Position numbers and translations under genes: made by a program. A stretch of 64,000 nucleotides of DNA from a virus. Of the stretch, positions 1-64,000 are shown one piece after another. How positions within the stretch are numbered: position 1 is the stretch's first letter; each line of letters starts with the position of its first letter. The notes under the pieces are model-generated. The model was not told the origin of the DNA. It did no database searches and saw only the letters and a list, made by a program, of their open reading frames with translations. The stretch spans positions 1 through 64,000 of the IMG/VR virus record IMGVR_UViG_3300037826_000058; one strand, given 5' to 3'.

Positions 1-70
1 TCTTACGACACCTAGCTGGTGTGGTGGGCATTAAAGGTTCACCCTCTTTTGAAATCACCGGTACTCGCAT
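1..70 (-). CDS. iscB: IscB/IsrB-family OMEGA nuclease, N-terminus only (runs off the window)
   Basis: Manual translation from ATG at 70 gives MRVPVISKEGEPLMPTTPARCRK, the PLMP N-terminal motif; GAGGA RBS upstream; preceded by an omega-RNA-like segment. IscB and IsrB cannot be distinguished from 23 aa. Confidence 0.85.
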   Translation of the reverse strand, partial: MRVPVISKEGEPLMPTTPARCRK

Positions 71-74
71 TTAT

Positions 75-341
75 CCTCTTGTCAGATTATTGCTGATAAA
101 CAGCCGAGCCTGACTACTCGTATATGTACCCTCGCCAATGCGACTGAACGTGATGTCCGGTCTTTACCCGCGTCCCCGACAAGAGAGGACTTACAGAGCC
201 AAAAACTGGGCAAGCATTCTTGGGTGTTACCATTCAGCGCGTAGCCCTTGACTATATCCTTGCGGAAACGGGCTTAGGCTAGTCAACCTTACTGACATCC
301 CTGTCCTGACAAGCTCCCCGCTTTAGCGGGGAGAAGTTGAC
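75..341 (-). ncRNA. omega-RNA (HEARO-like) of an IS200/IS605 IscB element
   Basis: Minus strand reads GTCAACTTCTCCCCGCTAAAGCGGGGAGCTTG...GTTGACTAGCCTAAG...CTACG...AACACCCAAGAATGCTTGCCCAGTTTTTGGCTCTGT...CATTGGCGAGGG, the usual HEARO/omega-RNA motif order; 3' boundary approximate. Confidence 0.85.
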
Positions 342-346
342 ATTTT

Positions 347-1993
347 TCATAACATCGGGTTCCATTTATTCCTTTGGTATCGCTCATATCGCGAACGATA
401 CGGCATTTGTGACATGTGATCGGGCAAGCGAGACGCTTCTTGTGACCCGCCAATGAATGCATACCTCAGAGCATCCGGTGAATTATCAAACCTTTTCTCC
501 GGTCTGTCTCTGTCAAACCCCCCATCGGGTTTCCGCTTGCACTGATAACCTTTATCCAGTGCGTAGATTAACTTCTTGCAACGGGGGTCTACAAATAATG
601 ACGTGATACCCTGGGCATCCAAAAAAGCGTCACGTATTTGACCAACTCCATACATAATACTGCGTTTGTCCTTGCTAACAATCTTGCCGTTCAAACCTAT
701 ACGACGCCAATCCTCAGCCTCATCACCAGCAGCGGCCTCCATCCAATATACATCAACCATCTTGCCAAACCGCTTCTCAATATCGCGTCGCATCTCAAAT
801 GCAGCCTCTCGAATGCGAGACGGGGTAGAGTTATTGTCCGCCCACTCGTCAACAACCCAGCGTAGGCGACGACCATTTTTTAAGACCTTGGGGGCTTCAG
901 CTATAATGACCACCCGCCCCTTGGTGCGAAGGTCTACCCCACCAAAGAACTTCCACGCCGATATATCTGCACCCTCTGGTGGGAATTCCTTAACGTGCGT
1001 ATCAGTAGAGAACTGGCTGTAGACTAATCCCTCAGATGTCCCACGCATCATGAACATCTGCAAAACAAATAGCTCTACATCTGTCGATACCAAAAACTTG
1101 TCTACCGCGTCACTGTAAGGATAGTACCCTCGCGACCTGGCACCACGCCCCCTGCAAAGCTCTTCCTCCTTCTGTGTGAATGGATTTGTCCAGATATAGA
1201 ACGGGCACCCCTCACATTCTTTGGGGTAAGAGCGTCCGCACGGCTCAATAATGTCTAAGAGATCATATTCGTAGACCTCAATTCCTCGTTCGTCTGCCGA
1301 TTCAACAAGTGTTTGTAGTGTTCCATAATACTCATACTGCGACGACCCCATCAGGATGGTCGATGAATAAGGGCCACGACTAATCGGCATCTGTAAGGCA
1401 ATGTTCAGCGTGTCTAAATCAATATGGTCTAACTCGTCTATTCCCAACAGATTGGGGTGAGGCCCCGATACAGACTTCTTGCTTCCCCCTGTTCTAATCT
1501 CTAGCCTGCTACCATTTTTCAGGGCGGTCTTGCTGACCATCGGTTCGCCGGCTAAATTGTCATTAAACGCCGGTCTTCTAATAAAACCAGCCTCACCCTC
1601 CTTTTTGGGGTCGCCAGCATAATAGGCATACCCCTTCTGAGATTGTTGCTCTGTCCCGCCCACATGCACAATCTCAAAATCAGACTTGAAAACGGTGTTG
1701 AGTAAATAAATAATAGAAAACCCCAGTGTTTTGCCACCACCACGACAAGCCCTGATAAGCCCCTTGCTTATATCTCCAAAATAAGCATCAGCGATGAATT
1801 CAAACAGCGGACGGTGACCAGGAGCAGTAACAGTGCGGGGTATCTTGTATCCCAAAACATCACGTATCCACTCCCAGAGTTCATCTCTGGTAGTAGGTCT
1901 TTGGGATGCCTTCTCAAGCGCACGGCGTTTTTGCTCGTCCTTCAGGTCAGAGAGGGCGGCTTCCAGCAATGCTTGGGCCTGAGGATTACTCAT
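347..1993 (-). CDS. terL: Terminase large subunit
   Basis: Walker A-like CRGGGKT, Walker B LLGIDE, RNase H-like nuclease GGVD and C-terminal DNSPDALRY. Confidence 0.85.
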   Translation of the reverse strand: MSNPQAQALLEAALSDLKDEQKRRALEKASQRPTTRDELWEWIRDVLGYKIPRTVTAPGHRPLFEFIADAYFGDISKGLIRACRGGGKTLGFSIIYLLNTVFKSDFEIVHVGGTEQQSQKGYAYYAGDPKKEGEAGFIRRPAFNDNLAGEPMVSKTALKNGSRLEIRTGGSKKSVSGPHPNLLGIDELDHIDLDTLNIALQMPISRGPYSSTILMGSSQYEYYGTLQTLVESADERGIEVYEYDLLDIIEPCGRSYPKECEGCPFYIWTNPFTQKEEELCRGRGARSRGYYPYSDAVDKFLVSTDVELFVLQMFMMRGTSEGLVYSQFSTDTHVKEFPPEGADISAWKFFGGVDLRTKGRVVIIAEAPKVLKNGRRLRWVVDEWADNNSTPSRIREAAFEMRRDIEKRFGKMVDVYWMEAAAGDEAEDWRRIGLNGKIVSKDKRSIMYGVGQIRDAFLDAQGITSLFVDPRCKKLIYALDKGYQCKRKPDGGFDRDRPEKRFDNSPDALRYAFIGGSQEASRLPDHMSQMPYRSRYERYQRNKWNPML

Positions 1994-2543
1994 CTACTTC
2001 CTCGTAACTTCCATCAATAACTTGCTGAATGTCTTCGGTGTCACCACTTCTAAGCATTCCTGTGATTTTATCAATAGCGTCTGACAGTTCTCTATCCCCC
2101 ATTCCCTGAAAATTGAAAACAGCCGTTTGACTTGGAGGCTTTTTATTTGCCGCTTCACCCTGGCTGATCTTTCTGATAGTATCTACTACTTCCACAGGGT
2201 CTTTCTTAGTTAAGGGAAGACCCTCACGCTTTCGAGCGTCTATGACGCTCTCCAGCATTTTCTGCAAGGCGGCTATCTGCGCCATGGGGTCATCCATATA
2301 AATGTTCTCTCGTAAACGCCGCTCCTTTTCTCTGGTAAATGCAGGGTGATGACCACAATCCATCTGCGACAAATATGATACATCACACCCCAATCTTTCT
2401 GCAATCTTCGTTTTTTCCCCATGAGGTACAATGCCACCATATTCCTCAAGAACAATATCCAAATATTGCTCCTGAAGCTCTGTAAGTTCCTTTTTACCAG
2501 ACCTTTTTTCCTGTAAAGCAACTAACGCCATACTATCCCCCAC
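1986..2543 (-). CDS. Probable terminase small subunit (HTH)
   Basis: Overlaps the terL start; N-terminal HTH-like KTKIAERLGCDVSYLSQ; helical 185 aa. Confidence 0.55.
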   Translation of the reverse strand: MGDSMALVALQEKRSGKKELTELQEQYLDIVLEEYGGIVPHGEKTKIAERLGCDVSYLSQMDCGHHPAFTREKERRLRENIYMDDPMAQIAALQKMLESVIDARKREGLPLTKKDPVEVVDTIRKISQGEAANKKPPSQTAVFNFQGMGDRELSDAIDKITGMLRSGDTEDIQQVIDGSYEEVDE

Positions 2544-2605
2544 TTAATTTTTTTACAACTGTACCAAACTTATCATTCAATAATAACAAACGTCAAGGTT
2601 CTTCC

Positions 2606-2634
2606 TTGACAAAATGGTACGCATCTGATATAAT
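2606..2634 (+). promoter_or_regulatory. sigma70-type promoter
   Basis: TTGACA-17 nt-TATAAT, with TG extended -10, upstream of the HNH/recA operon. Confidence 0.85.
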
Positions 2635-2667
2635 GTATTCCTAGAGAGTACATAGAGAGTTGTTAAA

Positions 2668-3018
2668 ATGGGAAAGAGAGGCGACAAGGGTAGAGAGTAC
2701 AACCAAAAAACGTGGGCAACCACAATTACCAGAGACAAGGGTAAATGCCAAGTCTGTGGTAGTAAAGCGTCCGATGTACACGAAATCGTGTCACGGGCGC
2801 ATTTCGGCTCAAGAACACAACACCTATGCTATGCACTGAAAAACAGGTGTTGTGTTTGCGATTCTTGTCACAGAAAAGTACAAGGACAAGAAAAATGGAT
2901 GGTGTGGTTACTGGTAAAGATGCGTAACAAATATGGTTACAAATATCCTGAACCCACCTTCCAAAGATATTTGCGGTTAGAGGGGTTCTATACACATGCA
3001 AACAACGCTGGCGGTTAA
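2668..3018 (+). CDS. HNH endonuclease
   Basis: RDKGKCQVCG...DVHEI...NRCCVCDSCH zinc/HNH pattern. Confidence 0.75.
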   Translation: MGKRGDKGREYNQKTWATTITRDKGKCQVCGSKASDVHEIVSRAHFGSRTQHLCYALKNRCCVCDSCHRKVQGQEKWMVWLLVKMRNKYGYKYPEPTFQRYLRLEGFYTHANNAGG

Positions 3019-3355
3019 AGGTACTATATCCGACGATTACCATGATGATGCATTCTTTTATAGCGCACAAAGGTTACAAACAAGGATAGGTACTAACTTG
3101 GTCGCCGTTATAGAGCGACTAGGTGGCAAGGCTGTGGTTGACCTGCGGTATGAGGAAAATCATCACGACAGCATCTGTTACCCAAAAACAGAGGTAGTGC
3201 TACGGGCTATCATCAGCACACCACAAGATCATCTACCAGAAAGCCCGTCCAGATATAGAGGATACCCTGCTGTCTGGGTATGCGGTAAGTGTGGATTGCT
3301 CACCCAAGAAGATCGATGCCCAGAGTGCAATACCCCACGATCTGTCTACCGATAG
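2996..3355 (+). CDS. Hypothetical protein with C-terminal Zn ribbon
   Basis: WVCGKCG...RCPECNTPR; overlaps neighbours in the operon. Confidence 0.6.
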   Translation: MQTTLAVKGTISDDYHDDAFFYSAQRLQTRIGTNLVAVIERLGGKAVVDLRYEENHHDSICYPKTEVVLRAIISTPQDHLPESPSRYRGYPAVWVCGKCGLLTQEDRCPECNTPRSVYR

Positions 3356-3357
3356 AT

Positions 3358-3873
3358 ATGGCTCACGAGAGAGGTATGGCGGATGCGGAGTGTGGTAAAA
3401 GCATGCGTGATTGGGGCTGGTTCGCTTACAAGAAGGGTGATGCTATGTATTGCCCGCACTGTGGAAAATTGGTGTTGCCAGGAGCCGCTTCTGGTACATG
3501 GGATTTTCCAAAGGTTGGTGTCCCCGCGTGGAGCAAGCGAGAAAGCATCTTCATCGACGTAGAAGTAAAAGCCGGAAACACCAGCATACCCTTCGGGGAT
3601 TTAAGAGATAATCAGCGCCAGTGGGCAGAGGACAACCCAGAGCGCGAAAAATGGCTCTGGTTTTGTATTGGCAAGAATCGAGTGAACTCAACACATCACG
3701 CTCGTAGAACGTGGTTGTTTCCTTACAATGTTTTTCTGGAATGGGAACAACAGCTAGAGCGAAAATCTTTGCCATACTGCTACGAACCAATGATGGTTTA
3801 CGTTCTGGAGTGGGTAGGAGATGGTATTTGGACAGTGCCAGAACGACACCCGATATATAGTTACTTGAGGTAA
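3358..3873 (+). CDS. PD-(D/E)XK nuclease, Holliday-junction-resolvase-like
   Basis: WDF...IDVEVK motif plus CPHC; start placed at ATG 3358. Confidence 0.55.
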   Translation: MAHERGMADAECGKSMRDWGWFAYKKGDAMYCPHCGKLVLPGAASGTWDFPKVGVPAWSKRESIFIDVEVKAGNTSIPFGDLRDNQRQWAEDNPEREKWLWFCIGKNRVNSTHHARRTWLFPYNVFLEWEQQLERKSLPYCYEPMMVYVLEWVGDGIWTVPERHPIYSYLR

Positions 3874-3875
3874 AA

Positions 3876-4124
3876 ATGCCATCCCCATATTCGATAAGAT
3901 TCGAGCCTGAAATCAGAGAGAAACTGGATGCCGAAGTAGAGCGTCGTCAAATGGACTCGCTAGCATCACTTCTCAACCTGATTATCAGTGAGTGGTTCCG
4001 TCGTAGAGAAGAACCGCAAACACAGATATACGAAGCTCCAAACGGTGTGATGATAGAGGTAGCGTTCTACAACGACACGTCTGGAGTAGAGATTGTAGGA
4101 GTCAAACCATTATGCAAGGATTAA
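3876..4124 (+). CDS. Ribbon-helix-helix-like DNA-binding protein
   Basis: YSIRFEPEIREKLDAEVERRQMDSLASLLNLIISEW, CopG/Arc-like pattern. Confidence 0.55.
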   Translation: MPSPYSIRFEPEIREKLDAEVERRQMDSLASLLNLIISEWFRRREEPQTQIYEAPNGVMIEVAFYNDTSGVEIVGVKPLCKD

Positions 4125-5143
4125 GTAAAATAGAAAGAAAATACCCAGGTGTAGTCACAACGTTCAACGACTATCCAGATGTTGATGTCATATCAACAGG
4201 TTCCATCAAACTGGATAGAGCCATCGGGGCAAAAGACAAACTACTTGGTGTTCCCCTGGGAAGAATCACAATCCTGTGGGGAGAGAAAGGTAGCGGTAAA
4301 ACCAGTGTGTCTTTGTCAATAGTTGCACAAGCCCAGAAAATGGGGCTTAAATGTGCCTACGTAGATGTAGAATTCGCCCTAGACCACACCTACGCCCAAA
4401 AGTGTGGTGTGAATCTAGACGACCTAATCAGGATAAAGCCAGTAGAGGAAAGCACGGGTTCCCTTCTTCCCATGGAGGGGGTTTGGGAGATTATCGAGGG
4501 GCTAGCAAGAAGTAACAAAATAGACCTTATCATCCTTGATTCCCTCGACGCCCTCACCCCCAAGGCGGAGATAGAAGGAGAGGTAGGGGAATCCCACGTG
4601 GGTCTCAAAGCACGTATCAATGCACAGGCTATGAGAAAAATAGTCGGCCCGCTGATGATTAACAATACAGCCCTTATTGTAACAGGGCAAAGAAGGTACA
4701 AGATTGGTGGCTGGGGAAATCCAGAGACCATGAGTGGCGGACAAGCCATTCAACATGCCGCCAGTCTAAGAATTGATTTGTCCCCCCGAAAACCCACAAA
4801 GGACAAAGACGGTAAACCTGTTCGCCAGCCCACTCACTGTTATGTGAAATGGAGCAAAATCGCACCACCCAGCCACAGTGCTACCATTGTGATAGAATAT
4901 GGGCGAGGCATTTGTATCGAGGAAGAAGTGCTTGATCTTGGGGAAGAGCTAGGGGTGTTTGAAAAGAATGGAGCTTACTACTACTTCACAGAAAGTGAAT
5001 CCCCAGACGCGCACGGCTCGTTTGGAGCCACCGTTTTCCTGAGAGACCACCAAGACATTTTAAGCGAATTACTAGACGAAATAAGGAAAAAGCTAAATGG
5101 TACTGAGGATGAAACAAGCAGCAGAGAAATTGAGGAAGAATAA
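4112..5143 (+). CDS. recA: RecA recombinase
   Basis: ISTGSIKLDRAIG, GEKGSGKT, IILDSLDALTPKAEIEGE, ETMSGGQAIQHAASLRI. Confidence 0.95.
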   Translation: MQGLSKIERKYPGVVTTFNDYPDVDVISTGSIKLDRAIGAKDKLLGVPLGRITILWGEKGSGKTSVSLSIVAQAQKMGLKCAYVDVEFALDHTYAQKCGVNLDDLIRIKPVEESTGSLLPMEGVWEIIEGLARSNKIDLIILDSLDALTPKAEIEGEVGESHVGLKARINAQAMRKIVGPLMINNTALIVTGQRRYKIGGWGNPETMSGGQAIQHAASLRIDLSPRKPTKDKDGKPVRQPTHCYVKWSKIAPPSHSATIVIEYGRGICIEEEVLDLGEELGVFEKNGAYYYFTESESPDAHGSFGATVFLRDHQDILSELLDEIRKKLNGTEDETSSREIEEE

Positions 5144-5568
5144 TGGATTGGAAAGACTTCAAAGAAAGAGAAGACATGCACCTTTGGGGGCCACGCCTCT
5201 TGGAACTAAGAAAAACTGGGAACGTGTTTACATATTCACAGATAGCAAAAATGTGGGGGGTAGAATCGTCATGGTTGACCATCACGGTATGGGCACGCCG
5301 ATATGATTGCGTTACCATAGATCAATCTACGAAACCACACCAAATCACTTTCGACTGGAATGGTCTAGAGATTGAAGAAAAAGTCGATGTAAAACCGCAA
5401 ACCAAATGGAATATCGAACAAAGAATCCACGAGCCAGTTGAAAGCACCAATCAACACGAAGGATGGAATGTTGAACGTCAACGAGGTAGATTGACAGTTA
5501 ATGATAAGTGGGTTGTATTCGTGGACAACGGGGTTGTTGTTAGCAAAACGTTGCTAGAAAATGCCTAA
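5143..5568 (+). CDS. Hypothetical protein
   Basis: Translationally coupled ORF (TAATG overlap). Confidence 0.6.
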   Translation: MDWKDFKEREDMHLWGPRLLELRKTGNVFTYSQIAKMWGVESSWLTITVWARRYDCVTIDQSTKPHQITFDWNGLEIEEKVDVKPQTKWNIEQRIHEPVESTNQHEGWNVERQRGRLTVNDKWVVFVDNGVVVSKTLLENA

Positions 5569-6190
5569 CTATAAGACACACAAAAAAGCATCCGTTGTTC
5601 TGGCGGGCGGATGCGCAATAATGACTTGGGTAGCCACTGGTGGTCACCTGAGCTGGAACCATGAAACGGCGTTTGGGGTTGTGGTGTCCGGTGTCGTTGC
5701 AATAGGTTGTTACGCTGGGGGTACATTCTTCTCACCCGACTTAGACCTCCCCAGTACACCCTATAACAACTGGAAGCTGGCACGGTTACTATGGCTTCCA
5801 TATCAAATATTCACCGGACATCGCAGCCCAGTGTCACATTGGCCCATCATGGGGGCCATGATACAGCAATTTTACTTGCTGTTTATGCTCACGTTATTAT
5901 CTATAGCAGGTACGCTAGCATGGAACCTGGTGTTTGTACCCTACACCGATCTAGGGCGTCTGTATGGTGCTACCAGGACAGCATGGACTATCAAAGACAT
6001 TCTAGGTATCATGATCAGCCCTCTGAAAAGCCCCGCTTATTGGGTCTTTATCGGGGGGCAAAGCATCGGCTCGGCTTTTCACTGTATCATGGATTGGGCC
6101 GATAGTAAGCGTCGTCGTCATTATCAAGGACAACCAATGGGGCCTGATGACGAGGATGAAAAAGCAAACGTTAGAGGATTATGGGGGTAA
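5561..6190 (+). CDS. Metal-binding membrane protein (DUF2227/YdjM-like)
   Basis: N-terminal TH, SPDLD, HRSPVSHWP and FHCIMD motifs with hydrophobic helices. Confidence 0.7.
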   Translation: MPNYKTHKKASVVLAGGCAIMTWVATGGHLSWNHETAFGVVVSGVVAIGCYAGGTFFSPDLDLPSTPYNNWKLARLLWLPYQIFTGHRSPVSHWPIMGAMIQQFYLLFMLTLLSIAGTLAWNLVFVPYTDLGRLYGATRTAWTIKDILGIMISPLKSPAYWVFIGGQSIGSAFHCIMDWADSKRRRHYQGQPMGPDDEDEKANVRGLWG

Positions 6191-6193
6191 GAT

Positions 6194-6562
6194 ATGGGCT
6201 ATCAAAAAATTGTCATTGTGGGGCACATTGGAAAGGACGCCGAGCTGCGCTACTTAGGAGACGGTACACCAGTTGCCAATTTCAACGTCGCTGTCTCTGA
6301 CTACAAAGACAAGACCATTTGGTTTAGAGTCGCTGTCTGGAGAGACAGGGCCGAGAACCTAGCAGGATACCTCACCAAGGGAAAACAAGTCTTGGTAGAG
6401 GGGAAAATGAACGAACCTAATGCATGGATAAAAGGAGATGAAGCAAAAGCATCGCTAGAAATGACAGGGTATCGTATAGAATTCTTGGGAGGAGGAAACG
6501 ACAACAACAAAAAAGAAACAACGAAGGGGAACAATGGTTCCGAGGAGGATATTCCGTTTTGA
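6194..6562 (+). CDS. ssb: Single-stranded DNA-binding protein
   Basis: VGHIGKDAELRY...VANFNVA...KGKQVLVEG; acidic tail EEDIPF. Confidence 0.95.
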   Translation: MGYQKIVIVGHIGKDAELRYLGDGTPVANFNVAVSDYKDKTIWFRVAVWRDRAENLAGYLTKGKQVLVEGKMNEPNAWIKGDEAKASLEMTGYRIEFLGGGNDNNKKETTKGNNGSEEDIPF

Positions 6563-6993
6563 CAAGAATAGTCTTTGACAAATATGCACCTGACGCAAGT
6601 TCAGGCTCGTGGATATACAGCACGTTGCCGTACCCTGAAGCAATCATTAAGAAAACCTATGCGGCGGTTGAGACATTCAGTACAGAGGTCAATAAAATGA
6701 GCGTTAAGGTAAACAAGTCTCAGGAGGACAAAATGAATACACGTAGATTGGTAGAAGTAATAGTGATTGACCCGGATTCTAGAGTGCCGGATGACAAAGC
6801 GTTATTGCTACACACCCACCCCTTCTTGACAGACGCCAGCGACAAAGCAATATTCTATGAGCACGGGCTGGCTGAGCTACTCAAGGAACACAACAAAGTC
6901 AGGGAAGGGCTTGACCTACCCCCCGTCACACTAGACGATATTGTGTTCAAAGTAAATACGTTGAACACAACATATCTAACTCACACCGACTAA
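6559..6993 (+). CDS. Hypothetical protein (true start may be 6697 or 6733)
   Basis: ORF coupled to the downstream FtsK gene; AGGAGG RBS before 6733. Confidence 0.55.
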   Translation: MTRIVFDKYAPDASSGSWIYSTLPYPEAIIKKTYAAVETFSTEVNKMSVKVNKSQEDKMNTRRLVEVIVIDPDSRVPDDKALLLHTHPFLTDASDKAIFYEHGLAELLKEHNKVREGLDLPPVTLDDIVFKVNTLNTTYLTHTD

Positions 6994-8381
6994 TGCTAGA
7001 AGAGAGCACTGTCAACAAGCTGAACAAGGCTGCCACCATCATAGAGGCGGCTTGCTACGACGCTGGGGTTCCGATCATCATAGACAGTAACGGTATCTCG
7101 GCACTTGGCAACCAGTGTCGGTTCTATGCACGACCCGCAAGGTCGTCGCGTGATTTAGGCGAGCTGAAGAAAAGGTTAAAGCTAAACAGTATACATTATG
7201 GTAAAGATGCGTTTAGGAACCTCTCTACGCTTAGAAAAAGTGCAGCTGACCCCATCAGGGCCGGTTTAATGCTACCCAGGGCTGCAGGATTTACCATAGA
7301 TATATCGCAGGGTATGGTAGTTTTTGACTTCTCTCTATCTGACCTGGTAGGCAGTGATGTATTTGCTTACCTGGACATCAGTGATTTACCATATCCGGAA
7401 AAAAACGCTATTCCCATGGGGGTAACCCTTGAGGGGGAGACAGTCGTCTTCGACCCCACACATCCCAACCACTGCCACGCCCTGATTGCAGGTATTACTG
7501 GTTCTGGAAAGACAGTGCTCTCAAATACAATCATCGCTGGTTTGGTGCGAGCCTACACACCCGATGAGTTAAAGATGTTTATGTCATCTGGAAAACCAGA
7601 AGATGTTAGAATATGGGACGGACTCCCACACCTCCTAGCTCCTCCTACATACGAACCCCACAAAGCGTTCTCTATGCTGAAATGGGTAGAAGAGGAGCGA
7701 CGCCAACGAGCTGAAAAGGTAAACGGGGATAAGGATGGTCTGCCCCTAATCGTAGTATATATCGGTGAGGTTAGCGTGTTAACCGACCTCAACCCCACCA
7801 AGTTCGGAGACTTGTTAGAAAACTTGACCCGCCTTGGTCGTAGCGATAGAATCATGCTAATCTGTGCAACGCAAAGACCACGTGGTGACCAGATTGGCAA
7901 CATTGTCGCTAAATCGCAAATACCACTGGTCATCTGTGGCAAGGTACAGAACCCGCAAGATTCTTACCTGGCCTTGGGTAAGGGCAGTGGGGGGGCCGAA
8001 ACCCTTCCTGGGCGTGGTTCGTTTATCACAAATAACTTAGTGAAGTTTCAAGCCGCTTTCACCTGTGACGATAACAAACCCGACCGTGCCGAACAAATCA
8101 TAAACGGGTACGCCAGAAAATGGGATGCCGAATACGTAGAGTTACCAGACGACGACATCGAGGCTACTGGTACTGCACGCGACAGCGAAGTGCATGAGGT
8201 TATAGCATGGTTCAAGCAAGACACTATAGAAGAAACGTCTATATCCCATATCATGAGAAATATGAACTGGGGATACCCTAGAGCGTCAAGGGTATATGAA
8301 GCATTAGAGGATATGAACGTTGTCAGCGAAGAAAGAAACGACAACCGAAGAGCACCAGTGTTTTTGGAGAAAATAGAATGA
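6993..8381 (+). CDS. FtsK/SpoIIIE-family DNA translocase with C-terminal gamma (wHTH) domain
   Basis: HALIAGITGSGKT, RLGRSDRIMLICATQRP, GAETLPGRG; gamma-like TSISHIMRNMNWGYPRASRVYEALE. Walker B is atypical (VVYIGE). Confidence 0.85.
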   Translation: MLEESTVNKLNKAATIIEAACYDAGVPIIIDSNGISALGNQCRFYARPARSSRDLGELKKRLKLNSIHYGKDAFRNLSTLRKSAADPIRAGLMLPRAAGFTIDISQGMVVFDFSLSDLVGSDVFAYLDISDLPYPEKNAIPMGVTLEGETVVFDPTHPNHCHALIAGITGSGKTVLSNTIIAGLVRAYTPDELKMFMSSGKPEDVRIWDGLPHLLAPPTYEPHKAFSMLKWVEEERRQRAEKVNGDKDGLPLIVVYIGEVSVLTDLNPTKFGDLLENLTRLGRSDRIMLICATQRPRGDQIGNIVAKSQIPLVICGKVQNPQDSYLALGKGSGGAETLPGRGSFITNNLVKFQAAFTCDDNKPDRAEQIINGYARKWDAEYVELPDDDIEATGTARDSEVHEVIAWFKQDTIEETSISHIMRNMNWGYPRASRVYEALEDMNVVSEERNDNRRAPVFLEKIE

Positions 8382-8539
8382 TCCCTTGGATAGTGGCAAC
8401 CTTGGCGGTGGGTATCTTGGTTGGGTTTGTAGCTGGTACTTTTTTTGGATGGAAGGTTTGGGGGGCAAGGGAAAAGCCCGCATCGGTATCCACTCAACAA
8501 AGCACACAGCCTAAACGCAACGTAAGAATACCAGCCTGA
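8378..8539 (+). CDS. Small single-TM protein, 53 aa (not in the ORF track)
   Basis: Manual translation MIPWIVATLAVGILVGFVAGTFFGWKVWGAREK...; ATGA and TGATG overlaps at its two ends. Confidence 0.7.
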   Translation: MIPWIVATLAVGILVGFVAGTFFGWKVWGAREKPASVSTQQSTQPKRNVRIPA

Positions 8540-9084
8540 TGGAACAAGAACGAATTGTGTGGCGACGTTGCTTCATCGCGGTATTGCGAGATATAAGGCA
8601 CTCACTCTTGTTTGTCATCACTACGACGATCTTTACAACAATGATGACGATTAAAGTGTTCTCGCCTTACTTACAATATGCAACTATCACCCCCATCACA
8701 ATAGCGTTTTTAATGGCGTTTTATACGATACCCGTGATTGCAATTATCATTTTTGGGTTTGACCTTAGAGACGCGACAGATGAAAAATACGAAATCACAG
8801 AGGATGGTAAAATCAGTATCCTTTACAGAAAGTGGGCTACATTCTATAGCCCTCGCTCTGGTGATGTGAGCAGAGTTGATACTGGATACATCATCCAAGA
8901 CGGGCTGTTGGCAAATCTTTTCAACTATGGAGACGTTTTCTTGCAAGTGGGTTGGAGCAAGACACCGTTCAAAATCACCGAGGTTAATAACCCACAAAAA
9001 GTATTGAGAACTATACTAGAAAGAGCTAAGGCCCCATCCGCAGAGGAAGGGGAGAGCGCTCTAGGGAATATAATGTATGGGTAA
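8539..9084 (+). CDS. Membrane protein with bacterial PH-like domain
   Basis: Two TM helices, then YEIT...QDGLLANLFNYGDVFLQ...VNNPQKV (bPH_2-like pattern). Confidence 0.65.
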   Translation: MEQERIVWRRCFIAVLRDIRHSLLFVITTTIFTTMMTIKVFSPYLQYATITPITIAFLMAFYTIPVIAIIIFGFDLRDATDEKYEITEDGKISILYRKWATFYSPRSGDVSRVDTGYIIQDGLLANLFNYGDVFLQVGWSKTPFKITEVNNPQKVLRTILERAKAPSAEEGESALGNIMYG

Positions 9085-9775
9085 GAATGGTGGTGGGCTT
9101 TTTATCTTCTTATTATTAGCAGCTATCATTGTAGCTGTAGCATGGGGAATCGTGCGCGGGATTGGTACGATGGCACACGCTAGAGCCGATATGTACAGAG
9201 AGCAAAAATCCGTCGAGATAGAATCGGATGAGTTCGATCTTTCTGTCAGAAAAGAAAAGTGGGACGCCATCCAAGACGAGTGGCAAACCTCTATGGAAAA
9301 CTTTGTCAACTCTGTTGCATGGACAGTTAAATGGGGATTCAAGGTGGTTGCTACCGCGACAATCATTACCCTTTCACTTACCGTCGTGGTGTTGGGGATA
9401 GGGTTTTCATACAATTTCTTCCAAAGGAAAACCATGGAAGCACATCAGGTATTACCAGATCGAGCTATCCTGTTTCCAGGGCACAACATCTACGACGCAA
9501 GACTGGGTACGTCTAACGACTACACTCAGCCGGTAAGCATGCCACCAGAAGACAGAGCTAGGTCTCTGGCCGACTACCGATCAACGGTAATGAATGGATA
9601 CTCAGAGATTGTCACAGCGGCCCTAACACGCATTCAAACAAGAGGGTTTGCTACGGTGGGTGAACAACACCTCCTGGAAAAACTGGGTATAAAAGAGAAG
9701 GAGGTTCTAGACGGGCAATGGAAGGAAATATCAGAGTCGGAAGCCAGAAAGAAGCTGATTAACATGGGAGACTAG
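9077..9775 (+). CDS. Membrane protein (2 TM)
   Basis: Two hydrophobic segments; coupled to neighbours. Confidence 0.65.
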   Translation: MGKNGGGLFIFLLLAAIIVAVAWGIVRGIGTMAHARADMYREQKSVEIESDEFDLSVRKEKWDAIQDEWQTSMENFVNSVAWTVKWGFKVVATATIITLSLTVVVLGIGFSYNFFQRKTMEAHQVLPDRAILFPGHNIYDARLGTSNDYTQPVSMPPEDRARSLADYRSTVMNGYSEIVTAALTRIQTRGFATVGEQHLLEKLGIKEKEVLDGQWKEISESEARKKLINMGD

Positions 9776-9777
9776 AG

Positions 9778-10653
9778 ATGGAAAAAACTATTGATAAGCT
9801 ACGCGCCCTCTCTCGTACATCAGAGAGCACCATGGCAACCCTGGAAACTGTACTAGTTAGCATCGTGGGGCGGTTGGCATGCTGGTTGGCCCCTATCCCA
9901 TCAGCCTTGCTCGTAAGCCGAGCAAGCAAAGAGATATTCTCATTATCTCTTGTCGAAGGGTTAATCATCGCTGTTGTGATTGAGATGGTGGGCCTGGTTA
10001 CATCTAATCTTTGGCTCACATTCAAGGAATGGAATACCACCAAACTAAAGTCAGAGGCTGGTGCTAACGAAAATCTAGCGCTGGGTTTAATGATGGGGTA
10101 CTTTGTAATATCATTCTTGCTTTTGTTAGGAATGGAATTACCAACAGTAATCAATGAAGGAAAAGTCCAGAACCTCATCGCCCTTTCGTTTCCAGGCTTA
10201 AGCGCCATTGGCGTCATATCGCTCAACCAGCGTGTTACTCATTTCCACCGCGTGAATGAAGCGGAAAGAGAGGCCGAGGAAAGAGCCAGAAGGCGGAAAG
10301 AGAGAAGTGAATCAAGGGAGATGAAAAAAGCGCAAAGGAAAGCCGAAGAAGCCGAAAGGAAGGCTAAGGAAGCTGAAGAGAAAGCCAAGGAAGCACAAAG
10401 GAAAATAGAGAAAGCCGAGAGGAAGGTTGAGGACGCGCAAAGGAAAAAACAGGAAGTTAGAAAGGCACTAATGGAAACGCTAGGAACTGAGAAGGAAACA
10501 CTAGGATACTATATGGAAAACCCTAGCGCACCCCAAAGCCAAGCAGCGGAAAGCATAGGAGTAACACCACGCACAATCAGGAATCACCTACAAATCTTGG
10601 AGGAATCTAAGATAATCAAGAAAAACGGGGACGGTATAGAAATCTTGATCTAA
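9778..10653 (+). CDS. Multi-TM, coiled-coil, C-terminal wHTH protein
   Basis: About 4 TM helices, an E/K/R coiled coil, then PSAPQSQAAESIGVTPRTIRNHLQILEESKII. Confidence 0.75.
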   Translation: MEKTIDKLRALSRTSESTMATLETVLVSIVGRLACWLAPIPSALLVSRASKEIFSLSLVEGLIIAVVIEMVGLVTSNLWLTFKEWNTTKLKSEAGANENLALGLMMGYFVISFLLLLGMELPTVINEGKVQNLIALSFPGLSAIGVISLNQRVTHFHRVNEAEREAEERARRRKERSESREMKKAQRKAEEAERKAKEAEEKAKEAQRKIEKAERKVEDAQRKKQEVRKALMETLGTEKETLGYYMENPSAPQSQAAESIGVTPRTIRNHLQILEESKIIKKNGDGIEILI

Positions 10654-10655
10654 AC

Positions 10656-10693
10656 AAAAAGCCCTGGGTAACAATCCCAGGGCTTTCGCTTTT
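10656..10693. terminator. Bidirectional intrinsic terminator
   Basis: AAAAAGCCCTGGG-TAACAAT-CCCAGGGCTTTCGCTTTT between convergent genes. Confidence 0.8.
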
Positions 10694-10697
10694 CTAG

Positions 10698-10714
10698 TGT
10701 AACATCATGTTACA
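10698..10714. repeat. 17-bp palindrome A, copy 1 (TGTAACATCATGTTACA)
   Basis: Exact copy; contains the stop codon of the exonuclease gene. Confidence 0.9.
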
Positions 10715-11430
10715 GCAGGATAGTGCTCCATCCAATCGTAGAACTCTTCTCGCTTGAATGGATTATCCATCCAGCTCGTATCTGGAAGCGGTAGCCCATA
10801 CGCTTCCTCGACAGGCAAAAAGCGCTTGCTGGGCTGCCATACCGAACTTTTCCCCGACCGAGTAATCCATTCCACAGCTCCACGCTCATTCATCTTTTCC
10901 CAAGCACGGGCTGTCAGCAATGCGTCGTGTTTAACATACTCAATGACTTCCAGTTGCTCCTCGAAACCCAGCGACCATTTCTCTACAGCCTCTAGCCCGT
11001 CCATTGTCTTAACCCCTAAGTCGTTGACCTCCGCATAAGACCCAAGGCCAATCATAAAACCTTTCTCACAAAGCATGTGGAAAGCGGGGTCATAACTTCC
11101 CCAGGCTATGGTTTCGACGCGCTCTTTGTAACGAGCGCTGGCATTACCCGCTAAGACAGGAAAATCGAACCCCATCCCGTTCCAAGATACAATTTGGTAT
11201 CCCTGCTTGTAATGTTCCCAAAGCCAGCAGACAACACGATTTATGTGTAACTCCTTCATTACCTCAAATCCTACCCCCTGAACAAAATCCCCATAGAAGG
11301 AGGATTTGAGGGTATGTTGTTCTCCACTAATGTAGTAGCCTACACACGTAATATCTAACTTCCCGATGCTTGCCCTGTCATCGGGGGCTTTCTGCGAGGT
11401 TTCGATGTCAAACGCGACGTACTTTTCCAT
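10705..11430 (-). CDS. RNase H-like DEDD 3'-5' exonuclease
   Basis: Exo motifs AFDIET, SWNGMGFDFPVL, YVKHDA. Confidence 0.8.
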   Translation of the reverse strand: MEKYVAFDIETSQKAPDDRASIGKLDITCVGYYISGEQHTLKSSFYGDFVQGVGFEVMKELHINRVVCWLWEHYKQGYQIVSWNGMGFDFPVLAGNASARYKERVETIAWGSYDPAFHMLCEKGFMIGLGSYAEVNDLGVKTMDGLEAVEKWSLGFEEQLEVIEYVKHDALLTARAWEKMNERGAVEWITRSGKSSVWQPSKRFLPVEEAYGLPLPDTSWMDNPFKREEFYDWMEHYPAVT

Positions 11431-11851
11431 TATAATACCTTACCTTATACCGACTGAAAAAATGTGGCCCTAGACCGCGAGCCACAATACCATCTACTTC
11501 TACCATACCCACCCCCTCACAAGGGGCTGGTAGAGCCAAGCTGCGTATTCTGCCACACACTTCTTGATACTGACATCTCCCACAGGGCTTAGGGGGTACT
11601 GCGGGGTGCAGCACCAGTGTGTTTATCCACACCCCCCAGTATTCCCCAGCCTTGTATGGAGATGTACCGAAAAGGTCAGCAATATCATATATCATATCGC
11701 GACCGGGGGTTCCGGTTAAAGACAGTGACTTGGCACTGTCTACCCAACGCCATACCGTCCTGGGTTCAACCCCCAGCCTGCTTCCTACTTCCTCAATACC
11801 CCATCCTCGCTTTTCCATCTCGACTTGAAGGTCAAATCCCTTCCCAGTCAT
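11408..11851 (-). CDS. XRE-like HTH protein with Cys cluster
   Basis: RGWGIEEVGSRLGVEPRTVWRW; PCGRCQYQEVC...PCE. Confidence 0.65.
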   Translation of the reverse strand: MTGKGFDLQVEMEKRGWGIEEVGSRLGVEPRTVWRWVDSAKSLSLTGTPGRDMIYDIADLFGTSPYKAGEYWGVWINTLVLHPAVPPKPCGRCQYQEVCGRIRSLALPAPCEGVGMVEVDGIVARGLGPHFFSRYKVRYYNGKVRRV

Positions 11852-12233
11852 CGATTAAATCCCCCATCAGGCGCTCTAGTCTGTAATCAGCAAGGTCTTT
11901 CTCAACCCCAGATGACGTGAAGTATTCCATCAAGGCATTATAACTATTGCTAATATGGTGCGTCAATACCATAGATAGTAGATTCACATACTCTTCCACC
12001 ATCTCTTTAGGCACATCTTCCTCTCGCCCCGATAGCTGAAGAGTTATCCTAACTAGGGCATCTGACAGACCTGCGCCTAAATATGCGCACATTTCATCTA
12101 CGTTTTGGGATTTGCTTACCAGAACCAAGCACTGCTTCCCCCCACGCAGATAATAAGCACTAGCCACTTCACCCTTCTTAACATTCGTCAAATCCATCCC
12201 CAACCTAAACATAGTATTGGCGCTTTTATTCAT
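11832..12233 (-). CDS. Hypothetical protein
   Basis: Coupled ORF in the minus-strand operon. Confidence 0.55.
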   Translation of the reverse strand: MNKSANTMFRLGMDLTNVKKGEVASAYYLRGGKQCLVLVSKSQNVDEMCAYLGAGLSDALVRITLQLSGREEDVPKEMVEEYVNLLSMVLTHHISNSYNALMEYFTSSGVEKDLADYRLERLMGDLIDDWEGI

Positions 12234-12475
12234 CAGAACACCCTTGCTTGAGAAGCATCTACCTTAACGCGCACCCCACAGACGTTAAGCAAATTAACAA
12301 CAGCTACTTGGGGGTTGTTGCCATAACCTTTATACTGCTTCCCATCGATTTTTGTTTCAGCACACCACCCCTCACTATCTCGATAAACCTCAATTTCTTG
12401 GATGGGCACCAGCCCCTCAGACAGCGCAGCTTCTTCTACGCTGTCAAACCCGCCAGTGACAAACTGCACTTTCAT
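12233..12475 (-). CDS. Hypothetical protein (start MKVQF)
   Basis: AGGAGG RBS before ATG 12475. Confidence 0.6.
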   Translation of the reverse strand: MKVQFVTGGFDSVEEAALSEGLVPIQEIEVYRDSEGWCAETKIDGKQYKGYGNNPQVAVVNLLNVCGVRVKVDASQARVF

Positions 12476-12476
12476 C

Positions 12477-13031
12477 CTATCCTCCTGTAAACGGCAAAAC
12501 AATACCCTTTTGATGCTGATACCGTCCCTTGCGATCAGCATACGATACATCGCAAATCTCATCAGCACTAAGGAAAACGAGCTGCGCAATTCCCTCACCA
12601 GCATAAACCTTAGCCGGAAGGGGTGTTGTGTTGCTAATTTCAATGGTGATGTAGCCCTTCCACTCCGGCTCTAAGGGGGTCACGTTCACTACAATACCGC
12701 ACCGCGCATACGTGCTTTTCCCCAAGCATATCACCATGATGTCTCTGGGTACTTCAACCCACTCTAATGACCTTGCTAAAGCAAAAGAGTTGGGGGGAAT
12801 AATGCAATACCCTGCTGAGTTAAGGGATACAAAGGATGCATCTGGAAACCGCTTGGGGTCTACACACTTCCACGGTACTCCAGCGCAAACCCTAAATTCG
12901 TTGGCTACTCGGATGTCGTAACCGTAAGAAGAAAGACCATAGGATATTGCTCCACCCTCGCTAACTTGATGGTCAACAAAGGGGGTAATCATCCCCTCTC
13001 TTAATTTAATCTGCTTGTCACTCAGTGGCAT
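12477..13031 (-). CDS. dcd: dCTP deaminase
   Basis: [44 protein letters not shown]. Confidence 0.95.
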
Positions 13032-13274
13032 CAGACCTCCATATCACTTTGTATCCGCTACCCAGATTGTTTATCACAGTGTTCATGCTCTCCGACGTGG
13101 GTTGTACAACAAATTGTATCTCATCACCCGCATCAGTTGCAATCAGAGCAACTATATCAGAGGAATTTGACGTTGCTACAGTCAACCCCTCTCCAATATT
13201 CCTGGTGTTTAACTGTACCTTCTCACCACTGATAAAACGTATGTTCACACGCGTGCTCGCCGGCCTAAACAACA

Positions 13275-13919
13275 TCAAACCATCCTCCTTTCAGTGGAAA
13301 CCTTGCAACGAGGGCAATAATAATACTCTTCTTCTACTACCTCCTTCTCCGTATACCTATAGACAAGGTGCTTTTCCATCGACCTCATGCAACGGTCACA
13401 AATTACGTTTGTACCATGCCTAAGCGGTGCTAGCCATGCATTTTTTCCGAATTTCTCTAGTTGATAACAACTACACCCCAGATCAACAATAGGAGCACAA
13501 TCACCTTCATTGTTACCCCAATTCCATTCACACTCTGGACACGGGGTCTGTCCTTCGGTAAAACCAAGATATTCTTGTTCACCAAACTCATGTCCACAAC
13601 GTGGGCACTCGCCCAGGCAAGCATCACATAGCTCCTCAACTTGCATAGGCCAGTATCCCGCACCATGTGGAGCACCATTCTCCGTATAAACCACAACACC
13701 AGTTGCTCCACACTCACGACAGTAATCGGGGTAATTAGCCTCATATTCTCTGAGGCGAGCAACCTGCCCGTCATAGGCAGTGTTACATGCTGTCGTGTGT
13801 CTGTCTCTATTCCTCACGATGGGACTCCCTTTCGCCTTCATGGCGCATCCTCTCGAATTCAACTCCCTTAGCAAACCCCCATCCCCTAAACCGTGCCGTG
13901 GTGTTTTTGTATACGACAT
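13275..13919 (-). CDS. Cys-rich multi-Zn-finger protein (start uncertain)
   Basis: Six or more CxxC pairs. Confidence 0.6.
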   Translation of the reverse strand: MSYTKTPRHGLGDGGLLRELNSRGCAMKAKGSPIVRNRDRHTTACNTAYDGQVARLREYEANYPDYCRECGATGVVVYTENGAPHGAGYWPMQVEELCDACLGECPRCGHEFGEQEYLGFTEGQTPCPECEWNWGNNEGDCAPIVDLGCSCYQLEKFGKNAWLAPLRHGTNVICDRCMRSMEKHLVYRYTEKEVVEEEYYYCPRCKVSTERRMV

Positions 13920-14707
13920 TCATAACCTGTGATACAGTGACTAAGAGAGCAACACCTATCACCATGTGAAGAATGTGAGAAAGATTAGGGGTTGCATCCC
14001 ATATGTTTCCGATGACGACCCCCACCAAATATCCCGCTATCACGGACATTACGCCCAGGTTTTCCTCTACATAAGCCTTGACAATCACTTTAACCTCCAA
14101 ATAACAGATGATGCCCATCCATACAATATGACCCAGGGAATAATAATCCCAGAGCCATATGTATCCATTAATGCCCCAAGGGGCATTAACACAAGATATA
14201 ACAACGTTCCGCAAAGAATCAACCTTAGAACTATGCTAACACCCTCTTTTTCTTCAGGCTCTGGCTCGGTTTCCGGTTCTTCTTGGGAAAACAAGAAAAG
14301 GATTATCGTACCCATTACCCATGCAGACACAGCCAAGACTGTACCTGTCTTTGACCACGCCTTGTGGGCTACGAGTACGTAACCCCCAGCGATGCTCGCC
14401 ATAACAACCTTAAAAACCCATGGTGCCAACTTCTCACTCACCTAATACCGCCTCGATTATACGCCCCTTCCATTCATACCCCCCATCCTCAGCGTTGTCC
14501 AAGACATCTTGATAACACTTTGGGCATAACGGAATATCAATTCTCCTTGCGCAGGGTTCCCGCTCTACCTCGTAGGATACAAGGTAGTTGTGAGTGCACG
14601 GGAAACATATATCCGCCCCGCACTTTACGCACTCTTGACGCGACAGTGCGTTCATGCATGCATCACAAACACGTACTTTCTTTAACATTTTTACCTCCTC
14701 ACTGACA

Positions 14708-14736
14708 ATTATACACTATCCAGCACCCACTGTCAA
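14708..14736 (-). promoter_or_regulatory. sigma70-type promoter
   Basis: TTGACA-17-TATAAT on the minus strand. Confidence 0.8.
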
Positions 14737-16921
14737 GAAGAAAAACCTTAAAGTCTCTCAAACCTATCTGGAAGGTCTACTGGAATACCTTCCATGGTTC
14801 CTAACCACTCCCGTCTCGATTTGTTGTTCCGCCTCCTCTGTTCAAAATACCAATCAAAAAAGCCGGAACGATGGTACAACATATGCAGAATCCCTACCGC
14901 CGCCTTACCGAGGTCATTGTCGAACTCGATGAACTCATCAACACTCGTGTCCCAATAAACACGACCCAAGACATAGCACCACCGATAGCACACTACTCTG
15001 CCCACCAAATTCCTTTGTCTATCGGTAGACAGGTGTGAAATGTGTCTGTCACGAATAGGCAACCCGCCACAACGCTTGCGAAGACCATTGCAACACGTCA
15101 TGTTGCGTCTTCCGATGTCACTGTGAAACGGGCAAAGCAACCCGTCCTTCCAGGTTAAGTATAGAGGCCCCCAGTCCCCGTGAAACCAAGAATGCAACGT
15201 CGCTAGAGTGGGTACGCAACGCACTTCATGTTCGGGGACAATGATTTTATATTCGTAGCGGTTGCCCCCACCCCACTCTCCTTTTTCCTTGTATCTAGCC
15301 CTCATCTCATTGAACTGTTGCTTGGTCATCCTGAGACTACCAGGGCGCATCGTGATAACCCGCTCAGGGATGGTCTTCATGTATGATTCCATTATGCCTT
15401 CTCCAAGTTCTTAACCTGCCACCAAGGGCCAAATGTAACACCCTCCGGCCATTCAACACACGCCATCAGCCGATGATTGCTTTCAAAGCGATACAGGATT
15501 TTTCCCGTAGGGTTTCCCTGTTCCTCGATAATCGCTTTGGCGTGCTGGCTCTCACAGTTACCAAGGTAAACCCTCACTCTGTCACCCGCCTTGAGGCGCA
15601 AGGATTCTATCTCTCTGTCTAGTTCTTCAATCATCACGTCAAGCACATCAATCGCCTCTTGACACGCCCTGGCGGTTTCCTCCATCTCCTCTTTCTCTCG
15701 AAGCCATGCGTCCATCAAGCTTCCCTCCTAACTGTCATGTGGTTTTGCAATCTACTTATGAACACAGGACGCATCTTGGTGTTATCGACAGAGAACACCA
15801 CGTTACCGCCCAAGGTCGTACAATCCTTAACGGTCACACTTTGTTTCATACCCATATCTGTTGCCAGAGAAAGGATAAACTCTTGAACATCTCCCCTGTC
15901 ATCTGATGGGGCTGGCTCTGCAACATACTCTACGCAACCAAGCTCTCGATTCACAGTGAAGTAGTAATCTCCCTCCTCAATATCTACATCAGCGTGAATT
16001 ACAATTACCCCATCCTCTACCGACACAACCGTTCCGCTAAACTTAGTCATGACCCCTCCTAAGCAGGTTCTGTGGATACCACCGCTTTTCAGCTAAGCAG
16101 ATGGTATCATTTTGGGCATAGCCCACACGCGAGACATCTTAGGGTGTGCTTCAGACACCCTTGTACCACACACTCTACACATACTCGTGAACCACCTTGA
16201 TTCTCATCTCACCTAGATAATCCACGCTGTAAATAAATTCATCTCCAATATCGGTGTTTCCAACCACCTTTCCCTTTTTCAGCGTCACATACGGTGACAC
16301 AAAAGAGGGCGTGGGGAACAATTTCTGCTCCGATAAGTGGATGACTTTCTCACGCATGGTATAATGTGAAAATTCACCAGAGTCATGAGCATGCACTGCT
16401 GCCCATATATAAACTCGATACCCATACATTTTCATCGCTCCCATTGATAATCTGGATATGTTTCTCGCACCCTTTCTTGTACTTCAAGAGCGTCCACTGA
16501 TGGGAATAAACGTAGCAAAAAATTTATCTCATCACGAGCAGCCCTGATTGCATCATGGAGAGTGCAAGAGTGATAATAATCAACGTAGGGTGTTTTCCTA
16601 CAGAACATACGTCCCGTTTCCAAATAAACAGGACAGCCATCACACCCAGGATGCCCCATGCACAGAGCACAAGTGTGGATATTCCCGTCCTCAAGTGCAA
16701 CTAAATCACCGTGCTTGTGGGGTATTGACCAGGGGAGAAGAGCTTCTCCCCGCGCAATCAGCACCGCTTCTACGGACATCCACTTTTGCACAGACAACGC
16801 CCCCAACTCAGCGTCGGACATTCCCTCTACTTCAATGGGCACATCAGTGCTCATTCTAAGATTCCCGACCTTCACTGGCACTGGAATAAAATTAACTTTC
16901 ATGTCTTCCCTCCATACCAAT

Positions 16922-16950
16922 ATGATACACGAAAACGCGGTCTATGTCAA
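16922..16950 (-). promoter_or_regulatory. sigma70-type promoter
   Basis: TTGACA-17-TATCAT on the minus strand. Confidence 0.75.
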
Positions 16951-17173
16951 GAAGATTTTCCTTAAAAAAGATACGCTGTTCCTGACACAACCACTTCTAT
17001 CACCGTTATTACCAGCAGAATAACGGTTAGAACGGCAATGGGGTAGAACAGTAACCGTGTCACCTTTCCTAGTAAAACAAAGATGCTCTTCCCCATCTCA
17101 TAAGAGATAACGGTAGCCAACAGACACACCATCATCAAGCTTCCCACTACCATCATTACCCAATATAAAGCCA

Positions 17174-17995
17174 TCATACTCCTCTGTAATAGATATTACC
17201 ATCGATACAAACCACAAAAGGGTGTGTTCTGGGTTGGCTTAATTTACCCTCTTGGGTATCCCCCTCCAGATTAGCGTCTTTGAGGGGTACACATTTTTGA
17301 TATATATACAACTCGTCAGCTGTACTTCCCCTCTCTGCGAGAGGGTTGTGTCTATTAGCCTCATCAAAAGCCACCGCCTCAGCAAACTCATCAGGGTAAT
17401 TTTGTTTCATGTCCAACCACTCACTGGAATGGCGGTAAGGACACCCAATACAAGAGCTCCTGATAGGAACCGGCATCTTTTTTCCTCTCAAATAGTCTAT
17501 ACAATCTTGGCGCGTCATCCCCTTCTCAATCAAAGGCCAGCGATTAACCTTGTACTGTTGTCTACTGGGCTTTGCCCTGCGCCACTCATCCCAAGATATT
17601 CCTATCCATACCTCTATCGCCCCAGGCGGTGGAGCCGGAGGGGAAGATGCATCAAAACCCACAAGCTCTCTCAATCGACGCTTAACCGGCTTGAGCTTAA
17701 ACTCAACCGTGCATTGGCGCTGTAAGGGGCCACCATCGGAAGTCCAAAAGGGTATGTGTATATGCTCTTCAGCACCTAAGACACGAATATTACCGGAAGA
17801 AACCCTCTCAACACGTATCCCGTGGTCTTCAAGCCAATCCCTATAAAATGCATAGGATTCATAGGTCTCCCTTCGTTCCCATTGTGTATCAGCAAAAATT
17901 GCGACATCGAGTAATGGCAAATCCCCCAAAGCACTCATAACCGCGAGGGTTGTAGATTGTACTCCACACCCCCAAGACAACGCTCTTAATTTCAC
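17174..17995 (-). CDS. PAPS-reductase-like (adenine nucleotide alpha hydrolase) protein
   Basis: LSWGCGVQST, IFADTQWE, RQCTVEFKLKP, SSCIGCPY. Confidence 0.75.
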   Translation of the reverse strand: MKLRALSWGCGVQSTTLAVMSALGDLPLLDVAIFADTQWERRETYESYAFYRDWLEDHGIRVERVSSGNIRVLGAEEHIHIPFWTSDGGPLQRQCTVEFKLKPVKRRLRELVGFDASSPPAPPPGAIEVWIGISWDEWRRAKPSRQQYKVNRWPLIEKGMTRQDCIDYLRGKKMPVPIRSSCIGCPYRHSSEWLDMKQNYPDEFAEAVAFDEANRHNPLAERGSTADELYIYQKCVPLKDANLEGDTQEGKLSQPRTHPFVVCIDGNIYYRGV

Positions 17996-19618
17996 GTTTC
18001 CACCATAGATAATTGTTGAGGGCGCGGCGATAAATCAACACTGTACCGCACCCTAACCCACCTGCGAACTTCCTCGCGGGCATCATGCTCGTTGTTGTGA
18101 ACAGAAGACATAAAAGACCCATCCCCACTCACGCGAACGACAACACGATGCCCACGCTCGTCACGGGTAATTTCGAGGTCAAAATCCTTGGAATTCATCC
18201 AAGTTAATGTATTCTCTCAAAGCCATTTGACCTACCTCAACCTCAACGCCATCCCCAATACTCAGTGCCTCGACACAGCCTAGCACAAAGTCGAGATCAA
18301 GAGCGACCCATGTAGTATTCTTCAATCTGACTTTGTACACCGTAACGTCATCGTCAAGAGCTTCCAGGCAATGAGGACACAAAGTCTCCTCATCGACAAC
18401 GGCGGGGTTGGGATTAACGACATGTTTTGCAATCCCAAGACCGCACAGCGTGTACGTCACTGATACATCGGGTACAAAAATGTGCAACCGCTTAAAATCA
18501 CCCTTCGCCAACGCGTATTCCATCACTCCTCCTCAGACTCAAAAAAACCATCTTGGCAAGCCTGGCACATACCAGACAACTGATATTCTCGCTTGCTTAC
18601 TTGGTTAACAAACTCTTCCTCAACAACCTCTTTCCCACACATAGAGCAAACGCCAGTGGTGGGGTCATGAGGAACAATTTCTTTCAAAAAGCTAACTATA
18701 GCTGGATACTTGTCATCCCAAACGTTCACGACTCCCCCTCAAGCCACTCAACAGCCTGTCTATGAACCTTGTATCTTATCCATGCCGCCCTTCTGCCCCC
18801 ACGGTCATCTTCCATCTCCACAAGCCTCTTTTCCCTTTTGGCTCTCTCACGATGATACTCAATCAACCGCCCCCTTTCTTCATTGCGGGCCTTTTCGAGA
18901 AGGCCCATAAACTCTCCATGCGCCATCTCTACAGGGGTCATTGGCATCTCTAGGGGCCACGGAGTGGTGGCCTCATCATCATCATAAATGGTCAGGGAAA
19001 CCTCATCACAAACCTCGACTTGTACAGAGACCTTCAACACCCTCTCACCAGCCCAAGCTATCCACGACTCTAGGGCTTTATTGACAATCTCTCTATCTGG
19101 ATTCTCTTCCATCTCTGTGATGGCATTGCCTAACGCCATCATCAGTTCCTCTCTAACAAAATCAGCCATTTTCTTCCTCACTTTCTAGGCTCTGGACATG
19201 TACAACTTGCTCTCTACCACCCCCCAAGATTATCTTGTAATGCGTCCCCTGGGGGTTGCATGCCCCAACCACAGTACCTTTTTCTCCACTCTCTGTTCTA
19301 ATCTTTTCCCCAGGAGTGAACCTAAGATGTCTTCCATCGTAAAGCATCGCTATTCCTCCATATAGGTTAATGTAACCCGCACTCGTACTGTACCACCAAA
19401 CTCGATAGGAGTACCGTTATCCAACAACTCTGACAACAACTCTTCCAAAAGGTAGTCAATCTCTCCCCAGTCTTGGAGTGATTCCCAACCCTTGAAATCC
19501 ATGAACGCGGTAATGGTGTTTGGTTGACAAACATCTGATTCTAAGCGTTCAATCTCATTTTCTAGTCGCTCGATTTTCTTTTCTAATGCAACTCTTGTCC
19601 TGGTCATGTAGAACCCCC

Positions 19619-19771
19619 CTAGAACGGAATGGCATTATCGCCAAACAATCTATGCATTTTATCGTATGGCATGCCATCCTCGACAGGATACACAAGCCAA
19701 ACACCATCCTCATAAATGTTTAGCCCCAGTAAACCCATCGCGCTCAGTGCTTTTGCCAGTAACAATTTCAC
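19619..19771 (-). CDS. 50-aa protein, paralog of 20440-20589
   Basis: Manual translation MKLLLAKALSAMGLLGLNIYEDGVWLVYPVEDGMPYDKMHRLFGDNAIPF. Confidence 0.65.
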   Translation of the reverse strand: MKLLLAKALSAMGLLGLNIYEDGVWLVYPVEDGMPYDKMHRLFGDNAIPF

Positions 19772-20439
19772 GTTCACTGCCCCCGTCTCTCTTTTCGTAT
19801 CTGTTCCATCTCTTGGCGCACCGCATCACAAATGTTCATATGTGGTGTAGTGTGCTCCAGCCTATTGATTACGTTGTAGGCGAGTTCTGCACCCTCAGCC
19901 CGTGCCCGCTCAAGAGCAGCATCTAGGTATTGCCAATCATCATCGCTTTCAATGACACCACAAGCCTCAATAATGGCATCGTTGATACTATCATACGACG
20001 GTGGTGCATTTGGGGTACTGCCTATGAGTTCTAGCACTTTATCCAGCTTGGCCTGAGCAGCCGCCGCCTCTTCTTCCAATTTCTCTATGCGCTCTACCAG
20101 CGCCTCCACCACTGCATACCACAAACCGCTTTCTGCAATATTGTTATCATATTCAAATACCAATTCCCAGGCGCTTTCTATGCGATCACGCTCCTCTCCC
20201 CTCGCTTGTTCCAGCTCCTGACGCAGCCGGTCACGCTCTACTTTCAGCTCTTCAATGCGTTCCAACAGCACCCCAACTTCTTCCGGTGTTGTAACGGGAA
20301 CCCATTCCCCGTCAAACTCACCGAGGTCATAGATAAAAGCACCATCCGTAACCTCGTTGTCAGAGGTTACAAAATAGATACTATCCTGCTCATCATCTCT
20401 ATACCACCAATATCCAGTCTTCATCTGTTTCCTCGCTTT

Positions 20440-20589
20440 CTAAAACGGAACAGCGTTATCTCTGAATAGGAGACACATCACATTGTACGAAATGCCTCCC
20501 TCGACAGGGTACACGAACCAGCCACCACTATAAACCACTAGTCCCAGCAACCCTAGAGTTCTAAGAACCCTTGCCAGTAACAATTTCAC
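20440..20589 (-). CDS. 49-aa protein, paralog of 19619-19771
   Basis: Manual translation MKLLLARVLRTLGLLGLVVYSGGWFVYPVEGGISYNVMCLLFRDNAVPF; GGAGG RBS. Confidence 0.65.
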   Translation of the reverse strand: MKLLLARVLRTLGLLGLVVYSGGWFVYPVEGGISYNVMCLLFRDNAVPF

Positions 20590-21476
20590 GCTTCCCTCCC
20601 TGTTTCCTCGTTCCCTAGGAGACTAGACATTAGCTGTCTCGCCTTCATCCTTACCCCAATCAGGCAAAGCCTCTAAATCCCCTTCCCACGTATGAAGCTC
20701 GTAAAATGCCCACAAAGCTTCCTTCAACGCAGACCATCTTTTAGCCTTAGTTCTGTAGACACAAACGGCATACAGAGTACGTGATAGCCTCTGCAACAGA
20801 TGGATTTCGTGGCTTTGTTCAACTGTGATGTCGGTGACAAGGTTTCTAAGCCCCTCAAACCCATGATATAGGTGTTGTAGATAATGGAGTAGAGAACTTC
20901 GCTTCTCATCATCTACCATATACAGAGTGAATATAGAAGCATACGTCCTCGCTACGTTGAAAGGGGTAATAGGGTGATGTCGTTCTCCTTCCCCCGCACC
21001 AATCATGACCCGCAAGCGAGAGGTCATGACTCTCTTGAAGTAGTAGAAAGCATCGTTGTATGGAGTATCTGGCCCCCTCGTAGCCGTGATAATGTTGTAC
21101 ACATGCCTATCCCTAGCTATCTCTCGTAACAAGCTCAATTTATTACTCACTTCTGCCTCCCATACTTTTAATTAACCCTCTCAGAAGATGCAATTCTTCC
21201 GCTATCGCCACAAGCGCTTCAGCCTGAGCAACGGCCAGATTCCTGTCAAAGTTGCGCTCGCGCCTCACCGCCACCAAAAGACTTGCTTCTTCCAGGTGTT
21301 TCTTGGCGGTTTCTGTGTGCTTGTTACGCATTATACTTCCTCCGCACGCTTAAGCGCACACAACATTAAAATTGAGGTTACTGCGCAAACCCCAATCATA
21401 ACTGTCGAGAATATACCCCATTCATGGGCAAGCGAAAGACCCAGAACAAACGCCCAAACCAGCGTGATTATTAAAG

Positions 21477-22241
21477 TCATATCACTCCTAAAGACAACTG
21501 TTGGGGGCGCAGAATAGTATAATCCGCATCTTGGTGAGCAAACAACCGCTCTACTCTATCCTCGCGCCCGTTCTTCCCTCGTATGTCGGTACGAGTAGAA
21601 TACTGAACGACACACTTAAAATCATCAGGGGCACGATACTCTGACACAATAACATCATGCCCCTGAGCAACCAACCCTCTAATCACTTCCCAAAATTTGG
21701 TGGTGCTCCAATTATCTATAGCATCATAGCCTGTAGTGGCTTTGTAGGGTGGGTCACAATAAATCAGGCACCGCTTTCCCTCTATGACACTTGGTAATCC
21801 TTCCAAGAAGTCATGGACAAAAAACACCGGATTGAGATGCGCAATCTCGTTTACCTTTGCTAGGAGACTGTTCCTAGCGTTTTGCGCATAATTCCTATCA
21901 GTGTTGTCTCTGGCGTACCCACCAAACCATTTACCACCCCAGCTACAACCAAATCCCACGAACGCCGTAAGCGCGGGGTTTTGATTGGGGTTCTCCTTAA
22001 CTCGATAATATTCATCCTCACTAACAACTTTGGGCGGCAACCATCCGTCCATTAGGGCTTTCCACAATGCAATCAGATACTCATTGGCATCACTGCAGAA
22101 AACAGGTGAAGTGTTAATGCGTGTCGTCACCCACGCCGCGCCCACGAAAGGCTCCCAATAAGCTTGGGCGGGGCGACGAATGGTATTTAACACACCACCA
22201 ATCTCATCCCTAAGCCGATACTTGCCGCCCAAATAATTCAT
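21477..22241 (-). CDS. DNA adenine methyltransferase (Dam-like, D12 class)
   Basis: MNYLGGKY, YWEPFVGAA, IYCDPPY, IVSEY. Confidence 0.9.
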   Translation of the reverse strand: MNYLGGKYRLRDEIGGVLNTIRRPAQAYWEPFVGAAWVTTRINTSPVFCSDANEYLIALWKALMDGWLPPKVVSEDEYYRVKENPNQNPALTAFVGFGCSWGGKWFGGYARDNTDRNYAQNARNSLLAKVNEIAHLNPVFFVHDFLEGLPSVIEGKRCLIYCDPPYKATTGYDAIDNWSTTKFWEVIRGLVAQGHDVIVSEYRAPDDFKCVVQYSTRTDIRGKNGREDRVERLFAHQDADYTILRPQQLSLGVI

Positions 22242-23846
22242 AATTCACCGCTCTCCCATATGATACAGCATTATATCCAAGGAAGCATTCAGGTCTCGCA
22301 TCTCTTCAGCCGCTCCCACCAGAGCCTTAACAGCAGCTATCTTCAAGGCCCTATCGAAGTTTCTCTCGTTAAGAGAGATAAAACTCTCCGCGTCCTTTAA
22401 GTGTTCCTTAGCTTCTTCGACGTACTTATTGTCCATTTTTCCACCACTCCTTTGGTTTGTGAGGTGGGATGCTGTGATACAAACAGCACCCGTCGTTACA
22501 CACACTTACACTGGATAAGACGCGCCTGCCACACCTGGGACACTTCAGGCGCATCCGCTCCATACCGGTAGGTCTCTTCTCTTCCTGTGCTTCATTGTGG
22601 TCGATGTCAGGGGTTTGAGACCCGTCATAAACTCTACCGTCCCACCCCGCACACAGTCCCTGTTCTGTGTACCTTTCAGGGAGGTGATCAGGTAGATTGG
22701 ACAGAGGGTCATTTACTATAGGCTCTTTAGGCATTTGTCTGCCATGAACCTTACGGCAATCACCCCGACTACCTCTTGGGGTTCCTATCGCCATCGGGTC
22801 TCTAGAACAAGTGCTCATCCTGTTTCTCCCCACGCCCTGTTGCCCTCTTCTACCCTTATCATCTGAGCAAGGCGCTCTGCCCCCCTCCTGATATATACTA
22901 GGTGAGAGTCCGGTATCTCAGAAATAATCTTACGAACCTGATCTTCCGTTTCAGGCTCTAATGCTAGCAAGAATGCATTGGCTTCTTCAAACCTAGTCAA
23001 CGTCATCGATAAACTCCAATCCCTGCACCTTCTTTTCCGGAAAATACCTTCTGTATGATGTTACAGTGTACTTCCCATTCGCCCAGAACTTCAAACGGTA
23101 CATCGCCGAAATCCCAGCAAGACGCCCTGTATGAATACCAGTGACCTCCCACTCGTGACCATCGTATTTGAATTTGTCACCAACCTTTACCATGCCCCCG
23201 TCCCCTTGAACACCCTAAACACCCTGTACCGCTCACCACTCTCGTTTATCCGATGAAGAAGCTTAACCCTGCGAGCGAAAAGAGTGTGACTAGGCCACGA
23301 CCATTGACCAAACGGCTCATCTAAATACATAGGCCTAACATAACCCTTGGGCCTGCGTGCCTGTAAAGGCTCACTAATCCCCATAGCCCAGGCTACCCAA
23401 ACTTCATGGTCTTCAAAGGTGAACAAAAGAGCCTTGGGCATCGCCCTAAACACGGTTAGATGATAACCCAAGCGTTGACACCACTCCGGAGCCTCAACAA
23501 ACCTATGAGGCTTGTACATTACCCTGGCAGGCCCCTCAGCCGTACTAGAAAACAACTTATCCCCTTCACGCGTCACTATCTTGTATACAACCATACTACC
23601 CCCTAAAAATCGTACCTGTCGATAACCTTCTCCACCCCTTCTTCAAGTGCCCTAAGGGAACCCCTGAATGAGGAAATCCATTCGCCAATCTCGGCCCGCC
23701 TGTCGTTATTCCCGCAACCATCGTAATCTTGCTGGGCGTCGGCAATCTCGCTCCTGTACGCCTCTATGACCATATCAACTTGCTCACCTAACGTGGGTTC
23801 TGCGCTCATTAGTCACCCCCTTCAAACTGATTACCGTTACGATACA

Positions 23847-23875
23847 ATGATACACCAATTCATTGCGGTTGTCAA
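23847..23875 (-). promoter_or_regulatory. sigma70-type promoter heading the leftward block
   Basis: TTGACA-17-TATCAT on the minus strand. Confidence 0.8.
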
Positions 23876-24619
23876 GGGGGTAAACCTTAAAATCGTGCTA
23901 GAAACCCTTTCTACTCTATTCTAGAGGGGGGTGAGCGACGGTAAAAGGGGGGCAGGATGGTATATAAAGGGTCAGTAGGGTAGAACGGGGATGGGGTAGT
24001 TGGGGAGAGTACAATGGTTTTTATTGTTTGTGGATTTTGAGCACCGTCTTACACTTGCAAAATTCGGTGTAGGTTTTTTTGGGGGGTGCGTGGCCGTGTT
24101 GCAGGCTCGCTCGCTCGTTCACTCGCTCATGCAATTAATGCGCTATCAATTGCATAGACTATTGCATAATGCTGATGTATAATGAACGATTGACGCTGGT
24201 TTGCAACCGACTATTGCAATTTGACTGGTTACGGTTCGTTTATGCTATATTATGCGAAGTAAAACCGCTGTTTGTTGGCCTGGGTTGCGTATCGGGTTGT
24301 AGTCTGCAATTCATTATGACGTGGGGGTGGGATAGGGTTGGATAACTATATCGTAGATTATAAAAGACGCTTATCTATTTTATTATACTGACTATTCAAT
24401 AGAATTGTGATATATAAAGGTGCTTTTCAATTATAGAGTAGATGGTATCGGCAGGGTGCTGGCGTAGTAGTGGGTAAGGTATCGGCCTAGGGTGGCCATA
24501 GCGCGTTTAATGGCGTTTTATGGCGTTTTGCGGCGCAATAGGTAGTATGGTATAGGTATATCGATTTTAGCGCGTTTTAGGCTATGTTTTGGTGCCTGGC
24601 GATTTTAGGATTTTTTTAA

Positions 24620-24648
24620 TTGACAATTTTACTTTGAAATTGTAGAAT
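24620..24648 (+). promoter_or_regulatory. Early-type promoter, repeated family
   Basis: TTGACAATTTTACTT...TAGAAT; the same -35 and spacer recur at 25315 and 28022. Confidence 0.85.
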
Positions 24649-24682
24649 AAAATTGGTTTGGGAAAGTTACAAGGAGGGTAGG

Positions 24683-24802
24683 ATGATTGTAGTCGAAAAG
24701 CATGAGGTTGTGCGAATTATGATGGAATTGGCACAGCGTGGAATTGACGCTTTGGCCGTAGATGAAATTGATCAGATAGTGATTGTCATAGTGGGAGGGT
24801 AA
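24683..24802 (+). CDS. 39-aa hypothetical protein
   Basis: AAGGAGG RBS; MIVVEKHEVVRIMMELAQRG... Confidence 0.55.
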   Translation: MIVVEKHEVVRIMMELAQRGIDALAVDEIDQIVIVIVGG

Positions 24803-24803
24803 C

Positions 24804-25118
24804 ATGTATTATATCAGACAAAAGTATGGGAAGCTAGTAGACGCGTCTAACCAATTACGCCAGCATGTCGAAGCTGGCGAAATGAACATGGCCAAATCGC
24901 TATACGTTAAGGTGACTGGCGAACAGCCGCCAGTCACAATCGATGATAAGGTTTGGTGGCGGTTCAATGCAGTCAATCACGTTAAAACCTCCCACGGGTT
25001 CACCGTGGAGGATTACGCCAGTGTATCCCATATAAACGGGCGGCGAAAGTATCGCCGTCTTTGTGCCATGGCCGAGGCGCGGGTGGGTGGCGAATGGGAG
25101 GTTGTTTACGAATACTGA
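24804..25118 (+). CDS. Hypothetical protein
   Basis: GGAGG RBS; followed by a 14-bp-stem hairpin at 25131-25165. Confidence 0.65.
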   Translation: MYYIRQKYGKLVDASNQLRQHVEAGEMNMAKSLYVKVTGEQPPVTIDDKVWWRFNAVNHVKTSHGFTVEDYASVSHINGRRKYRRLCAMAEARVGGEWEVVYEY

Positions 25119-25204
25119 GTTTTGTTTGTGCCCTTGACCAGTACGACGCCAGTACTGGTCAAGGGTAAGTATTAAACGGAGGGTTACGTTTGGGAGGATT
25201 TACG

Positions 25205-25303
25205 ATGAAAGCGTTTGTGTTCGCCGTTTTATTCCTTGGTTTGGTTGGGGTGGTCTATTACATACTGGTTTACGTACCAACCATGGCCAGCTTGGGGTTT
25301 TAG
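25205..25303 (+). CDS. 32-aa hydrophobic peptide
   Basis: GGAGGA RBS; MKAFVFAVLFLGLVGVVYYILVYVPTMASLGF. Confidence 0.55.
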   Translation: MKAFVFAVLFLGLVGVVYYILVYVPTMASLGF

Positions 25304-25314
25304 GAAAGTTTTAG

Positions 25315-25343
25315 TTGACAATTTTACTTTGTTGGTGTACAAT
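25315..25343 (+). promoter_or_regulatory. Early-type promoter
   Basis: TTGACA-17-TACAAT. Confidence 0.85.
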
Positions 25344-25377
25344 AGAATTGGTTGGGAAAAGTTTAAGGAGGGTTGAA

Positions 25378-25965
25378 ATGAGTGAAATCAAGGACTTGAA
25401 AGCAAAAGCAGAATGCGCTAAGGACACCTTAATCAGCATTCGCAAGGAGTCCGAACAGAAGCTGATGGATGCGGCAGCGATATTTGCTTCTGTTAAAGAA
25501 CAGAAGTTATACAAAGCGTGGGGCGACGGCTTCACGTTTAAGGATTTCTGCGAAATGACCGGGTGGTCACGCCAGCACGTCTATCGCATTATACGCATCT
25601 ACGCAAACGAGACCACCCGCGAAAATTTCGACCGTCTGGGCGTCTTGAAATCAGTTCGCATAGACCGAGCGAGTAGAAAGTTAGAAAGCATGGACGTTCC
25701 GGAAGACAAAGCCCAAGAAATCACTAACGAGCTGGTTGAATTCGCGGCGGAGAAGTCCGCGGTTCAATTAAAGGATAAGATTGAGCATGTGATAGCACAA
25801 ACGCAACCGGAACCGGAACCGGAACCGGAAGACAATGAGCTGAAGCGTCTATTGGAAAAGAAAAGCAGACTAGTGCAAAAGCGAGACCGGTTGCAAAACG
25901 AATTGGCAAGGTTGCAAGCAGACATCGCGCAGATTTCGCAGGACATTGACGCTCTTACCGAGTAG
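25378..25965 (+). CDS. HTH plus coiled-coil protein (candidate regulator)
   Basis: AAGGAGG RBS; FKDFCEMTGWSRQHVYRIIRIY HTH-like; PEPEPE linker; C-terminal coiled coil. Confidence 0.65.
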   Translation: MSEIKDLKAKAECAKDTLISIRKESEQKLMDAAAIFASVKEQKLYKAWGDGFTFKDFCEMTGWSRQHVYRIIRIYANETTRENFDRLGVLKSVRIDRASRKLESMDVPEDKAQEITNELVEFAAEKSAVQLKDKIEHVIAQTQPEPEPEPEDNELKRLLEKKSRLVQKRDRLQNELARLQADIAQISQDIDALTE

Positions 25966-25987
25966 ATTATCCGGATGATTGTAGCAT

Positions 25988-26004
25988 TGTAACATGATGT
26001 TACA
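25988..26004. repeat. 17-bp palindrome A, copy 2
   Basis: TGTAACATGATGTTACA, overlapping a larger inverted repeat at 25971-26013. Confidence 0.9.
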
Positions 26005-26035
26005 ATCATCCGGTAGAAAAGTAAAGGATAGGATA

Positions 26036-27436
26036 ATGAAAGAACAGATTGTACTACCAACAGATCATTTCAAAAGACGAGTCAGAAATCAGTATAGCCA
26101 GCTAGACTTAGCTATCCCACGGGAGGTGATACAAAACTCCCACGACGCCGGTGCCAACCGGATTGAGTTTTGTTTTACAAACCATGGCTTTCACGCAACT
26201 GACAATGGCAACGGTATCAATGGCATTGAAAAGTTTAGGGAAGTCTATTTGACGCTGGGTGGTAGCGAGAAATCCGATGGAGCCATAGGCAGTTTTGGGG
26301 CGGCGAAAGAACTTCTTTCGCTGGCCTGGTCAAGATGGTATGTTAAAAGCCAAGGTTTCAAGGTGGAGGGTGAAGCCGCGGCGCCTCCCACCTCTTACGC
26401 TGGCGCCGATCATGGCGTTGAAACCGGTTTCGTGATAGGCGCGGAGGATGATACCCTTGACGGCCTAGAAATCCGGTATCAGCTTGAAAAGCTAGTCGGA
26501 TTGTCACGGTTGCCAGGGATTGACGTCTACTCCGGCTTCAAGAACGCCAAAGCCGAACGGGTGCCACAGGGGCGAACGTTACGCTCCAACCAGAAAGTAA
26601 AGGAATTCGAATTTGGCACCCTATACGTTCATAAGTCCAGCCCAGGGCCATTTGAGAAGCCGGGTCAATTATACATTCGAACGCGGGGCCTTTACACGTG
26701 CTCCGAGCACGTGGGGGGGGATTACGTTTGGTATCTGGTTTTAGACGCTCCCAGCACCGAGGTCTTGACGGAGAATCGGGATAGCTTGCGCTATACCGTC
26801 AAGCGAGAGGTGCAAAAGTGTGTCCAAGACCTTGACCGTGGGCATCAGACCGAGACTATGGGCAATCCCACCTTAAAAGTATACACTGAGAAAGGTTGGG
26901 CATCCGAATCCGACGGGCAGGGAGGGTGGGAAACCAAGGGGAGCGACGGCCAACTTTTAGACGCTTCCCACGGTGAAAGCTATCATCGTTATTGGCGAAA
27001 GCCGTTCGCTATAGCGAATGATACCGGAAAGGATATATCATTGACCACGGCGTCCGGAAACCCGCGGCCCAGCATCACCAAGCCGCTAGAGGTTTACAGC
27101 CGGGCGCTGAAGATGATTGTAGCGGCGGCGGGCCTAGAGGATGAATACCTTGCGGGCCTTTACTACGGAGCTTCTGCTTGGGCGGTATTCGCGCCGTTCG
27201 CCGGCCACAGGGTGGTAGCGCTTTCACCGGAATTAATAGAACGTTCCGGCTATGAAATCGTAGATACCATCATTCATGAGCTGGCGCACAAGCGCTACAA
27301 ATACCATAACCAAGATTATGAATGCGCCAGAAGCGAGATTGCCAGCAAGATTGGCGATAGCATTATAGCAATCGTTTCGGAAGTCAACCGCTTACGAAAC
27401 GAACCGGCCCAGCGTGGTCGGTACTGGGAAAATTAA
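26036..27436 (+). CDS. GHKL (HATPase_c) ATPase fused to an HExxH zinc-protease-like domain
   Basis: REVIQNSHDAGA, DNGNG, GSFGAAK (Bergerat motifs); C-terminal TIIHELAH...YHNQDY. Confidence 0.75.
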   Translation: MKEQIVLPTDHFKRRVRNQYSQLDLAIPREVIQNSHDAGANRIEFCFTNHGFHATDNGNGINGIEKFREVYLTLGGSEKSDGAIGSFGAAKELLSLAWSRWYVKSQGFKVEGEAAAPPTSYAGADHGVETGFVIGAEDDTLDGLEIRYQLEKLVGLSRLPGIDVYSGFKNAKAERVPQGRTLRSNQKVKEFEFGTLYVHKSSPGPFEKPGQLYIRTRGLYTCSEHVGGDYVWYLVLDAPSTEVLTENRDSLRYTVKREVQKCVQDLDRGHQTETMGNPTLKVYTEKGWASESDGQGGWETKGSDGQLLDASHGESYHRYWRKPFAIANDTGKDISLTTASGNPRPSITKPLEVYSRALKMIVAAAGLEDEYLAGLYYGASAWAVFAPFAGHRVVALSPELIERSGYEIVDTIIHELAHKRYKYHNQDYECARSEIASKIGDSIIAIVSEVNRLRNEPAQRGRYWEN

Positions 27437-27447
27437 GAGGGTTTTAA

Positions 27448-27476
27448 GAGACAAGTTTACCTTGCCCGGCTATAAT
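27448..27476 (+). promoter_or_regulatory. Promoter, variant -35
   Basis: GGTTTTAAGAGACA-17-TATAAT; the same -35 context recurs at 28471-28507. Confidence 0.6.
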
Positions 27477-27556
27477 AGAGATAGTCGGGCAAGGTTTTGA
27501 ACGGGCATAGGTGACGGGGGGAATGGCGGCAGCCCAGCCCAAAAGACCGCCAGCGT

Positions 27557-27636
27557 GGGGGGCCATAGTCGGGAAAGCGCTTTGGAAAGCGGCCTTGACT
27601 CGGTGTCCGGCGCGGGTTCAAATCCCAAGCCCTCCA
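27557..27636 (+). ncRNA. tRNA/tmRNA-like element (not a canonical tRNA)
   Basis: GGGGGGC/GCCCTCC-A acceptor-like stem and GGGTTCAAATCCC T-loop; T-stem imperfect, no canonical D or anticodon arm. Confidence 0.4.
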
Positions 27637-27656
27637 AATCTGAAACAAAACGCGGG

Positions 27657-27673
27657 TGTAACATGATGTTACA
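27657..27673. repeat. 17-bp palindrome A, copy 3
   Basis: TGTAACATGATGTTACA. Confidence 0.9.
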
Positions 27674-27707
27674 CTCAAGAAATCCAAAAGAAGGAAAGGA
27701 AAAGATC

Positions 27708-28004
27708 ATGACACACGTTAAGAAGCGACTACAGGAAAGGCTTCACCCAGCGTTTGGTTTGTCCGAACGCCAGGCCCGCCAGCTGATTGCGGATGCGTTA
27801 TACCTCATTCGCAAGCACCAGCTGGAGTCAGATTGTATCATCCAGCTGGCGGAAGCTGACCGCAAGGTCACACTTCCGGATGGTAGCAACGGCGACACGT
27901 TGCAATTGATTGTCCGGGGCGACCAGCCCCAGACGGTCTTGTTGCGGCGGTCAAGTCAACCGCCATTGTCCGGGCTACCGTTATATAAGCTAGTCCGGCG
28001 GTGA
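27708..28004 (+). CDS. Hypothetical protein (start MTHVKK)
   Basis: AAGGA RBS; SNGD..L.VR motif. Confidence 0.6.
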   Translation: MTHVKKRLQERLHPAFGLSERQARQLIADALYLIRKHQLESDCIIQLAEADRKVTLPDGSNGDTLQLIVRGDQPQTVLLRRSSQPPLSGLPLYKLVRR

Positions 28005-28021
28005 TTTTAAGGAATCTTTAG

Positions 28022-28055
28022 TTGACAATTTTACTTGGTTGTGGTAGTATATAAT
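28022..28055 (+). promoter_or_regulatory. Early-type promoter
   Basis: TTGACAATTTTACTT...TGGTAGTATATAAT. Confidence 0.8.
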
Positions 28056-28097
28056 CAGCACACACAACCAACAAGCGCATAATTAAAGGAGACAGAA

Positions 28098-28379
28098 ATG
28101 AGTGAAATAGTGAACAGCCGAAATGAAATCCCAGAGGCCCCGCTATACGTGTTGGCAAACGACGAATTCATGAGCGGGTGGGGTCACGCCAAGGGGAAGA
28201 CCAACGTGTGCGTCTGCCCATGCGAAACGCAGGAACAAGCCCAGAAGGTGCGGGCAAATCTGGAAGCGCGACCAGAGATGAAGCGAGTCCGCACCGTATG
28301 CAACAAGCCCCGGTTGACCACATGGAATCACCTTTACAGCCTCTTTTCGCCGGAGGACGCTCCGGCATTCTACGAATAG
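28098..28379 (+). CDS. Hypothetical protein
   Basis: AAGGAG RBS directly after the promoter. Confidence 0.7.
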   Translation: MSEIVNSRNEIPEAPLYVLANDEFMSGWGHAKGKTNVCVCPCETQEQAQKVRANLEARPEMKRVRTVCNKPRLTTWNHLYSLFSPEDAPAFYE

Positions 28380-28386
28380 CGTCCAA

Positions 28387-28460
28387 GGGGCCTAAACCAG
28401 AGGTGGCTAGGCTTAAACGACGGTGACAATTCGCAAGGCGAATAACACCGCGCCCGATCT
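28387..28460 (+). repeat. 74-nt structured repeat, copy 1
   Basis: 67/74 identical to 31077-31150. Confidence 0.85.
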
Positions 28461-28523
28461 TTTCTAGGATGGTTTTAAGAGACATCTTTACCATCCTATG
28501 GTATAGTAGAATGGAGAAAAGAA

Positions 28524-28694
28524 ATGGAAATCACAAAAGAACTTTTGGAACGCAGACTAAAAGACCTTGGAATTGAGAAAAGCGCCGATGAAGTGCTGAA
28601 AGAGTTTCGCCAGTATCGGCGCGGGGATGGAGAGGGGCCAACATACCCGTTTCCTATCGTTTGGATTGCGGCAGACTTAACAAAAGGGGAATGA
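28524..28694 (+). CDS. 56-aa hypothetical protein
   Basis: GGAG RBS; MEITKELLERRLKDLG... Confidence 0.55.
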   Translation: MEITKELLERRLKDLGIEKSADEVLKEFRQYRRGDGEGPTYPFPIVWIAADLTKGE

Positions 28695-29029
28695 TGGACT
28701 ATATCACGAAGTACAGACACCTGTGCAAGCCTTGCGCTTCAAAGGTTGCGTCCATCGCTGGCATGATGGACAGCGACATACTGGGGGATAGTCAGTATAC
28801 CGCAGACCCGGAAGGCCCCCTGATGTATGCCAGCGACCACAACCTCTTGTGCGGCGGTGCGCATTGCCGCGCTACCGCCGAAGGCGACCGGCCCAACACC
28901 GGCACCAAGGTCTTCACGTGCCACGGGCAAGCGACCGTCAAGGCGTGGCACGGGGACATGGGGCGCTACGAGGTTGTATTGTCCAACGGGCATTATTTCT
29001 ACGCCAGACCGACCAATATATCTTTGTAA
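28691..29029 (+). CDS. Hypothetical Cys/His-containing protein
   Basis: ATGA overlap with the upstream ORF; stop lies inside palindrome A. Confidence 0.55.
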   Translation: MMDYITKYRHLCKPCASKVASIAGMMDSDILGDSQYTADPEGPLMYASDHNLLCGGAHCRATAEGDRPNTGTKVFTCHGQATVKAWHGDMGRYEVVLSNGHYFYARPTNISL

Positions 29030-29041
29030 CATGATGTTACA
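29025..29041. repeat. 17-bp palindrome A, copy 4
   Basis: TGTAACATGATGTTACA. Confidence 0.9.
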
Positions 29042-29058
29042 GTCAGGAAAAGGAGAGG

Positions 29059-29694
29059 GTGATGAACAAGACATATAAAGGCTACAAGATAGTTGTCACA
29101 AGAGACCAATACCCGGAAAGCCCCAGGCGGTGGGGCAACCTGGGGACAATTGTCCATTGGCATAAACGATATGACTTTGGCGAGGAGCGGGTGAGATTTG
29201 AGACCCGCGAGGAGCACCGGCGGTTTGAGAAGCAAATGGGGGAGCACCCCGTAGCATTACCCCTTTACCTGTACGACCACAGCGTCCAGAGCATAAGCAC
29301 CCGAAGTTTCCATGGCCGCGCCCATCACGCGGCATGGGACTCTGGGCGGGTGGGCTACGTCTACGCCAGCCGGGAAGCGATTTTAGAATGGTTTCCGGGA
29401 TGGAAACGCATTACCAAGGCACGAAAGGAGCGCGTCCGGGAAATTCTTGAAAGTGAAATCGAAACGTTCGACATGTACATCCGCGGGGAGGTCTACGGCT
29501 ACCACATCGTAACCCCCAGTGGGGAGACCATCCCCGGTTGCTATGGGTTTTACGGGAATCCTGAGGAAAGCGGGCTTTTGGATGAAGCTAAGAGCATCGT
29601 AGACTACGAGGAAGAGAAAAGACAAGAAAGGGAACGGGAACAGGTAAGGGCATGGAATCGTAACAGTGGCTTTGCCCCCCTGTTCGCAAGGTAG
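29059..29694 (+). CDS. Hypothetical phage protein
   Basis: AAGGAG RBS; PESPRRWGNLGT, LPLYLYDHS, WDSGRVG motifs; function unknown. Confidence 0.7.
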   Translation: MMNKTYKGYKIVVTRDQYPESPRRWGNLGTIVHWHKRYDFGEERVRFETREEHRRFEKQMGEHPVALPLYLYDHSVQSISTRSFHGRAHHAAWDSGRVGYVYASREAILEWFPGWKRITKARKERVREILESEIETFDMYIRGEVYGYHIVTPSGETIPGCYGFYGNPEESGLLDEAKSIVDYEEEKRQEREREQVRAWNRNSGFAPLFAR

Positions 29695-29768
29695 CAGAAA
29701 TGGCGGTGCTTACCCTAGCACCGCCGATCACATCTATCTACCGATAGATAGAAATCAAATAGTGAGGA

Positions 29769-29999
29769 ATGAAGACAATGAATATCACAAATGACGAATT
29801 AAGTAACTTTCCAACGTCCAAGCTCGTGGTAGCAGCACGACAAGCACGGCGAGCGGTTTACAGCAACGCCCGCCAGGGCGTCACCGGCGACAAGGTAGCT
29901 TGGGAAGCAGCACTTGAACGTGCCAGTTTGAGCAATAGACTAGCATCACGCGCCCGCGCTAGGTTCCGGCGCGGGAACTTGAAAATCCGGTTGGGTTAG
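29769..29999 (+). CDS. Small basic hypothetical protein
   Basis: GAGGA RBS. Confidence 0.55.
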   Translation: MKTMNITNDELSNFPTSKLVVAARQARRAVYSNARQGVTGDKVAWEAALERASLSNRLASRARARFRRGNLKIRLG

Positions 30000-30017
30000 T
30001 AGTTAAAGGAGAGGGAA

Positions 30018-30500
30018 ATGTTACACGAAGCGCATGAAATGGGCAAGAAGTACCTAAAAGAGCACCCTGAACACCGGGGAAAGCGCGTTCGATTGGTCAC
30101 GGGGTTTCAATCCCCAGGATACAACGGATACACCGTTATCCGGAAACGGCCCCTAGGCCCGCGCCTAGGGCTAGGGGAATCCCGAAGGGTGGGAAGTGGG
30201 AACAACGGTGATTGCATCTACACCGTCAAGGTGGGCACCGTTGTAACAGTGGCCGTACACGGCAACGGCCCCATCAGCTACTATAGCTTTCCAGCCTTGC
30301 CCCACGACGAGTCCGGCGCTTACGCAGACCGCCGATGGGAGCACGGTTTCACGCTCAAAGAGCGCATTGAGAGCGTTGAATGGGCCATTGCCAACTGGCC
30401 CGCAGATAGCGACCCCGCGACGTTTTACGAGCTAGACCTAGAGGTTTTGGAATACCAGAAGGAACAAGAAAAGAAGTTTAAGGAGGAATGGGGCGAGTAA
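30018..30500 (+). CDS. Hypothetical protein
   Basis: AAGGAG RBS. Confidence 0.65.
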   Translation: MLHEAHEMGKKYLKEHPEHRGKRVRLVTGFQSPGYNGYTVIRKRPLGPRLGLGESRRVGSGNNGDCIYTVKVGTVVTVAVHGNGPISYYSFPALPHDESGAYADRRWEHGFTLKERIESVEWAIANWPADSDPATFYELDLEVLEYQKEQEKKFKEEWGE

Positions 30501-30583
30501 ACAAAGGGCGGGGGGGGGGCAATCCCCCGCCGATCAGCTGGGCAATAGCTCAGTGCGTTTGGGTAAACAAATAAAGGAGGAAT

Positions 30584-31069
30584 ATGATGAATTGCTATAC
30601 GGTTACAAAGGGTGGTGGCGTAAAAGAGGGAATTGCGGCCTTTAAGAACGCGGATGGGCACACCGTCCATATAGGGGAGCCGGGAAGAGGACGCCAGTTA
30701 ACCGTTGTTCCCTTGCCCCAGGGGACAAAGGCGTCCAACGAACGGGTTACCTTCATCCCGACCAGTGGAGAGAGTGAGGTTGTAGTCGCTATCCGCGACC
30801 AAAGCGGTTACCGAGGAGGTTGGGCGGCGGACTTTCCCGAAGAGGTGACCGTTATCGCTGAGGGATTCTGTGCTCAAGGGGCCGCCGGTCGGATGGGCGG
30901 CGGCCCGGAGTATCTTATCCGTGGGCCGGTGGGTAGCACATTCACTATCCGGCGAAAGGGGCGGTTGTATGGCGCACCCGCCGAGCTGAACGTGACGCTT
31001 GGAGCTCCCCCAAGCGTCACCGACGCAAAGGCCGCTGAAAGAAGTAGGGAGGCGGCTAGTCGGTTCTAG
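30584..31069 (+). CDS. Hypothetical beta-rich protein
   Basis: AAGGAGG RBS. Confidence 0.7.
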   Translation: MMNCYTVTKGGGVKEGIAAFKNADGHTVHIGEPGRGRQLTVVPLPQGTKASNERVTFIPTSGESEVVVAIRDQSGYRGGWAADFPEEVTVIAEGFCAQGAAGRMGGGPEYLIRGPVGSTFTIRRKGRLYGAPAELNVTLGAPPSVTDAKAAERSREAASRF

Positions 31070-31076
31070 ACTTTCT

Positions 31077-31150
31077 GGGGCCTAGGCTAGAGGTAGCTAG
31101 GCTTAAACGACGGTGACGGTTCGCAAAGCGAATAACACCGCGCCCGATCT
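31077..31150 (+). repeat. 74-nt structured repeat, copy 2
   Basis: See 28387-28460. Confidence 0.85.
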
Positions 31151-31165
31151 CTAGGAAAGTTTTAG

Positions 31166-31197
31166 TTGACATATTAACCCTGTTGTGGTAGTATAAT
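31166..31197 (+). promoter_or_regulatory. Early-type promoter
   Basis: TTGACA...TGGTAGTATAAT. Confidence 0.8.
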
Positions 31198-31205
31198 AGT
31201 AGGAC

Positions 31206-31389
31206 ATTAACAGCCAAACTGGGCGCTATCAGACACGGGTGAGCAGGTCTTATCAGCCTGCATCAAACGTGCCCGATGCTCACAAACGGCAAGGCGGCCA
31301 CCGCATAAGCGGGTGGCGGGCCTGATAAACCCGCCACAGGCTCAGTCCCTAGAGTCGGGTTGCTGATAGCGCCTAGTTTGGTTGTTAGT
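31206..31389 (+). ncRNA. Candidate ~180-nt structured RNA
   Basis: 25-bp terminal stem, 31208-31232 with 31363-31387 (two G-U pairs), starting at the predicted TSS. Confidence 0.65.
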
Positions 31390-31390
31390 T

Positions 31391-31407
31391 TGTAACATGA
31401 TGTTACA
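31391..31407. repeat. 17-bp palindrome A, copy 5
   Basis: TGTAACATGATGTTACA. Confidence 0.9.
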
Positions 31408-31424
31408 TCAAAAGGAAAGGAAAG

Positions 31425-32750
31425 ATGATTATCCATCTGCCGGGAGAGGGAACACCCAAAAGCGAAAGTGCCGCAATAAGGTACGTCAAAGCCGCATCTC
31501 ATCGTTACGAGCGCACCCGCCGGCGGGCTATGGAGGCCCTGGAGTTTGGGGCGTCCATAAAAGAAATCGAAGAGGAGCGGGAAGAGTTACTCACCCGCAT
31601 TGAGGAGCTCACCCGCCGGTTTGTCGTGGTGGAGTGGGCCACCCGCCCAGAGAGCGAGCAGGGAAGGACGGGGTTCAAAAGAGCGGTCAAGAAGTCTTCG
31701 GGTGGGCACTACAACGACGTTGGAAGGGCAGTAGACCGAGCGTCCGCATATCACAACCATATTTGGTCACTAGAGGAAACCGTCGCACAAGAGGTTTCCA
31801 GGCGCGACATAGCGACCCAACACATGGAAAGACACCCTCAATCAATTCTTAACGCACGGGAAGAGATTGAGGAAATACGGTCTCGGATGCGGCAGAAGGA
31901 TTATTCGCCCCGCTATATGAAGACGTTACGGGGGCGCGTCCGGAACCTAAAAGAGAAAATTGAGGAGCTGCATGGGCAACTTAGGAACGCGCCCCAAGAA
32001 ATCCTGCTATACACCAAGAAAATCGCCTCGCTGAAAGAAATTCAAGCCCAAACAAAGGTCTTCGACGGAGAACGGTCAGAGATTGACCATCTCCGAGAAG
32101 AGGCGGTCAAGGCAGCCGAAGAGTGGGCAGCGCTAGAACAACCGTTGGAGAATGCCAAAGCCCTCCAACGGTTGCAAGAAGTCAACCGTGAAGAGGCCAA
32201 CAAAGTCATAGACGGTGCTTCCAGGGTGCTCCGGATAGAGCGCCCAGAGGACACAAAGGTTGTCAATATGGCAACCGATGTGAAAGTGACGGGCACCTAC
32301 TACAACGAAGTAACCTTCCAGACCTCGATGTCCATTGAGGTTCTGGGGGCACACCTAGAACCTATCCTGAAGGCCGTCAAGGAGAACAGCAGCCGTGGCG
32401 GTGGTGATGGTGAAAAGGACTTCGAGAAGGAACGGGAACTGGAGGTTGTAGACTGGGGGACAGTCTGGTTTGACCCCCAAGACTTGTGGGAAGCGCTGAA
32501 GCACCTAGGGGCCAACGACTCGGTAAGACTGGTTTCAAGCGACTTAAACACAGAGTTCGATGCCGTTATCCGCACCGGCAACCTGCGGGATTTCATCCGG
32601 GTCGCCAAAGGACAACGGCAAGGAGTGGAGGCCACCACCAACGAGAGTGGCGCCCTTGTATTCAAGGGCGAAACCGACGACGGGATGCGTTACGTAACGT
32701 CTTGGGTATCCCAAGACGAGGAACCCAAGGCAACAGTCACATTCAAATAA
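31425..32750 (+). CDS. Coiled-coil hypothetical protein
   Basis: 441-aa ORF with long heptad-rich N-terminal half; RBS present. Confidence 0.75.
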   Translation: MIIHLPGEGTPKSESAAIRYVKAASHRYERTRRRAMEALEFGASIKEIEEEREELLTRIEELTRRFVVVEWATRPESEQGRTGFKRAVKKSSGGHYNDVGRAVDRASAYHNHIWSLEETVAQEVSRRDIATQHMERHPQSILNAREEIEEIRSRMRQKDYSPRYMKTLRGRVRNLKEKIEELHGQLRNAPQEILLYTKKIASLKEIQAQTKVFDGERSEIDHLREEAVKAAEEWAALEQPLENAKALQRLQEVNREEANKVIDGASRVLRIERPEDTKVVNMATDVKVTGTYYNEVTFQTSMSIEVLGAHLEPILKAVKENSSRGGGDGEKDFEKERELEVVDWGTVWFDPQDLWEALKHLGANDSVRLVSSDLNTEFDAVIRTGNLRDFIRVAKGQRQGVEATTNESGALVFKGETDDGMRYVTSWVSQDEEPKATVTFK

Positions 32751-32751
32751 C

Positions 32752-32780
32752 TTGACAAACCGCCCAAGATGTGTTATACT
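32752..32780 (+). promoter_or_regulatory. sigma70-type promoter
   Basis: TTGACA-17-TATACT. Confidence 0.8.
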
Positions 32781-32803
32781 TGGGCAACAGAAAGGAGAGA
32801 GAC

Positions 32804-33244
32804 ATGGCTCATATATTTAAGACGCCGTTTGGGGTAAAAGTAGACAACCTTCTGAAAAGACTACGCCGGAAACGGCGACCCCACCCTACGGCACAAGACT
32901 GGTACGATAACAACACTTGCCCGGCGTGCGGGCGGGTGAACAACACGGGCAAACTGTGCCAGAACGTGACGCGCTGCAAACTGTGCGGCGCGGTTCAATG
33001 CCAGAATCCGGGTGGCACGTGCAAGCTGTGCGGGGTGGGTTTGCTAGCCGGGTACTACACCCACGATGACCCCTGCGATTATGCAGGGTGTGATAACGAG
33101 GGTGTGGCCCGTGGCAAACGCGGAAAGAAGCGGGTGTGTTGGAAGCACGCCCGACACCAGTATGGAGAGGATATACCGTCAGACGAAGAAGTCCAAGCCG
33201 CCATGCACACTTGGACGTGGAAGGAGGCCATCAATGAAGCCTAA
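32804..33244 (+). CDS. Cys-rich Zn-finger protein
   Basis: AAGGAG RBS before MAHIF; multiple CxxC pairs. Confidence 0.65.
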   Translation: MAHIFKTPFGVKVDNLLKRLRRKRRPHPTAQDWYDNNTCPACGRVNNTGKLCQNVTRCKLCGAVQCQNPGGTCKLCGVGLLAGYYTHDDPCDYAGCDNEGVARGKRGKKRVCWKHARHQYGEDIPSDEEVQAAMHTWTWKEAINEA

Positions 33245-33524
33245 AAAAGACATAGACATCTGGGACATCCTCATAGACGCCACGATGAGGGTTACTATCA
33301 GAACCCTCTTGGAAAACAACGAGGAAATTGATAAAGGCAAATTGGTGAACGCCATTCGCCAGGAGGTCAGGGGAGCAATCCCCCGCCTGATGGATGAGTG
33401 GAGCGATATGCTAGAAGTCAACCTGAACGAGTTATGGCTACGAAGGGCGGTCAACATTCAAGCCCACGAGCTGGCCGCCCAGTCCATTCAAGTTTACCAC
33501 GAAAGGAAAGGAAAAGATGATTAA
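33234..33524 (+). CDS. Hypothetical protein (start MKPKKD)
   Basis: AAGGAGG RBS. Confidence 0.6.
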   Translation: MKPKKDIDIWDILIDATMRVTIRTLLENNEEIDKGKLVNAIRQEVRGAIPRLMDEWSDMLEVNLNELWLRRAVNIQAHELAAQSIQVYHERKGKDD

Positions 33525-34386
33525 GGAGCTCGAAAATAGGTTTCCTGAAACGCAGTTTATCCTAGACGAGGGCGGACTAGCCGCCATGCGCGGGGATGAC
33601 CACGCCGAAATCCCCGACCCCAATTTTTACGGCGACCTAGACGCACTGGCGCGGGAAATCCGACGCCAGTTTGATTCTCAGACCTTGGAAGAATACGTCC
33701 GGAACAAATACCCTAGCCCCAAACCGAACGACAGCGACTGGGAGTTTTACTCCCAGTGGGGCTACAACGAGTGGTTAAAACGACGGTTTAAGAAGAACCT
33801 GGAACAGCTATGCATCTTGCATAGCCATGAGCACAACATGACGCAAGCGGGGCAATTCCTTGAGGGGAAGGGGGCAGAATCCCTCAAGGGTTGTCCAATC
33901 GTTAGGGCGAGGGGGATTGTGTCCCGCTTCTTAATGGGACGCGCCCATAAGGGAAGCACGGGCATCGCCCTGTGGAAAACCGCAGAAGGTGAAGTGTTTT
34001 GCTGGTTCCCTTCAGCAGCAGGGATGCTTTCCAAGGTCGGGGTGATGGGCCTGTTTGACCCCGACGAGGTAGAATTCGTTGGGGAGCACTTCAAGGACAT
34101 CCAGCACCTTGAAAGTTTCCATAGCCCCGTGGGCATTGCCCACAGGTTCGAGACCCACGAGAAATTTGTCACGTTCCCCAACGACGACGAAGTTTACTAC
34201 GTGTTTAGGTCGCACGGGGACTATTGCCAGAGATACACCTTTTGGGTGGCCCCCGCCGAAGAGGGCACCACCGTAAAGTATCTTGTGCCCCAAGTATCGA
34301 AAGGGAACCAGAAGCAAAAGTATCTGAAACTCAAGGATTTCCCTCAAATTGAGGTGGTCGCCGACAAGGGGGAAAGAAAAGATTAA
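33517..34386 (+). CDS. Hypothetical protein
   Basis: 289-aa coupled ORF. Confidence 0.7.
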   Translation: MIKELENRFPETQFILDEGGLAAMRGDDHAEIPDPNFYGDLDALAREIRRQFDSQTLEEYVRNKYPSPKPNDSDWEFYSQWGYNEWLKRRFKKNLEQLCILHSHEHNMTQAGQFLEGKGAESLKGCPIVRARGIVSRFLMGRAHKGSTGIALWKTAEGEVFCWFPSAAGMLSKVGVMGLFDPDEVEFVGEHFKDIQHLESFHSPVGIAHRFETHEKFVTFPNDDEVYYVFRSHGDYCQRYTFWVAPAEEGTTVKYLVPQVSKGNQKQKYLKLKDFPQIEVVADKGERKD

Positions 34387-34583
34387 TGGAATATATAAAG
34401 GGTGAGTTTGACGATGAAAGAGGGGTGGCAAAAGTAGAGCTCACCGATGGAAGCGTCGGTGAATGGGACGGGACTTACTTTTTACCTTTAGAACCATCCC
34501 CGCTACGTTGCAAGTATTGCGGGGCGGACGTGGAGGAGTCCGCCCTGTGCCCCTATTGCGGGCACGACGTAGGGGCATACTAG
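34386..34583 (+). CDS. Small Zn-ribbon protein
   Basis: CKYCG...CPYCG. Confidence 0.6.
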   Translation: MEYIKGEFDDERGVAKVELTDGSVGEWDGTYFLPLEPSPLRCKYCGADVEESALCPYCGHDVGAY

Positions 34584-34619
34584 TAGCAACCGGCCCACCT
34601 TCGGGTGGGCGATCACGAG

Positions 34620-34636
34620 TGTAACATGATGTTACA
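34620..34636. repeat. 17-bp palindrome A, copy 6
   Basis: AGTGTAACATGATGTTACACT (symmetry extends to 21 bp). Confidence 0.9.
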
Positions 34637-34662
34637 CTAAAACCTAAAGGGAAGGGGAGTGT

Positions 34663-35718
34663 ATGGACGCCACAGCAATGAGAATCGAAGAGGTGTGCCG
34701 TGACCTTTACCGGCCCGTCACGGTGTTTGATATAGAACGTGGCCCACAGGCCACGACGTACTATATCAGCGCCGAAAGGCGCATCTTAGCAAGCGGTAAA
34801 CCCGGAAAACTAACACGCCTAAGCACACTGGGCCGCTACGCCGAGGACATCGGCGCGGCCTTGGGCGTGGCTGGTGTCCAAGTAACCGTGAACGGGCACG
34901 CCGCAATTATTGTGCCCAAGAAGCGGTCAGAAATAATACAACTTGAAAGCATCACTCCCCCCACGGGCTTCATTCCCATTGCCCTAGGGGTGGGCTTAGA
35001 AAATCAAACAGTGTCAGTTGACCTAGGGGGGAATGATCCCCACCTAATGGTCGCTGGGGCCACAGGTTCCGGCAAGTCGGTGGCGTTGCATAACGCCATC
35101 GGGCAACTGGCGGGGCGCTTCTCCCCTGACGAGTTAGGTTTCGTCTTCATCGACGTTAAGCGTGTCGAAATGGCGAGCTATCGCTATATGCCCCACAATC
35201 TGGCGCGGGGTAAGGCGATAGACACTGCCGAAAAAGCAGTAGAGGCGGTGAGTGCATTGGTAACGGAAACGGAAAGCCGTTACCAGAAGATGCAGCGCCA
35301 GGGAGCACGACACATTGCACAGATGCAAATGAAGCGTATTATCCTTGTTGTAGATGAGCTTGCCGACTTGCTCCTCTACGACAGGGGTTTAAGAAAAGAA
35401 ATCGAAGAAGCGCTAGTAAGGTTGGCCCAAATCGGACGGGCTGCTGGGGTTCACGTAATTGTTGCTACCCAGCGCCCCAGCGCCGATGTCGTAACAGGCA
35501 TCTTGAAGGCAAATATCCCCACCCGCATTGCCTTCAAGGTGGCAACTGGAGTAGACAGCAGGGTTATCCTTGACCAGTCCGGGGCTGAAAGGCTTCAGGG
35601 GGCTGGTGACGGGCTGCTGTTGAAAGAGGGTCAGTTAACACGCTTCCAAGGCGTGTTAGCTAAGCCTCAAGAATACGAGCGCCCTAGTTTTTTCAAGCGC
35701 ATCTTTGGGGGAGGATGA
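34663..35718 (+). CDS. Second FtsK/SpoIIIE-family ATPase (no TM segment, no gamma domain)
   Basis: PHLMVAGATGSGKS, IDVKRVE, LVVDELADL, ATQRPSADVVTGILKANIPTRIAF, GAERLQGAGDGL. Confidence 0.9.
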   Translation: MDATAMRIEEVCRDLYRPVTVFDIERGPQATTYYISAERRILASGKPGKLTRLSTLGRYAEDIGAALGVAGVQVTVNGHAAIIVPKKRSEIIQLESITPPTGFIPIALGVGLENQTVSVDLGGNDPHLMVAGATGSGKSVALHNAIGQLAGRFSPDELGFVFIDVKRVEMASYRYMPHNLARGKAIDTAEKAVEAVSALVTETESRYQKMQRQGARHIAQMQMKRIILVVDELADLLLYDRGLRKEIEEALVRLAQIGRAAGVHVIVATQRPSADVVTGILKANIPTRIAFKVATGVDSRVILDQSGAERLQGAGDGLLLKEGQLTRFQGVLAKPQEYERPSFFKRIFGGG

Positions 35719-37968
35719 AATGAACAACATCGTCTACGAAATTAACGAAGACTGGAAAGAGCACTCTTGGGGGATGCTAGAATGGTTCCAAGCAAGCATA
35801 GAACCATTCAAGGATGACGCCCCCAGCACAGAACCGAACGACTATGACTATATTCAAGTTATACCTGATGAGTCAGCGTCGGCGTACCCATTCGGAAACG
35901 ACGGAGCACAGGGGTTCCGACACCGAGAAACAGGCTGGACGTTCCCCGACCATTGCAGACAAAACGGGGGACGCCCAGAATTATGGCACCAAGATGATAT
36001 GAACAAACCGCATCTATCAATTAATGGGCCTATCAGTAGTTTCATTGTGAGGGAACTATGATTGAAGAAAAGTGGGGTGAGAACTCAATAGCAATCCTAG
36101 ACGAGGAAAATCTAAACCCGGACGGTGAACCCATCATTCTAGCCATCGCTGACGCCGACCCAAGGACACTCCCTAGCGGTTTAGAGTATCCCCGCCGAAC
36201 ATTCAAGATTGAGATACGGACGGGGTGTCCAGAAAGCGTCCAAAAGAGATGCTTGGAATTCATTCGAGAACGAATGTAAAGGAGAAATATGTTTCAAGAA
36301 AAGATTCTCGTAAGCGGTGATTTACATCAAGCACAGAATAGTGCTTGGTACGGAAACGTTAGCATCACTGTCAAAGAATTCCTCGACGGTGGTGACCTGG
36401 ACATCAAGGAAGCGGTTGACAAATTTATAGCCGCCTATCCAAATGTGTTCGGTGAGCACGCACCGGTCTACAAGATGGAAATGACCGGCAGCACCCACTC
36501 GCTCAGGGAATTGCTAGTCGGATACCTAGAGCGTATTACCGAGGAGGAGTGATGAAGAAATTACCGAACGGTCTAAGGGTCTTCAACGCCACACCTCACC
36601 CCGTCCGCTTTTGGCGAGAAGGGTGGGAGAAGCCAGTCGAAGTCAAACCCGACGAGGTTATATCAGCCGACGTTAAAGAGAAACTGGCGGGGTACATATC
36701 CTGCCCAACGTGCGGGCGCAAGGTAGAACACGAATATGACTGCCCAAACAACGTGCCTAGCACCCCCATCAAGACCGTAAAAACGGTCTTCAATCCCACC
36801 GACGCCGGAGGAGAAATCATCCGGCGGGCCAAAGAGGGTGGCGCTGACGTGATTGTGGGGTCTATTATCGCCGCCCAAGCGTACCCAGGGCAGGTGATCG
36901 CAATGACACCGGCCCCAGGATACGAACGCGTACCGCCCGCCCAAAAGCGGGTAAACCCGGATAAGTTTACTGTATTTGAGTAACCAACAAACAGGCCCCG
37001 CTCGCCCACAGCGGGCGGGGCAATAGAAAGGGAGAGACAAGTGCCAAAAATTTCAATAGGAGATAAGGTCAGGATAAAGGAATCGCCCTTCGCAGAAGAT
37101 GAAGACCGAGTGCCTCTACCGGTAGATGAAGGATGGGAGGGGTACGTTGAGGCCAAAGGGGTTTGTGGATATACTTTCATAGTAGGCGGCTATGGCTTTT
37201 TCGCGGACGAGGTTGTCCGCGTAGAAGACTGACAATTTAGCATAGGCCCCGCTCGCCCAACAAGCGGGCGGGGCAAAGGAAAAGAACATGATTCTTTCAG
37301 AAAACAAGTATCATTACATACAGGAGAACCGCTTGCTATGTGGTCTCCCCATTCCAAGGGGGGCAAACGGGCGAACGCTAATCGACAGAACAACCGTGAA
37401 AAAGCGTAGCGAACTTTTCCATGGAGAGATTTGCCCAAAGTGTCGCGCCCTCAAGAGTACCGCTGACCAAGTTATCTACCGATAGACACGAGAAGCTTGA
37501 CAAAGCAAGGCGCTTGGTATATCATAGGGGGTGATTATGAAATGCGATTGCTGTTACGGTGAAGCAAGCAGGTTACATCTAGTTTACACGGGGTGTCCCT
37601 CCCAGGCATACGAGAGATATTGCACCCCGTGTTGGGAACCCCTCAAAGAGGACATCAAAAACACCACAGTGCCAAAAATTCAAGCAATATTGGACGCCTA
37701 CGAGGACACCACCGGTCACCCCTACTATAGGGCGGGTGACTTGGAAGACATCCGGTACGTGAAGGGTTGGTATCCTCTTCGCATTGGAAACCTAGGATTG
37801 AGAAGGGGGTTAGTAGGCTTTCCCTTCGAGGGGGCAATCATCGAGGTCAGTATCTCCAACCCCGAAGCAGCGCAAAAAATAATTCAAGAAGAGCAGAGAA
37901 TCCGAGAAGGCATGGTGCAAGACTATCACAACTTGTGCCATGCCTTTTCGCATTCTTGCGAAAGGTAA
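35719..37968 (+). other. Run of short hypothetical genes (about 35720-36061, 36058-36279, 36289-36552, 36549-36983, 37041-37232, 37288-37485, 37531-37968)
   Basis: Coupled ORFs with RBSs; promoter TTGACA-17-TATCAT at 37497-37525. Confidence 0.7.
36993..37276 (+). repeat. Direct-repeated ~31-nt hairpin (36993-37023 and 37244-37276) flanking a 63-aa gene
   Basis: AGGCCCCGCTCGC-loop-GCGGGCGGGGCAA twice. Confidence 0.85.
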
Positions 37969-37979
37969 ATTAAATATTA

Positions 37980-38550
37980 AATGGGTGGCGGCCCTTATCA
38001 CGCCAGCTACACGGCGAAGCTGCTTAAACACCGTGACTGTCTCTGAAAGCATCCCTTGGGAATCTCCGATTAACCTGGGGTGTAGGTGCCAACTAATTCC
38101 TTTCGCTTCCTAGCGGGAGCGAGCCGCGTTGGTCAGCGCTTTTTCTCTCAAGGACTAGAGTGTTCCTCTTCGGTCTGAGAAAAAGTGAACCGAAAGTGTA
38201 GGGCGCTTCAAGCCCCCCCATATCCTCCAACTAGATGGGGTTCGCCACAGAAGGCGATACAAGCGAGTAGGGGTGCAATGCTCAAACGACCTCACTTTGC
38301 AACGAGCCTTGTGTCCGCTATGCCTAGAGCAAAATCAATTGGCGGGGGAGATGGTATAGGCGGCGATTCTTGCTTTTTGTTTGCAAGAGAATCTGGAATT
38401 GGGCACAAATATCGCAACCGCAAACTGCATGGGAGTGGCTTAGGTAATTGAATCCAAGGTTTGAAGGGAGCGGTATTAGTGACACGGGTGGGCATAAAAG
38501 AGATAGGTTATAGCCCGCCCGACAATCCAAGAGGGTATAGCAAAAGGATG
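37980..38550 (+). ncRNA. Candidate large (~570 nt) structured RNA
   Basis: Gap with no credible gene, containing many stems and a probable pseudoknot; boundaries and strand inferred. Confidence 0.55.
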
Positions 38551-38561
38551 GTAAGACGCCG

Positions 38562-38990
38562 ATGGGTACAACGATAAGTTCACTCTTGATGATTTGTATT
38601 GCCTTGACAGGCAACGCCACCGTTTGTCTGGAGCAACAATCGGGATACATAATCCAACACGGACAAACGGCTTCTCAGTACGATGCGGGTATTATGCCTA
38701 CCGTCGTACAATATAGATTGGAAGCCGGCGAGGTTGCACCAATAGGTGTTGATGGTTATGTGGCGTACCATGAATGCCAACATATAGGTGCTCTTGTGTT
38801 CCTCAGATTCGACGAGACCGGCTATCGCCCTTATATGATAGCCGACTGCGGTTCACCAGAAGCGAACCAATGGATGAAGGGTGGTGGAATTGTGGTAGAA
38901 GTAGACCACCAAACGGCAAAGCGCCACGGCTTCGTGGGTCGTGGTGCTTCAGTTGATGCAATTATCGTGGAGCCAGGATGGAAGGAATAG
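38562..38990 (+). CDS. Secreted protein, RlpA/double-psi-beta-barrel-like
   Basis: N-terminal hydrophobic signal; TASQY...MIADCG...VEVDHQTA pattern. Confidence 0.45.
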   Translation: MGTTISSLLMICIALTGNATVCLEQQSGYIIQHGQTASQYDAGIMPTVVQYRLEAGEVAPIGVDGYVAYHECQHIGALVFLRFDETGYRPYMIADCGSPEANQWMKGGGIVVEVDHQTAKRHGFVGRGASVDAIIVEPGWKE

Positions 38991-39394
38991 TGGTGTTACT
39001 TGGTATTATCCTCCTAGGCTGCGTACCCGCAGTCATATGGTGGTCAATAGTCTTTGATGGTAACCGCAGAGCGGGGGGGGAGATAGCGTGGTGGAAACCA
39101 TTGTGGCTTTTGGTGTTATACGAGGCTATGATGTCATTTCACCTGCTCGCTTGGGTTGCACAATATCGCCCCACAAACTTCGATACATTGTGGTTGAAGA
39201 TTGCGGTTATAGGGCCTACGGTAATGGGTATAGTGACCGCTGTGCCGGGCTTTGCTGTGGCTCGATTGTGGCCTTGGTACTGGAAAAGTGCGGTGCTTGA
39301 GAAATCCAAGAGAAAGGGGCGGTGGGGTATACTATTCTTAACGGTCGTTCTGGCATTAGGAATAGGGTTAATGGTAGTTGCGCTTAGCTTCTAA
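38978..39394 (+). CDS. 4-TM membrane protein
   Basis: Hydropathy pattern. Confidence 0.65.
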   Translation: MEGIVVLLGIILLGCVPAVIWWSIVFDGNRRAGGEIAWWKPLWLLVLYEAMMSFHLLAWVAQYRPTNFDTLWLKIAVIGPTVMGIVTAVPGFAVARLWPWYWKSAVLEKSKRKGRWGILFLTVVLALGIGLMVVALSF

Positions 39395-39405
39395 GGAGAG
39401 AAAGA

Positions 39406-39699
39406 ATGAACAACTTGGGTCGCTATATCGATAAGGATGAAGTCGTGGTCATCGAGTACGACACCATGGAGGATGAGTACAACAAGGTGTCCGAAAGGTG
39501 CTTTGTCGTCAAGAAGGGGGGAGGAATGACCCCCGACATGCGAGACGAAAGGTTGAAAGGACACTGGCTGGATGATGAATTTCGTCGCTCGACCCTCACG
39601 TTCGGGGGGAATATTTCCCAGAGCGAAACCGAGGCCCTGCAGTCTGACTTAGGGAAAACCCCCTCGATAGAGGAGGTTGAAGACTGGGAACGAGAGTAG
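39406..39699 (+). CDS. Acidic hypothetical protein
   Basis: AAGGAG RBS. Confidence 0.65.
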   Translation: MNNLGRYIDKDEVVVIEYDTMEDEYNKVSERCFVVKKGGGMTPDMRDERLKGHWLDDEFRRSTLTFGGNISQSETEALQSDLGKTPSIEEVEDWERE

Positions 39700-39743
39700 G
39701 GAGGACGGGGGGGGGAGACCCCCCGATCATTGTATCGAATCAC

Positions 39744-39772
39744 TTGACAAGGCTGATGTCTTAGTGTATAAT
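39744..39772 (+). promoter_or_regulatory. sigma70-type promoter
   Basis: TTGACA-17-TATAAT. Confidence 0.85.
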
Positions 39773-39774
39773 AG

Positions 39775-40254
39775 GTGGTGATTATGAAAACTAAATGGAT
39801 GGAAATGGGACTCACAGAAGAAGAGTTTATCGAAATTTTGGAAGATCGCTCCAGGTGGGAAGAAATCATGGGTGACGGGGGGTATACTTCTGATGGTATA
39901 CATTTCCACTGTCGCCGCTATGGGGTGTCTCACCCTACCGGCCCGTACTCTCCCGCTCAGGATATGAGCCGTGAGGAGTGGGAAGAGTTGCTTGAAGAGG
40001 GGCTAACCGTCTCCGCTATGGCAGATCGGTTGGGTTCGTCGGAGGGCACAATCAGGAAGTATATGGAGGAGGCGGGTCTAGAACCCCCCTCAACCAAATG
40101 GCAAAGGGCGGGATTATCGGAGGAGGAATTGCGGAATCTGTTGGCCCGTCCAATGGATGCTGCAATCCAAGCGGTTCAGGAAGCGACCCGTCATCTTCCT
40201 GACGGGCCGTACTCTTCTCGCCAAGTTTATCGCCTTAAGAAAGAGTTTGTTTAA
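39775..40254 (+). CDS. Tandem-HTH protein
   Basis: Repeated TKW..(M/A)GL(T/S)EEE units; TVSAMADRLGSSEGTIRKY. Confidence 0.65.
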   Translation: MVIMKTKWMEMGLTEEEFIEILEDRSRWEEIMGDGGYTSDGIHFHCRRYGVSHPTGPYSPAQDMSREEWEELLEEGLTVSAMADRLGSSEGTIRKYMEEAGLEPPSTKWQRAGLSEEELRNLLARPMDAAIQAVQEATRHLPDGPYSSRQVYRLKKEFV

Positions 40255-40374
40255 CCCCAACGCCGAGAGGTTTTTCCTTTCCTTTCCCCTCTCGGCGTGG
40301 AATAATTTAGTTTAATAAGAAAACCACGAGGTAGGCTCCCTGTTTGTGCTTTCAGGAGTCCTAAAGGAGAAAAA

Positions 40375-40626
40375 ATGAGAATTGATTGTGAGTGTGGTGA
40401 CCGAGAGTGCGACTTGGTGCTGGATTTGGAAGCAAAGCGGTATGCTGAGTTAGCCCTGCACAGCTGCCTGGTAGTGCATCCAAGGTGTGCTGCACCACTA
40501 GGGGAGCACAGAAGTGTGTTGGTGTCGTATGAAGATGCTATCCTGGTTGAGGATGAAAGGCTGGTTGAAGTGTTGACCAACCTTGATAAGCAATTTGAAA
40601 AGGTGTATAATATTCTTGGCTTGTAG
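40375..40626 (+). CDS. Hypothetical metal-binding protein
   Basis: AAGGAG RBS; CECGDREC...HPRC. Confidence 0.6.
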   Translation: MRIDCECGDRECDLVLDLEAKRYAELALHSCLVVHPRCAAPLGEHRSVLVSYEDAILVEDERLVEVLTNLDKQFEKVYNILGL

Positions 40627-40912
40627 GGGGGGGCAAAGTGAAAAACCGTAGTGAACAGCAAGAAAAATGTAAATACTGTGACAACCCTGTGACCGGCAAA
40701 CGTGAACTTTGCCAATACCATCGTGACATGACACAAGCGCTTCAGGATTGGAGGGTAGAAAACGACGAAGAATGGATTGGGCGTTTCGCGAATCTGATGA
40801 GACCTTGACCAGAGATTAATACCTCTGGTATAGTGAAAGGAGTTTGAGATTATAAGCCCGCTGGCATCCCCGCCGGCGGGCTTTTACCCCCCTAATAAAG
40901 AGGCAAAAAAGT

Positions 40913-43783
40913 ATGAATGAAAAATCGTTACTGCAACAACGCTATCTTCAGCCTGGCGAGGAGACCTTCGCTGATCTGGCACGAAGGGTTGCTGACTGGG
41001 TTGAAATCAAAGAGGTCTATGAAGCCATAAAAAGCAAGTGTTTTATCCCCTCTCGGATGCCCTACATGGGCACCGAGTTTCCTTTTTCCAGTAGCTGTTT
41101 CGTCCTCGGCCCCATTGAGGACGATTTGGCGTCCATTATGAATACGCTGAGGGACGCGACGCTGGTGCAGAAGATGGGCGGGGGCTGTATTGGTGGTGAG
41201 AGTGTTGTTATCACCGACCAAGGCCCTATGCCAATAAAGCAGCTAGTAGCTAGGAAAGACCCTGATATTAAAGTTCTTTCCTACAACCCAGACAGCAAGA
41301 CCATGGAGTATTCCACGGTGACCAAGTGGCACACTGTGGACACAGAACCGAAACGAGTTTACAAAATTAACTTTTCTCATGGTAATGGGCATGGTGTTCA
41401 GGCTAGCATGACGGTTAGTGATTGGCACCCGTTCTTTGTTTTTGACGGTGAACAAGTGATACAGGTAAGGGCTGATGACTTAGAGCCTGGCATGGTTATT
41501 ATAGGTTCGTCAGAGTATCGTCATGAATATGACGAGTGGGGTTGGGCTTTGGGTTACATAGCTGGTGATGGTGCTATTGACTACAGCAAAAAGGAAAAAT
41601 ACCCAAGAGTTAGAATATGTGACGACAGTGAGGAGGCTGTTAGTCGTGTTGCCAAGATCATGGGGGTTCCATATTCTCGGTCTAAGGATAAACGATTTCA
41701 GGTTGATATGTGGGAGTGTGCTAGCTACTCCGATGTGGCGGGTAGGATTAGAGACAGTTTTGGAGGATACAAGACTTGTTACGATAAATGTATCCCCGAA
41801 GAAGTTTGGAGCAGCTCACCGTCATGTCGGTTTTCATTCATAGTGGGGCACCTAGATGCAGACGGATGGTATAATGAGGGAAAGAGCCGCTTCCAAGCCT
41901 CGACTGTGAGTAAGAAACTTGCCTTTGGTTTAATGGCCTTGGCTGGAAGCCTCGGCATACGCACCAAGGTCAGGTTTAGAGAATCACGCCATGAAAACGA
42001 ACAGCCCATTTGGGAAGTACGATATATGACCACTCAATCTTTCATTGAATCTGTAATGGACTGCAGTGCTAAGTACAATGACATAAAACCTCCGTGTCAG
42101 GTAATGGGGTCGCTACAATTATCAATGACGTGGCGAAAGGGTTTGTCAAGCAACGGAATAGAACTAGGTACTCAAGCATGGCGTGCTCGAACCCCACTGC
42201 TGGGCAGAGAGCAATCGCTTATAAACTGGCTACAAAACGGGATTGCCACAAGGGACGTTGCTGGTGATATAATTGAGGCTTGCAACGAGCCTGAGCTGGC
42301 TCAGTCTGTGCGAGCATGTCAAATTGTCCATTCTGTGGAGCAAGAAGATGGTGACATCTTGTACGACTTAACTGTTCCCAGCAATCAAACATATCTTGCA
42401 TCTCCTCCAGGTACAGGGGCTTTTGTAGTGGTACATAACACTGGATACAGCTTCTCTAGGTTACGTCCAGAGGGTGATCTTATCCGAAAGAGCGGTGGAG
42501 AGGCGTCCGGCCCAGTCTCCTTTATGAGACTCTACCACGAGGCGATGACCGTGGTGAAGCGGGCTGGCAAGAAGCACGCCGCTCAAATGGGAATACTCAA
42601 TGTATCTCACCCTGACATCGTGAAATTTGTCAGGTGCAAGGAAGAAGAGGGTCGCCTTAGCACTTTCAATATCAGCGTGGCGGTCTCCGATGATTTTATG
42701 GAAGCTGTTCGCAATGATAGTGATTGGGACTTAACCTTTGGCGGGAAAGTATATGATACCATCCCCGCCAAGGAGCTATATCATTTGATCGCAGAGCACG
42801 CCTGGAGGAACGGTGAGCCGGGTGTGATATTCATAGACGAGATCAATCGCCAGAATCCATTCCCCGTGCCTATTGAGGCATGCAATGCGTGCGGAGAAAA
42901 GCCTCTGCCGTATAATTGCAGTTGCAACCTTGCATCAATAAACTTGTCCAAGTTTGTTGATGATAATGGTATCATAGACTGGAATGGAATAGAGGAACAC
43001 ACCCGCTTGGGTGTAAGATTCCTTGACGTTGCCATTGATAGGGCGTGGTGGCCCCTTGAGGAAGTAGAAAGAAACACCAAGAAGTATCGTAACATCGGCC
43101 TAGGAGTGATGGGCTGGGCCGATATGCTCATCAAGATGAGAATCCCCTACGACAGCGACACCGCTGTCGCCTTGGCATCCGGCTTGATGGCTTTCATCAA
43201 TGACGTAGCCCACGATGAAAGTCAGGGGCGTAACACCACCTTAACATCAATCGCCCCGACGGGAAGCATATCCATGCTTGCCGGTTGCTCCCCATCGATA
43301 GAACCCCTGTTCGGGTTGGTCACAAACAAACAGACCAATCTAGGTCTATCCCAAGAGATACATTCTGAGTTTAAGAAGCGTGCCGAGGAATTGGGCATTG
43401 CATCGGAGGCTTTGTGGGCCGATGTATCAGCCCAGCAATCTGTCCAACATTTAGACATACCTCAGGGCGACAAGGAAATTTTCAAAACCGCAATGGAAAT
43501 TCCTTGGGAGAGGCACCTTATGATGCAAGCCGCTTTTCAAGAAAGCGTTGATTCGGCGGTCTCCAAGACGATCAACTTGGAAAACTCGGCTACAATCCAA
43601 GACGTAAAGGACGCCATTATGTTGGCCGAAGCACTGGGGTGCAAGTCCTTAACGCTTTACAGAGATGGTAGCCGTAGTGAGCAGGTATACGTGCGCACCT
43701 GCCCCGATTGTGAGGCTGAACTTGTGTCAGAGTCGGGGTGCTGGTCGTGCCCTGATTGTGGTTATTCGCTCTGCAGCTTGTAA
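40913..43783 (+). CDS. nrdJ: Class II (B12-dependent) ribonucleotide reductase containing an intein
   Basis: SSCFV, GGG|TGYSFSRLRPEG, SGPVSFM, HPDIVKF, NGEPG, NACGE, IGLGVMG, SIAPTGS, SAVSKTIN, YRDGSR; no small-subunit gene nearby. Confidence 0.9.
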   Translation: MNEKSLLQQRYLQPGEETFADLARRVADWVEIKEVYEAIKSKCFIPSRMPYMGTEFPFSSSCFVLGPIEDDLASIMNTLRDATLVQKMGGGCIGGESVVITDQGPMPIKQLVARKDPDIKVLSYNPDSKTMEYSTVTKWHTVDTEPKRVYKINFSHGNGHGVQASMTVSDWHPFFVFDGEQVIQVRADDLEPGMVIIGSSEYRHEYDEWGWALGYIAGDGAIDYSKKEKYPRVRICDDSEEAVSRVAKIMGVPYSRSKDKRFQVDMWECASYSDVAGRIRDSFGGYKTCYDKCIPEEVWSSSPSCRFSFIVGHLDADGWYNEGKSRFQASTVSKKLAFGLMALAGSLGIRTKVRFRESRHENEQPIWEVRYMTTQSFIESVMDCSAKYNDIKPPCQVMGSLQLSMTWRKGLSSNGIELGTQAWRARTPLLGREQSLINWLQNGIATRDVAGDIIEACNEPELAQSVRACQIVHSVEQEDGDILYDLTVPSNQTYLASPPGTGAFVVVHNTGYSFSRLRPEGDLIRKSGGEASGPVSFMRLYHEAMTVVKRAGKKHAAQMGILNVSHPDIVKFVRCKEEEGRLSTFNISVAVSDDFMEAVRNDSDWDLTFGGKVYDTIPAKELYHLIAEHAWRNGEPGVIFIDEINRQNPFPVPIEACNACGEKPLPYNCSCNLASINLSKFVDDNGIIDWNGIEEHTRLGVRFLDVAIDRAWWPLEEVERNTKKYRNIGLGVMGWADMLIKMRIPYDSDTAVALASGLMAFINDVAHDESQGRNTTLTSIAPTGSISMLAGCSPSIEPLFGLVTNKQTNLGLSQEIHSEFKKRAEELGIASEALWADVSAQQSVQHLDIPQGDKEIFKTAMEIPWERHLMMQAAFQESVDSAVSKTINLENSATIQDVKDAIMLAEALGCKSLTLYRDGSRSEQVYVRTCPDCEAELVSESGCWSCPDCGYSLCSL
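41186..42439 (+). mobile_element. Intein with LAGLIDADG homing endonuclease (418 aa)
   Basis: Starts CIGGES, ends VVHN followed by Thr; LAGLIDADG-like WALGYIAGDG and FIVGHLDADG; removing it restores GGGTGYSFS. Confidence 0.92.
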
Positions 43784-43795
43784 CATCATGTTACA
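43779..43795. repeat. 17-bp palindrome A, copy 7 (TCA core)
   Basis: TGTAACATCATGTTACA containing the nrdJ stop codon. Confidence 0.9.
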
Positions 43796-43806
43796 ACGGG
43801 AAGGGG

Positions 43807-44274
43807 ATGGATAAGATAGACGAAAGGTACGTGTCTCAGCTTCCTTTGATTGAAATGGATTTGGAAGAACCAGAACCAAAGGAAGAAGAGAGGGTTGTTA
43901 GCCCTGTCCACAGTCTGGCGGCGTGGTTCTGGGCTAATATCTTAGAGCGCGAGGAAGACCCGTGGACGTGTATGGGTACGTTCAAGCGCTATCTTAAAGA
44001 AGCGTCAATGGTGTTGAAGCAATACAATCTTGACCCTGAAATCGTCAAGGTTGCTCTCAGAATGATGAAGTCCAAGGGTTTAGAGGTAAGGTCGATTCAC
44101 CTTCCGATAAACTGGTCTGTTACCACGAACGGGCCATCGTGGTATGACAAGGCTAGGCAATGGTACGAGAACGGCCCCCCGATCTATCAGCGGCACGACT
44201 TCAAGGTCTGGTGCAAGATGACAGATCGGATGGATTTGTGGGAGGAGGTGCATGGCAGACAAGACGCTTCTTGA
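43807..44274 (+). CDS. Hypothetical protein upstream of the helicase
   Basis: Start MDKID; overlaps the helicase start. Confidence 0.6.
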   Translation: MDKIDERYVSQLPLIEMDLEEPEPKEEERVVSPVHSLAAWFWANILEREEDPWTCMGTFKRYLKEASMVLKQYNLDPEIVKVALRMMKSKGLEVRSIHLPINWSVTTNGPSWYDKARQWYENGPPIYQRHDFKVWCKMTDRMDLWEEVHGRQDAS

Positions 44275-45691
44275 ATCCCAACAAGTCATCGTTAGAGCAA
44301 TCATTGATGACTTGTCAAGTGGGCATGACAAGATAATCCAACGCCTGACAGATGACGTAGGGTTATCGGCTGACGTGATGCCCAACCATCATCTGAGCAC
44401 GTTTTATCGTGCCGCGCAACGTGTGTGGCTCGACAGTATAGGTGGTGACGCATCCTACACGATACCCAACGTGCTCACAGAGGTAGAGCAGGTCTATCGG
44501 CACAATGGGTATGCCAAGGAAGCCGAGTCCTTGGTGCAAGGATGGCGTGCTAAGATGGGGAGTGTTGACATTGGTGGTGATCCCGTGAAGCACGCCAAAA
44601 TCCTCAAGGATGCCAAAGCCAGAGAGAAGGCCAAACAAATTCTAAAAAAATACCAACCTAAAATCCACGAAAGTCGAAACATTGATCTCGTAGTGGCTGA
44701 TTTGATTGAGTCGCTACGGGGGTTATCTTCTGAGAGGGGGCACGCCATGACCCTCGATGAGGTTATTGAACAGGAGAGGGCTGGACACTCTGCTCCTCAG
44801 TCCTGTGGGTATAAGCGCCTAGATGGCAAGGGCATAACTGGCCCATTGGCTGTCAAGGGTTACCCTTCTGGGGGTTGGACTGCGGGCAGGCTAGTGACCT
44901 GCGTCGGTGCTCCTGGTGTGGGTAAGTCTAGCCTGGGGGCAAACTTTGTTGCCCGAAGGACAGAGATGGGAAAGCCCAGTGTTGTCCATTCGTTCGAGTT
45001 GGATAAAGCCTCTATCTACCGAACGATTATTTGCTCCATGTCGGGGTGTACTCCCAATCAGGCCTTTAGCCCAACTGATGATTTGGACAAAGAGATTGGG
45101 GCTGCTGTGGAGTGGTCAAGGGAAGTCATACGTGAGTTAGTTGTGGTCTATGACGAGCCTACTAACATTGCGGGCTTGAAGCGGCGGTTTCAAAGGCACC
45201 AGACGGGCTTCTCAGGTGAGTTAGTTCTGCATGTGGTAGACCACCTGGGGGCCTTTGCTGGGCGTCAATCCGGTAGGATTTGGGAACAGTTCATCACGCT
45301 AGGGCGAGTCTTCAAAGAGGACTTAGCGTCAGCTCATGACGCGGCTGTTTTCCTTTTGGCTCATGGTTCCCCGAAAATGGAAAACGAGTTCAGGGAAAAC
45401 AATCGTGTCAGTGGTAATACAGTGGACGCCTACGGCGGACAGGCTATCCGACAGTGGTCGGACGTACTGTTTGCTGTAGGGCGTCACAACGGTGACACAG
45501 AGTTTGGTAAAGACCCAAACCTTGCTACCGCGACGGTGATTCAAGGAATCAAAAACCGTCAAGGTAAAGGGCATGATGATACGTGGGTAGTCTTCGACTA
45601 TGACCCACGAAGTGATTATCTCAGCAACAAGGTTCTTGCTGATGACCATGCTGAGTTATTCGAGGAGAGACCCGATGACCCGGCTTTCTGA
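44252..45691 (+). CDS. DnaB-like replicative helicase
   Basis: GAPGVGKS, HSFEL, HVVDHL, FLLAH, YGGQAIRQWSD, KNRQG. Confidence 0.8.
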   Translation: MADKTLLESQQVIVRAIIDDLSSGHDKIIQRLTDDVGLSADVMPNHHLSTFYRAAQRVWLDSIGGDASYTIPNVLTEVEQVYRHNGYAKEAESLVQGWRAKMGSVDIGGDPVKHAKILKDAKAREKAKQILKKYQPKIHESRNIDLVVADLIESLRGLSSERGHAMTLDEVIEQERAGHSAPQSCGYKRLDGKGITGPLAVKGYPSGGWTAGRLVTCVGAPGVGKSSLGANFVARRTEMGKPSVVHSFELDKASIYRTIICSMSGCTPNQAFSPTDDLDKEIGAAVEWSREVIRELVVVYDEPTNIAGLKRRFQRHQTGFSGELVLHVVDHLGAFAGRQSGRIWEQFITLGRVFKEDLASAHDAAVFLLAHGSPKMENEFRENNRVSGNTVDAYGGQAIRQWSDVLFAVGRHNGDTEFGKDPNLATATVIQGIKNRQGKGHDDTWVVFDYDPRSDYLSNKVLADDHAELFEERPDDPAF

Positions 45692-46154
45692 TCTGGAATA
45701 CGAAATAGAAAACCTACGTGCTGGTTTTGCAAACCTTCAGGACGAATGTCGCGATAACAATGAATACCCCCCCTTTTGTCGTGTAAGGCAGGCCAATGCT
45801 GTGAAGGCCCATCGTGCCTACATGAAGAGCGCGGCTAAGGTTGCTGATGATTGGGAAGAGAAAAAAGAAACCCCCTGTCGCTGTGGAGGCGACCATAATC
45901 TCATTCGTTTTCAGGGGGATGGGGTATGGTACAGTATATGCCCCATCAAATATTACATACTGAGGTGTTGGAAAGCCGTTCATAGAAACATGCCAGTGCC
46001 ATCCAGAGAAGAAATCCTTGGCAATATTATTAGTGATGAAAACGAGAAGGGGCAATGCCAAGTGTGCAAAGGGATGGGATACGTCAGACGAGATGTAGCA
46101 AGAGACGATGAAGACTTTGGTAAGTTGCACAAATGTTCCTCTTGTGCAAAATAA
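45675..46154 (+). CDS. Zn-finger protein resembling the N-terminus of DnaC-like loaders
   Basis: CQVCKGMGYVRRDVARDDEDFGKLHKCSSC; no P-loop. Confidence 0.5.
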   Translation: MTRLSDLEYEIENLRAGFANLQDECRDNNEYPPFCRVRQANAVKAHRAYMKSAAKVADDWEEKKETPCRCGGDHNLIRFQGDGVWYSICPIKYYILRCWKAVHRNMPVPSREEILGNIISDENEKGQCQVCKGMGYVRRDVARDDEDFGKLHKCSSCAK

Positions 46155-46181
46155 TTAACTGCACGGTATTGAATTTTACGA

Positions 46182-46331
46182 ACCCCATATATGGGGTCAG
46201 GGCTTTCGACACCCCCATATGTGGGTTGCGAAGGAGTAATTAGATTGCAAATAAGTATGCTGTAATCTCAGTGCTGTTTTATACCCCCATATATGGGGGT
46301 ATAACAGGGTCGATACCCCTACATATAGGGG
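46182..46331. promoter_or_regulatory. Four 16-bp palindromes in two tandem pairs (NrdR-box-like)
   Basis: ACCCCATATATGGGGT 46182, CCCCCATATGTGGGTT 46212, CCCCCATATATGGGGG 46284, CCCCTACATATAGGGG 46316. Confidence 0.7.
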
Positions 46332-46409
46332 TTTAGGTCAAGTCTGTACTACGACGTAGTACAACCCGCGTTGTGAGAGAGACCTTCTGGTGGCTCCACT
46401 TGGTTTGAT

Positions 46410-46438
46410 TTGCAAGTTTGATGTTGTTATGATATAAT
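46410..46438 (+). promoter_or_regulatory. sigma70-type promoter
   Basis: TTGCAA-17-TATAAT with TG extended -10. Confidence 0.75.
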
Positions 46439-46470
46439 GCATCTATCGCTAGATAAGTAAGGAGAAAAAA

Positions 46471-47604
46471 ATGAGTGATGAAAAAACGTTAGACTGGTTG
46501 CCTGCGGTGACGGGGGTTCTTCGGGAAGACATGCCCGAAGAAGCCTTAAGCTCGGACACGTCTCGCGGGTTTGAGCTGACAAGCATTAAGGCGGCGTTCG
46601 TCATTGAACGCCTCAATGAGTCTTTCGGGCTGGCAGGTTATGGCTGGCGGTATGTTCACTGTCCCGCCAAGGTCACGGATGGTGGAGAGCTTATCATTCA
46701 AGTGGCATTGCAGTACCGCGTCGGTCAAGAGGTAGGTATTTGGCCGATATTTTGGAATAGACCGCAGAGTCAGTGGGAATATGTCGAATCTGGGGCAGCA
46801 GTTTGGAGCGAACCAATTTTTGCCTTTGGTGGAAAGAAGCCCAGGGGTGGCGGTTCCCCGCAGGCTGATGCCCACAAATCGGCCCTGACGGACGCCCTGA
46901 CGAAGGCCGCCAGCATGCTGGGTGTAGGGCACAAGATATTTAAGGGGCAGGTCAGGTTGGGGTCAGGGGCTTCGTCACGTCATGAAGCACCTGTAGAAAA
47001 CATCGATGACCCCGGCAAGGTCAAGATTCCTTTTGGGAAGCATAAAGGGAAAACCCTAGCCCAGGTATGGGGTGAAGATGAGCAATACTTTGAATGGCTG
47101 GCTGGGGAAGCGGAAATCCGAGACCCCAAAGTGAGAAAGGCGGTGGAGCTATTCAGTGCCCCGGCCCCGGTTAAGAAAAGCGAGAAGAAGACCAATACAC
47201 CCCCCCTGACCAGCGAGGAATTGCAACAGGCACAAACTGCCGAATTCATGCTGACCGCCCGGCAGGCGGCAGACAGAGGGATTAAGGTGGGTAAATACGT
47301 AAAGCACATACTTAATCTTCTCTTGGAGGCGGGCTATGAGAATGAACACCACCGAAAGAATCTGCGTGAACAGGTCTTCGGTGAGACTGACATGAAGAAA
47401 TGGCATATGGGGTGGTTCCAGTTGTTGGAACAATATGCTCTTCATGTTAGGAATGAATTGAAGGAGGGGGGAGAACCCCATGAAGTGAAGGAAGAGGGCA
47501 AAACCATCGTGGCAATTGGGGTGACAAAACAGATTTCGTGGTGGGATGCCCTAGAGATTTACCAAGACAATGAAAGACAAGAAACTAACGAAATACCTAT
47601 CTGA
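46471..47604 (+). CDS. Rad52/Sak-like single-strand annealing protein
   Basis: VIERLNESFGLAGYGW and DAHKSALTDALTKAASMLGVG; additional IPFGKHKGKTL domain. Confidence 0.75.
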   Translation: MSDEKTLDWLPAVTGVLREDMPEEALSSDTSRGFELTSIKAAFVIERLNESFGLAGYGWRYVHCPAKVTDGGELIIQVALQYRVGQEVGIWPIFWNRPQSQWEYVESGAAVWSEPIFAFGGKKPRGGGSPQADAHKSALTDALTKAASMLGVGHKIFKGQVRLGSGASSRHEAPVENIDDPGKVKIPFGKHKGKTLAQVWGEDEQYFEWLAGEAEIRDPKVRKAVELFSAPAPVKKSEKKTNTPPLTSEELQQAQTAEFMLTARQAADRGIKVGKYVKHILNLLLEAGYENEHHRKNLREQVFGETDMKKWHMGWFQLLEQYALHVRNELKEGGEPHEVKEEGKTIVAIGVTKQISWWDALEIYQDNERQETNEIPI

Positions 47605-48511
47605 GAAAGGTCACAAGGCAAATGCATTGGTAGCCGATTGGCATGCTCCGTATCCTCAATCTAATATCGACGTGAACCTAAACAGCTTTGCCCAAGCGTG
47701 TCGATACATGAAAGAGAAAAAGATGGAGGCCCAGTTCTGGTTCTCTCATCTAATTCTGTCTCAACAATGGAAAGAAGCCAAGATATGGTATAATCACGTC
47801 CTAGACGAAGAGTACGAAGAAGAGGGCGCGATACCAGAACACGTGAAGGTAACGACATCTTTGCGCCAAAGATGGACTTCGCAGGAACAGTTCATCAAAT
47901 GGTGCGAGAATAATATTCCTGGGTTTAAGCGCTCTACATTTTGGAGGAGGCACGTCCACATTGACAAGTTCATAGAGCTGGGGATGAGCTTGCCAACCGC
48001 CACGAAAATCGTGGCTGGGCTGTCAGTATGGTCGGCTTCCGAACAAATCCAGAGAATATTTCAATACACCGATGAGCACGTCGTGGTAGGGGTAGACTCA
48101 GAGAAAGCTAACCGTCTTCCTGGGCTAGAGGACAATCCCATCGAAGAAGACGAAGACCCTGATGAGGCACTAGAAAGAGCGAAAGAAGCAGCGATAGAAT
48201 ATGCAATAGAGAAATCTATCGCAGTGGAAGAGGGTGAGCACGCTAGGAACATAGCAACAGAAGTGAAACGAAAAATTCACCGTCGCCCTCAAATTGCTAT
48301 ATTTCGGTCAGAGCTACCCGAATTCCATTACATTGTAGAGCTGACAACATACGATGATGACAACGACAACGGATATGGGGATGGGGAGGTGGAACATTTT
48401 GCCATCCTGTTGACGAAAATGGATGGCACTGTTTTAGGGAAAATACCGGATAGGCTCGAAGTGCTAGAAAATCGCCTAAGGGTAAGAAAACCGCCTGGCA
48501 TAAAAAGCTAG
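47570..48511 (+). CDS. Hypothetical protein
   Basis: 313-aa ORF ending at a terminator. Confidence 0.7.
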   Translation: MKDKKLTKYLSEKGHKANALVADWHAPYPQSNIDVNLNSFAQACRYMKEKKMEAQFWFSHLILSQQWKEAKIWYNHVLDEEYEEEGAIPEHVKVTTSLRQRWTSQEQFIKWCENNIPGFKRSTFWRRHVHIDKFIELGMSLPTATKIVAGLSVWSASEQIQRIFQYTDEHVVVGVDSEKANRLPGLEDNPIEEDEDPDEALERAKEAAIEYAIEKSIAVEEGEHARNIATEVKRKIHRRPQIAIFRSELPEFHYIVELTTYDDDNDNGYGDGEVEHFAILLTKMDGTVLGKIPDRLEVLENRLRVRKPPGIKS

Positions 48512-48520
48512 TAGAAACAC

Positions 48521-48555
48521 AAAAGCGCGGCTCGTTTAATCAAGCCGCGCTTTTT
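48521..48555. terminator. Bidirectional intrinsic terminator
   Basis: AAAAGCGCGGCT-loop-AGCCGCGCTTTTT between convergent blocks. Confidence 0.85.
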
Positions 48556-48570
48556 GCATGTCACTGCTGT

Positions 48571-48858
48571 TTATTGCTTGCGTACAAGATTTGCTACAAC
48601 TTCATCACGGCCCACGGAGAACCAACCTGGGATAGCCGTAGCATACGATAAAACCCTCACGATCATTGTCACAATCTCTGTGGCTTGATTGCTTAGGTAT
48701 CCGGCACCCAGCACTTCTGCCGTTGCCAAGAGAACCGTTCCAACCAGAAGCGCAATTCCCATTGTTACCTTGGAATCAGGCTCCCAAAACAGCTTTATTG
48801 TTTGCACGATCCCAACGACTAGAGCAGCGACCTCTACAGTTCCAATTGTAATATCCAT
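48571..48858 (-). CDS. Probable holin
   Basis: 95 aa, about 3 TM helices, last gene after the cell-wall hydrolase candidates. Confidence 0.6.
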   Translation of the reverse strand: MDITIGTVEVAALVVGIVQTIKLFWEPDSKVTMGIALLVGTVLLATAEVLGAGYLSNQATEIVTMIVRVLSYATAIPGWFSVGRDEVVANLVRKQ

Positions 48859-49631
48859 CAGAACCCCCTATCCCGAATCACCTTCGGGATTTCGTTTAAC
48901 GCCCCACTTTCCCCTCGCCATGTTTCAAATTTATGTTCTTCCAATGGTGACGAGATGCAAAACGAGAGAGCGGCAAATACATTCTCTCGGTTGTTCAGCT
49001 CTCTATAGAATTCCAGATACTCACTTGCTTTATCTTCTTTACTCACGATTGCCGATGAGTTTGAGAAGATAACTATTACCGGTATATCAAAGTGAGCTAG
49101 ATAGGAATCTATTCTAAAAATCGCCTGACGCATACCACCACGCTGACTCCAGTGAGCGCGTAGTTGGTAGTAATCGGCTGTATCCTGTGCTTTGTAGATA
49201 GCCTCCGAATGCAGCTTCCACACCTCGTTTATCTTCTTGGCGCTACCGAACAGGCTATTATCTTGCCTGCCATACCAGAAAGGCGGTAAGATAAACTTGG
49301 CTTCTGGGAAGTGCTTTTTCATCTGAGACACAATACCTGCCCACCACGCCCCGTATTGCTTCCCATCCCACCACCACTCTCTGTATCCTCCTCCTAGAGA
49401 GTTGGGACATTGATGTATCACGAAATAGCGAAAGCCCTTGTCATACGCATCCGCTACTCGCAATGCACATTTATCGTCCGCCTCAGGGTGGTAAATCAAG
49501 CGTGTATCTGACAGAGTAGGATTATATGATGTTTGCACTATGTCCAGGTGAGCAAAGGTTATAACGTCTTTGTCTAGATCATTGAGTGGCTCAGACTGTC
49601 TCCCCATCGCTCCCACTAGCATGTTTACCAT
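48858..49631 (-). CDS. Glycoside-hydrolase-like (TIM barrel) protein, possibly inactive
   Basis: Pattern resembles the GH-like domains of the upstream gene, but the NEP and TE positions read QCP and FS. Confidence 0.4.
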   Translation of the reverse strand: MVNMLVGAMGRQSEPLNDLDKDVITFAHLDIVQTSYNPTLSDTRLIYHPEADDKCALRVADAYDKGFRYFVIHQCPNSLGGGYREWWWDGKQYGAWWAGIVSQMKKHFPEAKFILPPFWYGRQDNSLFGSAKKINEVWKLHSEAIYKAQDTADYYQLRAHWSQRGGMRQAIFRIDSYLAHFDIPVIVIFSNSSAIVSKEDKASEYLEFYRELNNRENVFAALSFCISSPLEEHKFETWRGESGALNEIPKVIRDRGF

Positions 49632-49649
49632 TATACCTTTTTCGACACG

Positions 49650-52600
49650 TCAAGCAAGGTTTTGTATAGCTTTCAGGATAGCGTGTTGATTTTCAAGCCC
49701 AAACGGGGCTTGGTCACCCGCTTCTTGGTAACGATAGAACACTGCGTCCATGCCAAGTGACCTGATATACACACCAGCCTCTTCAACCCACTCTGTGTTG
49801 TCGTTTTCCCACCCCAATTCACCGTTTCCCTTGCGTTGGGGGTTTAGCTCTGTGACTATGACTGGCAAGCCATGCCATTTAGGGGGTATCCAAGAGACCT
49901 GATCTTCCAGCGTCTTTAGATGTAGATACCTGCCCAACAATGGCGCATGGCTGAATTGTTCCTCAGACCATACTTGCGCAGGGTCATTGCCCTGTGTTTT
50001 GGCGTGAAGTGCTATGAAGGTCATTTTAATTGCACCTTCATAGATTACCCTGGCCCAATCAGCGGGGTCTCCTGTAACCCCAAACTCCTGTGCTACCACA
50101 TTGTAGGAGTCTAGTGATGCTGGCGTTACGTTGGCATCTAACCCGTTGACGATATTGTTGTATACCGATAGATAGTGTTCTGGTGTGATGACCTCGGATG
50201 GGTTGGGGTAGCCTCCCGGCCACTCGGTCGGGTTGTTAATCTCGTTGCCGATAATCCATCCGGCAACTCCTCTAGAGTGCTTGATACTTTCTCGCACCAC
50301 GTCAATCCAACGAGACACCTTGTTTGACGGTGGGATAGTGCCTGTTCCAGCGTACCCCCAGTTAATGCGCACATAAGTTTCAATGCCGTGGTCTTTGAAT
50401 TCTCGACAATCAATTCCCACTGGTGTATCTGTAACTTGATGTAGAGCCAAACAAACCCCTTTCATATTATGACGTTGCATCCATGCGCCACCAGCTAGGT
50501 CGTGTAAACCAAACTTAGACTTCCCAACTGGTGGCGTTGGACTAGGGTTTGGTGTATGCCCTGCTATGTGAACAGCCCTGATTCCTCCAGCCTGATTCCA
50601 TCTCCACGTTTTATCCCTACCATCCCAAGTGTCTGTGATAATGAGATTCCCGTTGCGTATCTCTTTCAGATAAACATAGTGCTTGTAGTCTGAGCGTGGT
50701 AAGATGATTTCCCACCCGTTATCCATTAGAGATTGCAGTTCTGATGCGCTGTGTGCTCTGTTTATGTGCTTGACATCATCGAAATACGATGGGAACACAT
50801 CAACGATATTACCCCAAAGCATGAAATGGTCATTGTCAAACATCATTCGGCTATCTGTGAAGAGTTTATCCATGAGGTCGGGTGTAATATCTATACCGTA
50901 TCGCCGGCGGAAAATCATGGTCACACCAGTCATGAAGCACCCGTAGGCTCCTATAGTACCACCTCCTGGGTGCTCACCAAAGTCGTAGTCACGCCATGGC
51001 AACCAGTTTTGCCCCACTCGCCAATCTTCACCTTCTGGTAACGGGGGCAGTATCATCATTGCAGCTTCCCAGGGGGTTTCAGCATAGACGGGCACGAAAA
51101 TTGTACCTGGGTAGTGCTTGTCGTACCATGCCTGTGTTAGCCCTGTACCAATCTCATTTGGGTTAATAGCTAGAACCCTGCGGGTCTTTGGCCCCCATAG
51201 CCCAGCGTCATCGGCGCTCATTCCAACCGTGCGTTGTGTCTTGCTTGCGCCTATAGACACACCTTGATACCATTCCTTGTCGTGCAACAGAACATAGGTT
51301 CTATCATATGGCACTCTTGGTTCGTGTGGTTGTGGCGGTGGGAGTGTAGTTGTAGTGCTCGACGGTTTCTGAGCATAATCATCATAGTTGAATGGTGTGG
51401 TTGGAGAGGATTGAATGGTAGCAATCAAGTCGTCAGCAGCCTCGGTTCCAGCCACGTCGAAGTCTGCCCATGCCCCTCCATAATTGCCCCAACAGAACAG
51501 ACAGCACCCTACAACATACGGGTCTTTTGCCAACTCACTGGCGTACCAGCGAACTTGTTCTGCATAGTATGAAGCGGCGTCACCGGTATAGGGTATAGGC
51601 CCGTCATGATTATTTTTCCAGAAATCTCCTAACCCTTTCCACGTACCAAATGGCACATTGTCATATTTGTTAGCAAGTGGGTCAACCCCACACTCGGCTA
51701 TCACAATAGGAACAGTTAATCCTTCTGGCTGAAACCACTGTCGGTAAACCTTGCGATACCGAAAGGTCAACCACCCCTCGTCGTCTTCATTCCCCCCATC
51801 GGGTTGATAAGGCCCATAGCAACCCCATATCCAGGGGTGGGAATATTCGTGCAGACCTAGTATTGCTTTGTAATCCCAAGCAGCCCTGATTGCTGGCATG
51901 AAGTGTTCCCAGAGATGTAGTGGTGGTGTACCTGTAGAGAAGTTGCCAATGCAGCACCGCATACCCAAATCATCCATCAATTTCATACGCTCTATCTCGA
52001 ATTGAGCGTACCATGCCATAGCATCAGCGTCATCGTAGTCATCGCCCCACAAAACCGGCTCGTTGTGCGCTGTCATGTAAACGATTCCGGGGTTGTTCTC
52101 CCAGATATGTTTGTCACGCTCGACAATCTCTCTCGCTGATTCCTGTGGTGATTTTCCGGACTTATATTGTGCTTGTGCGGATGGATTGCCCTGCGCTGGG
52201 GCACCTATACAGAGGGTATTAGAATGGGCTTCATTTGATATACCCCAAGTCCCATTCAGGAGTAACGTGGCAGCCCCCGCTTTAGCCATTCTAAGCGTGT
52301 CTGGGTGCTCTTTAAGACAATACCCACCTATCTTAGTAGAACCCGTGATAGGGGGTAACGTTGTGGTTGTCGATGTGTCATCCTCTTTCTTTTTTAAGGT
52401 CAGGCCGTCTAGGAAAAACCCGTTATTGTCAAGCCCCCACTTTGCTTCCATTTCTATTGCAATAGTGACCTGGCTGGTAGTAGGAGTGAACTCAAACTTT
52501 AGGTGGTGTTTGTTTAGATAGAAGTTATCTACCTCACCTTCGCTATACCAATCAGTTGCATTCAAATCAGAAAGACTAGCGTTGCGAGGCCCATATAGTA

Positions 52601-52976
52601 ATCGAACACGCGCTGCGTAACTTCCTTTTTCTGGCTTTTTCTTTTCCCCAACCCACCTGAATGTATCCACGAACACAGGGATAACTGCGGTATACGTCTG
52701 GTGTGGCTCCAAGGATATAGATTGTTGCAGCCAGACGTGTATAGGTGCATGAGCTTTGAATACTTTGAAACAGTGTTCACCGTCAGTAAAATAGAGATGA
52801 TGCTCGCTGGGAGGAACATCTACCTTGCGTTTTATATTGGTTTCTGGTTGTTGTGTCCTTCCCCCTCCGAGGTTTTCCCCTTCAGTGAAGTTAAACCCCC
52901 AGTGAACGGGCACCTGCCCCGTTACTTCATCACGGTGCCCTTTCTCAAAGGAGCCGTTTAAGAATAAGTTGGTCAT
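49650..52976 (-). CDS. Multidomain cell-envelope hydrolase / endolysin candidate
   Basis: CBM-like NLFLNGSFE; GH-like HNEP/LHEY/IAECG; C39-like peptidase GTIGAYGC..KHYV..DTWDG; second GH-like GNEIN/LHAK/VTELN. Confidence 0.65.
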   Translation of the reverse strand: MTNLFLNGSFEKGHRDEVTGQVPVHWGFNFTEGENLGGGRTQQPETNIKRKVDVPPSEHHLYFTDGEHCFKVFKAHAPIHVWLQQSISLEPHQTYTAVIPVFVDTFRWVGEKKKPEKGSYAARVRLLYGPRNASLSDLNATDWYSEGEVDNFYLNKHHLKFEFTPTTSQVTIAIEMEAKWGLDNNGFFLDGLTLKKKEDDTSTTTTLPPITGSTKIGGYCLKEHPDTLRMAKAGAATLLLNGTWGISNEAHSNTLCIGAPAQGNPSAQAQYKSGKSPQESAREIVERDKHIWENNPGIVYMTAHNEPVLWGDDYDDADAMAWYAQFEIERMKLMDDLGMRCCIGNFSTGTPPLHLWEHFMPAIRAAWDYKAILGLHEYSHPWIWGCYGPYQPDGGNEDDEGWLTFRYRKVYRQWFQPEGLTVPIVIAECGVDPLANKYDNVPFGTWKGLGDFWKNNHDGPIPYTGDAASYYAEQVRWYASELAKDPYVVGCCLFCWGNYGGAWADFDVAGTEAADDLIATIQSSPTTPFNYDDYAQKPSSTTTTLPPPQPHEPRVPYDRTYVLLHDKEWYQGVSIGASKTQRTVGMSADDAGLWGPKTRRVLAINPNEIGTGLTQAWYDKHYPGTIFVPVYAETPWEAAMMILPPLPEGEDWRVGQNWLPWRDYDFGEHPGGGTIGAYGCFMTGVTMIFRRRYGIDITPDLMDKLFTDSRMMFDNDHFMLWGNIVDVFPSYFDDVKHINRAHSASELQSLMDNGWEIILPRSDYKHYVYLKEIRNGNLIITDTWDGRDKTWRWNQAGGIRAVHIAGHTPNPSPTPPVGKSKFGLHDLAGGAWMQRHNMKGVCLALHQVTDTPVGIDCREFKDHGIETYVRINWGYAGTGTIPPSNKVSRWIDVVRESIKHSRGVAGWIIGNEINNPTEWPGGYPNPSEVITPEHYLSVYNNIVNGLDANVTPASLDSYNVVAQEFGVTGDPADWARVIYEGAIKMTFIALHAKTQGNDPAQVWSEEQFSHAPLLGRYLHLKTLEDQVSWIPPKWHGLPVIVTELNPQRKGNGELGWENDNTEWVEEAGVYIRSLGMDAVFYRYQEAGDQAPFGLENQHAILKAIQNLA

Positions 52977-52986
52977 TTTTACCTCT

Positions 52987-53794
52987 TTAATCCATTAACA
53001 CTTGTCCTAGAAACTCCCCAAATGGTTGAACAGATTCACCGCAAGCATTAGTACCACCCTTTACCAGGATTTCTCCGGCTAGTGGTGTAGGATGGTTGTC
53101 TGACACGGTGTACGCGGAATAAACTGAATTCTCACTTCCGCATGTCATATACTCAAAGACATCGTAAACGTAAACATTATCAAATTGCGGTGCCCACGTA
53201 TTCACCATCCACTCTGAGAACTGGCGATCATAGGCTGTATCGTTCATGTGAGGTCACAGTGTCCAGAACACAAACTTAACATCAGACTGAGCAAGCACGG
53301 AGCCGAGGTTGTTGTAAGCACCCTGATACGATTGCAATTCATTAGCGCTAATCTGACTATTTACGAAACAGTGTTTGAGTACCACAGTGTCATAATCACC
53401 GAACTGGTCAGGGTTGCAAACTGTCCCTACTTCACTGTGGTCACTTCCATTGCTAGGTCTGGCTTCACTACAGGCTCCCCCCGCCAGAATGTTGTTATGG
53501 TCTGTTGGATAATTACCATCATATCCAGGCCACCAAACCTCACCTATCGTAACATCACCCCCGTAATTGTTGTATAACCAACGTGGCAGAGCTTCACACG
53601 AACCGTCTGAGCAATCGCTGTCTACATATTCGTCAAAGTCGTACAAATTCCAAATAGGGTCATGGTCATGTGCATATACTCTGTCACCGGTGCTATGGTG
53701 TGTGGATAAGATGCGCTCACTCACTTCCCCGCTTGGCGTTGGTGCAGGCGTATACGATTATCCCGGCTAGGATATATAATGTGTGCTTATGCAT
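52987..53794 (-). pseudogene. Disrupted secreted-protein gene (frameshift plus in-frame TGA)
   Basis: ORFs 53254-53724 and 52987-53247 share a frame across one TGA; a signal-peptide-like start at 53794 is in another frame. Confidence 0.55.
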
Positions 53795-54158
53795 TTAGTT
53801 CTTCCTCCATATTCATATCTAGTTGCTGATAGATGTCTGCAATTTCTTCATAACGTCCAGCTGTCCATCCTTGGAACGACCTCACAGATTGTTGCATGAT
53901 TGCTTTGCATTCATTCGGTACTTCTACAGTAAAGACTCTTTGAGTGTCATCCCAAAACACTCTTCCCCTATCGTCAATCTGTAATCCTACTTCTTCTGTT
54001 TCTTGAGGTGTTAATTCTAGCGCTTTAAGTATCTTATTCCCCAAGTACATAACTTGTAAGTTTCCTTGCACTTGCCCTACAGCTATCGACAATGTTACTC
54101 GTTGCCAGGTGTTTAATTTGAGTTTCACTTTCAACCCTCCTAGTCTAATTGTACCCAC
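53787..54158 (-). CDS. Hypothetical protein after the tail fibre (chaperone-like position; start probably near 54131)
   Basis: GGAGG RBS; position in the operon. Confidence 0.6.
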   Translation of the reverse strand: MGTIRLGGLKVKLKLNTWQRVTLSIAVGQVQGNLQVMYLGNKILKALELTPQETEEVGLQIDDRGRVFWDDTQRVFTVEVPNECKAIMQQSVRSFQGWTAGRYEEIADIYQQLDMNMEEELNA

Positions 54159-57100
54159 GATGAACCATTATACCATTCAATATGAGTACCATTTCTCCTT
54201 AATCTATATGTGCTACTGTTAAAATGAATTTCACCAGCATTAGGCTCGTCTGACGATGACCCTCCAACATTAAGACCTCCGCTAATAAAAGTGTTTCCCC
54301 CTGTAAGAAACATTGCTGTGCTTCCATCAAGCGAAAAACTTATAGAAGGCGCTGAACTTAAAGTAATTAAAGCCCCAGCAGTTGATGTATTCAAACTAGT
54401 TGCCTGTATTCTTATTGACGATGTGTTGTCACCTGTAAGATAAGCGTTTACAGAACGAATATACATTGTTTGGCTACCGGTGTGTCGGCACTGAATGTAT
54501 GCAGAGGCGTCTTCTGCGCTTCCCCATCTGATGCTATTATATGGATATAGGTGGTCGTTTGCTAGCTTGATACCATCTTCGTCTAAAGTAACAGCTCCTC
54601 CCCCACAATATGCTTCACCGTTACTTGCGTTGATGTAGAACTGTCTTACATTGTTACTGTCATATCCCGCTATTTGGGTATCTGTAATCTCTATTCTAGC
54701 ACCACTAGTTGAGCTTCGTAAATCAAAAGCGCCATCTGTAATTGTCAAATCAGCACTGGCTATGTACAGATTGCCTTCGGCGGTGACCCTGAATTTCTTA
54801 CTGGCCTGAGTCCCCAGCCAGAATAGGTCTTGTGCTCCTGTAGCCGTAGGAATAACGCTACCACGAACATTTCCGCTGTTGTCCCACCACTCTTGTTCTG
54901 CACCGTATATTGCCAACCTGTAGTTGCTCATCACAATATGGTTGGCTGTGCTGCTACTCAAATCACTGCTTACCGCTATGCCATACTCATCATCAGGCTG
55001 TGTCGGTGGCTCGGTGAATATCCCCAAACCGCTTAGAATACCCATTCTAACGTGCAACGTCGCGTCTGTCCAAGGCTCTCCAGAATGTGTGGCTATGTCG
55101 ATGTATGGAGAATCTGCTGCATCACTGGTCATTTTGATGTACCCGCTTCCAGATTGACCATAATTGACAACGGCAGTACCACTAGGGAATGTACCAGCAG
55201 TGCCATCCATGCGCTCTACAACATAAGAATGGTAATCGTCTCCCCCAGATTCTACGCTATGAATCTTCAGCCAATTATCAAGCACGTTGGTTCCATCGAA
55301 AGCCTTCATACGCAGTATGTCACTGACCGCAAAAAGCTGTGCGCCAGAAACGGAGTCTTTCACGTCCATACGGAATTGCCCAGAAGCAAGCGTTGTGGTG
55401 GTTGACGTGGTAGTTATGCTGGTCGTGGTCGTGGTGGTTGTGGTTGTTGTGGTAGTTGTGGTGCCTGTTGCCACTGGCCCAATGGCGTCACCGTCGTCGT
55501 TGGCCCTGATCTCGTCAACGGAGACAGTACCGTTGAAACGCCGGGCGTTTTCTGGTCCTACTACGAAGACATCGGTGCTCTCAAATAGGTTATAATTCTC
55601 CAGCCCAGTAAGGCTCTCCTGAAGCACGTCGTGAATGTAGAAATCCACCTGTCCGTCACTAGCACCGTCAGAACTTTCACGCTGAATATAAATCTCTACG
55701 AATTCTTCAACATCAGTGTCGGTCTGATACGATGATGATGATACTGATGAAAGCCCACCATCTTGGTAAGCTGTGACTCTGAGCTTGGTGATTCCAGTGC
55801 CTTCGTCTGACGAAGCAAAGATAAAAAATCTCAACAGCAGGTTGACGACCCCACCACTACCATCCCCCTCACCCACCCATATTGGGAAGGACTCGACCAA
55901 CTGATAATCGCGTATCGTGTCGTGCGGGTGGAAATAGAGCCTGAATCTGAGATCGGCAGAGGGGTTAATGTCCTTCCATACTCGGCAGTCTGTTCCACCA
56001 TCACCATCACCTAATATTTCCAGTCCATAATTAGTCCCTGCTAGGGCTGAAGAAGCATTTATGCTGATGTCACTACCGGCAGACCCATCCCACCAATCTG
56101 AAACGTTGCCATATTCGTGAGTGATGTTAAAGAGCTCGCCAGATGCAAGGGTTGTTGTTGTGCTGGTGGTTGATGTGCTGGTAGTTGTTGTCGTTGTAGT
56201 TGAGGTTGTGGTGGTTGACGTGGTGGTTGTGGTCGTAGTAGTTGTTGTTGTCGTTGTGGTCGTAGTAAGAGGCCCAATCTCTGTACCAGTAGTGTTTCCT
56301 ACGACCTCATCCATATAGAGTGTACCAGATGTTCCCGCGTCGATGCCCCAGATTGGGCCAACCCAGATACCATCAATAACACCAAAAGCATCATAGTTGT
56401 CGAGATTGGAAATCGTATCTTCAAGTGACCCGTCAACCCACATGCGCAACCTGCCATCGCCAGCAGTGCTATTTGATGCTCTTTCTAAGTGAATCTCTAC
56501 ATAGTGTGAAGCATCGGTAATCGTGACCCAGCTTCCGTAATGCTCGGTGTAATCATCTTCTTCAGCATAGGTTCTAATCTGGTAGTCAGAACCATTGTAA
56601 CCCAGTGTTATATCAGCAATCTCGTGTGGAGCTGAGCTACAATGCACCTGGAATGTCCAGAACCATTCATCGGTTCCGAAGGTCATCGAGTTGGGGTCAA
56701 TATAGAATCGGATACGCAGGTCGGTTGATGGAGCGGAAAAGTTCTTTATCCCATAGATATTATCTGTGTTGTCTATGAGTATGTTCAATCCATAATTTGT
56801 ACCCGCAAGCGCGGCGGCTGCTGCGACTGTTAGGTCACCCCCACCCGTTTCTGTAACGTCATAATCTGATAAATCACCCTCTTCGTGATCTATGCAGAAT
56901 ATCGTGCTTGTTGTCGTGGTGGTCGTAGATGTTGTTGTGGTTGTTGTAGTGGTGGTCAGGCTAGTGGTCGTTGTGGAGGTGGTTGTGCTAGTTGTGCTTG
57001 TTGTCGTGGTAGTTGTAGTCGTTGTCGTGGTCGTGGTGGTTGTCGTGGTCGTCGTGGTCGTGGTAGCCTCTCCAATGGAATCACCGCTACTGTTGGCATA

Positions 57101-59710
57101 TATTTCGTCAAAGTAGTAGCTTCCATATTCGTCCATCGCGCCAGAGCCAGGCTTGCCAAACTTGGCGCTTACCAGAGATGAGCTGCTGTTGCTCAGGCTT
57201 GTTAGGCTTAAATCAGGGCTACCGCTCACGTCATCAACCCAGAGCTTCATAAACCCATCGCCATCACCAGCGTACCAATCTATCTCAATCCAGTGGGGTT
57301 CATCTGTTATATTATGCCAGTATGCCCACCCTCCGGCGCTTTCGTAGATTGCCAAACGATGTGTTGAGGAAGCATAGTCTATTTGCATCCTGACAATGCC
57401 CGTTCCACCAGAGTTTTCCATTTGGAAAACAGTGTTCTCGTCAAAGTCAATGCTGTTGGGGTCTAGGTAGAAGCGTAATCTGACTCGTGTTTGACTGCTG
57501 AAATCCACCTGTCCAAACACAACACCCGACCCCGACGGTGCGACATCCATACCATAATCTGTGCTTGCCATGGCTGCCGTGGCATTTGCCGCAAGCGTAC
57601 CGTCTGTGGTGTCAGTGGAGTCAAATTCTGAGAGATCACCCTCCTCAAAATCAATATCGAAAAGGGATGCTAGGGTTGTTGTGGTCGTGGTGCTCGTGGT
57701 GGTGGTGCTTGTTGTTGTTGTCGTCGTTGTGGTAGTTGTCGTCGTTGTAGTTGTAGTGCTTGTGGTAGTCGTCGTCGTACTTGTTGTGGTCGTAGTGGTT
57801 GTTGTCGTGGTTGTGGTGGTTGTCGTGGTCGTCGTGGTCGTAGCGATACCTATCTCATCCCCGCTATCATTTGCCTCGAATTCGTCCATGTAGAACGTAC
57901 CAGATGTACCCGTGTCGATACCCCACGAAGGGCCAAAGTTCATCCAGGTAATACCCTCGAATCCAGCGTAGTTGTCTAGGCTGCTTATGCTATAATGGAA
58001 AATACCATCTACATATAGTCTTACTTCACCGTCTTCTGAGCTAGACGTACCAGCTCTTGAGACCCATACTTCTACATAGTGTGACGCATCACTGATGTTT
58101 CTCCAGCTACTGGTGTGATAAGTACCATCATCTTCTTTGGTTCTTGTTGCTATGCTATGTGAACCACTACCACTACTATCGTAGCTCATCAAAACCTCTA
58201 CGAAGTCGTGGTTGTTCGCGTTGGATGAACGAACGAGCACAATGGTAAAGTATTCTCCGTCAGCCATAGTCAAGCTGTTGGGGTCAACATAAATTCTGAA
58301 CCGCAAGTTTTGCGTGTCTACGGTGACATTTTTGCGACCATACATTGTTTCTTGGTCATCAATGACATATTGAACACCGTAATTTGTACCACCTAGCGCG
58401 GCCCCAGCAGCAACGGACATATCACCGCTCGCCGTATCGGCGCTGTCATATTCGCTTAGATCATTACCTTCGTGGGTAATGACAAAGAGTCGTCCTGTTG
58501 GAGCTAGGGTAGTTGTTGAAGTAGTGGTTGTACTGGTGGTTGTTGTCGTGGTGCTGGTGGTCGTTGTACTTGTCGTGCTGACTGTAGTAGTGCTGGTGGT
58601 GCTAACCGTAGTCGTGCTAGTGGTTGTTGTCGTGGTGGTTGTTGTTGTAGTTGTCGTTGTGCTAGTACCGCTTACATACTCATAGGCCCCAATATCATAA
58701 GCGTACCCTTGGGGGCGAGAATAGTCGTCGTAATCATCCGTTACTTCGGCTATGGTATCACCGCTGTCAATAGCAGGAGAACTAGACTGCAAATGATAAT
58801 CGCTACCCACACTTACAAACTGAGGATTGATGTATTGTGAGTGATCGCCATTGCTGGTGTTGGCAACATATTGAGATACGCTGTAGTAGCTGCCACCCCA
58901 GTAAATGGGGCTACTCACACCATAATAAATGTTGTAGTCGCTACTGACCTGACCCGTGCTGTGCGAGCCGACCTTCAATCCAATCTGTCCACCCGTTAGA
59001 TAAAAAATGTTGTTCTTGATGGTGGCATTGGTCACACCATCGATGCCTGACCCGGCTTCGTAGAAATCAATCGCCACATCGCAATCATAGAAAGTGTTAT
59101 TATAAATCTCGATGTCTTGGGCACCATCCGTCATGATCACGCCCCAATGTCCACCTTCGATGATGTTATTGTAAACCTTCAGCCCGTTGACATTGGTGTC
59201 GTGCCAACCGTGGATACTACCAGCGGTCGTGTTCCAAAAGTGGCAGCCCCGGATAGTCACATCGCCTACGTTGTTGCCCCCGGTGTAGATATGGTGGTCT
59301 TGATTGGTGTCGCTTCCGTTGTCGTGCATATCGAGGTCTTCGAGAATGATATGCCATGCACCGTTGTTGAGCAGGATTGCCCCGTTGCCCCACTGGTCAT
59401 CGTAGTTCCTAATTGTAAGACCAATGATGTGCAAATAATTCGACTGTAAGTATAGACACTCTCCTATGGAGTTTTGTCCATCGAAGATTGGTGTTTCACC
59501 GGGATAATTACGGAAGGTGATATAAGCACCACTTGTACCATCACCGCTTGACCAATCAGTTCCTCCTTGTCCATAGTACACACCCCCACGCGCATATAGA
59601 GTGTCACCTGGGCTAAGATATGTTGAGGCGTGCCCAAAGGTTCTCCATGGGTCATTGATTGTCCCGCTTCCACCGTCGTTCCCGCTAGGGGATATGTAAT
59701 AATTAGCCAT
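54140..59710 (-). CDS. Tail fibre/adhesin: beta-helix domain, four repeated lectin-like beta-sandwich domains, five poly-Thr linkers, C-terminal tail-fibre-like region
   Basis: YYISPSGND...PGDTLYARGGVY, NNTFY/NNIF repeats, DIGAYEY; repeats start (L/I)F.I.(H/F)E.G(D/N)(L/V)S; Thr/Ser tracts of about 28-57 aa. Confidence 0.8.
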   Translation of the reverse strand: MANYYISPSGNDGGSGTINDPWRTFGHASTYLSPGDTLYARGGVYYGQGGTDWSSGDGTSGAYITFRNYPGETPIFDGQNSIGECLYLQSNYLHIIGLTIRNYDDQWGNGAILLNNGAWHIILEDLDMHDNGSDTNQDHHIYTGGNNVGDVTIRGCHFWNTTAGSIHGWHDTNVNGLKVYNNIIEGGHWGVIMTDGAQDIEIYNNTFYDCDVAIDFYEAGSGIDGVTNATIKNNIFYLTGGQIGLKVGSHSTGQVSSDYNIYYGVSSPIYWGGSYYSVSQYVANTSNGDHSQYINPQFVSVGSDYHLQSSSPAIDSGDTIAEVTDDYDDYSRPQGYAYDIGAYEYVSGTSTTTTTTTTTTTTTTSTTTVSTTSTTTVSTTSTTTTSTTTTTTSTTTTSTTTLAPTGRLFVITHEGNDLSEYDSADTASGDMSVAAGAALGGTNYGVQYVIDDQETMYGRKNVTVDTQNLRFRIYVDPNSLTMADGEYFTIVLVRSSNANNHDFVEVLMSYDSSGSGSHSIATRTKEDDGTYHTSSWRNISDASHYVEVWVSRAGTSSSEDGEVRLYVDGIFHYSISSLDNYAGFEGITWMNFGPSWGIDTGTSGTFYMDEFEANDSGDEIGIATTTTTTTTTTTTTTTTTTTTSTTTTTTSTTTTTTTTTTTTTTTTSTTTTSTTTTTTLASLFDIDFEEGDLSEFDSTDTTDGTLAANATAAMASTDYGMDVAPSGSGVVFGQVDFSSQTRVRLRFYLDPNSIDFDENTVFQMENSGGTGIVRMQIDYASSTHRLAIYESAGGWAYWHNITDEPHWIEIDWYAGDGDGFMKLWVDDVSGSPDLSLTSLSNSSSSLVSAKFGKPGSGAMDEYGSYYFDEIYANSSGDSIGEATTTTTTTTTTTTTTTTTTTTTTSTTSTTTSTTTTSLTTTTTTTTTSTTTTTTSTIFCIDHEEGDLSDYDVTETGGGDLTVAAAAALAGTNYGLNILIDNTDNIYGIKNFSAPSTDLRIRFYIDPNSMTFGTDEWFWTFQVHCSSAPHEIADITLGYNGSDYQIRTYAEEDDYTEHYGSWVTITDASHYVEIHLERASNSTAGDGRLRMWVDGSLEDTISNLDNYDAFGVIDGIWVGPIWGIDAGTSGTLYMDEVVGNTTGTEIGPLTTTTTTTTTTTTTTTTSTTTTSTTTTTTTSTSTTSTTTTLASGELFNITHEYGNVSDWWDGSAGSDISINASSALAGTNYGLEILGDGDGGTDCRVWKDINPSADLRFRLYFHPHDTIRDYQLVESFPIWVGEGDGSGGVVNLLLRFFIFASSDEGTGITKLRVTAYQDGGLSSVSSSSYQTDTDVEEFVEIYIQRESSDGASDGQVDFYIHDVLQESLTGLENYNLFESTDVFVVGPENARRFNGTVSVDEIRANDDGDAIGPVATGTTTTTTTTTTTTTTSITTTSTTTTLASGQFRMDVKDSVSGAQLFAVSDILRMKAFDGTNVLDNWLKIHSVESGGDDYHSYVVERMDGTAGTFPSGTAVVNYGQSGSGYIKMTSDAADSPYIDIATHSGEPWTDATLHVRMGILSGLGIFTEPPTQPDDEYGIAVSSDLSSSTANHIVMSNYRLAIYGAEQEWWDNSGNVRGSVIPTATGAQDLFWLGTQASKKFRVTAEGNLYIASADLTITDGAFDLRSSTSGARIEITDTQIAGYDSNNVRQFYINASNGEAYCGGGAVTLDEDGIKLANDHLYPYNSIRWGSAEDASAYIQCRHTGSQTMYIRSVNAYLTGDNTSSIRIQATSLNTSTAGALITLSSAPSISFSLDGSTAMFLTGGNTFISGGLNVGGSSSDEPNAGEIHFNSSTYRLRRNGTHIEWYNGSSWVQLD

Positions 59711-59722
59711 ACTTGCCTCTTT

Positions 59723-60406
59723 TTAGTTAGTAGGTCTTAATGTTTCCCAGTTTGTAGGGAGAATAGAAGGGCGCCCTTTATATATTCCCCCTGTGAGAAC
59801 GGAGTTTTCTCCGAAATGATAGCAATATACACCTTTGATGTATCCCACCTGGTATCCTAAACGCCTAGCCCAACTGCACATTGTCATTTGCGGAGCTGTT
59901 CCTAAATCATGGCGGTGAGGGGTGCTCATCTGCCTACTGCATTTGCGTCTGATGAAGCTAAAGGTTCCCCCCACCACCTGACACACAACAACATCACCAC
60001 GATCTTCCTTTGTCACACGCTTGGCCCCAGGGTGGTCGAGGGCCATAATGCCTAAATCTTTGTGTTTTCTAATGGTTTGAATACCCTGTGATAACCAGTC
60101 CGGTTCGACATTAGGGCATAACATGTCATCATCAACATGTACGTAAACTGGTGATGCCCCAATGCGTGACTCTTGCATCAGGTTGTTCATCTGCCCCTGT
60201 TGTTCCTGATGCAACGTGATTGTTTCGAGCACCCCCTGTTGAAACAGACTAATTACATATTCTGTTGTACCGTCGCTTGATGCGTCATCAATAATGTGTA
60301 GCTTGTACGGTGACTTTGTGCAACGCCTTATGCGATTGAGTGTTCGTTTGAGATAGTCTATACGATTGGTTGTAGTGACAATGATGTCAATTGGTTCTAC
60401 ACCCAT
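59723..60406 (-). CDS. Glycosyltransferase, GT2 family
   Basis: IIVTTTNR, IIDDASSDGT, HVDDD. Confidence 0.9.
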   Translation of the reverse strand: MGVEPIDIIVTTTNRIDYLKRTLNRIRRCTKSPYKLHIIDDASSDGTTEYVISLFQQGVLETITLHQEQQGQMNNLMQESRIGASPVYVHVDDDMLCPNVEPDWLSQGIQTIRKHKDLGIMALDHPGAKRVTKEDRGDVVVCQVVGGTFSFIRRKCSRQMSTPHRHDLGTAPQMTMCSWARRLGYQVGYIKGVYCYHFGENSVLTGGIYKGRPSILPTNWETLRPTN

Positions 60407-61041
60407 CTGCTTTCAAACAACTGTTTGTTATGCACATATATTTCGTGTTGCCCCTTCAACTTCCCCCAGCTGGCGTTACCGACATGATTGACATGCCCCA
60501 CCTTCCGAAAGCGATATCCAGCTTGTTCGATGCGCTCCCACAAATCACGATCTTCAAACATACCCATCTGGTATCTTTCGTCTAGGATACCCACACGATT
60601 GATAACTTCACGCCTAGTCATCCACAGGGCTCCGAACATATGCCCCTTGGGGGCCTCCTCAATTCCCACCCTCCGCTTGGGGTCATGGTCTAGCAGATGC
60701 GAACTGATAGCACCAATACCGTCAATCCAAGCATGCTGTGCTTGTTCTATCCAATTATCTAGTATCTCGATGTCGTTGTTGGAAACTACTATCCAGTGAG
60801 AGGAAGATGCTTCTATGCCTTGATTAACCGCTGGCCCATATCCCCTGTTGGTTTTGTTTCTGATGTAAAAATCACTTACCGCTTTCATATAGGATATGCC
60901 TATAGTGGATGCGTTGTCAACAATGATAATATTGTGCTGGGGGCAATATTCTCTGAAACTGTCAACGCATCGCTTGGTATAACCTAGCAACTCCCTGTCT
61001 ATAATCCAGCATGGGATTATGATGTCAGCTCGGTTGTCCAT
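60397..61041 (-). CDS. Glycosyltransferase, GT2 family
   Basis: DIIIPCW, IVDNAS, NRGYGPAVNQG, NNDI, GILDERY..FEDRD. Confidence 0.9.
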   Translation of the reverse strand: MDNRADIIIPCWIIDRELLGYTKRCVDSFREYCPQHNIIIVDNASTIGISYMKAVSDFYIRNKTNRGYGPAVNQGIEASSSHWIVVSNNDIEILDNWIEQAQHAWIDGIGAISSHLLDHDPKRRVGIEEAPKGHMFGALWMTRREVINRVGILDERYQMGMFEDRDLWERIEQAGYRFRKVGHVNHVGNASWGKLKGQHEIYVHNKQLFESRWV

Positions 61042-62293
61042 GAACCCCCTCGATAGCGGAATGTAAGTTGTGTCGCCACACCGCATCTAGGCTGCGTGTA
61101 AGCCTTGCCCTTTGATGCGCTTTCATTATGGGGCTGTGTTCCATTTGTCGTTTAATGCACAACGCTACCCAATGCATATAGTCATTGCGGTTGCCGTACT
61201 CGGTTATTGTATCCCCTGGCATACCGTTGTTCAAATTGATGGATGAGCTGAATTTTGCCATTTGTGCATATCCTGCGTATTGATGGAATACAGATAGGTC
61301 GTAGTTGAGCATCAACCCCATACGTTTCCACATAGCCTCATGCAATATCAAGGGGTCGCTCTCGCTACGCGAGGGGTGTACCATTACGTCACCTACTTCC
61401 ATCAAGTCCATGACTACCCTGTGAGGTACGCTGTATCCTTTGTGGTCAGAGGTAAACAATACAATGTCTCCATAGTCCTCCTTGATTTTTTCACGGTAGC
61501 GCTTCTTGTCGCCCGCCGTGCTGTGAAAGTCACATATTACCACCTTTACACGCGCCCCCATTTGTTTAAGATGTTCAAATATTTCACAGATAATATGAGG
61601 TTGCTTGCCCCGATCTAGTCTACAGGGATAAACAGCGATAATGTCCATTTGCATCAGATCACTATCGTGTACAATTTCTTGTGAAAGGGGGTGCATCTCT
61701 CCCAAAAAATCAATTGGGTTTGGAATCACCAATACTTGGTCGCGTTCATATCCATACAATTGGCGCTTTCGCTCTATTTCCTCAGCATGCATCGCCACTA
61801 GATAAGAATACGGAAATTGCCCTACCAGCTCTTGCCCTAGTGTTTTGTCTAGTTGCATAACGCGGTCGGGTGTGCCCATGTTGGTTGCGCTGTGTACCCA
61901 ATGCAACCAGCGCATATCGGGTCGCTTCTTGGCTATTCTTCTTGCTGCTATATGGTGTTTCCACATATCTGGCTGATAAATCAGGTCGTGCGTCAAGACT
62001 ACATTAACATTAGATAGCGCATTCCCCATTTGCTCTTCGATGATGTCTATCTCCTTTTCGCTTTGTTGTGATATAACCTCAACACGGTTTTTACCAAAGC
62101 GACCAGATTCTATTTTGACAACCTCGGCACCGGGATAGTGTTTTGCATCATTATCGTTGAAATGCTCTCTTACCAGTAATTTATATTGATATCCTGCACG
62201 GTGGAGCATCTTTCCTTGGTCTCGTACCACTCGACACAGCGAGTAAGCGTTATCAAAATTAACGAAATCAGTTACTATTGCTACCTTTTTCAT
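61025..62293 (-). CDS. Glycosyltransferase, GT4/GT-B fold
   Basis: VIPNPID, YPCRLDRGK, HPSRSESDPLILHEAM. Confidence 0.85.
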   Translation of the reverse strand: MKKVAIVTDFVNFDNAYSLCRVVRDQGKMLHRAGYQYKLLVREHFNDNDAKHYPGAEVVKIESGRFGKNRVEVISQQSEKEIDIIEEQMGNALSNVNVVLTHDLIYQPDMWKHHIAARRIAKKRPDMRWLHWVHSATNMGTPDRVMQLDKTLGQELVGQFPYSYLVAMHAEEIERKRQLYGYERDQVLVIPNPIDFLGEMHPLSQEIVHDSDLMQMDIIAVYPCRLDRGKQPHIICEIFEHLKQMGARVKVVICDFHSTAGDKKRYREKIKEDYGDIVLFTSDHKGYSVPHRVVMDLMEVGDVMVHPSRSESDPLILHEAMWKRMGLMLNYDLSVFHQYAGYAQMAKFSSSINLNNGMPGDTITEYGNRNDYMHWVALCIKRQMEHSPIMKAHQRARLTRSLDAVWRHNLHSAIEGVHGQPS

Positions 62294-63150
62294 ATAGTAG
62301 TTACCTCATTTTCTAATACCCCAGCCTCAAGTACCATAAACGTTCCTCCAGCCGCGTGTATCTCTTCCTTGACAAAAATGGACGCTCGAAGCTCGCCCCT
62401 GATGGTTACATCATGCAACTCGGCTGTTCCATCAGCGTTGATGCGCATTCCCTTCAAACCACTTGTGAAGTTGCTTGATTGAATACGCTTGTTGGGGCCA
62501 TCTATCTGTATCACCGGGGAACCTGTTCCCACAGTTACCACACCATCGACATCCAGTGTGCCTATGTGTCCAGCATTGGCGTCGATAGTACCTGTTATGT
62601 TCGCATTTGTTGCAGTAAAAGCTCCTCCTTTGGTTACTCTAAACGGTGCCGAACCCGCTGTGCTGTGTCCAACCCAGATGCGATATGTGGCATCTTGAGC
62701 GTCTAACCTCACAATATCTGTACCGCTACCAAGCTCTAAATACCCGTCGGAATGTAGCGTGGCATTGTTCTTTGCTAGGTTGTCAGAGTTGATTGTCCAC
62801 CCACCGATTGCACCGGCGGTTGCGGTAATTGTACCTGTAATCGTTGCACTTGATGCTACCAGGTTCCCGTCGCTATCTACACGGAAGGGAGCTGACGCGC
62901 GGGTGGCGTTACCTGCCCAGAACCTCCAATCTGTACCCGCTGTGACCTCGGAATTTAGGCCAACCTGTCCGTTATCTGAAATCAGAGTGTAGACGCCAAT
63001 CTCAAAGCCACCAACATGCCCCCCTAGCAGATTGTTACGACCGCTTCCAGTAACAGCGGTGTAACCACCCGTCTTAGAGCGTGAAGCTACATAGGGTCGC
63101 AATGCATCTACGTCCCCCCTGACATTCCTTTTGTGTGGTCTAAGTGTCAT
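62290..63150 (-). CDS. Tail fibre/minor tail protein
   Basis: Repeated SAPFRV..G...A..A.ITGTI.A.AG.IG motifs; SSNFTSGLKGMRINADGTAE. Confidence 0.75.
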   Translation of the reverse strand: MTLRPHKRNVRGDVDALRPYVASRSKTGGYTAVTGSGRNNLLGGHVGGFEIGVYTLISDNGQVGLNSEVTAGTDWRFWAGNATRASAPFRVDSDGNLVASSATITGTITATAGAIGGWTINSDNLAKNNATLHSDGYLELGSGTDIVRLDAQDATYRIWVGHSTAGSAPFRVTKGGAFTATNANITGTIDANAGHIGTLDVDGVVTVGTGSPVIQIDGPNKRIQSSNFTSGLKGMRINADGTAELHDVTIRGELRASIFVKEEIHAAGGTFMVLEAGVLENEVTTI

Positions 63151-64000
63151 CGTAAATCACTCATTCGTGCTACTAATGCGTCCAACGAGTCATCCTCTAG
63201 ATCAAGAACTATTCTGAGTTGATTATTGGTAGAACTATACTCCATAGAAGTCGCTTGTGAGCACTGCAATCTATCCCAACTTGAAGTTAATAAATCGGCT
63301 GTCGGTATTAAGTCTGAAATCTTGAAATAGCTTTTTGAATACTTTATAGGTGACCACAAGGGATAACGTTTATTGTAACTATCGAGAATATAACCTGACG
63401 ACAAAACTATACTCTTAGATAAAAGTGGGTTACTGAATTTTTCCCGATACAGCTCTGCGTAGTTTTCAGCAATAGCTCTTGTTGCGTCGCCTGCAGACAC
63501 GATAATTTCTCTTCGCCAGTAATCCGATATACTGGTTGTATCTGTGAGATAAGATATTTGCGGTTCTATGCTTATCACCCCATCATTTTCCATGTCTCTA
63601 TAAATGACTTTAACCGCATTCCTCATTTCTTGCACTGAACGCTCCATTACTCTAGAACTTGGTGCTAGCATGGAACGGTAGATACTCCAATCATACGTAC
63701 CATCATTGACCTGTGCTTTGAAATATGGTATTGGTTTCTGAGGGCTTGTACCATCAAATGCGGCGTTTTTCAACCAATAATTCCACTGATTATTTGAACT
63801 GTCGCTCCATGATGATAGCTTGTCAATCAATTCCCCTGGATACATTCCACCCTGTTCAATAGGTGGTTCCCAAAACCCCACTACGGTGTTTGTCTCATCT
63901 ATGTTGCTCTGATTGTCGCTAGCAAAGGGAACGTCATTTGTTAGAGCCTCTTTAATAACTTCGCTGGTGGTTTTATAGGCGTAGTTCTTTAGCGCTTGGT
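63147..64000 (-). CDS. Minor tail protein, 5'-truncated by the window edge
   Basis: Reading frame stays open from 63881 to the window end; lies in the tail operon. Confidence 0.6.
   Translation of the reverse strand, partial: QALKNYAYKTTSEVIKEALTNDVPFASDNQSNIDETNTVVGFWEPPIEQGGMYPGELIDKLSSWSDSSNNQWNYWLKNAAFDGTSPQKPIPYFKAQVNDGTYDWSIYRSMLAPSSRVMERSVQEMRNAVKVIYRDMENDGVISIEPQISYLTDTTSISDYWRREIIVSAGDATRAIAENYAELYREKFSNPLLSKSIVLSSGYILDSYNKRYPLWSPIKYSKSYFKISDLIPTADLLTSSWDRLQCSQATSMEYSSTNNQLRIVLDLEDDSLDALVARMSDLR

Follow-up and report, generated by a model that had tools for sequence, protein, structure and literature searches.

The question raised by this locus is whether an uncultured phage carries, beside its replication and recombination genes, a membrane-tethered machine that moves double-stranded DNA and could pass it from cell to cell. 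The locus lies in a window of 64,000 nt from a phage record of 119 kb (48% G+C). An earlier note had placed here an FtsK gene and four coupled membrane-protein genes, in one operon with ssb and recA, and all of these were found in the same-strand block 2668-10653, which comprises 14 ORFs with intergenic gaps all ≤3 nt, 10 of the 13 junctions being overlapping. With a promoter match at the front and a terminator match at the end, the block is one predicted transcription unit:

2606..2634, plus strand: sigma-70-type promoter match TTGACA-17-TATAAT with TG before the -10 (12/12 consensus positions; consensus match only)
2668..3018, plus strand: HNH endonuclease-like, operon gene 1 (phrog_119/8446 HNH, 6e-7 to 1e-6)
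2996..3355, plus strand: 119-aa protein with a zinc-ribbon-like motif at the C-terminus (DZR 0.007, below cut-off; weak)
3289..3873, plus strand: Holliday-junction-resolvase-like protein (weak; phrog_843, 0.003)
3876..4124, plus strand: 82-aa protein without Pfam or PHROGs match
4112..5143, plus strand: RecA/UvsX-like recombinase (PF00154, 3.2e-61; phrog_97, 1e-58)
5143..5568, plus strand: 141-aa protein without family match
5561..6190, plus strand: DUF2227 membrane protein (PF09988, 8.2e-26; 2 TM segments by hydropathy)
6194..6562, plus strand: single-strand DNA-binding protein, SSB (PF00436, 2.6e-20; phrog_44, 3e-29)
6559..6993, plus strand: 144-aa protein without family match or TM segment
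6993..8381, plus strand: TM-less FtsK/SpoIIIE motor with gamma-type wHTH (PF01580, orthologue profile, hydropathy)
8378..8539, plus strand: 53-aa single-TM protein (TM at 5-23 by hydropathy) with the basic C-terminal tail KRNVRIPA
8539..9084, plus strand: 181-aa protein with 2 TM helices and a PH-like domain (hydropathy, structure matches, AF2)
9077..9775, plus strand: 232-aa protein made of a TM, a charged loop, a TM and a C-terminal domain (TM at 8-26 and 90-108)
9778..10653, plus strand: 291-aa protein with a multi-TM domain, a long coiled coil and a C-terminal wHTH (hydropathy, AF2, HTH_24)
10658..10686, plus strand: terminator-like hairpin with an 11-bp stem (7 G-C pairs) and a T-rich tail, 5 nt past the last stop codon (consensus match only)

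Position 5561, from which the earlier note had drawn the module, is the start of the DUF2227 gene.

The motor carries the FtsK/SpoIIIE ATPase domain (PF01580, 77.6 bits; cut-off 24). Its gamma domain scores slightly below the Pfam cut-off (PF09397, 28.9 bits; cut-off 30.6), but when a profile of the 10 orthologues of the family, the window's own protein included, is aligned with E. coli FtsK, the match extends across the gamma domain (2ius, 1.6e-34; 2j5p, 5e-4). The initial description as an FtsK/SpoIIIE ATPase was upheld, and a gamma-type wHTH is probable. Among cellular proteins the motor matches FtsK best, with 28-34% identity across 60-81% of its length. A hydropathy scan found no TM segment in the motor, in agreement with the claim that the translocase lacks an anchor of its own; FtsK_4TM (PF13491) had no match anywhere in the record at E≤10, and the N-terminal 135 aa match nothing recognised. 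Judged from these alignments, the motor corresponds to the alpha-beta-gamma half of FtsK in soluble form. It differs from cellular FtsK in the absence of FtsK_4TM, of the linker and of a recognisable FtsK_alpha domain, in the distribution of the membrane and extra DNA-binding parts over separate polypeptides, and in its Walker B motif. This motif does read VVYIGE, as had been pointed out, with GE replacing DE; since G258-E259 is invariant in 10/10 orthologues, the Asp-to-Gly exchange is a family trait and not decay. All ten likewise retain the GSGKT of Walker A, the catalytic Glu in Walker B and the QR motif.

The motor gene is predicted to be translationally coupled to the four membrane-protein genes, the first of which, encoding the 53-aa protein, starts within an overlap with the FtsK stop codon. 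By hydropathy, the 53-aa, 181-aa and 232-aa proteins have one, two and two TM segments, respectively. Orthologues of the 53-aa protein occupy the matching position in the related loci L007 (43%) and L006 (30%), and a search for relatives of the 232-aa protein gave no significant similarity. For the 181-aa protein, previously described as TM plus PH-like, the TM part holds with two helices, and the PH-like fold leans on three weak supports: an Atlas structure with TM scores of 0.64-0.81 to bPH_2/bPH_3 clusters, a low-confidence AF2 model (pLDDT 62) with 2 TM helices, 7 strands and a C-terminal helix, and Foldseek top rows that are bacterial PH domains (3dcx/3hsa) at E values of only 0.06-0.1. 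The modelled layout of two N-terminal TM helices, a PH-like beta-sandwich and a C-terminal helix is that of bPH_2 membrane proteins of the YdbS/YdbT type, but the bPH_2 sequence profile (PF03703) did not match the protein at E≤10. The multi-TM region, coiled coil and wHTH proposed for the 291-aa protein are all predicted. Its TM count had been given as four; three segments exceed the hydropathy threshold, and the AF2 model (pLDDT 93.3) has five N-terminal helices, the fifth extending into a helix of ~80 residues followed by the wHTH (residues 234-291; VIA Z 9.2-7.8; HTH_24, 7e-6).

The order of the FtsK, small TM and PH genes is kept in 3/3 related loci (FtsK identity 43-54%), where their start and stop codons also overlap. 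In L006, the linkage of RecA, the 141-aa protein and DUF2227 to the FtsK gene is retained, with the DUF2227 homologue upstream of it (L006:8861-9484), a resolvase-like homologue at L006:3562-4053 and the 141-aa homologue at 8365-8847, these last two by similarity read by eye. In L007, two additional small ORFs separate the small TM gene from the PH gene. Homologues of the 232-aa and 291-aa proteins were not detected in G001, a related phage record of 92.7 kb that is 84% complete and the sole relative searched whole. The synteny that the earlier note had proposed to check is therefore present for three genes but does not extend to the last two, so that the four membrane-protein genes do not form a constant set.

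The 291-aa protein belongs to a large family without a name, which counts 533 clusters at E≤1e-3 and 178 at ≤1e-10; that this family also stands beside FtsK-like pumps in small integrative elements of Chloroflexota is a new result. HTH_24 was found in 39/90 members. Of 401 genomes from a single Chloroflexota class, 15 contained the family, against 0/201 from Bdellovibrionota, and tblastn gave no relatives of the 291-aa protein in 50,697 phage records. Neighbourhoods were counted at 16 Chloroflexota loci, two of them cut by contig ends. At six (L026, L023, L019, L044, L046, L050), the family member directly adjoins an FtsK_SpoIIIE ATPase gene on the same strand; at seven, it has a large serine recombinase 1-3 genes away; ATPase and recombinase occur together at L023, L044 and L046; at 8/16 loci no FtsK-like gene is adjacent. 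Three of these FtsK-like neighbours lack a TM segment, and small 1-2-TM proteins come next after them. The FtsK-like ATPases beside the family are of a different lineage, with 26% identity to the phage motor. The small membrane proteins of the phage showed no similarity to the small proteins of these elements. DnaA_N or DUF3854 proteins lie near the family at four loci, and at L024 a true bPH_2 protein (2e-14) adjoins the recombinase. By analogy, the layout of serine recombinase, FtsK-like ATPase and 291-aa family resembles AICEs, which are defined by Int and an FtsK-like Tra (passages of PMC3429521).

How far the phage block resembles the TraB/Spd system of pSVH1 and pIJ101 depends on the level of comparison. 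Shared are a dsDNA motor of the FtsK family, for which a wHTH is predicted at the C-terminus, a translationally coupled operon and several small, poorly conserved membrane proteins, and the 291-aa protein, multi-TM with a predicted wHTH, recalls SpdB2, a dsDNA-binding protein with 4 TM that is among the membrane Spd proteins with which TraB cooperates (passages of PMC4447253). The same passages call Spd proteins too diverse for homology calls. The comparison with SpdB and DUF2637, suggested previously as a check, gave no similarity: in hhalign, the profile of 90 family members reached a probability of 0.07% against pIJ101 SpdB, the target being a single sequence, and DUF2637 (PF10935) had no match in the record at E≤10 and none in the 90 members at E≤0.01. 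The sole trace of DUF2637 is an Atlas feature neighbour (0.76) in a cluster with 22% DUF2637 members, of a kind that the tool flags as often due to chance. Membership of the motor itself in TraB was considered and rejected, as NCBIfam plasmid_TraB reached 24.8 bits (cut-off 800) and the motor closely copies the C-terminal half of cellular FtsK, to which it is much closer than to TraB; it also differs from TraB in having no TM of its own and GE in Walker B. The carrier is a 119-kb phage, probably virulent, rather than an actinomycete plasmid, and a TraR/Kor regulator was not identified. TraB moves the dsDNA of its element between cells, and its C-terminal wHTH binds 8-bp direct repeats (clt) on that element; a scan across the whole phage record for over-represented, strand-skewed 7-10-mers, which could serve as loading sites of the clt/KOPS type, gave none, and hence no clt-like repeats of this kind. 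The resemblance put forward in the earlier note is partly supported, as a functional analogy through the AICE-like layout in Chloroflexota, with no homology to Spd, DUF2637 or TraB found.

That the block encodes a membrane-anchored DNA-translocase complex at all is somewhat more probable than not, and our best explanation, held tentatively, is a membrane-tethered dsDNA translocation module within an early replication/recombination operon. In such a module, parts that FtsK and TraB have in cis would be provided in trans by the membrane proteins. The hexameric motor would be kept at the membrane by the 291-aa and PH-domain proteins, and the DNA would be gripped by two wHTH domains, the gamma domain of FtsK and the one at the end of the 291-aa protein; the motor would then pump phage dsDNA through or along the membrane. 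The occurrence of the 291-aa family beside TM-less FtsK-like ATPases and serine recombinases supports this explanation, as do the single predicted transcription unit, the TM-less motor with its conserved motifs and the gene order kept in the related loci. Against it stand the missing 232-aa and 291-aa homologues in G001, the lack of similarity to SpdB, DUF2637, FtsK_4TM or TraB, the Walker B Gly of all orthologues, which leaves motor activity putative, the half of the Chloroflexota loci without an adjacent FtsK-like gene, the missing skewed 7-mer to 10-mer and the dissimilarity of the small proteins to those of the elements. As to its purpose, the analogy with TraB/Spd and the element context would point most to the passing of replicated phage genomes into neighbouring cells; if so, a phage genome would spread without virions, by an FtsK-type pump with membrane partners. 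Cell-to-cell transfer as the job of the module is nonetheless doubtful. No integrase, Xer-type or other such recombinase was found in the record, which holds 34 tRNAs and looks like a virulent phage, and virion-free spread would answer no obvious need of such a phage.

The operon context with RecA, SSB and the resolvase-like protein fits a replication role equally well. The tethered motor could organise or segregate replicating phage DNA in one cell, with no intercellular transfer; it might do so by anchoring a replication factory at the membrane, by disentangling or resolving concatemers or by stripping proteins from DNA. Cellular FtsK serves in segregation and dimer resolution, and the motor is closest to it, gamma domain included; it also shares a predicted transcript with RecA, SSB, the HNH nuclease and the resolvase-like protein, and part of this linkage recurs in L006. 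We regard this as rather unlikely, since no Xer-type or other recombinase was found in the record and since a replication role leaves unexplained why tiny integrative elements, which lack a replication operon of this kind, pair the 291-aa family with FtsK-like ATPases. Small membrane proteins are also typical of superinfection-exclusion genes, and together with the early-type sigma-70 consensus promoter match they would suit a complex that disturbs how the host segregates its chromosome or divides, or that keeps out or expels the incoming DNA of competing phages at the membrane. PHROGs classes phage FtsK-like proteins as 'moron, auxiliary metabolic gene and host takeover', and the defence proteins SspH and mad8 contain FtsK-like domains. 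The PADLOC matches, however, are confined to the ATPase domain, no convincing defence family emerged for the membrane proteins, and the 291-aa family lies in mobile-element backbones by recombinases and not in defence islands, which makes host takeover or exclusion improbable.

That the membrane genes are unrelated neighbours sharing the FtsK transcript, with no complex formed, would agree with the missing 232-aa and 291-aa genes of G001, the extra ORFs of L007 and the family members away from FtsK, but it is quite improbable given the order and codon overlaps kept in all three related loci and the repeated adjacency of the 291-aa family to another FtsK-like lineage. An FtsK-like ATPase with small membrane proteins could also form the packaging vertex of a membrane-containing virion, as P9 does with P20 and P22 in PRD1. 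Both FtsK-like proteins of the record, the operon motor and a second copy at 34663-35718, weakly match phrog_2666, 'terminase large subunit' (3.8e-7 and 1.9e-11). The description of the phage as terminase-encoding was itself a weaker point: ORF 347-1993 matches phrog_6672 at residues 421-513 (7.8e-7) and has one tblastn match, a hypothetical protein of Microcystis phage Mvi-JY20, but the Pfam Terminase_6N and HK97 capsid profiles had no match in the record. A packaging vertex is nevertheless very improbable, as the motor closely resembles cellular FtsK and has a gamma wHTH, its gene lies in an early-looking replication operon, the genome of 119 kb encodes its many tRNAs and a tail-fibre-like protein, and the C-terminus of ORF 347-1993 is terminase-nuclease-like.

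FtsK-like motors are also carried by other phages. The FtsK-like proteins of Bacillus and Mycobacterium phages (phrog_1358) are likewise phage-borne, TM-less ATPases, but the operon motor is just 26-28% identical to those of Bacillus phages and forms its own 10-member family with conserved membrane partners. The second FtsK-like copy of the record, in turn, is 37-40% identical to proteins of Mycobacterium phages, e.g. LittleE and Omega.

The FtsK/SpoIIIE gene of the phage is embedded in a series of 14 ORFs on the + strand (2668-10653), with a largest gap of 3 nt and overlaps at 10 of the 13 junctions. The series opens with an HNH nuclease, a zinc-ribbon protein, a resolvase-like protein (weak match) and an 82-aa protein, and continues as listed here, a 144-aa protein being encoded between SSB and the ATPase:

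4112-5143, +, RecA (3e-61)
5143-5568, +, 141-aa protein
5561-6190, +, DUF2227 membrane protein (8e-26)
6194-6562, +, SSB (3e-20)
6993-8381, +, predicted FtsK/SpoIIIE ATPase, 462 aa, TM segments 0
8378-8539, +, 53-aa membrane protein, one TM segment
8539-9084, +, 181-aa membrane protein (PH protein), two TM segments
9077-9775, +, 232-aa membrane protein, two TM segments
9778-10653, +, 291-aa membrane protein

A sigma-70 promoter match (12/12) precedes the series at 2606-2634 and a strong terminator-like hairpin, starting 5 nt past the last stop codon, follows it at 10658-10686, both as consensus matches only. ORFs and families confirmed the layout described in the earlier note, that is an FtsK with a gamma-type wHTH followed by four membrane-protein genes in an operon with recA and ssb, as well as the claim that the translocase lacks a TM anchor of its own. 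The model of the 291-aa protein (pLDDT 93.3) consists of five N-terminal helices, the fifth of which (130-234) runs on as a long coiled coil, and then a wHTH.

A word-indexed protein search retrieved nine orthologues of the phage FtsK (457-485 aa, 36-55% identity), all metagenomic; the next-best matches were cellular FtsK proteins, with 28-34% identity over 60-81% of the query. The profile of the ten orthologues aligned to the motor and gamma domain of E. coli FtsK (2ius, 1.6e-34; gamma alone, 2j5p, 5e-4), and the NCBIfam TraB model scored 24.8 bits on the phage protein, far below its cut-off of 800. Because of these three results, the phage protein is, as judged by sequence comparison, a captured C-terminal half of FtsK. 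Its residues 1-135 are kept within the family, yet they are not recognisable as FtsK_alpha. The unusual Walker B motif VVYIGE, which had been regarded as a possible sign of an inactive ATPase, proved to be real, as E. coli VVLVDEF pairs with VVYLGEV in the profile alignment. Gly258-Glu259 is invariant in 10/10 orthologues, as are the lysine of Walker A, Q294 and a number of further positions in the motor. Since the substitution persists among sequences with as little as 36% identity, the GE Walker B is, on this pattern of conservation, a family trait under selection and not decay. A k-mer scan of the record for KOPS/clt-like skewed motifs gave nothing striking, and no loading-site motif was found.

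The window also encodes a second, shorter ATPase of this type:

34663-35718, +, FtsK/SpoIIIE-like ATPase, 351 aa (PF01580, 6.5e-39; phrog_1358, 7e-71)

It shows 37-40% identity to FtsK-like proteins of Mycobacterium phages, e.g. LittleE and Omega, and only 34%, over the motor, to the first copy (6993-8381); its neighbours had no family match.

Scanning IMG/VR with the FtsK protein returned a single related phage locus, and synteny was compared between the window and two related loci. In L006, a 92.7-kb IMG/VR contig whose FtsK is 43% identical to that of the window, the order is resolvase-like protein, RecA, a 1102-aa insert, the 141-aa homologue, DUF2227, a 2-TM protein, FtsK, a 71-aa TM protein, a 185-aa TM+PH protein and ribonucleotide reductase; the insert (L006:5055-8363) contains a peptidase-M23-like motif region, read by eye. 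In L007, a contig of 2.6 kb with an FtsK 54% identical to the window's, FtsK is followed by a small TM protein whose end reads KKRNVRIPA as in the window, then by two extra small ORFs, a zinc-ribbon+TM+PH protein and a 2-TM protein truncated by the contig end. By alignment, identity to the window's proteins across these relatives was 43% and 30% for the small TM protein and 35% and 24% for the PH protein. The synteny expected by the earlier note was thus found in part: FtsK, small TM protein and PH protein are kept in 3/3 loci, and no relative of the 232-aa or 291-aa protein was detectable in the whole L006 record (84% complete). The similarity of the 2-TM proteins of L006 and L007 to the 232-aa protein was not significant.

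Sequence profiles gave no match for the 181-aa protein. Its Atlas model matched bPH_2/bPH_3 clusters (TM-score 0.64-0.81), its AF2 model (four sequences, pLDDT 62) shows two TM helices, seven strands and a C-terminal helix, and Foldseek of the model placed the bacterial PH domains 3dcx and 3hsa on top, followed almost only by PH, PTB and FERM-F3 folds (all E 0.06-0.35). Because these three lines, each weak, agree on the fold, the protein is probably PH-like.

The 291-aa protein belongs to a large family: at E<=1e-3 an exhaustive phmmer search returned 533 cluster representatives, of which 178 remain at <=1e-10; they are mostly of 220-300 aa, with many full-length alignments. Among 90 members, HTH_24 was found in 39, and neither DUF2637 nor any other family matched the TM part; PHROGs holds no family for the protein. 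Fold searches of the model matched the wHTH alone and barely covered the TM domain. Scanning IMG/VR with the protein returned coiled-coil noise only, scanning for its family returned nothing, and tblastn against plasmids gave no match. One member was named from a Chloroflexi MAG, and therefore Chloroflexota genomes were sampled. In an even sample of the phylum, 4/401 genomes matched at E<=1e-5, two of them strongly, one of these with five copies; in one large class 15/401 genomes matched at <=1e-10, and in Bdellovibrionota, the one control phylum compared, 0/201. That the family is enriched in Chloroflexota is thereby no more than a lead, and the link to this phylum comes from the 291-aa family only.

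We read 16 loci of the family in Chloroflexota genomes. In six of them an FtsK_SpoIIIE ATPase of ~430-510 aa is the direct same-strand neighbour, downstream in L026, L023, L019, L044 and L046 and upstream in L050, with genes adjoining or overlapping in L026, L044 and L023. An FtsK-like gene is absent from eight loci (L043, L051, L049, L024, L048, L045, L052, L025), and L021 and L047 end at contig ends. In seven loci (L023, L044, L046, L043, L051, L049, L024) a large serine recombinase is encoded one to three genes further on, with ordinary host genes directly beyond it in L043, L044, L051 and L049; in L024 a true bPH_2 protein (2e-14) adjoins the recombinase. In L026, L044 and L046 the FtsK-like protein lacks any TM segment, shows a canonical DE Walker B and shares only 26% identity with the phage motor; after it come 1-2-TM proteins that are related to one another. 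L046 and L023 have one more protein downstream, built as TM, coiled-coil loop, TM, which is the layout of the phage 232-aa protein; this likeness is architectural only, with no significant sequence similarity between them. In the genome G019 (6.9 Mb; L019, L021, L023, L025, L026) the 291-aa family is present five times and PF01580 has 18 matches, the latter amounting to about 15 genes for proteins mostly of 340-540 aa, which suggests that it holds many small FtsK-bearing elements.

One source (PMC3429521) defines AICEs by a layout of Int, Rep plus an FtsK-like Tra, describes them as known almost only from Actinomycetales, a restriction ascribed to hyphal growth, and presents FtsK-driven dsDNA transfer as a speciality of mycelial actinomycetes. 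In layout the small Chloroflexota elements resemble AICEs, bringing together a recombinase and an FtsK-like ATPase with a few membrane proteins and a DnaA_N or DUF3854 protein. In Streptomyces, according to a second source (PMC4447253), the partners of TraB are Spd membrane proteins that are small, translationally coupled and poorly conserved; one of them, SpdB2, has four TM segments, forms oligomers and pores, and binds both dsDNA and TraB. On phage use of such machinery this source offers a one-line speculation only, about actinophage SpdB2 homologues. The phage operon is like TraB/Spd in its architecture and in the neighbours kept by its 291-aa gene family, but it has no sequence match to any component: hhalign of the 291-aa family with pIJ101 SpdB, itself without a Pfam family, gave a probability of 0.07%, DUF2637 matched 0/90 members, and the TraB score was that reported for the motor. 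The likening to the Streptomyces module has partial support as an analogy and none as family membership.

We consider it reasonably probable that the five genes encode a membrane-tethered dsDNA translocase acting on phage DNA. The motor and the 291-aa protein would together represent a TraB/FtsK split in two, one chain contributing the membrane domain, linker and wHTH and the other the motor; this split we infer. Complex prediction for the two proteins returned "no answer" (score 0.00 in two runs), which carries no weight either way. The purpose proposed in the earlier note, virion-free passage to neighbouring cells, is a tentative possibility. The main rival, a role within the cell in replication, recombination or segregation, is somewhat doubtful, and the RecA/SSB operon context fits it equally well. 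Host takeover or exclusion appears quite improbable. That the genes are unrelated neighbours is slightly more improbable still, the core kept in three loci speaking against this reading and the missing 232-aa and 291-aa relatives for it, and packaging is highly improbable.

The most specific form of the translocase reading is unlikely as a whole: a virulent tailed phage whose host is filamentous and not an actinomycete (Chloroflexota being the best lead) would send its replicated genome across septa to neighbour cells without virions, using a soluble FtsK motor that docks on a second protein with membrane part and wHTH, and the same pair would define an undescribed class of single-motor AICE-like conjugative elements outside Actinomycetota. 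The true FtsK motor and conserved membrane partners described here are those of a phage apparently from outside the actinomycetes; its 291-aa partner belongs to a large unnamed family that in Chloroflexota recurs next to FtsK-like ATPases and recombinases. Should the motor and this partner form a DNA pump, virion-free phage spread in multicellular bacteria would become open to testing, single-motor-element conjugation would have a candidate in a second phylum, and at least 533 sequence clusters would gain a function as a family. A literature search with coverage outside subscription journals found nothing joining FtsK, phage and Anaerolineae, and papers in which Chloroflexi and FtsK occur along with integrative and conjugative did not, going by their titles and the opening of their abstracts, treat the subject.

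With respect to the host, a search of GTDB (one genome per species) detected no orthologue of the phage FtsK family and matched generic FtsK genes only, the best from Chloroflexi/Anaerolineales MAGs (31-32% identity). When window 1-20000 was searched as DNA against 401 genomes of one Chloroflexota class, 116 matched, almost always in the dCTP deaminase gene (63-82% identity). This match was rejected as a host clue, because the same gene was matched in 19/201 Bdellovibrionota (up to 77%). Two short near-exact matches (26 and 27 nt) lay outside repeat arrays, and among cultured phages tblastn found no close relative for the terminase-like, RecA or DUF2227 protein.

The full record (119,094 bp, 48% G+C, 91% complete per CheckV), whose first 64 kb make up the window, contains 34 tRNA genes, all on the - strand within 14 kb at genome 90540-104619, outside the window. 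Most of its proteins had no match among Pfam families; other genes encode a tail-fibre-like protein, ribonucleotide reductase, a DnaB-like helicase, dCTP deaminase and a methyltransferase, and no tyrosine or serine recombinase was found in the record. As regards the description of the phage as terminase-encoding, the C-terminus of ORF 347-1993 is terminase-nuclease-like (phrog_6672, 7.8e-7), and Pfam Terminase_6N, like the HK97 capsid profile, had no match in the record. There is thus modest evidence from gene content that the record is a tailed phage.

A 17-bp palindrome, TGTAACATSATGTTACA, has ten perfect copies in the genome, and a promoter-like 55-nt repeat (TTGACA, 17 nt, TAnAAT, conserved flanks; repeat families D3, D4, D6) stands ahead of several + strand genes at 24.6-31.2 kb:

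10698-10714, 25988-26004, 27657-27673, 29025-29041, 31391-31407, 34620-34636 and 43779-43795 (window), and genome 71241, 99467 and 110324, palindrome
24598-24653, 25293-25348, 28000-28055, 31152-31206 and others, 55-nt repeat

In the + strand block at 25-35 kb, five palindrome copies precede a ribosome-binding site and start codon by 10-30 nt, and another copy lies directly past the terminator of the FtsK operon; the motif looks like an operator or an RNA hairpin. FtsK-type gamma domains read polar 8-mers, from which its palindromic symmetry differs.

Finally, one large ORF without a family match is repetitive:

54140-59710, -, 1856-aa ORF
55383-58669, long periodic GTT/GTG-rich repeat arrays, period 9-15 nt

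The arrays recur every ~700-780 nt (repeat families D1, D2) and predict Thr/Asn/His-rich repeats on the - strand; the product is possibly a fibre or surface protein.
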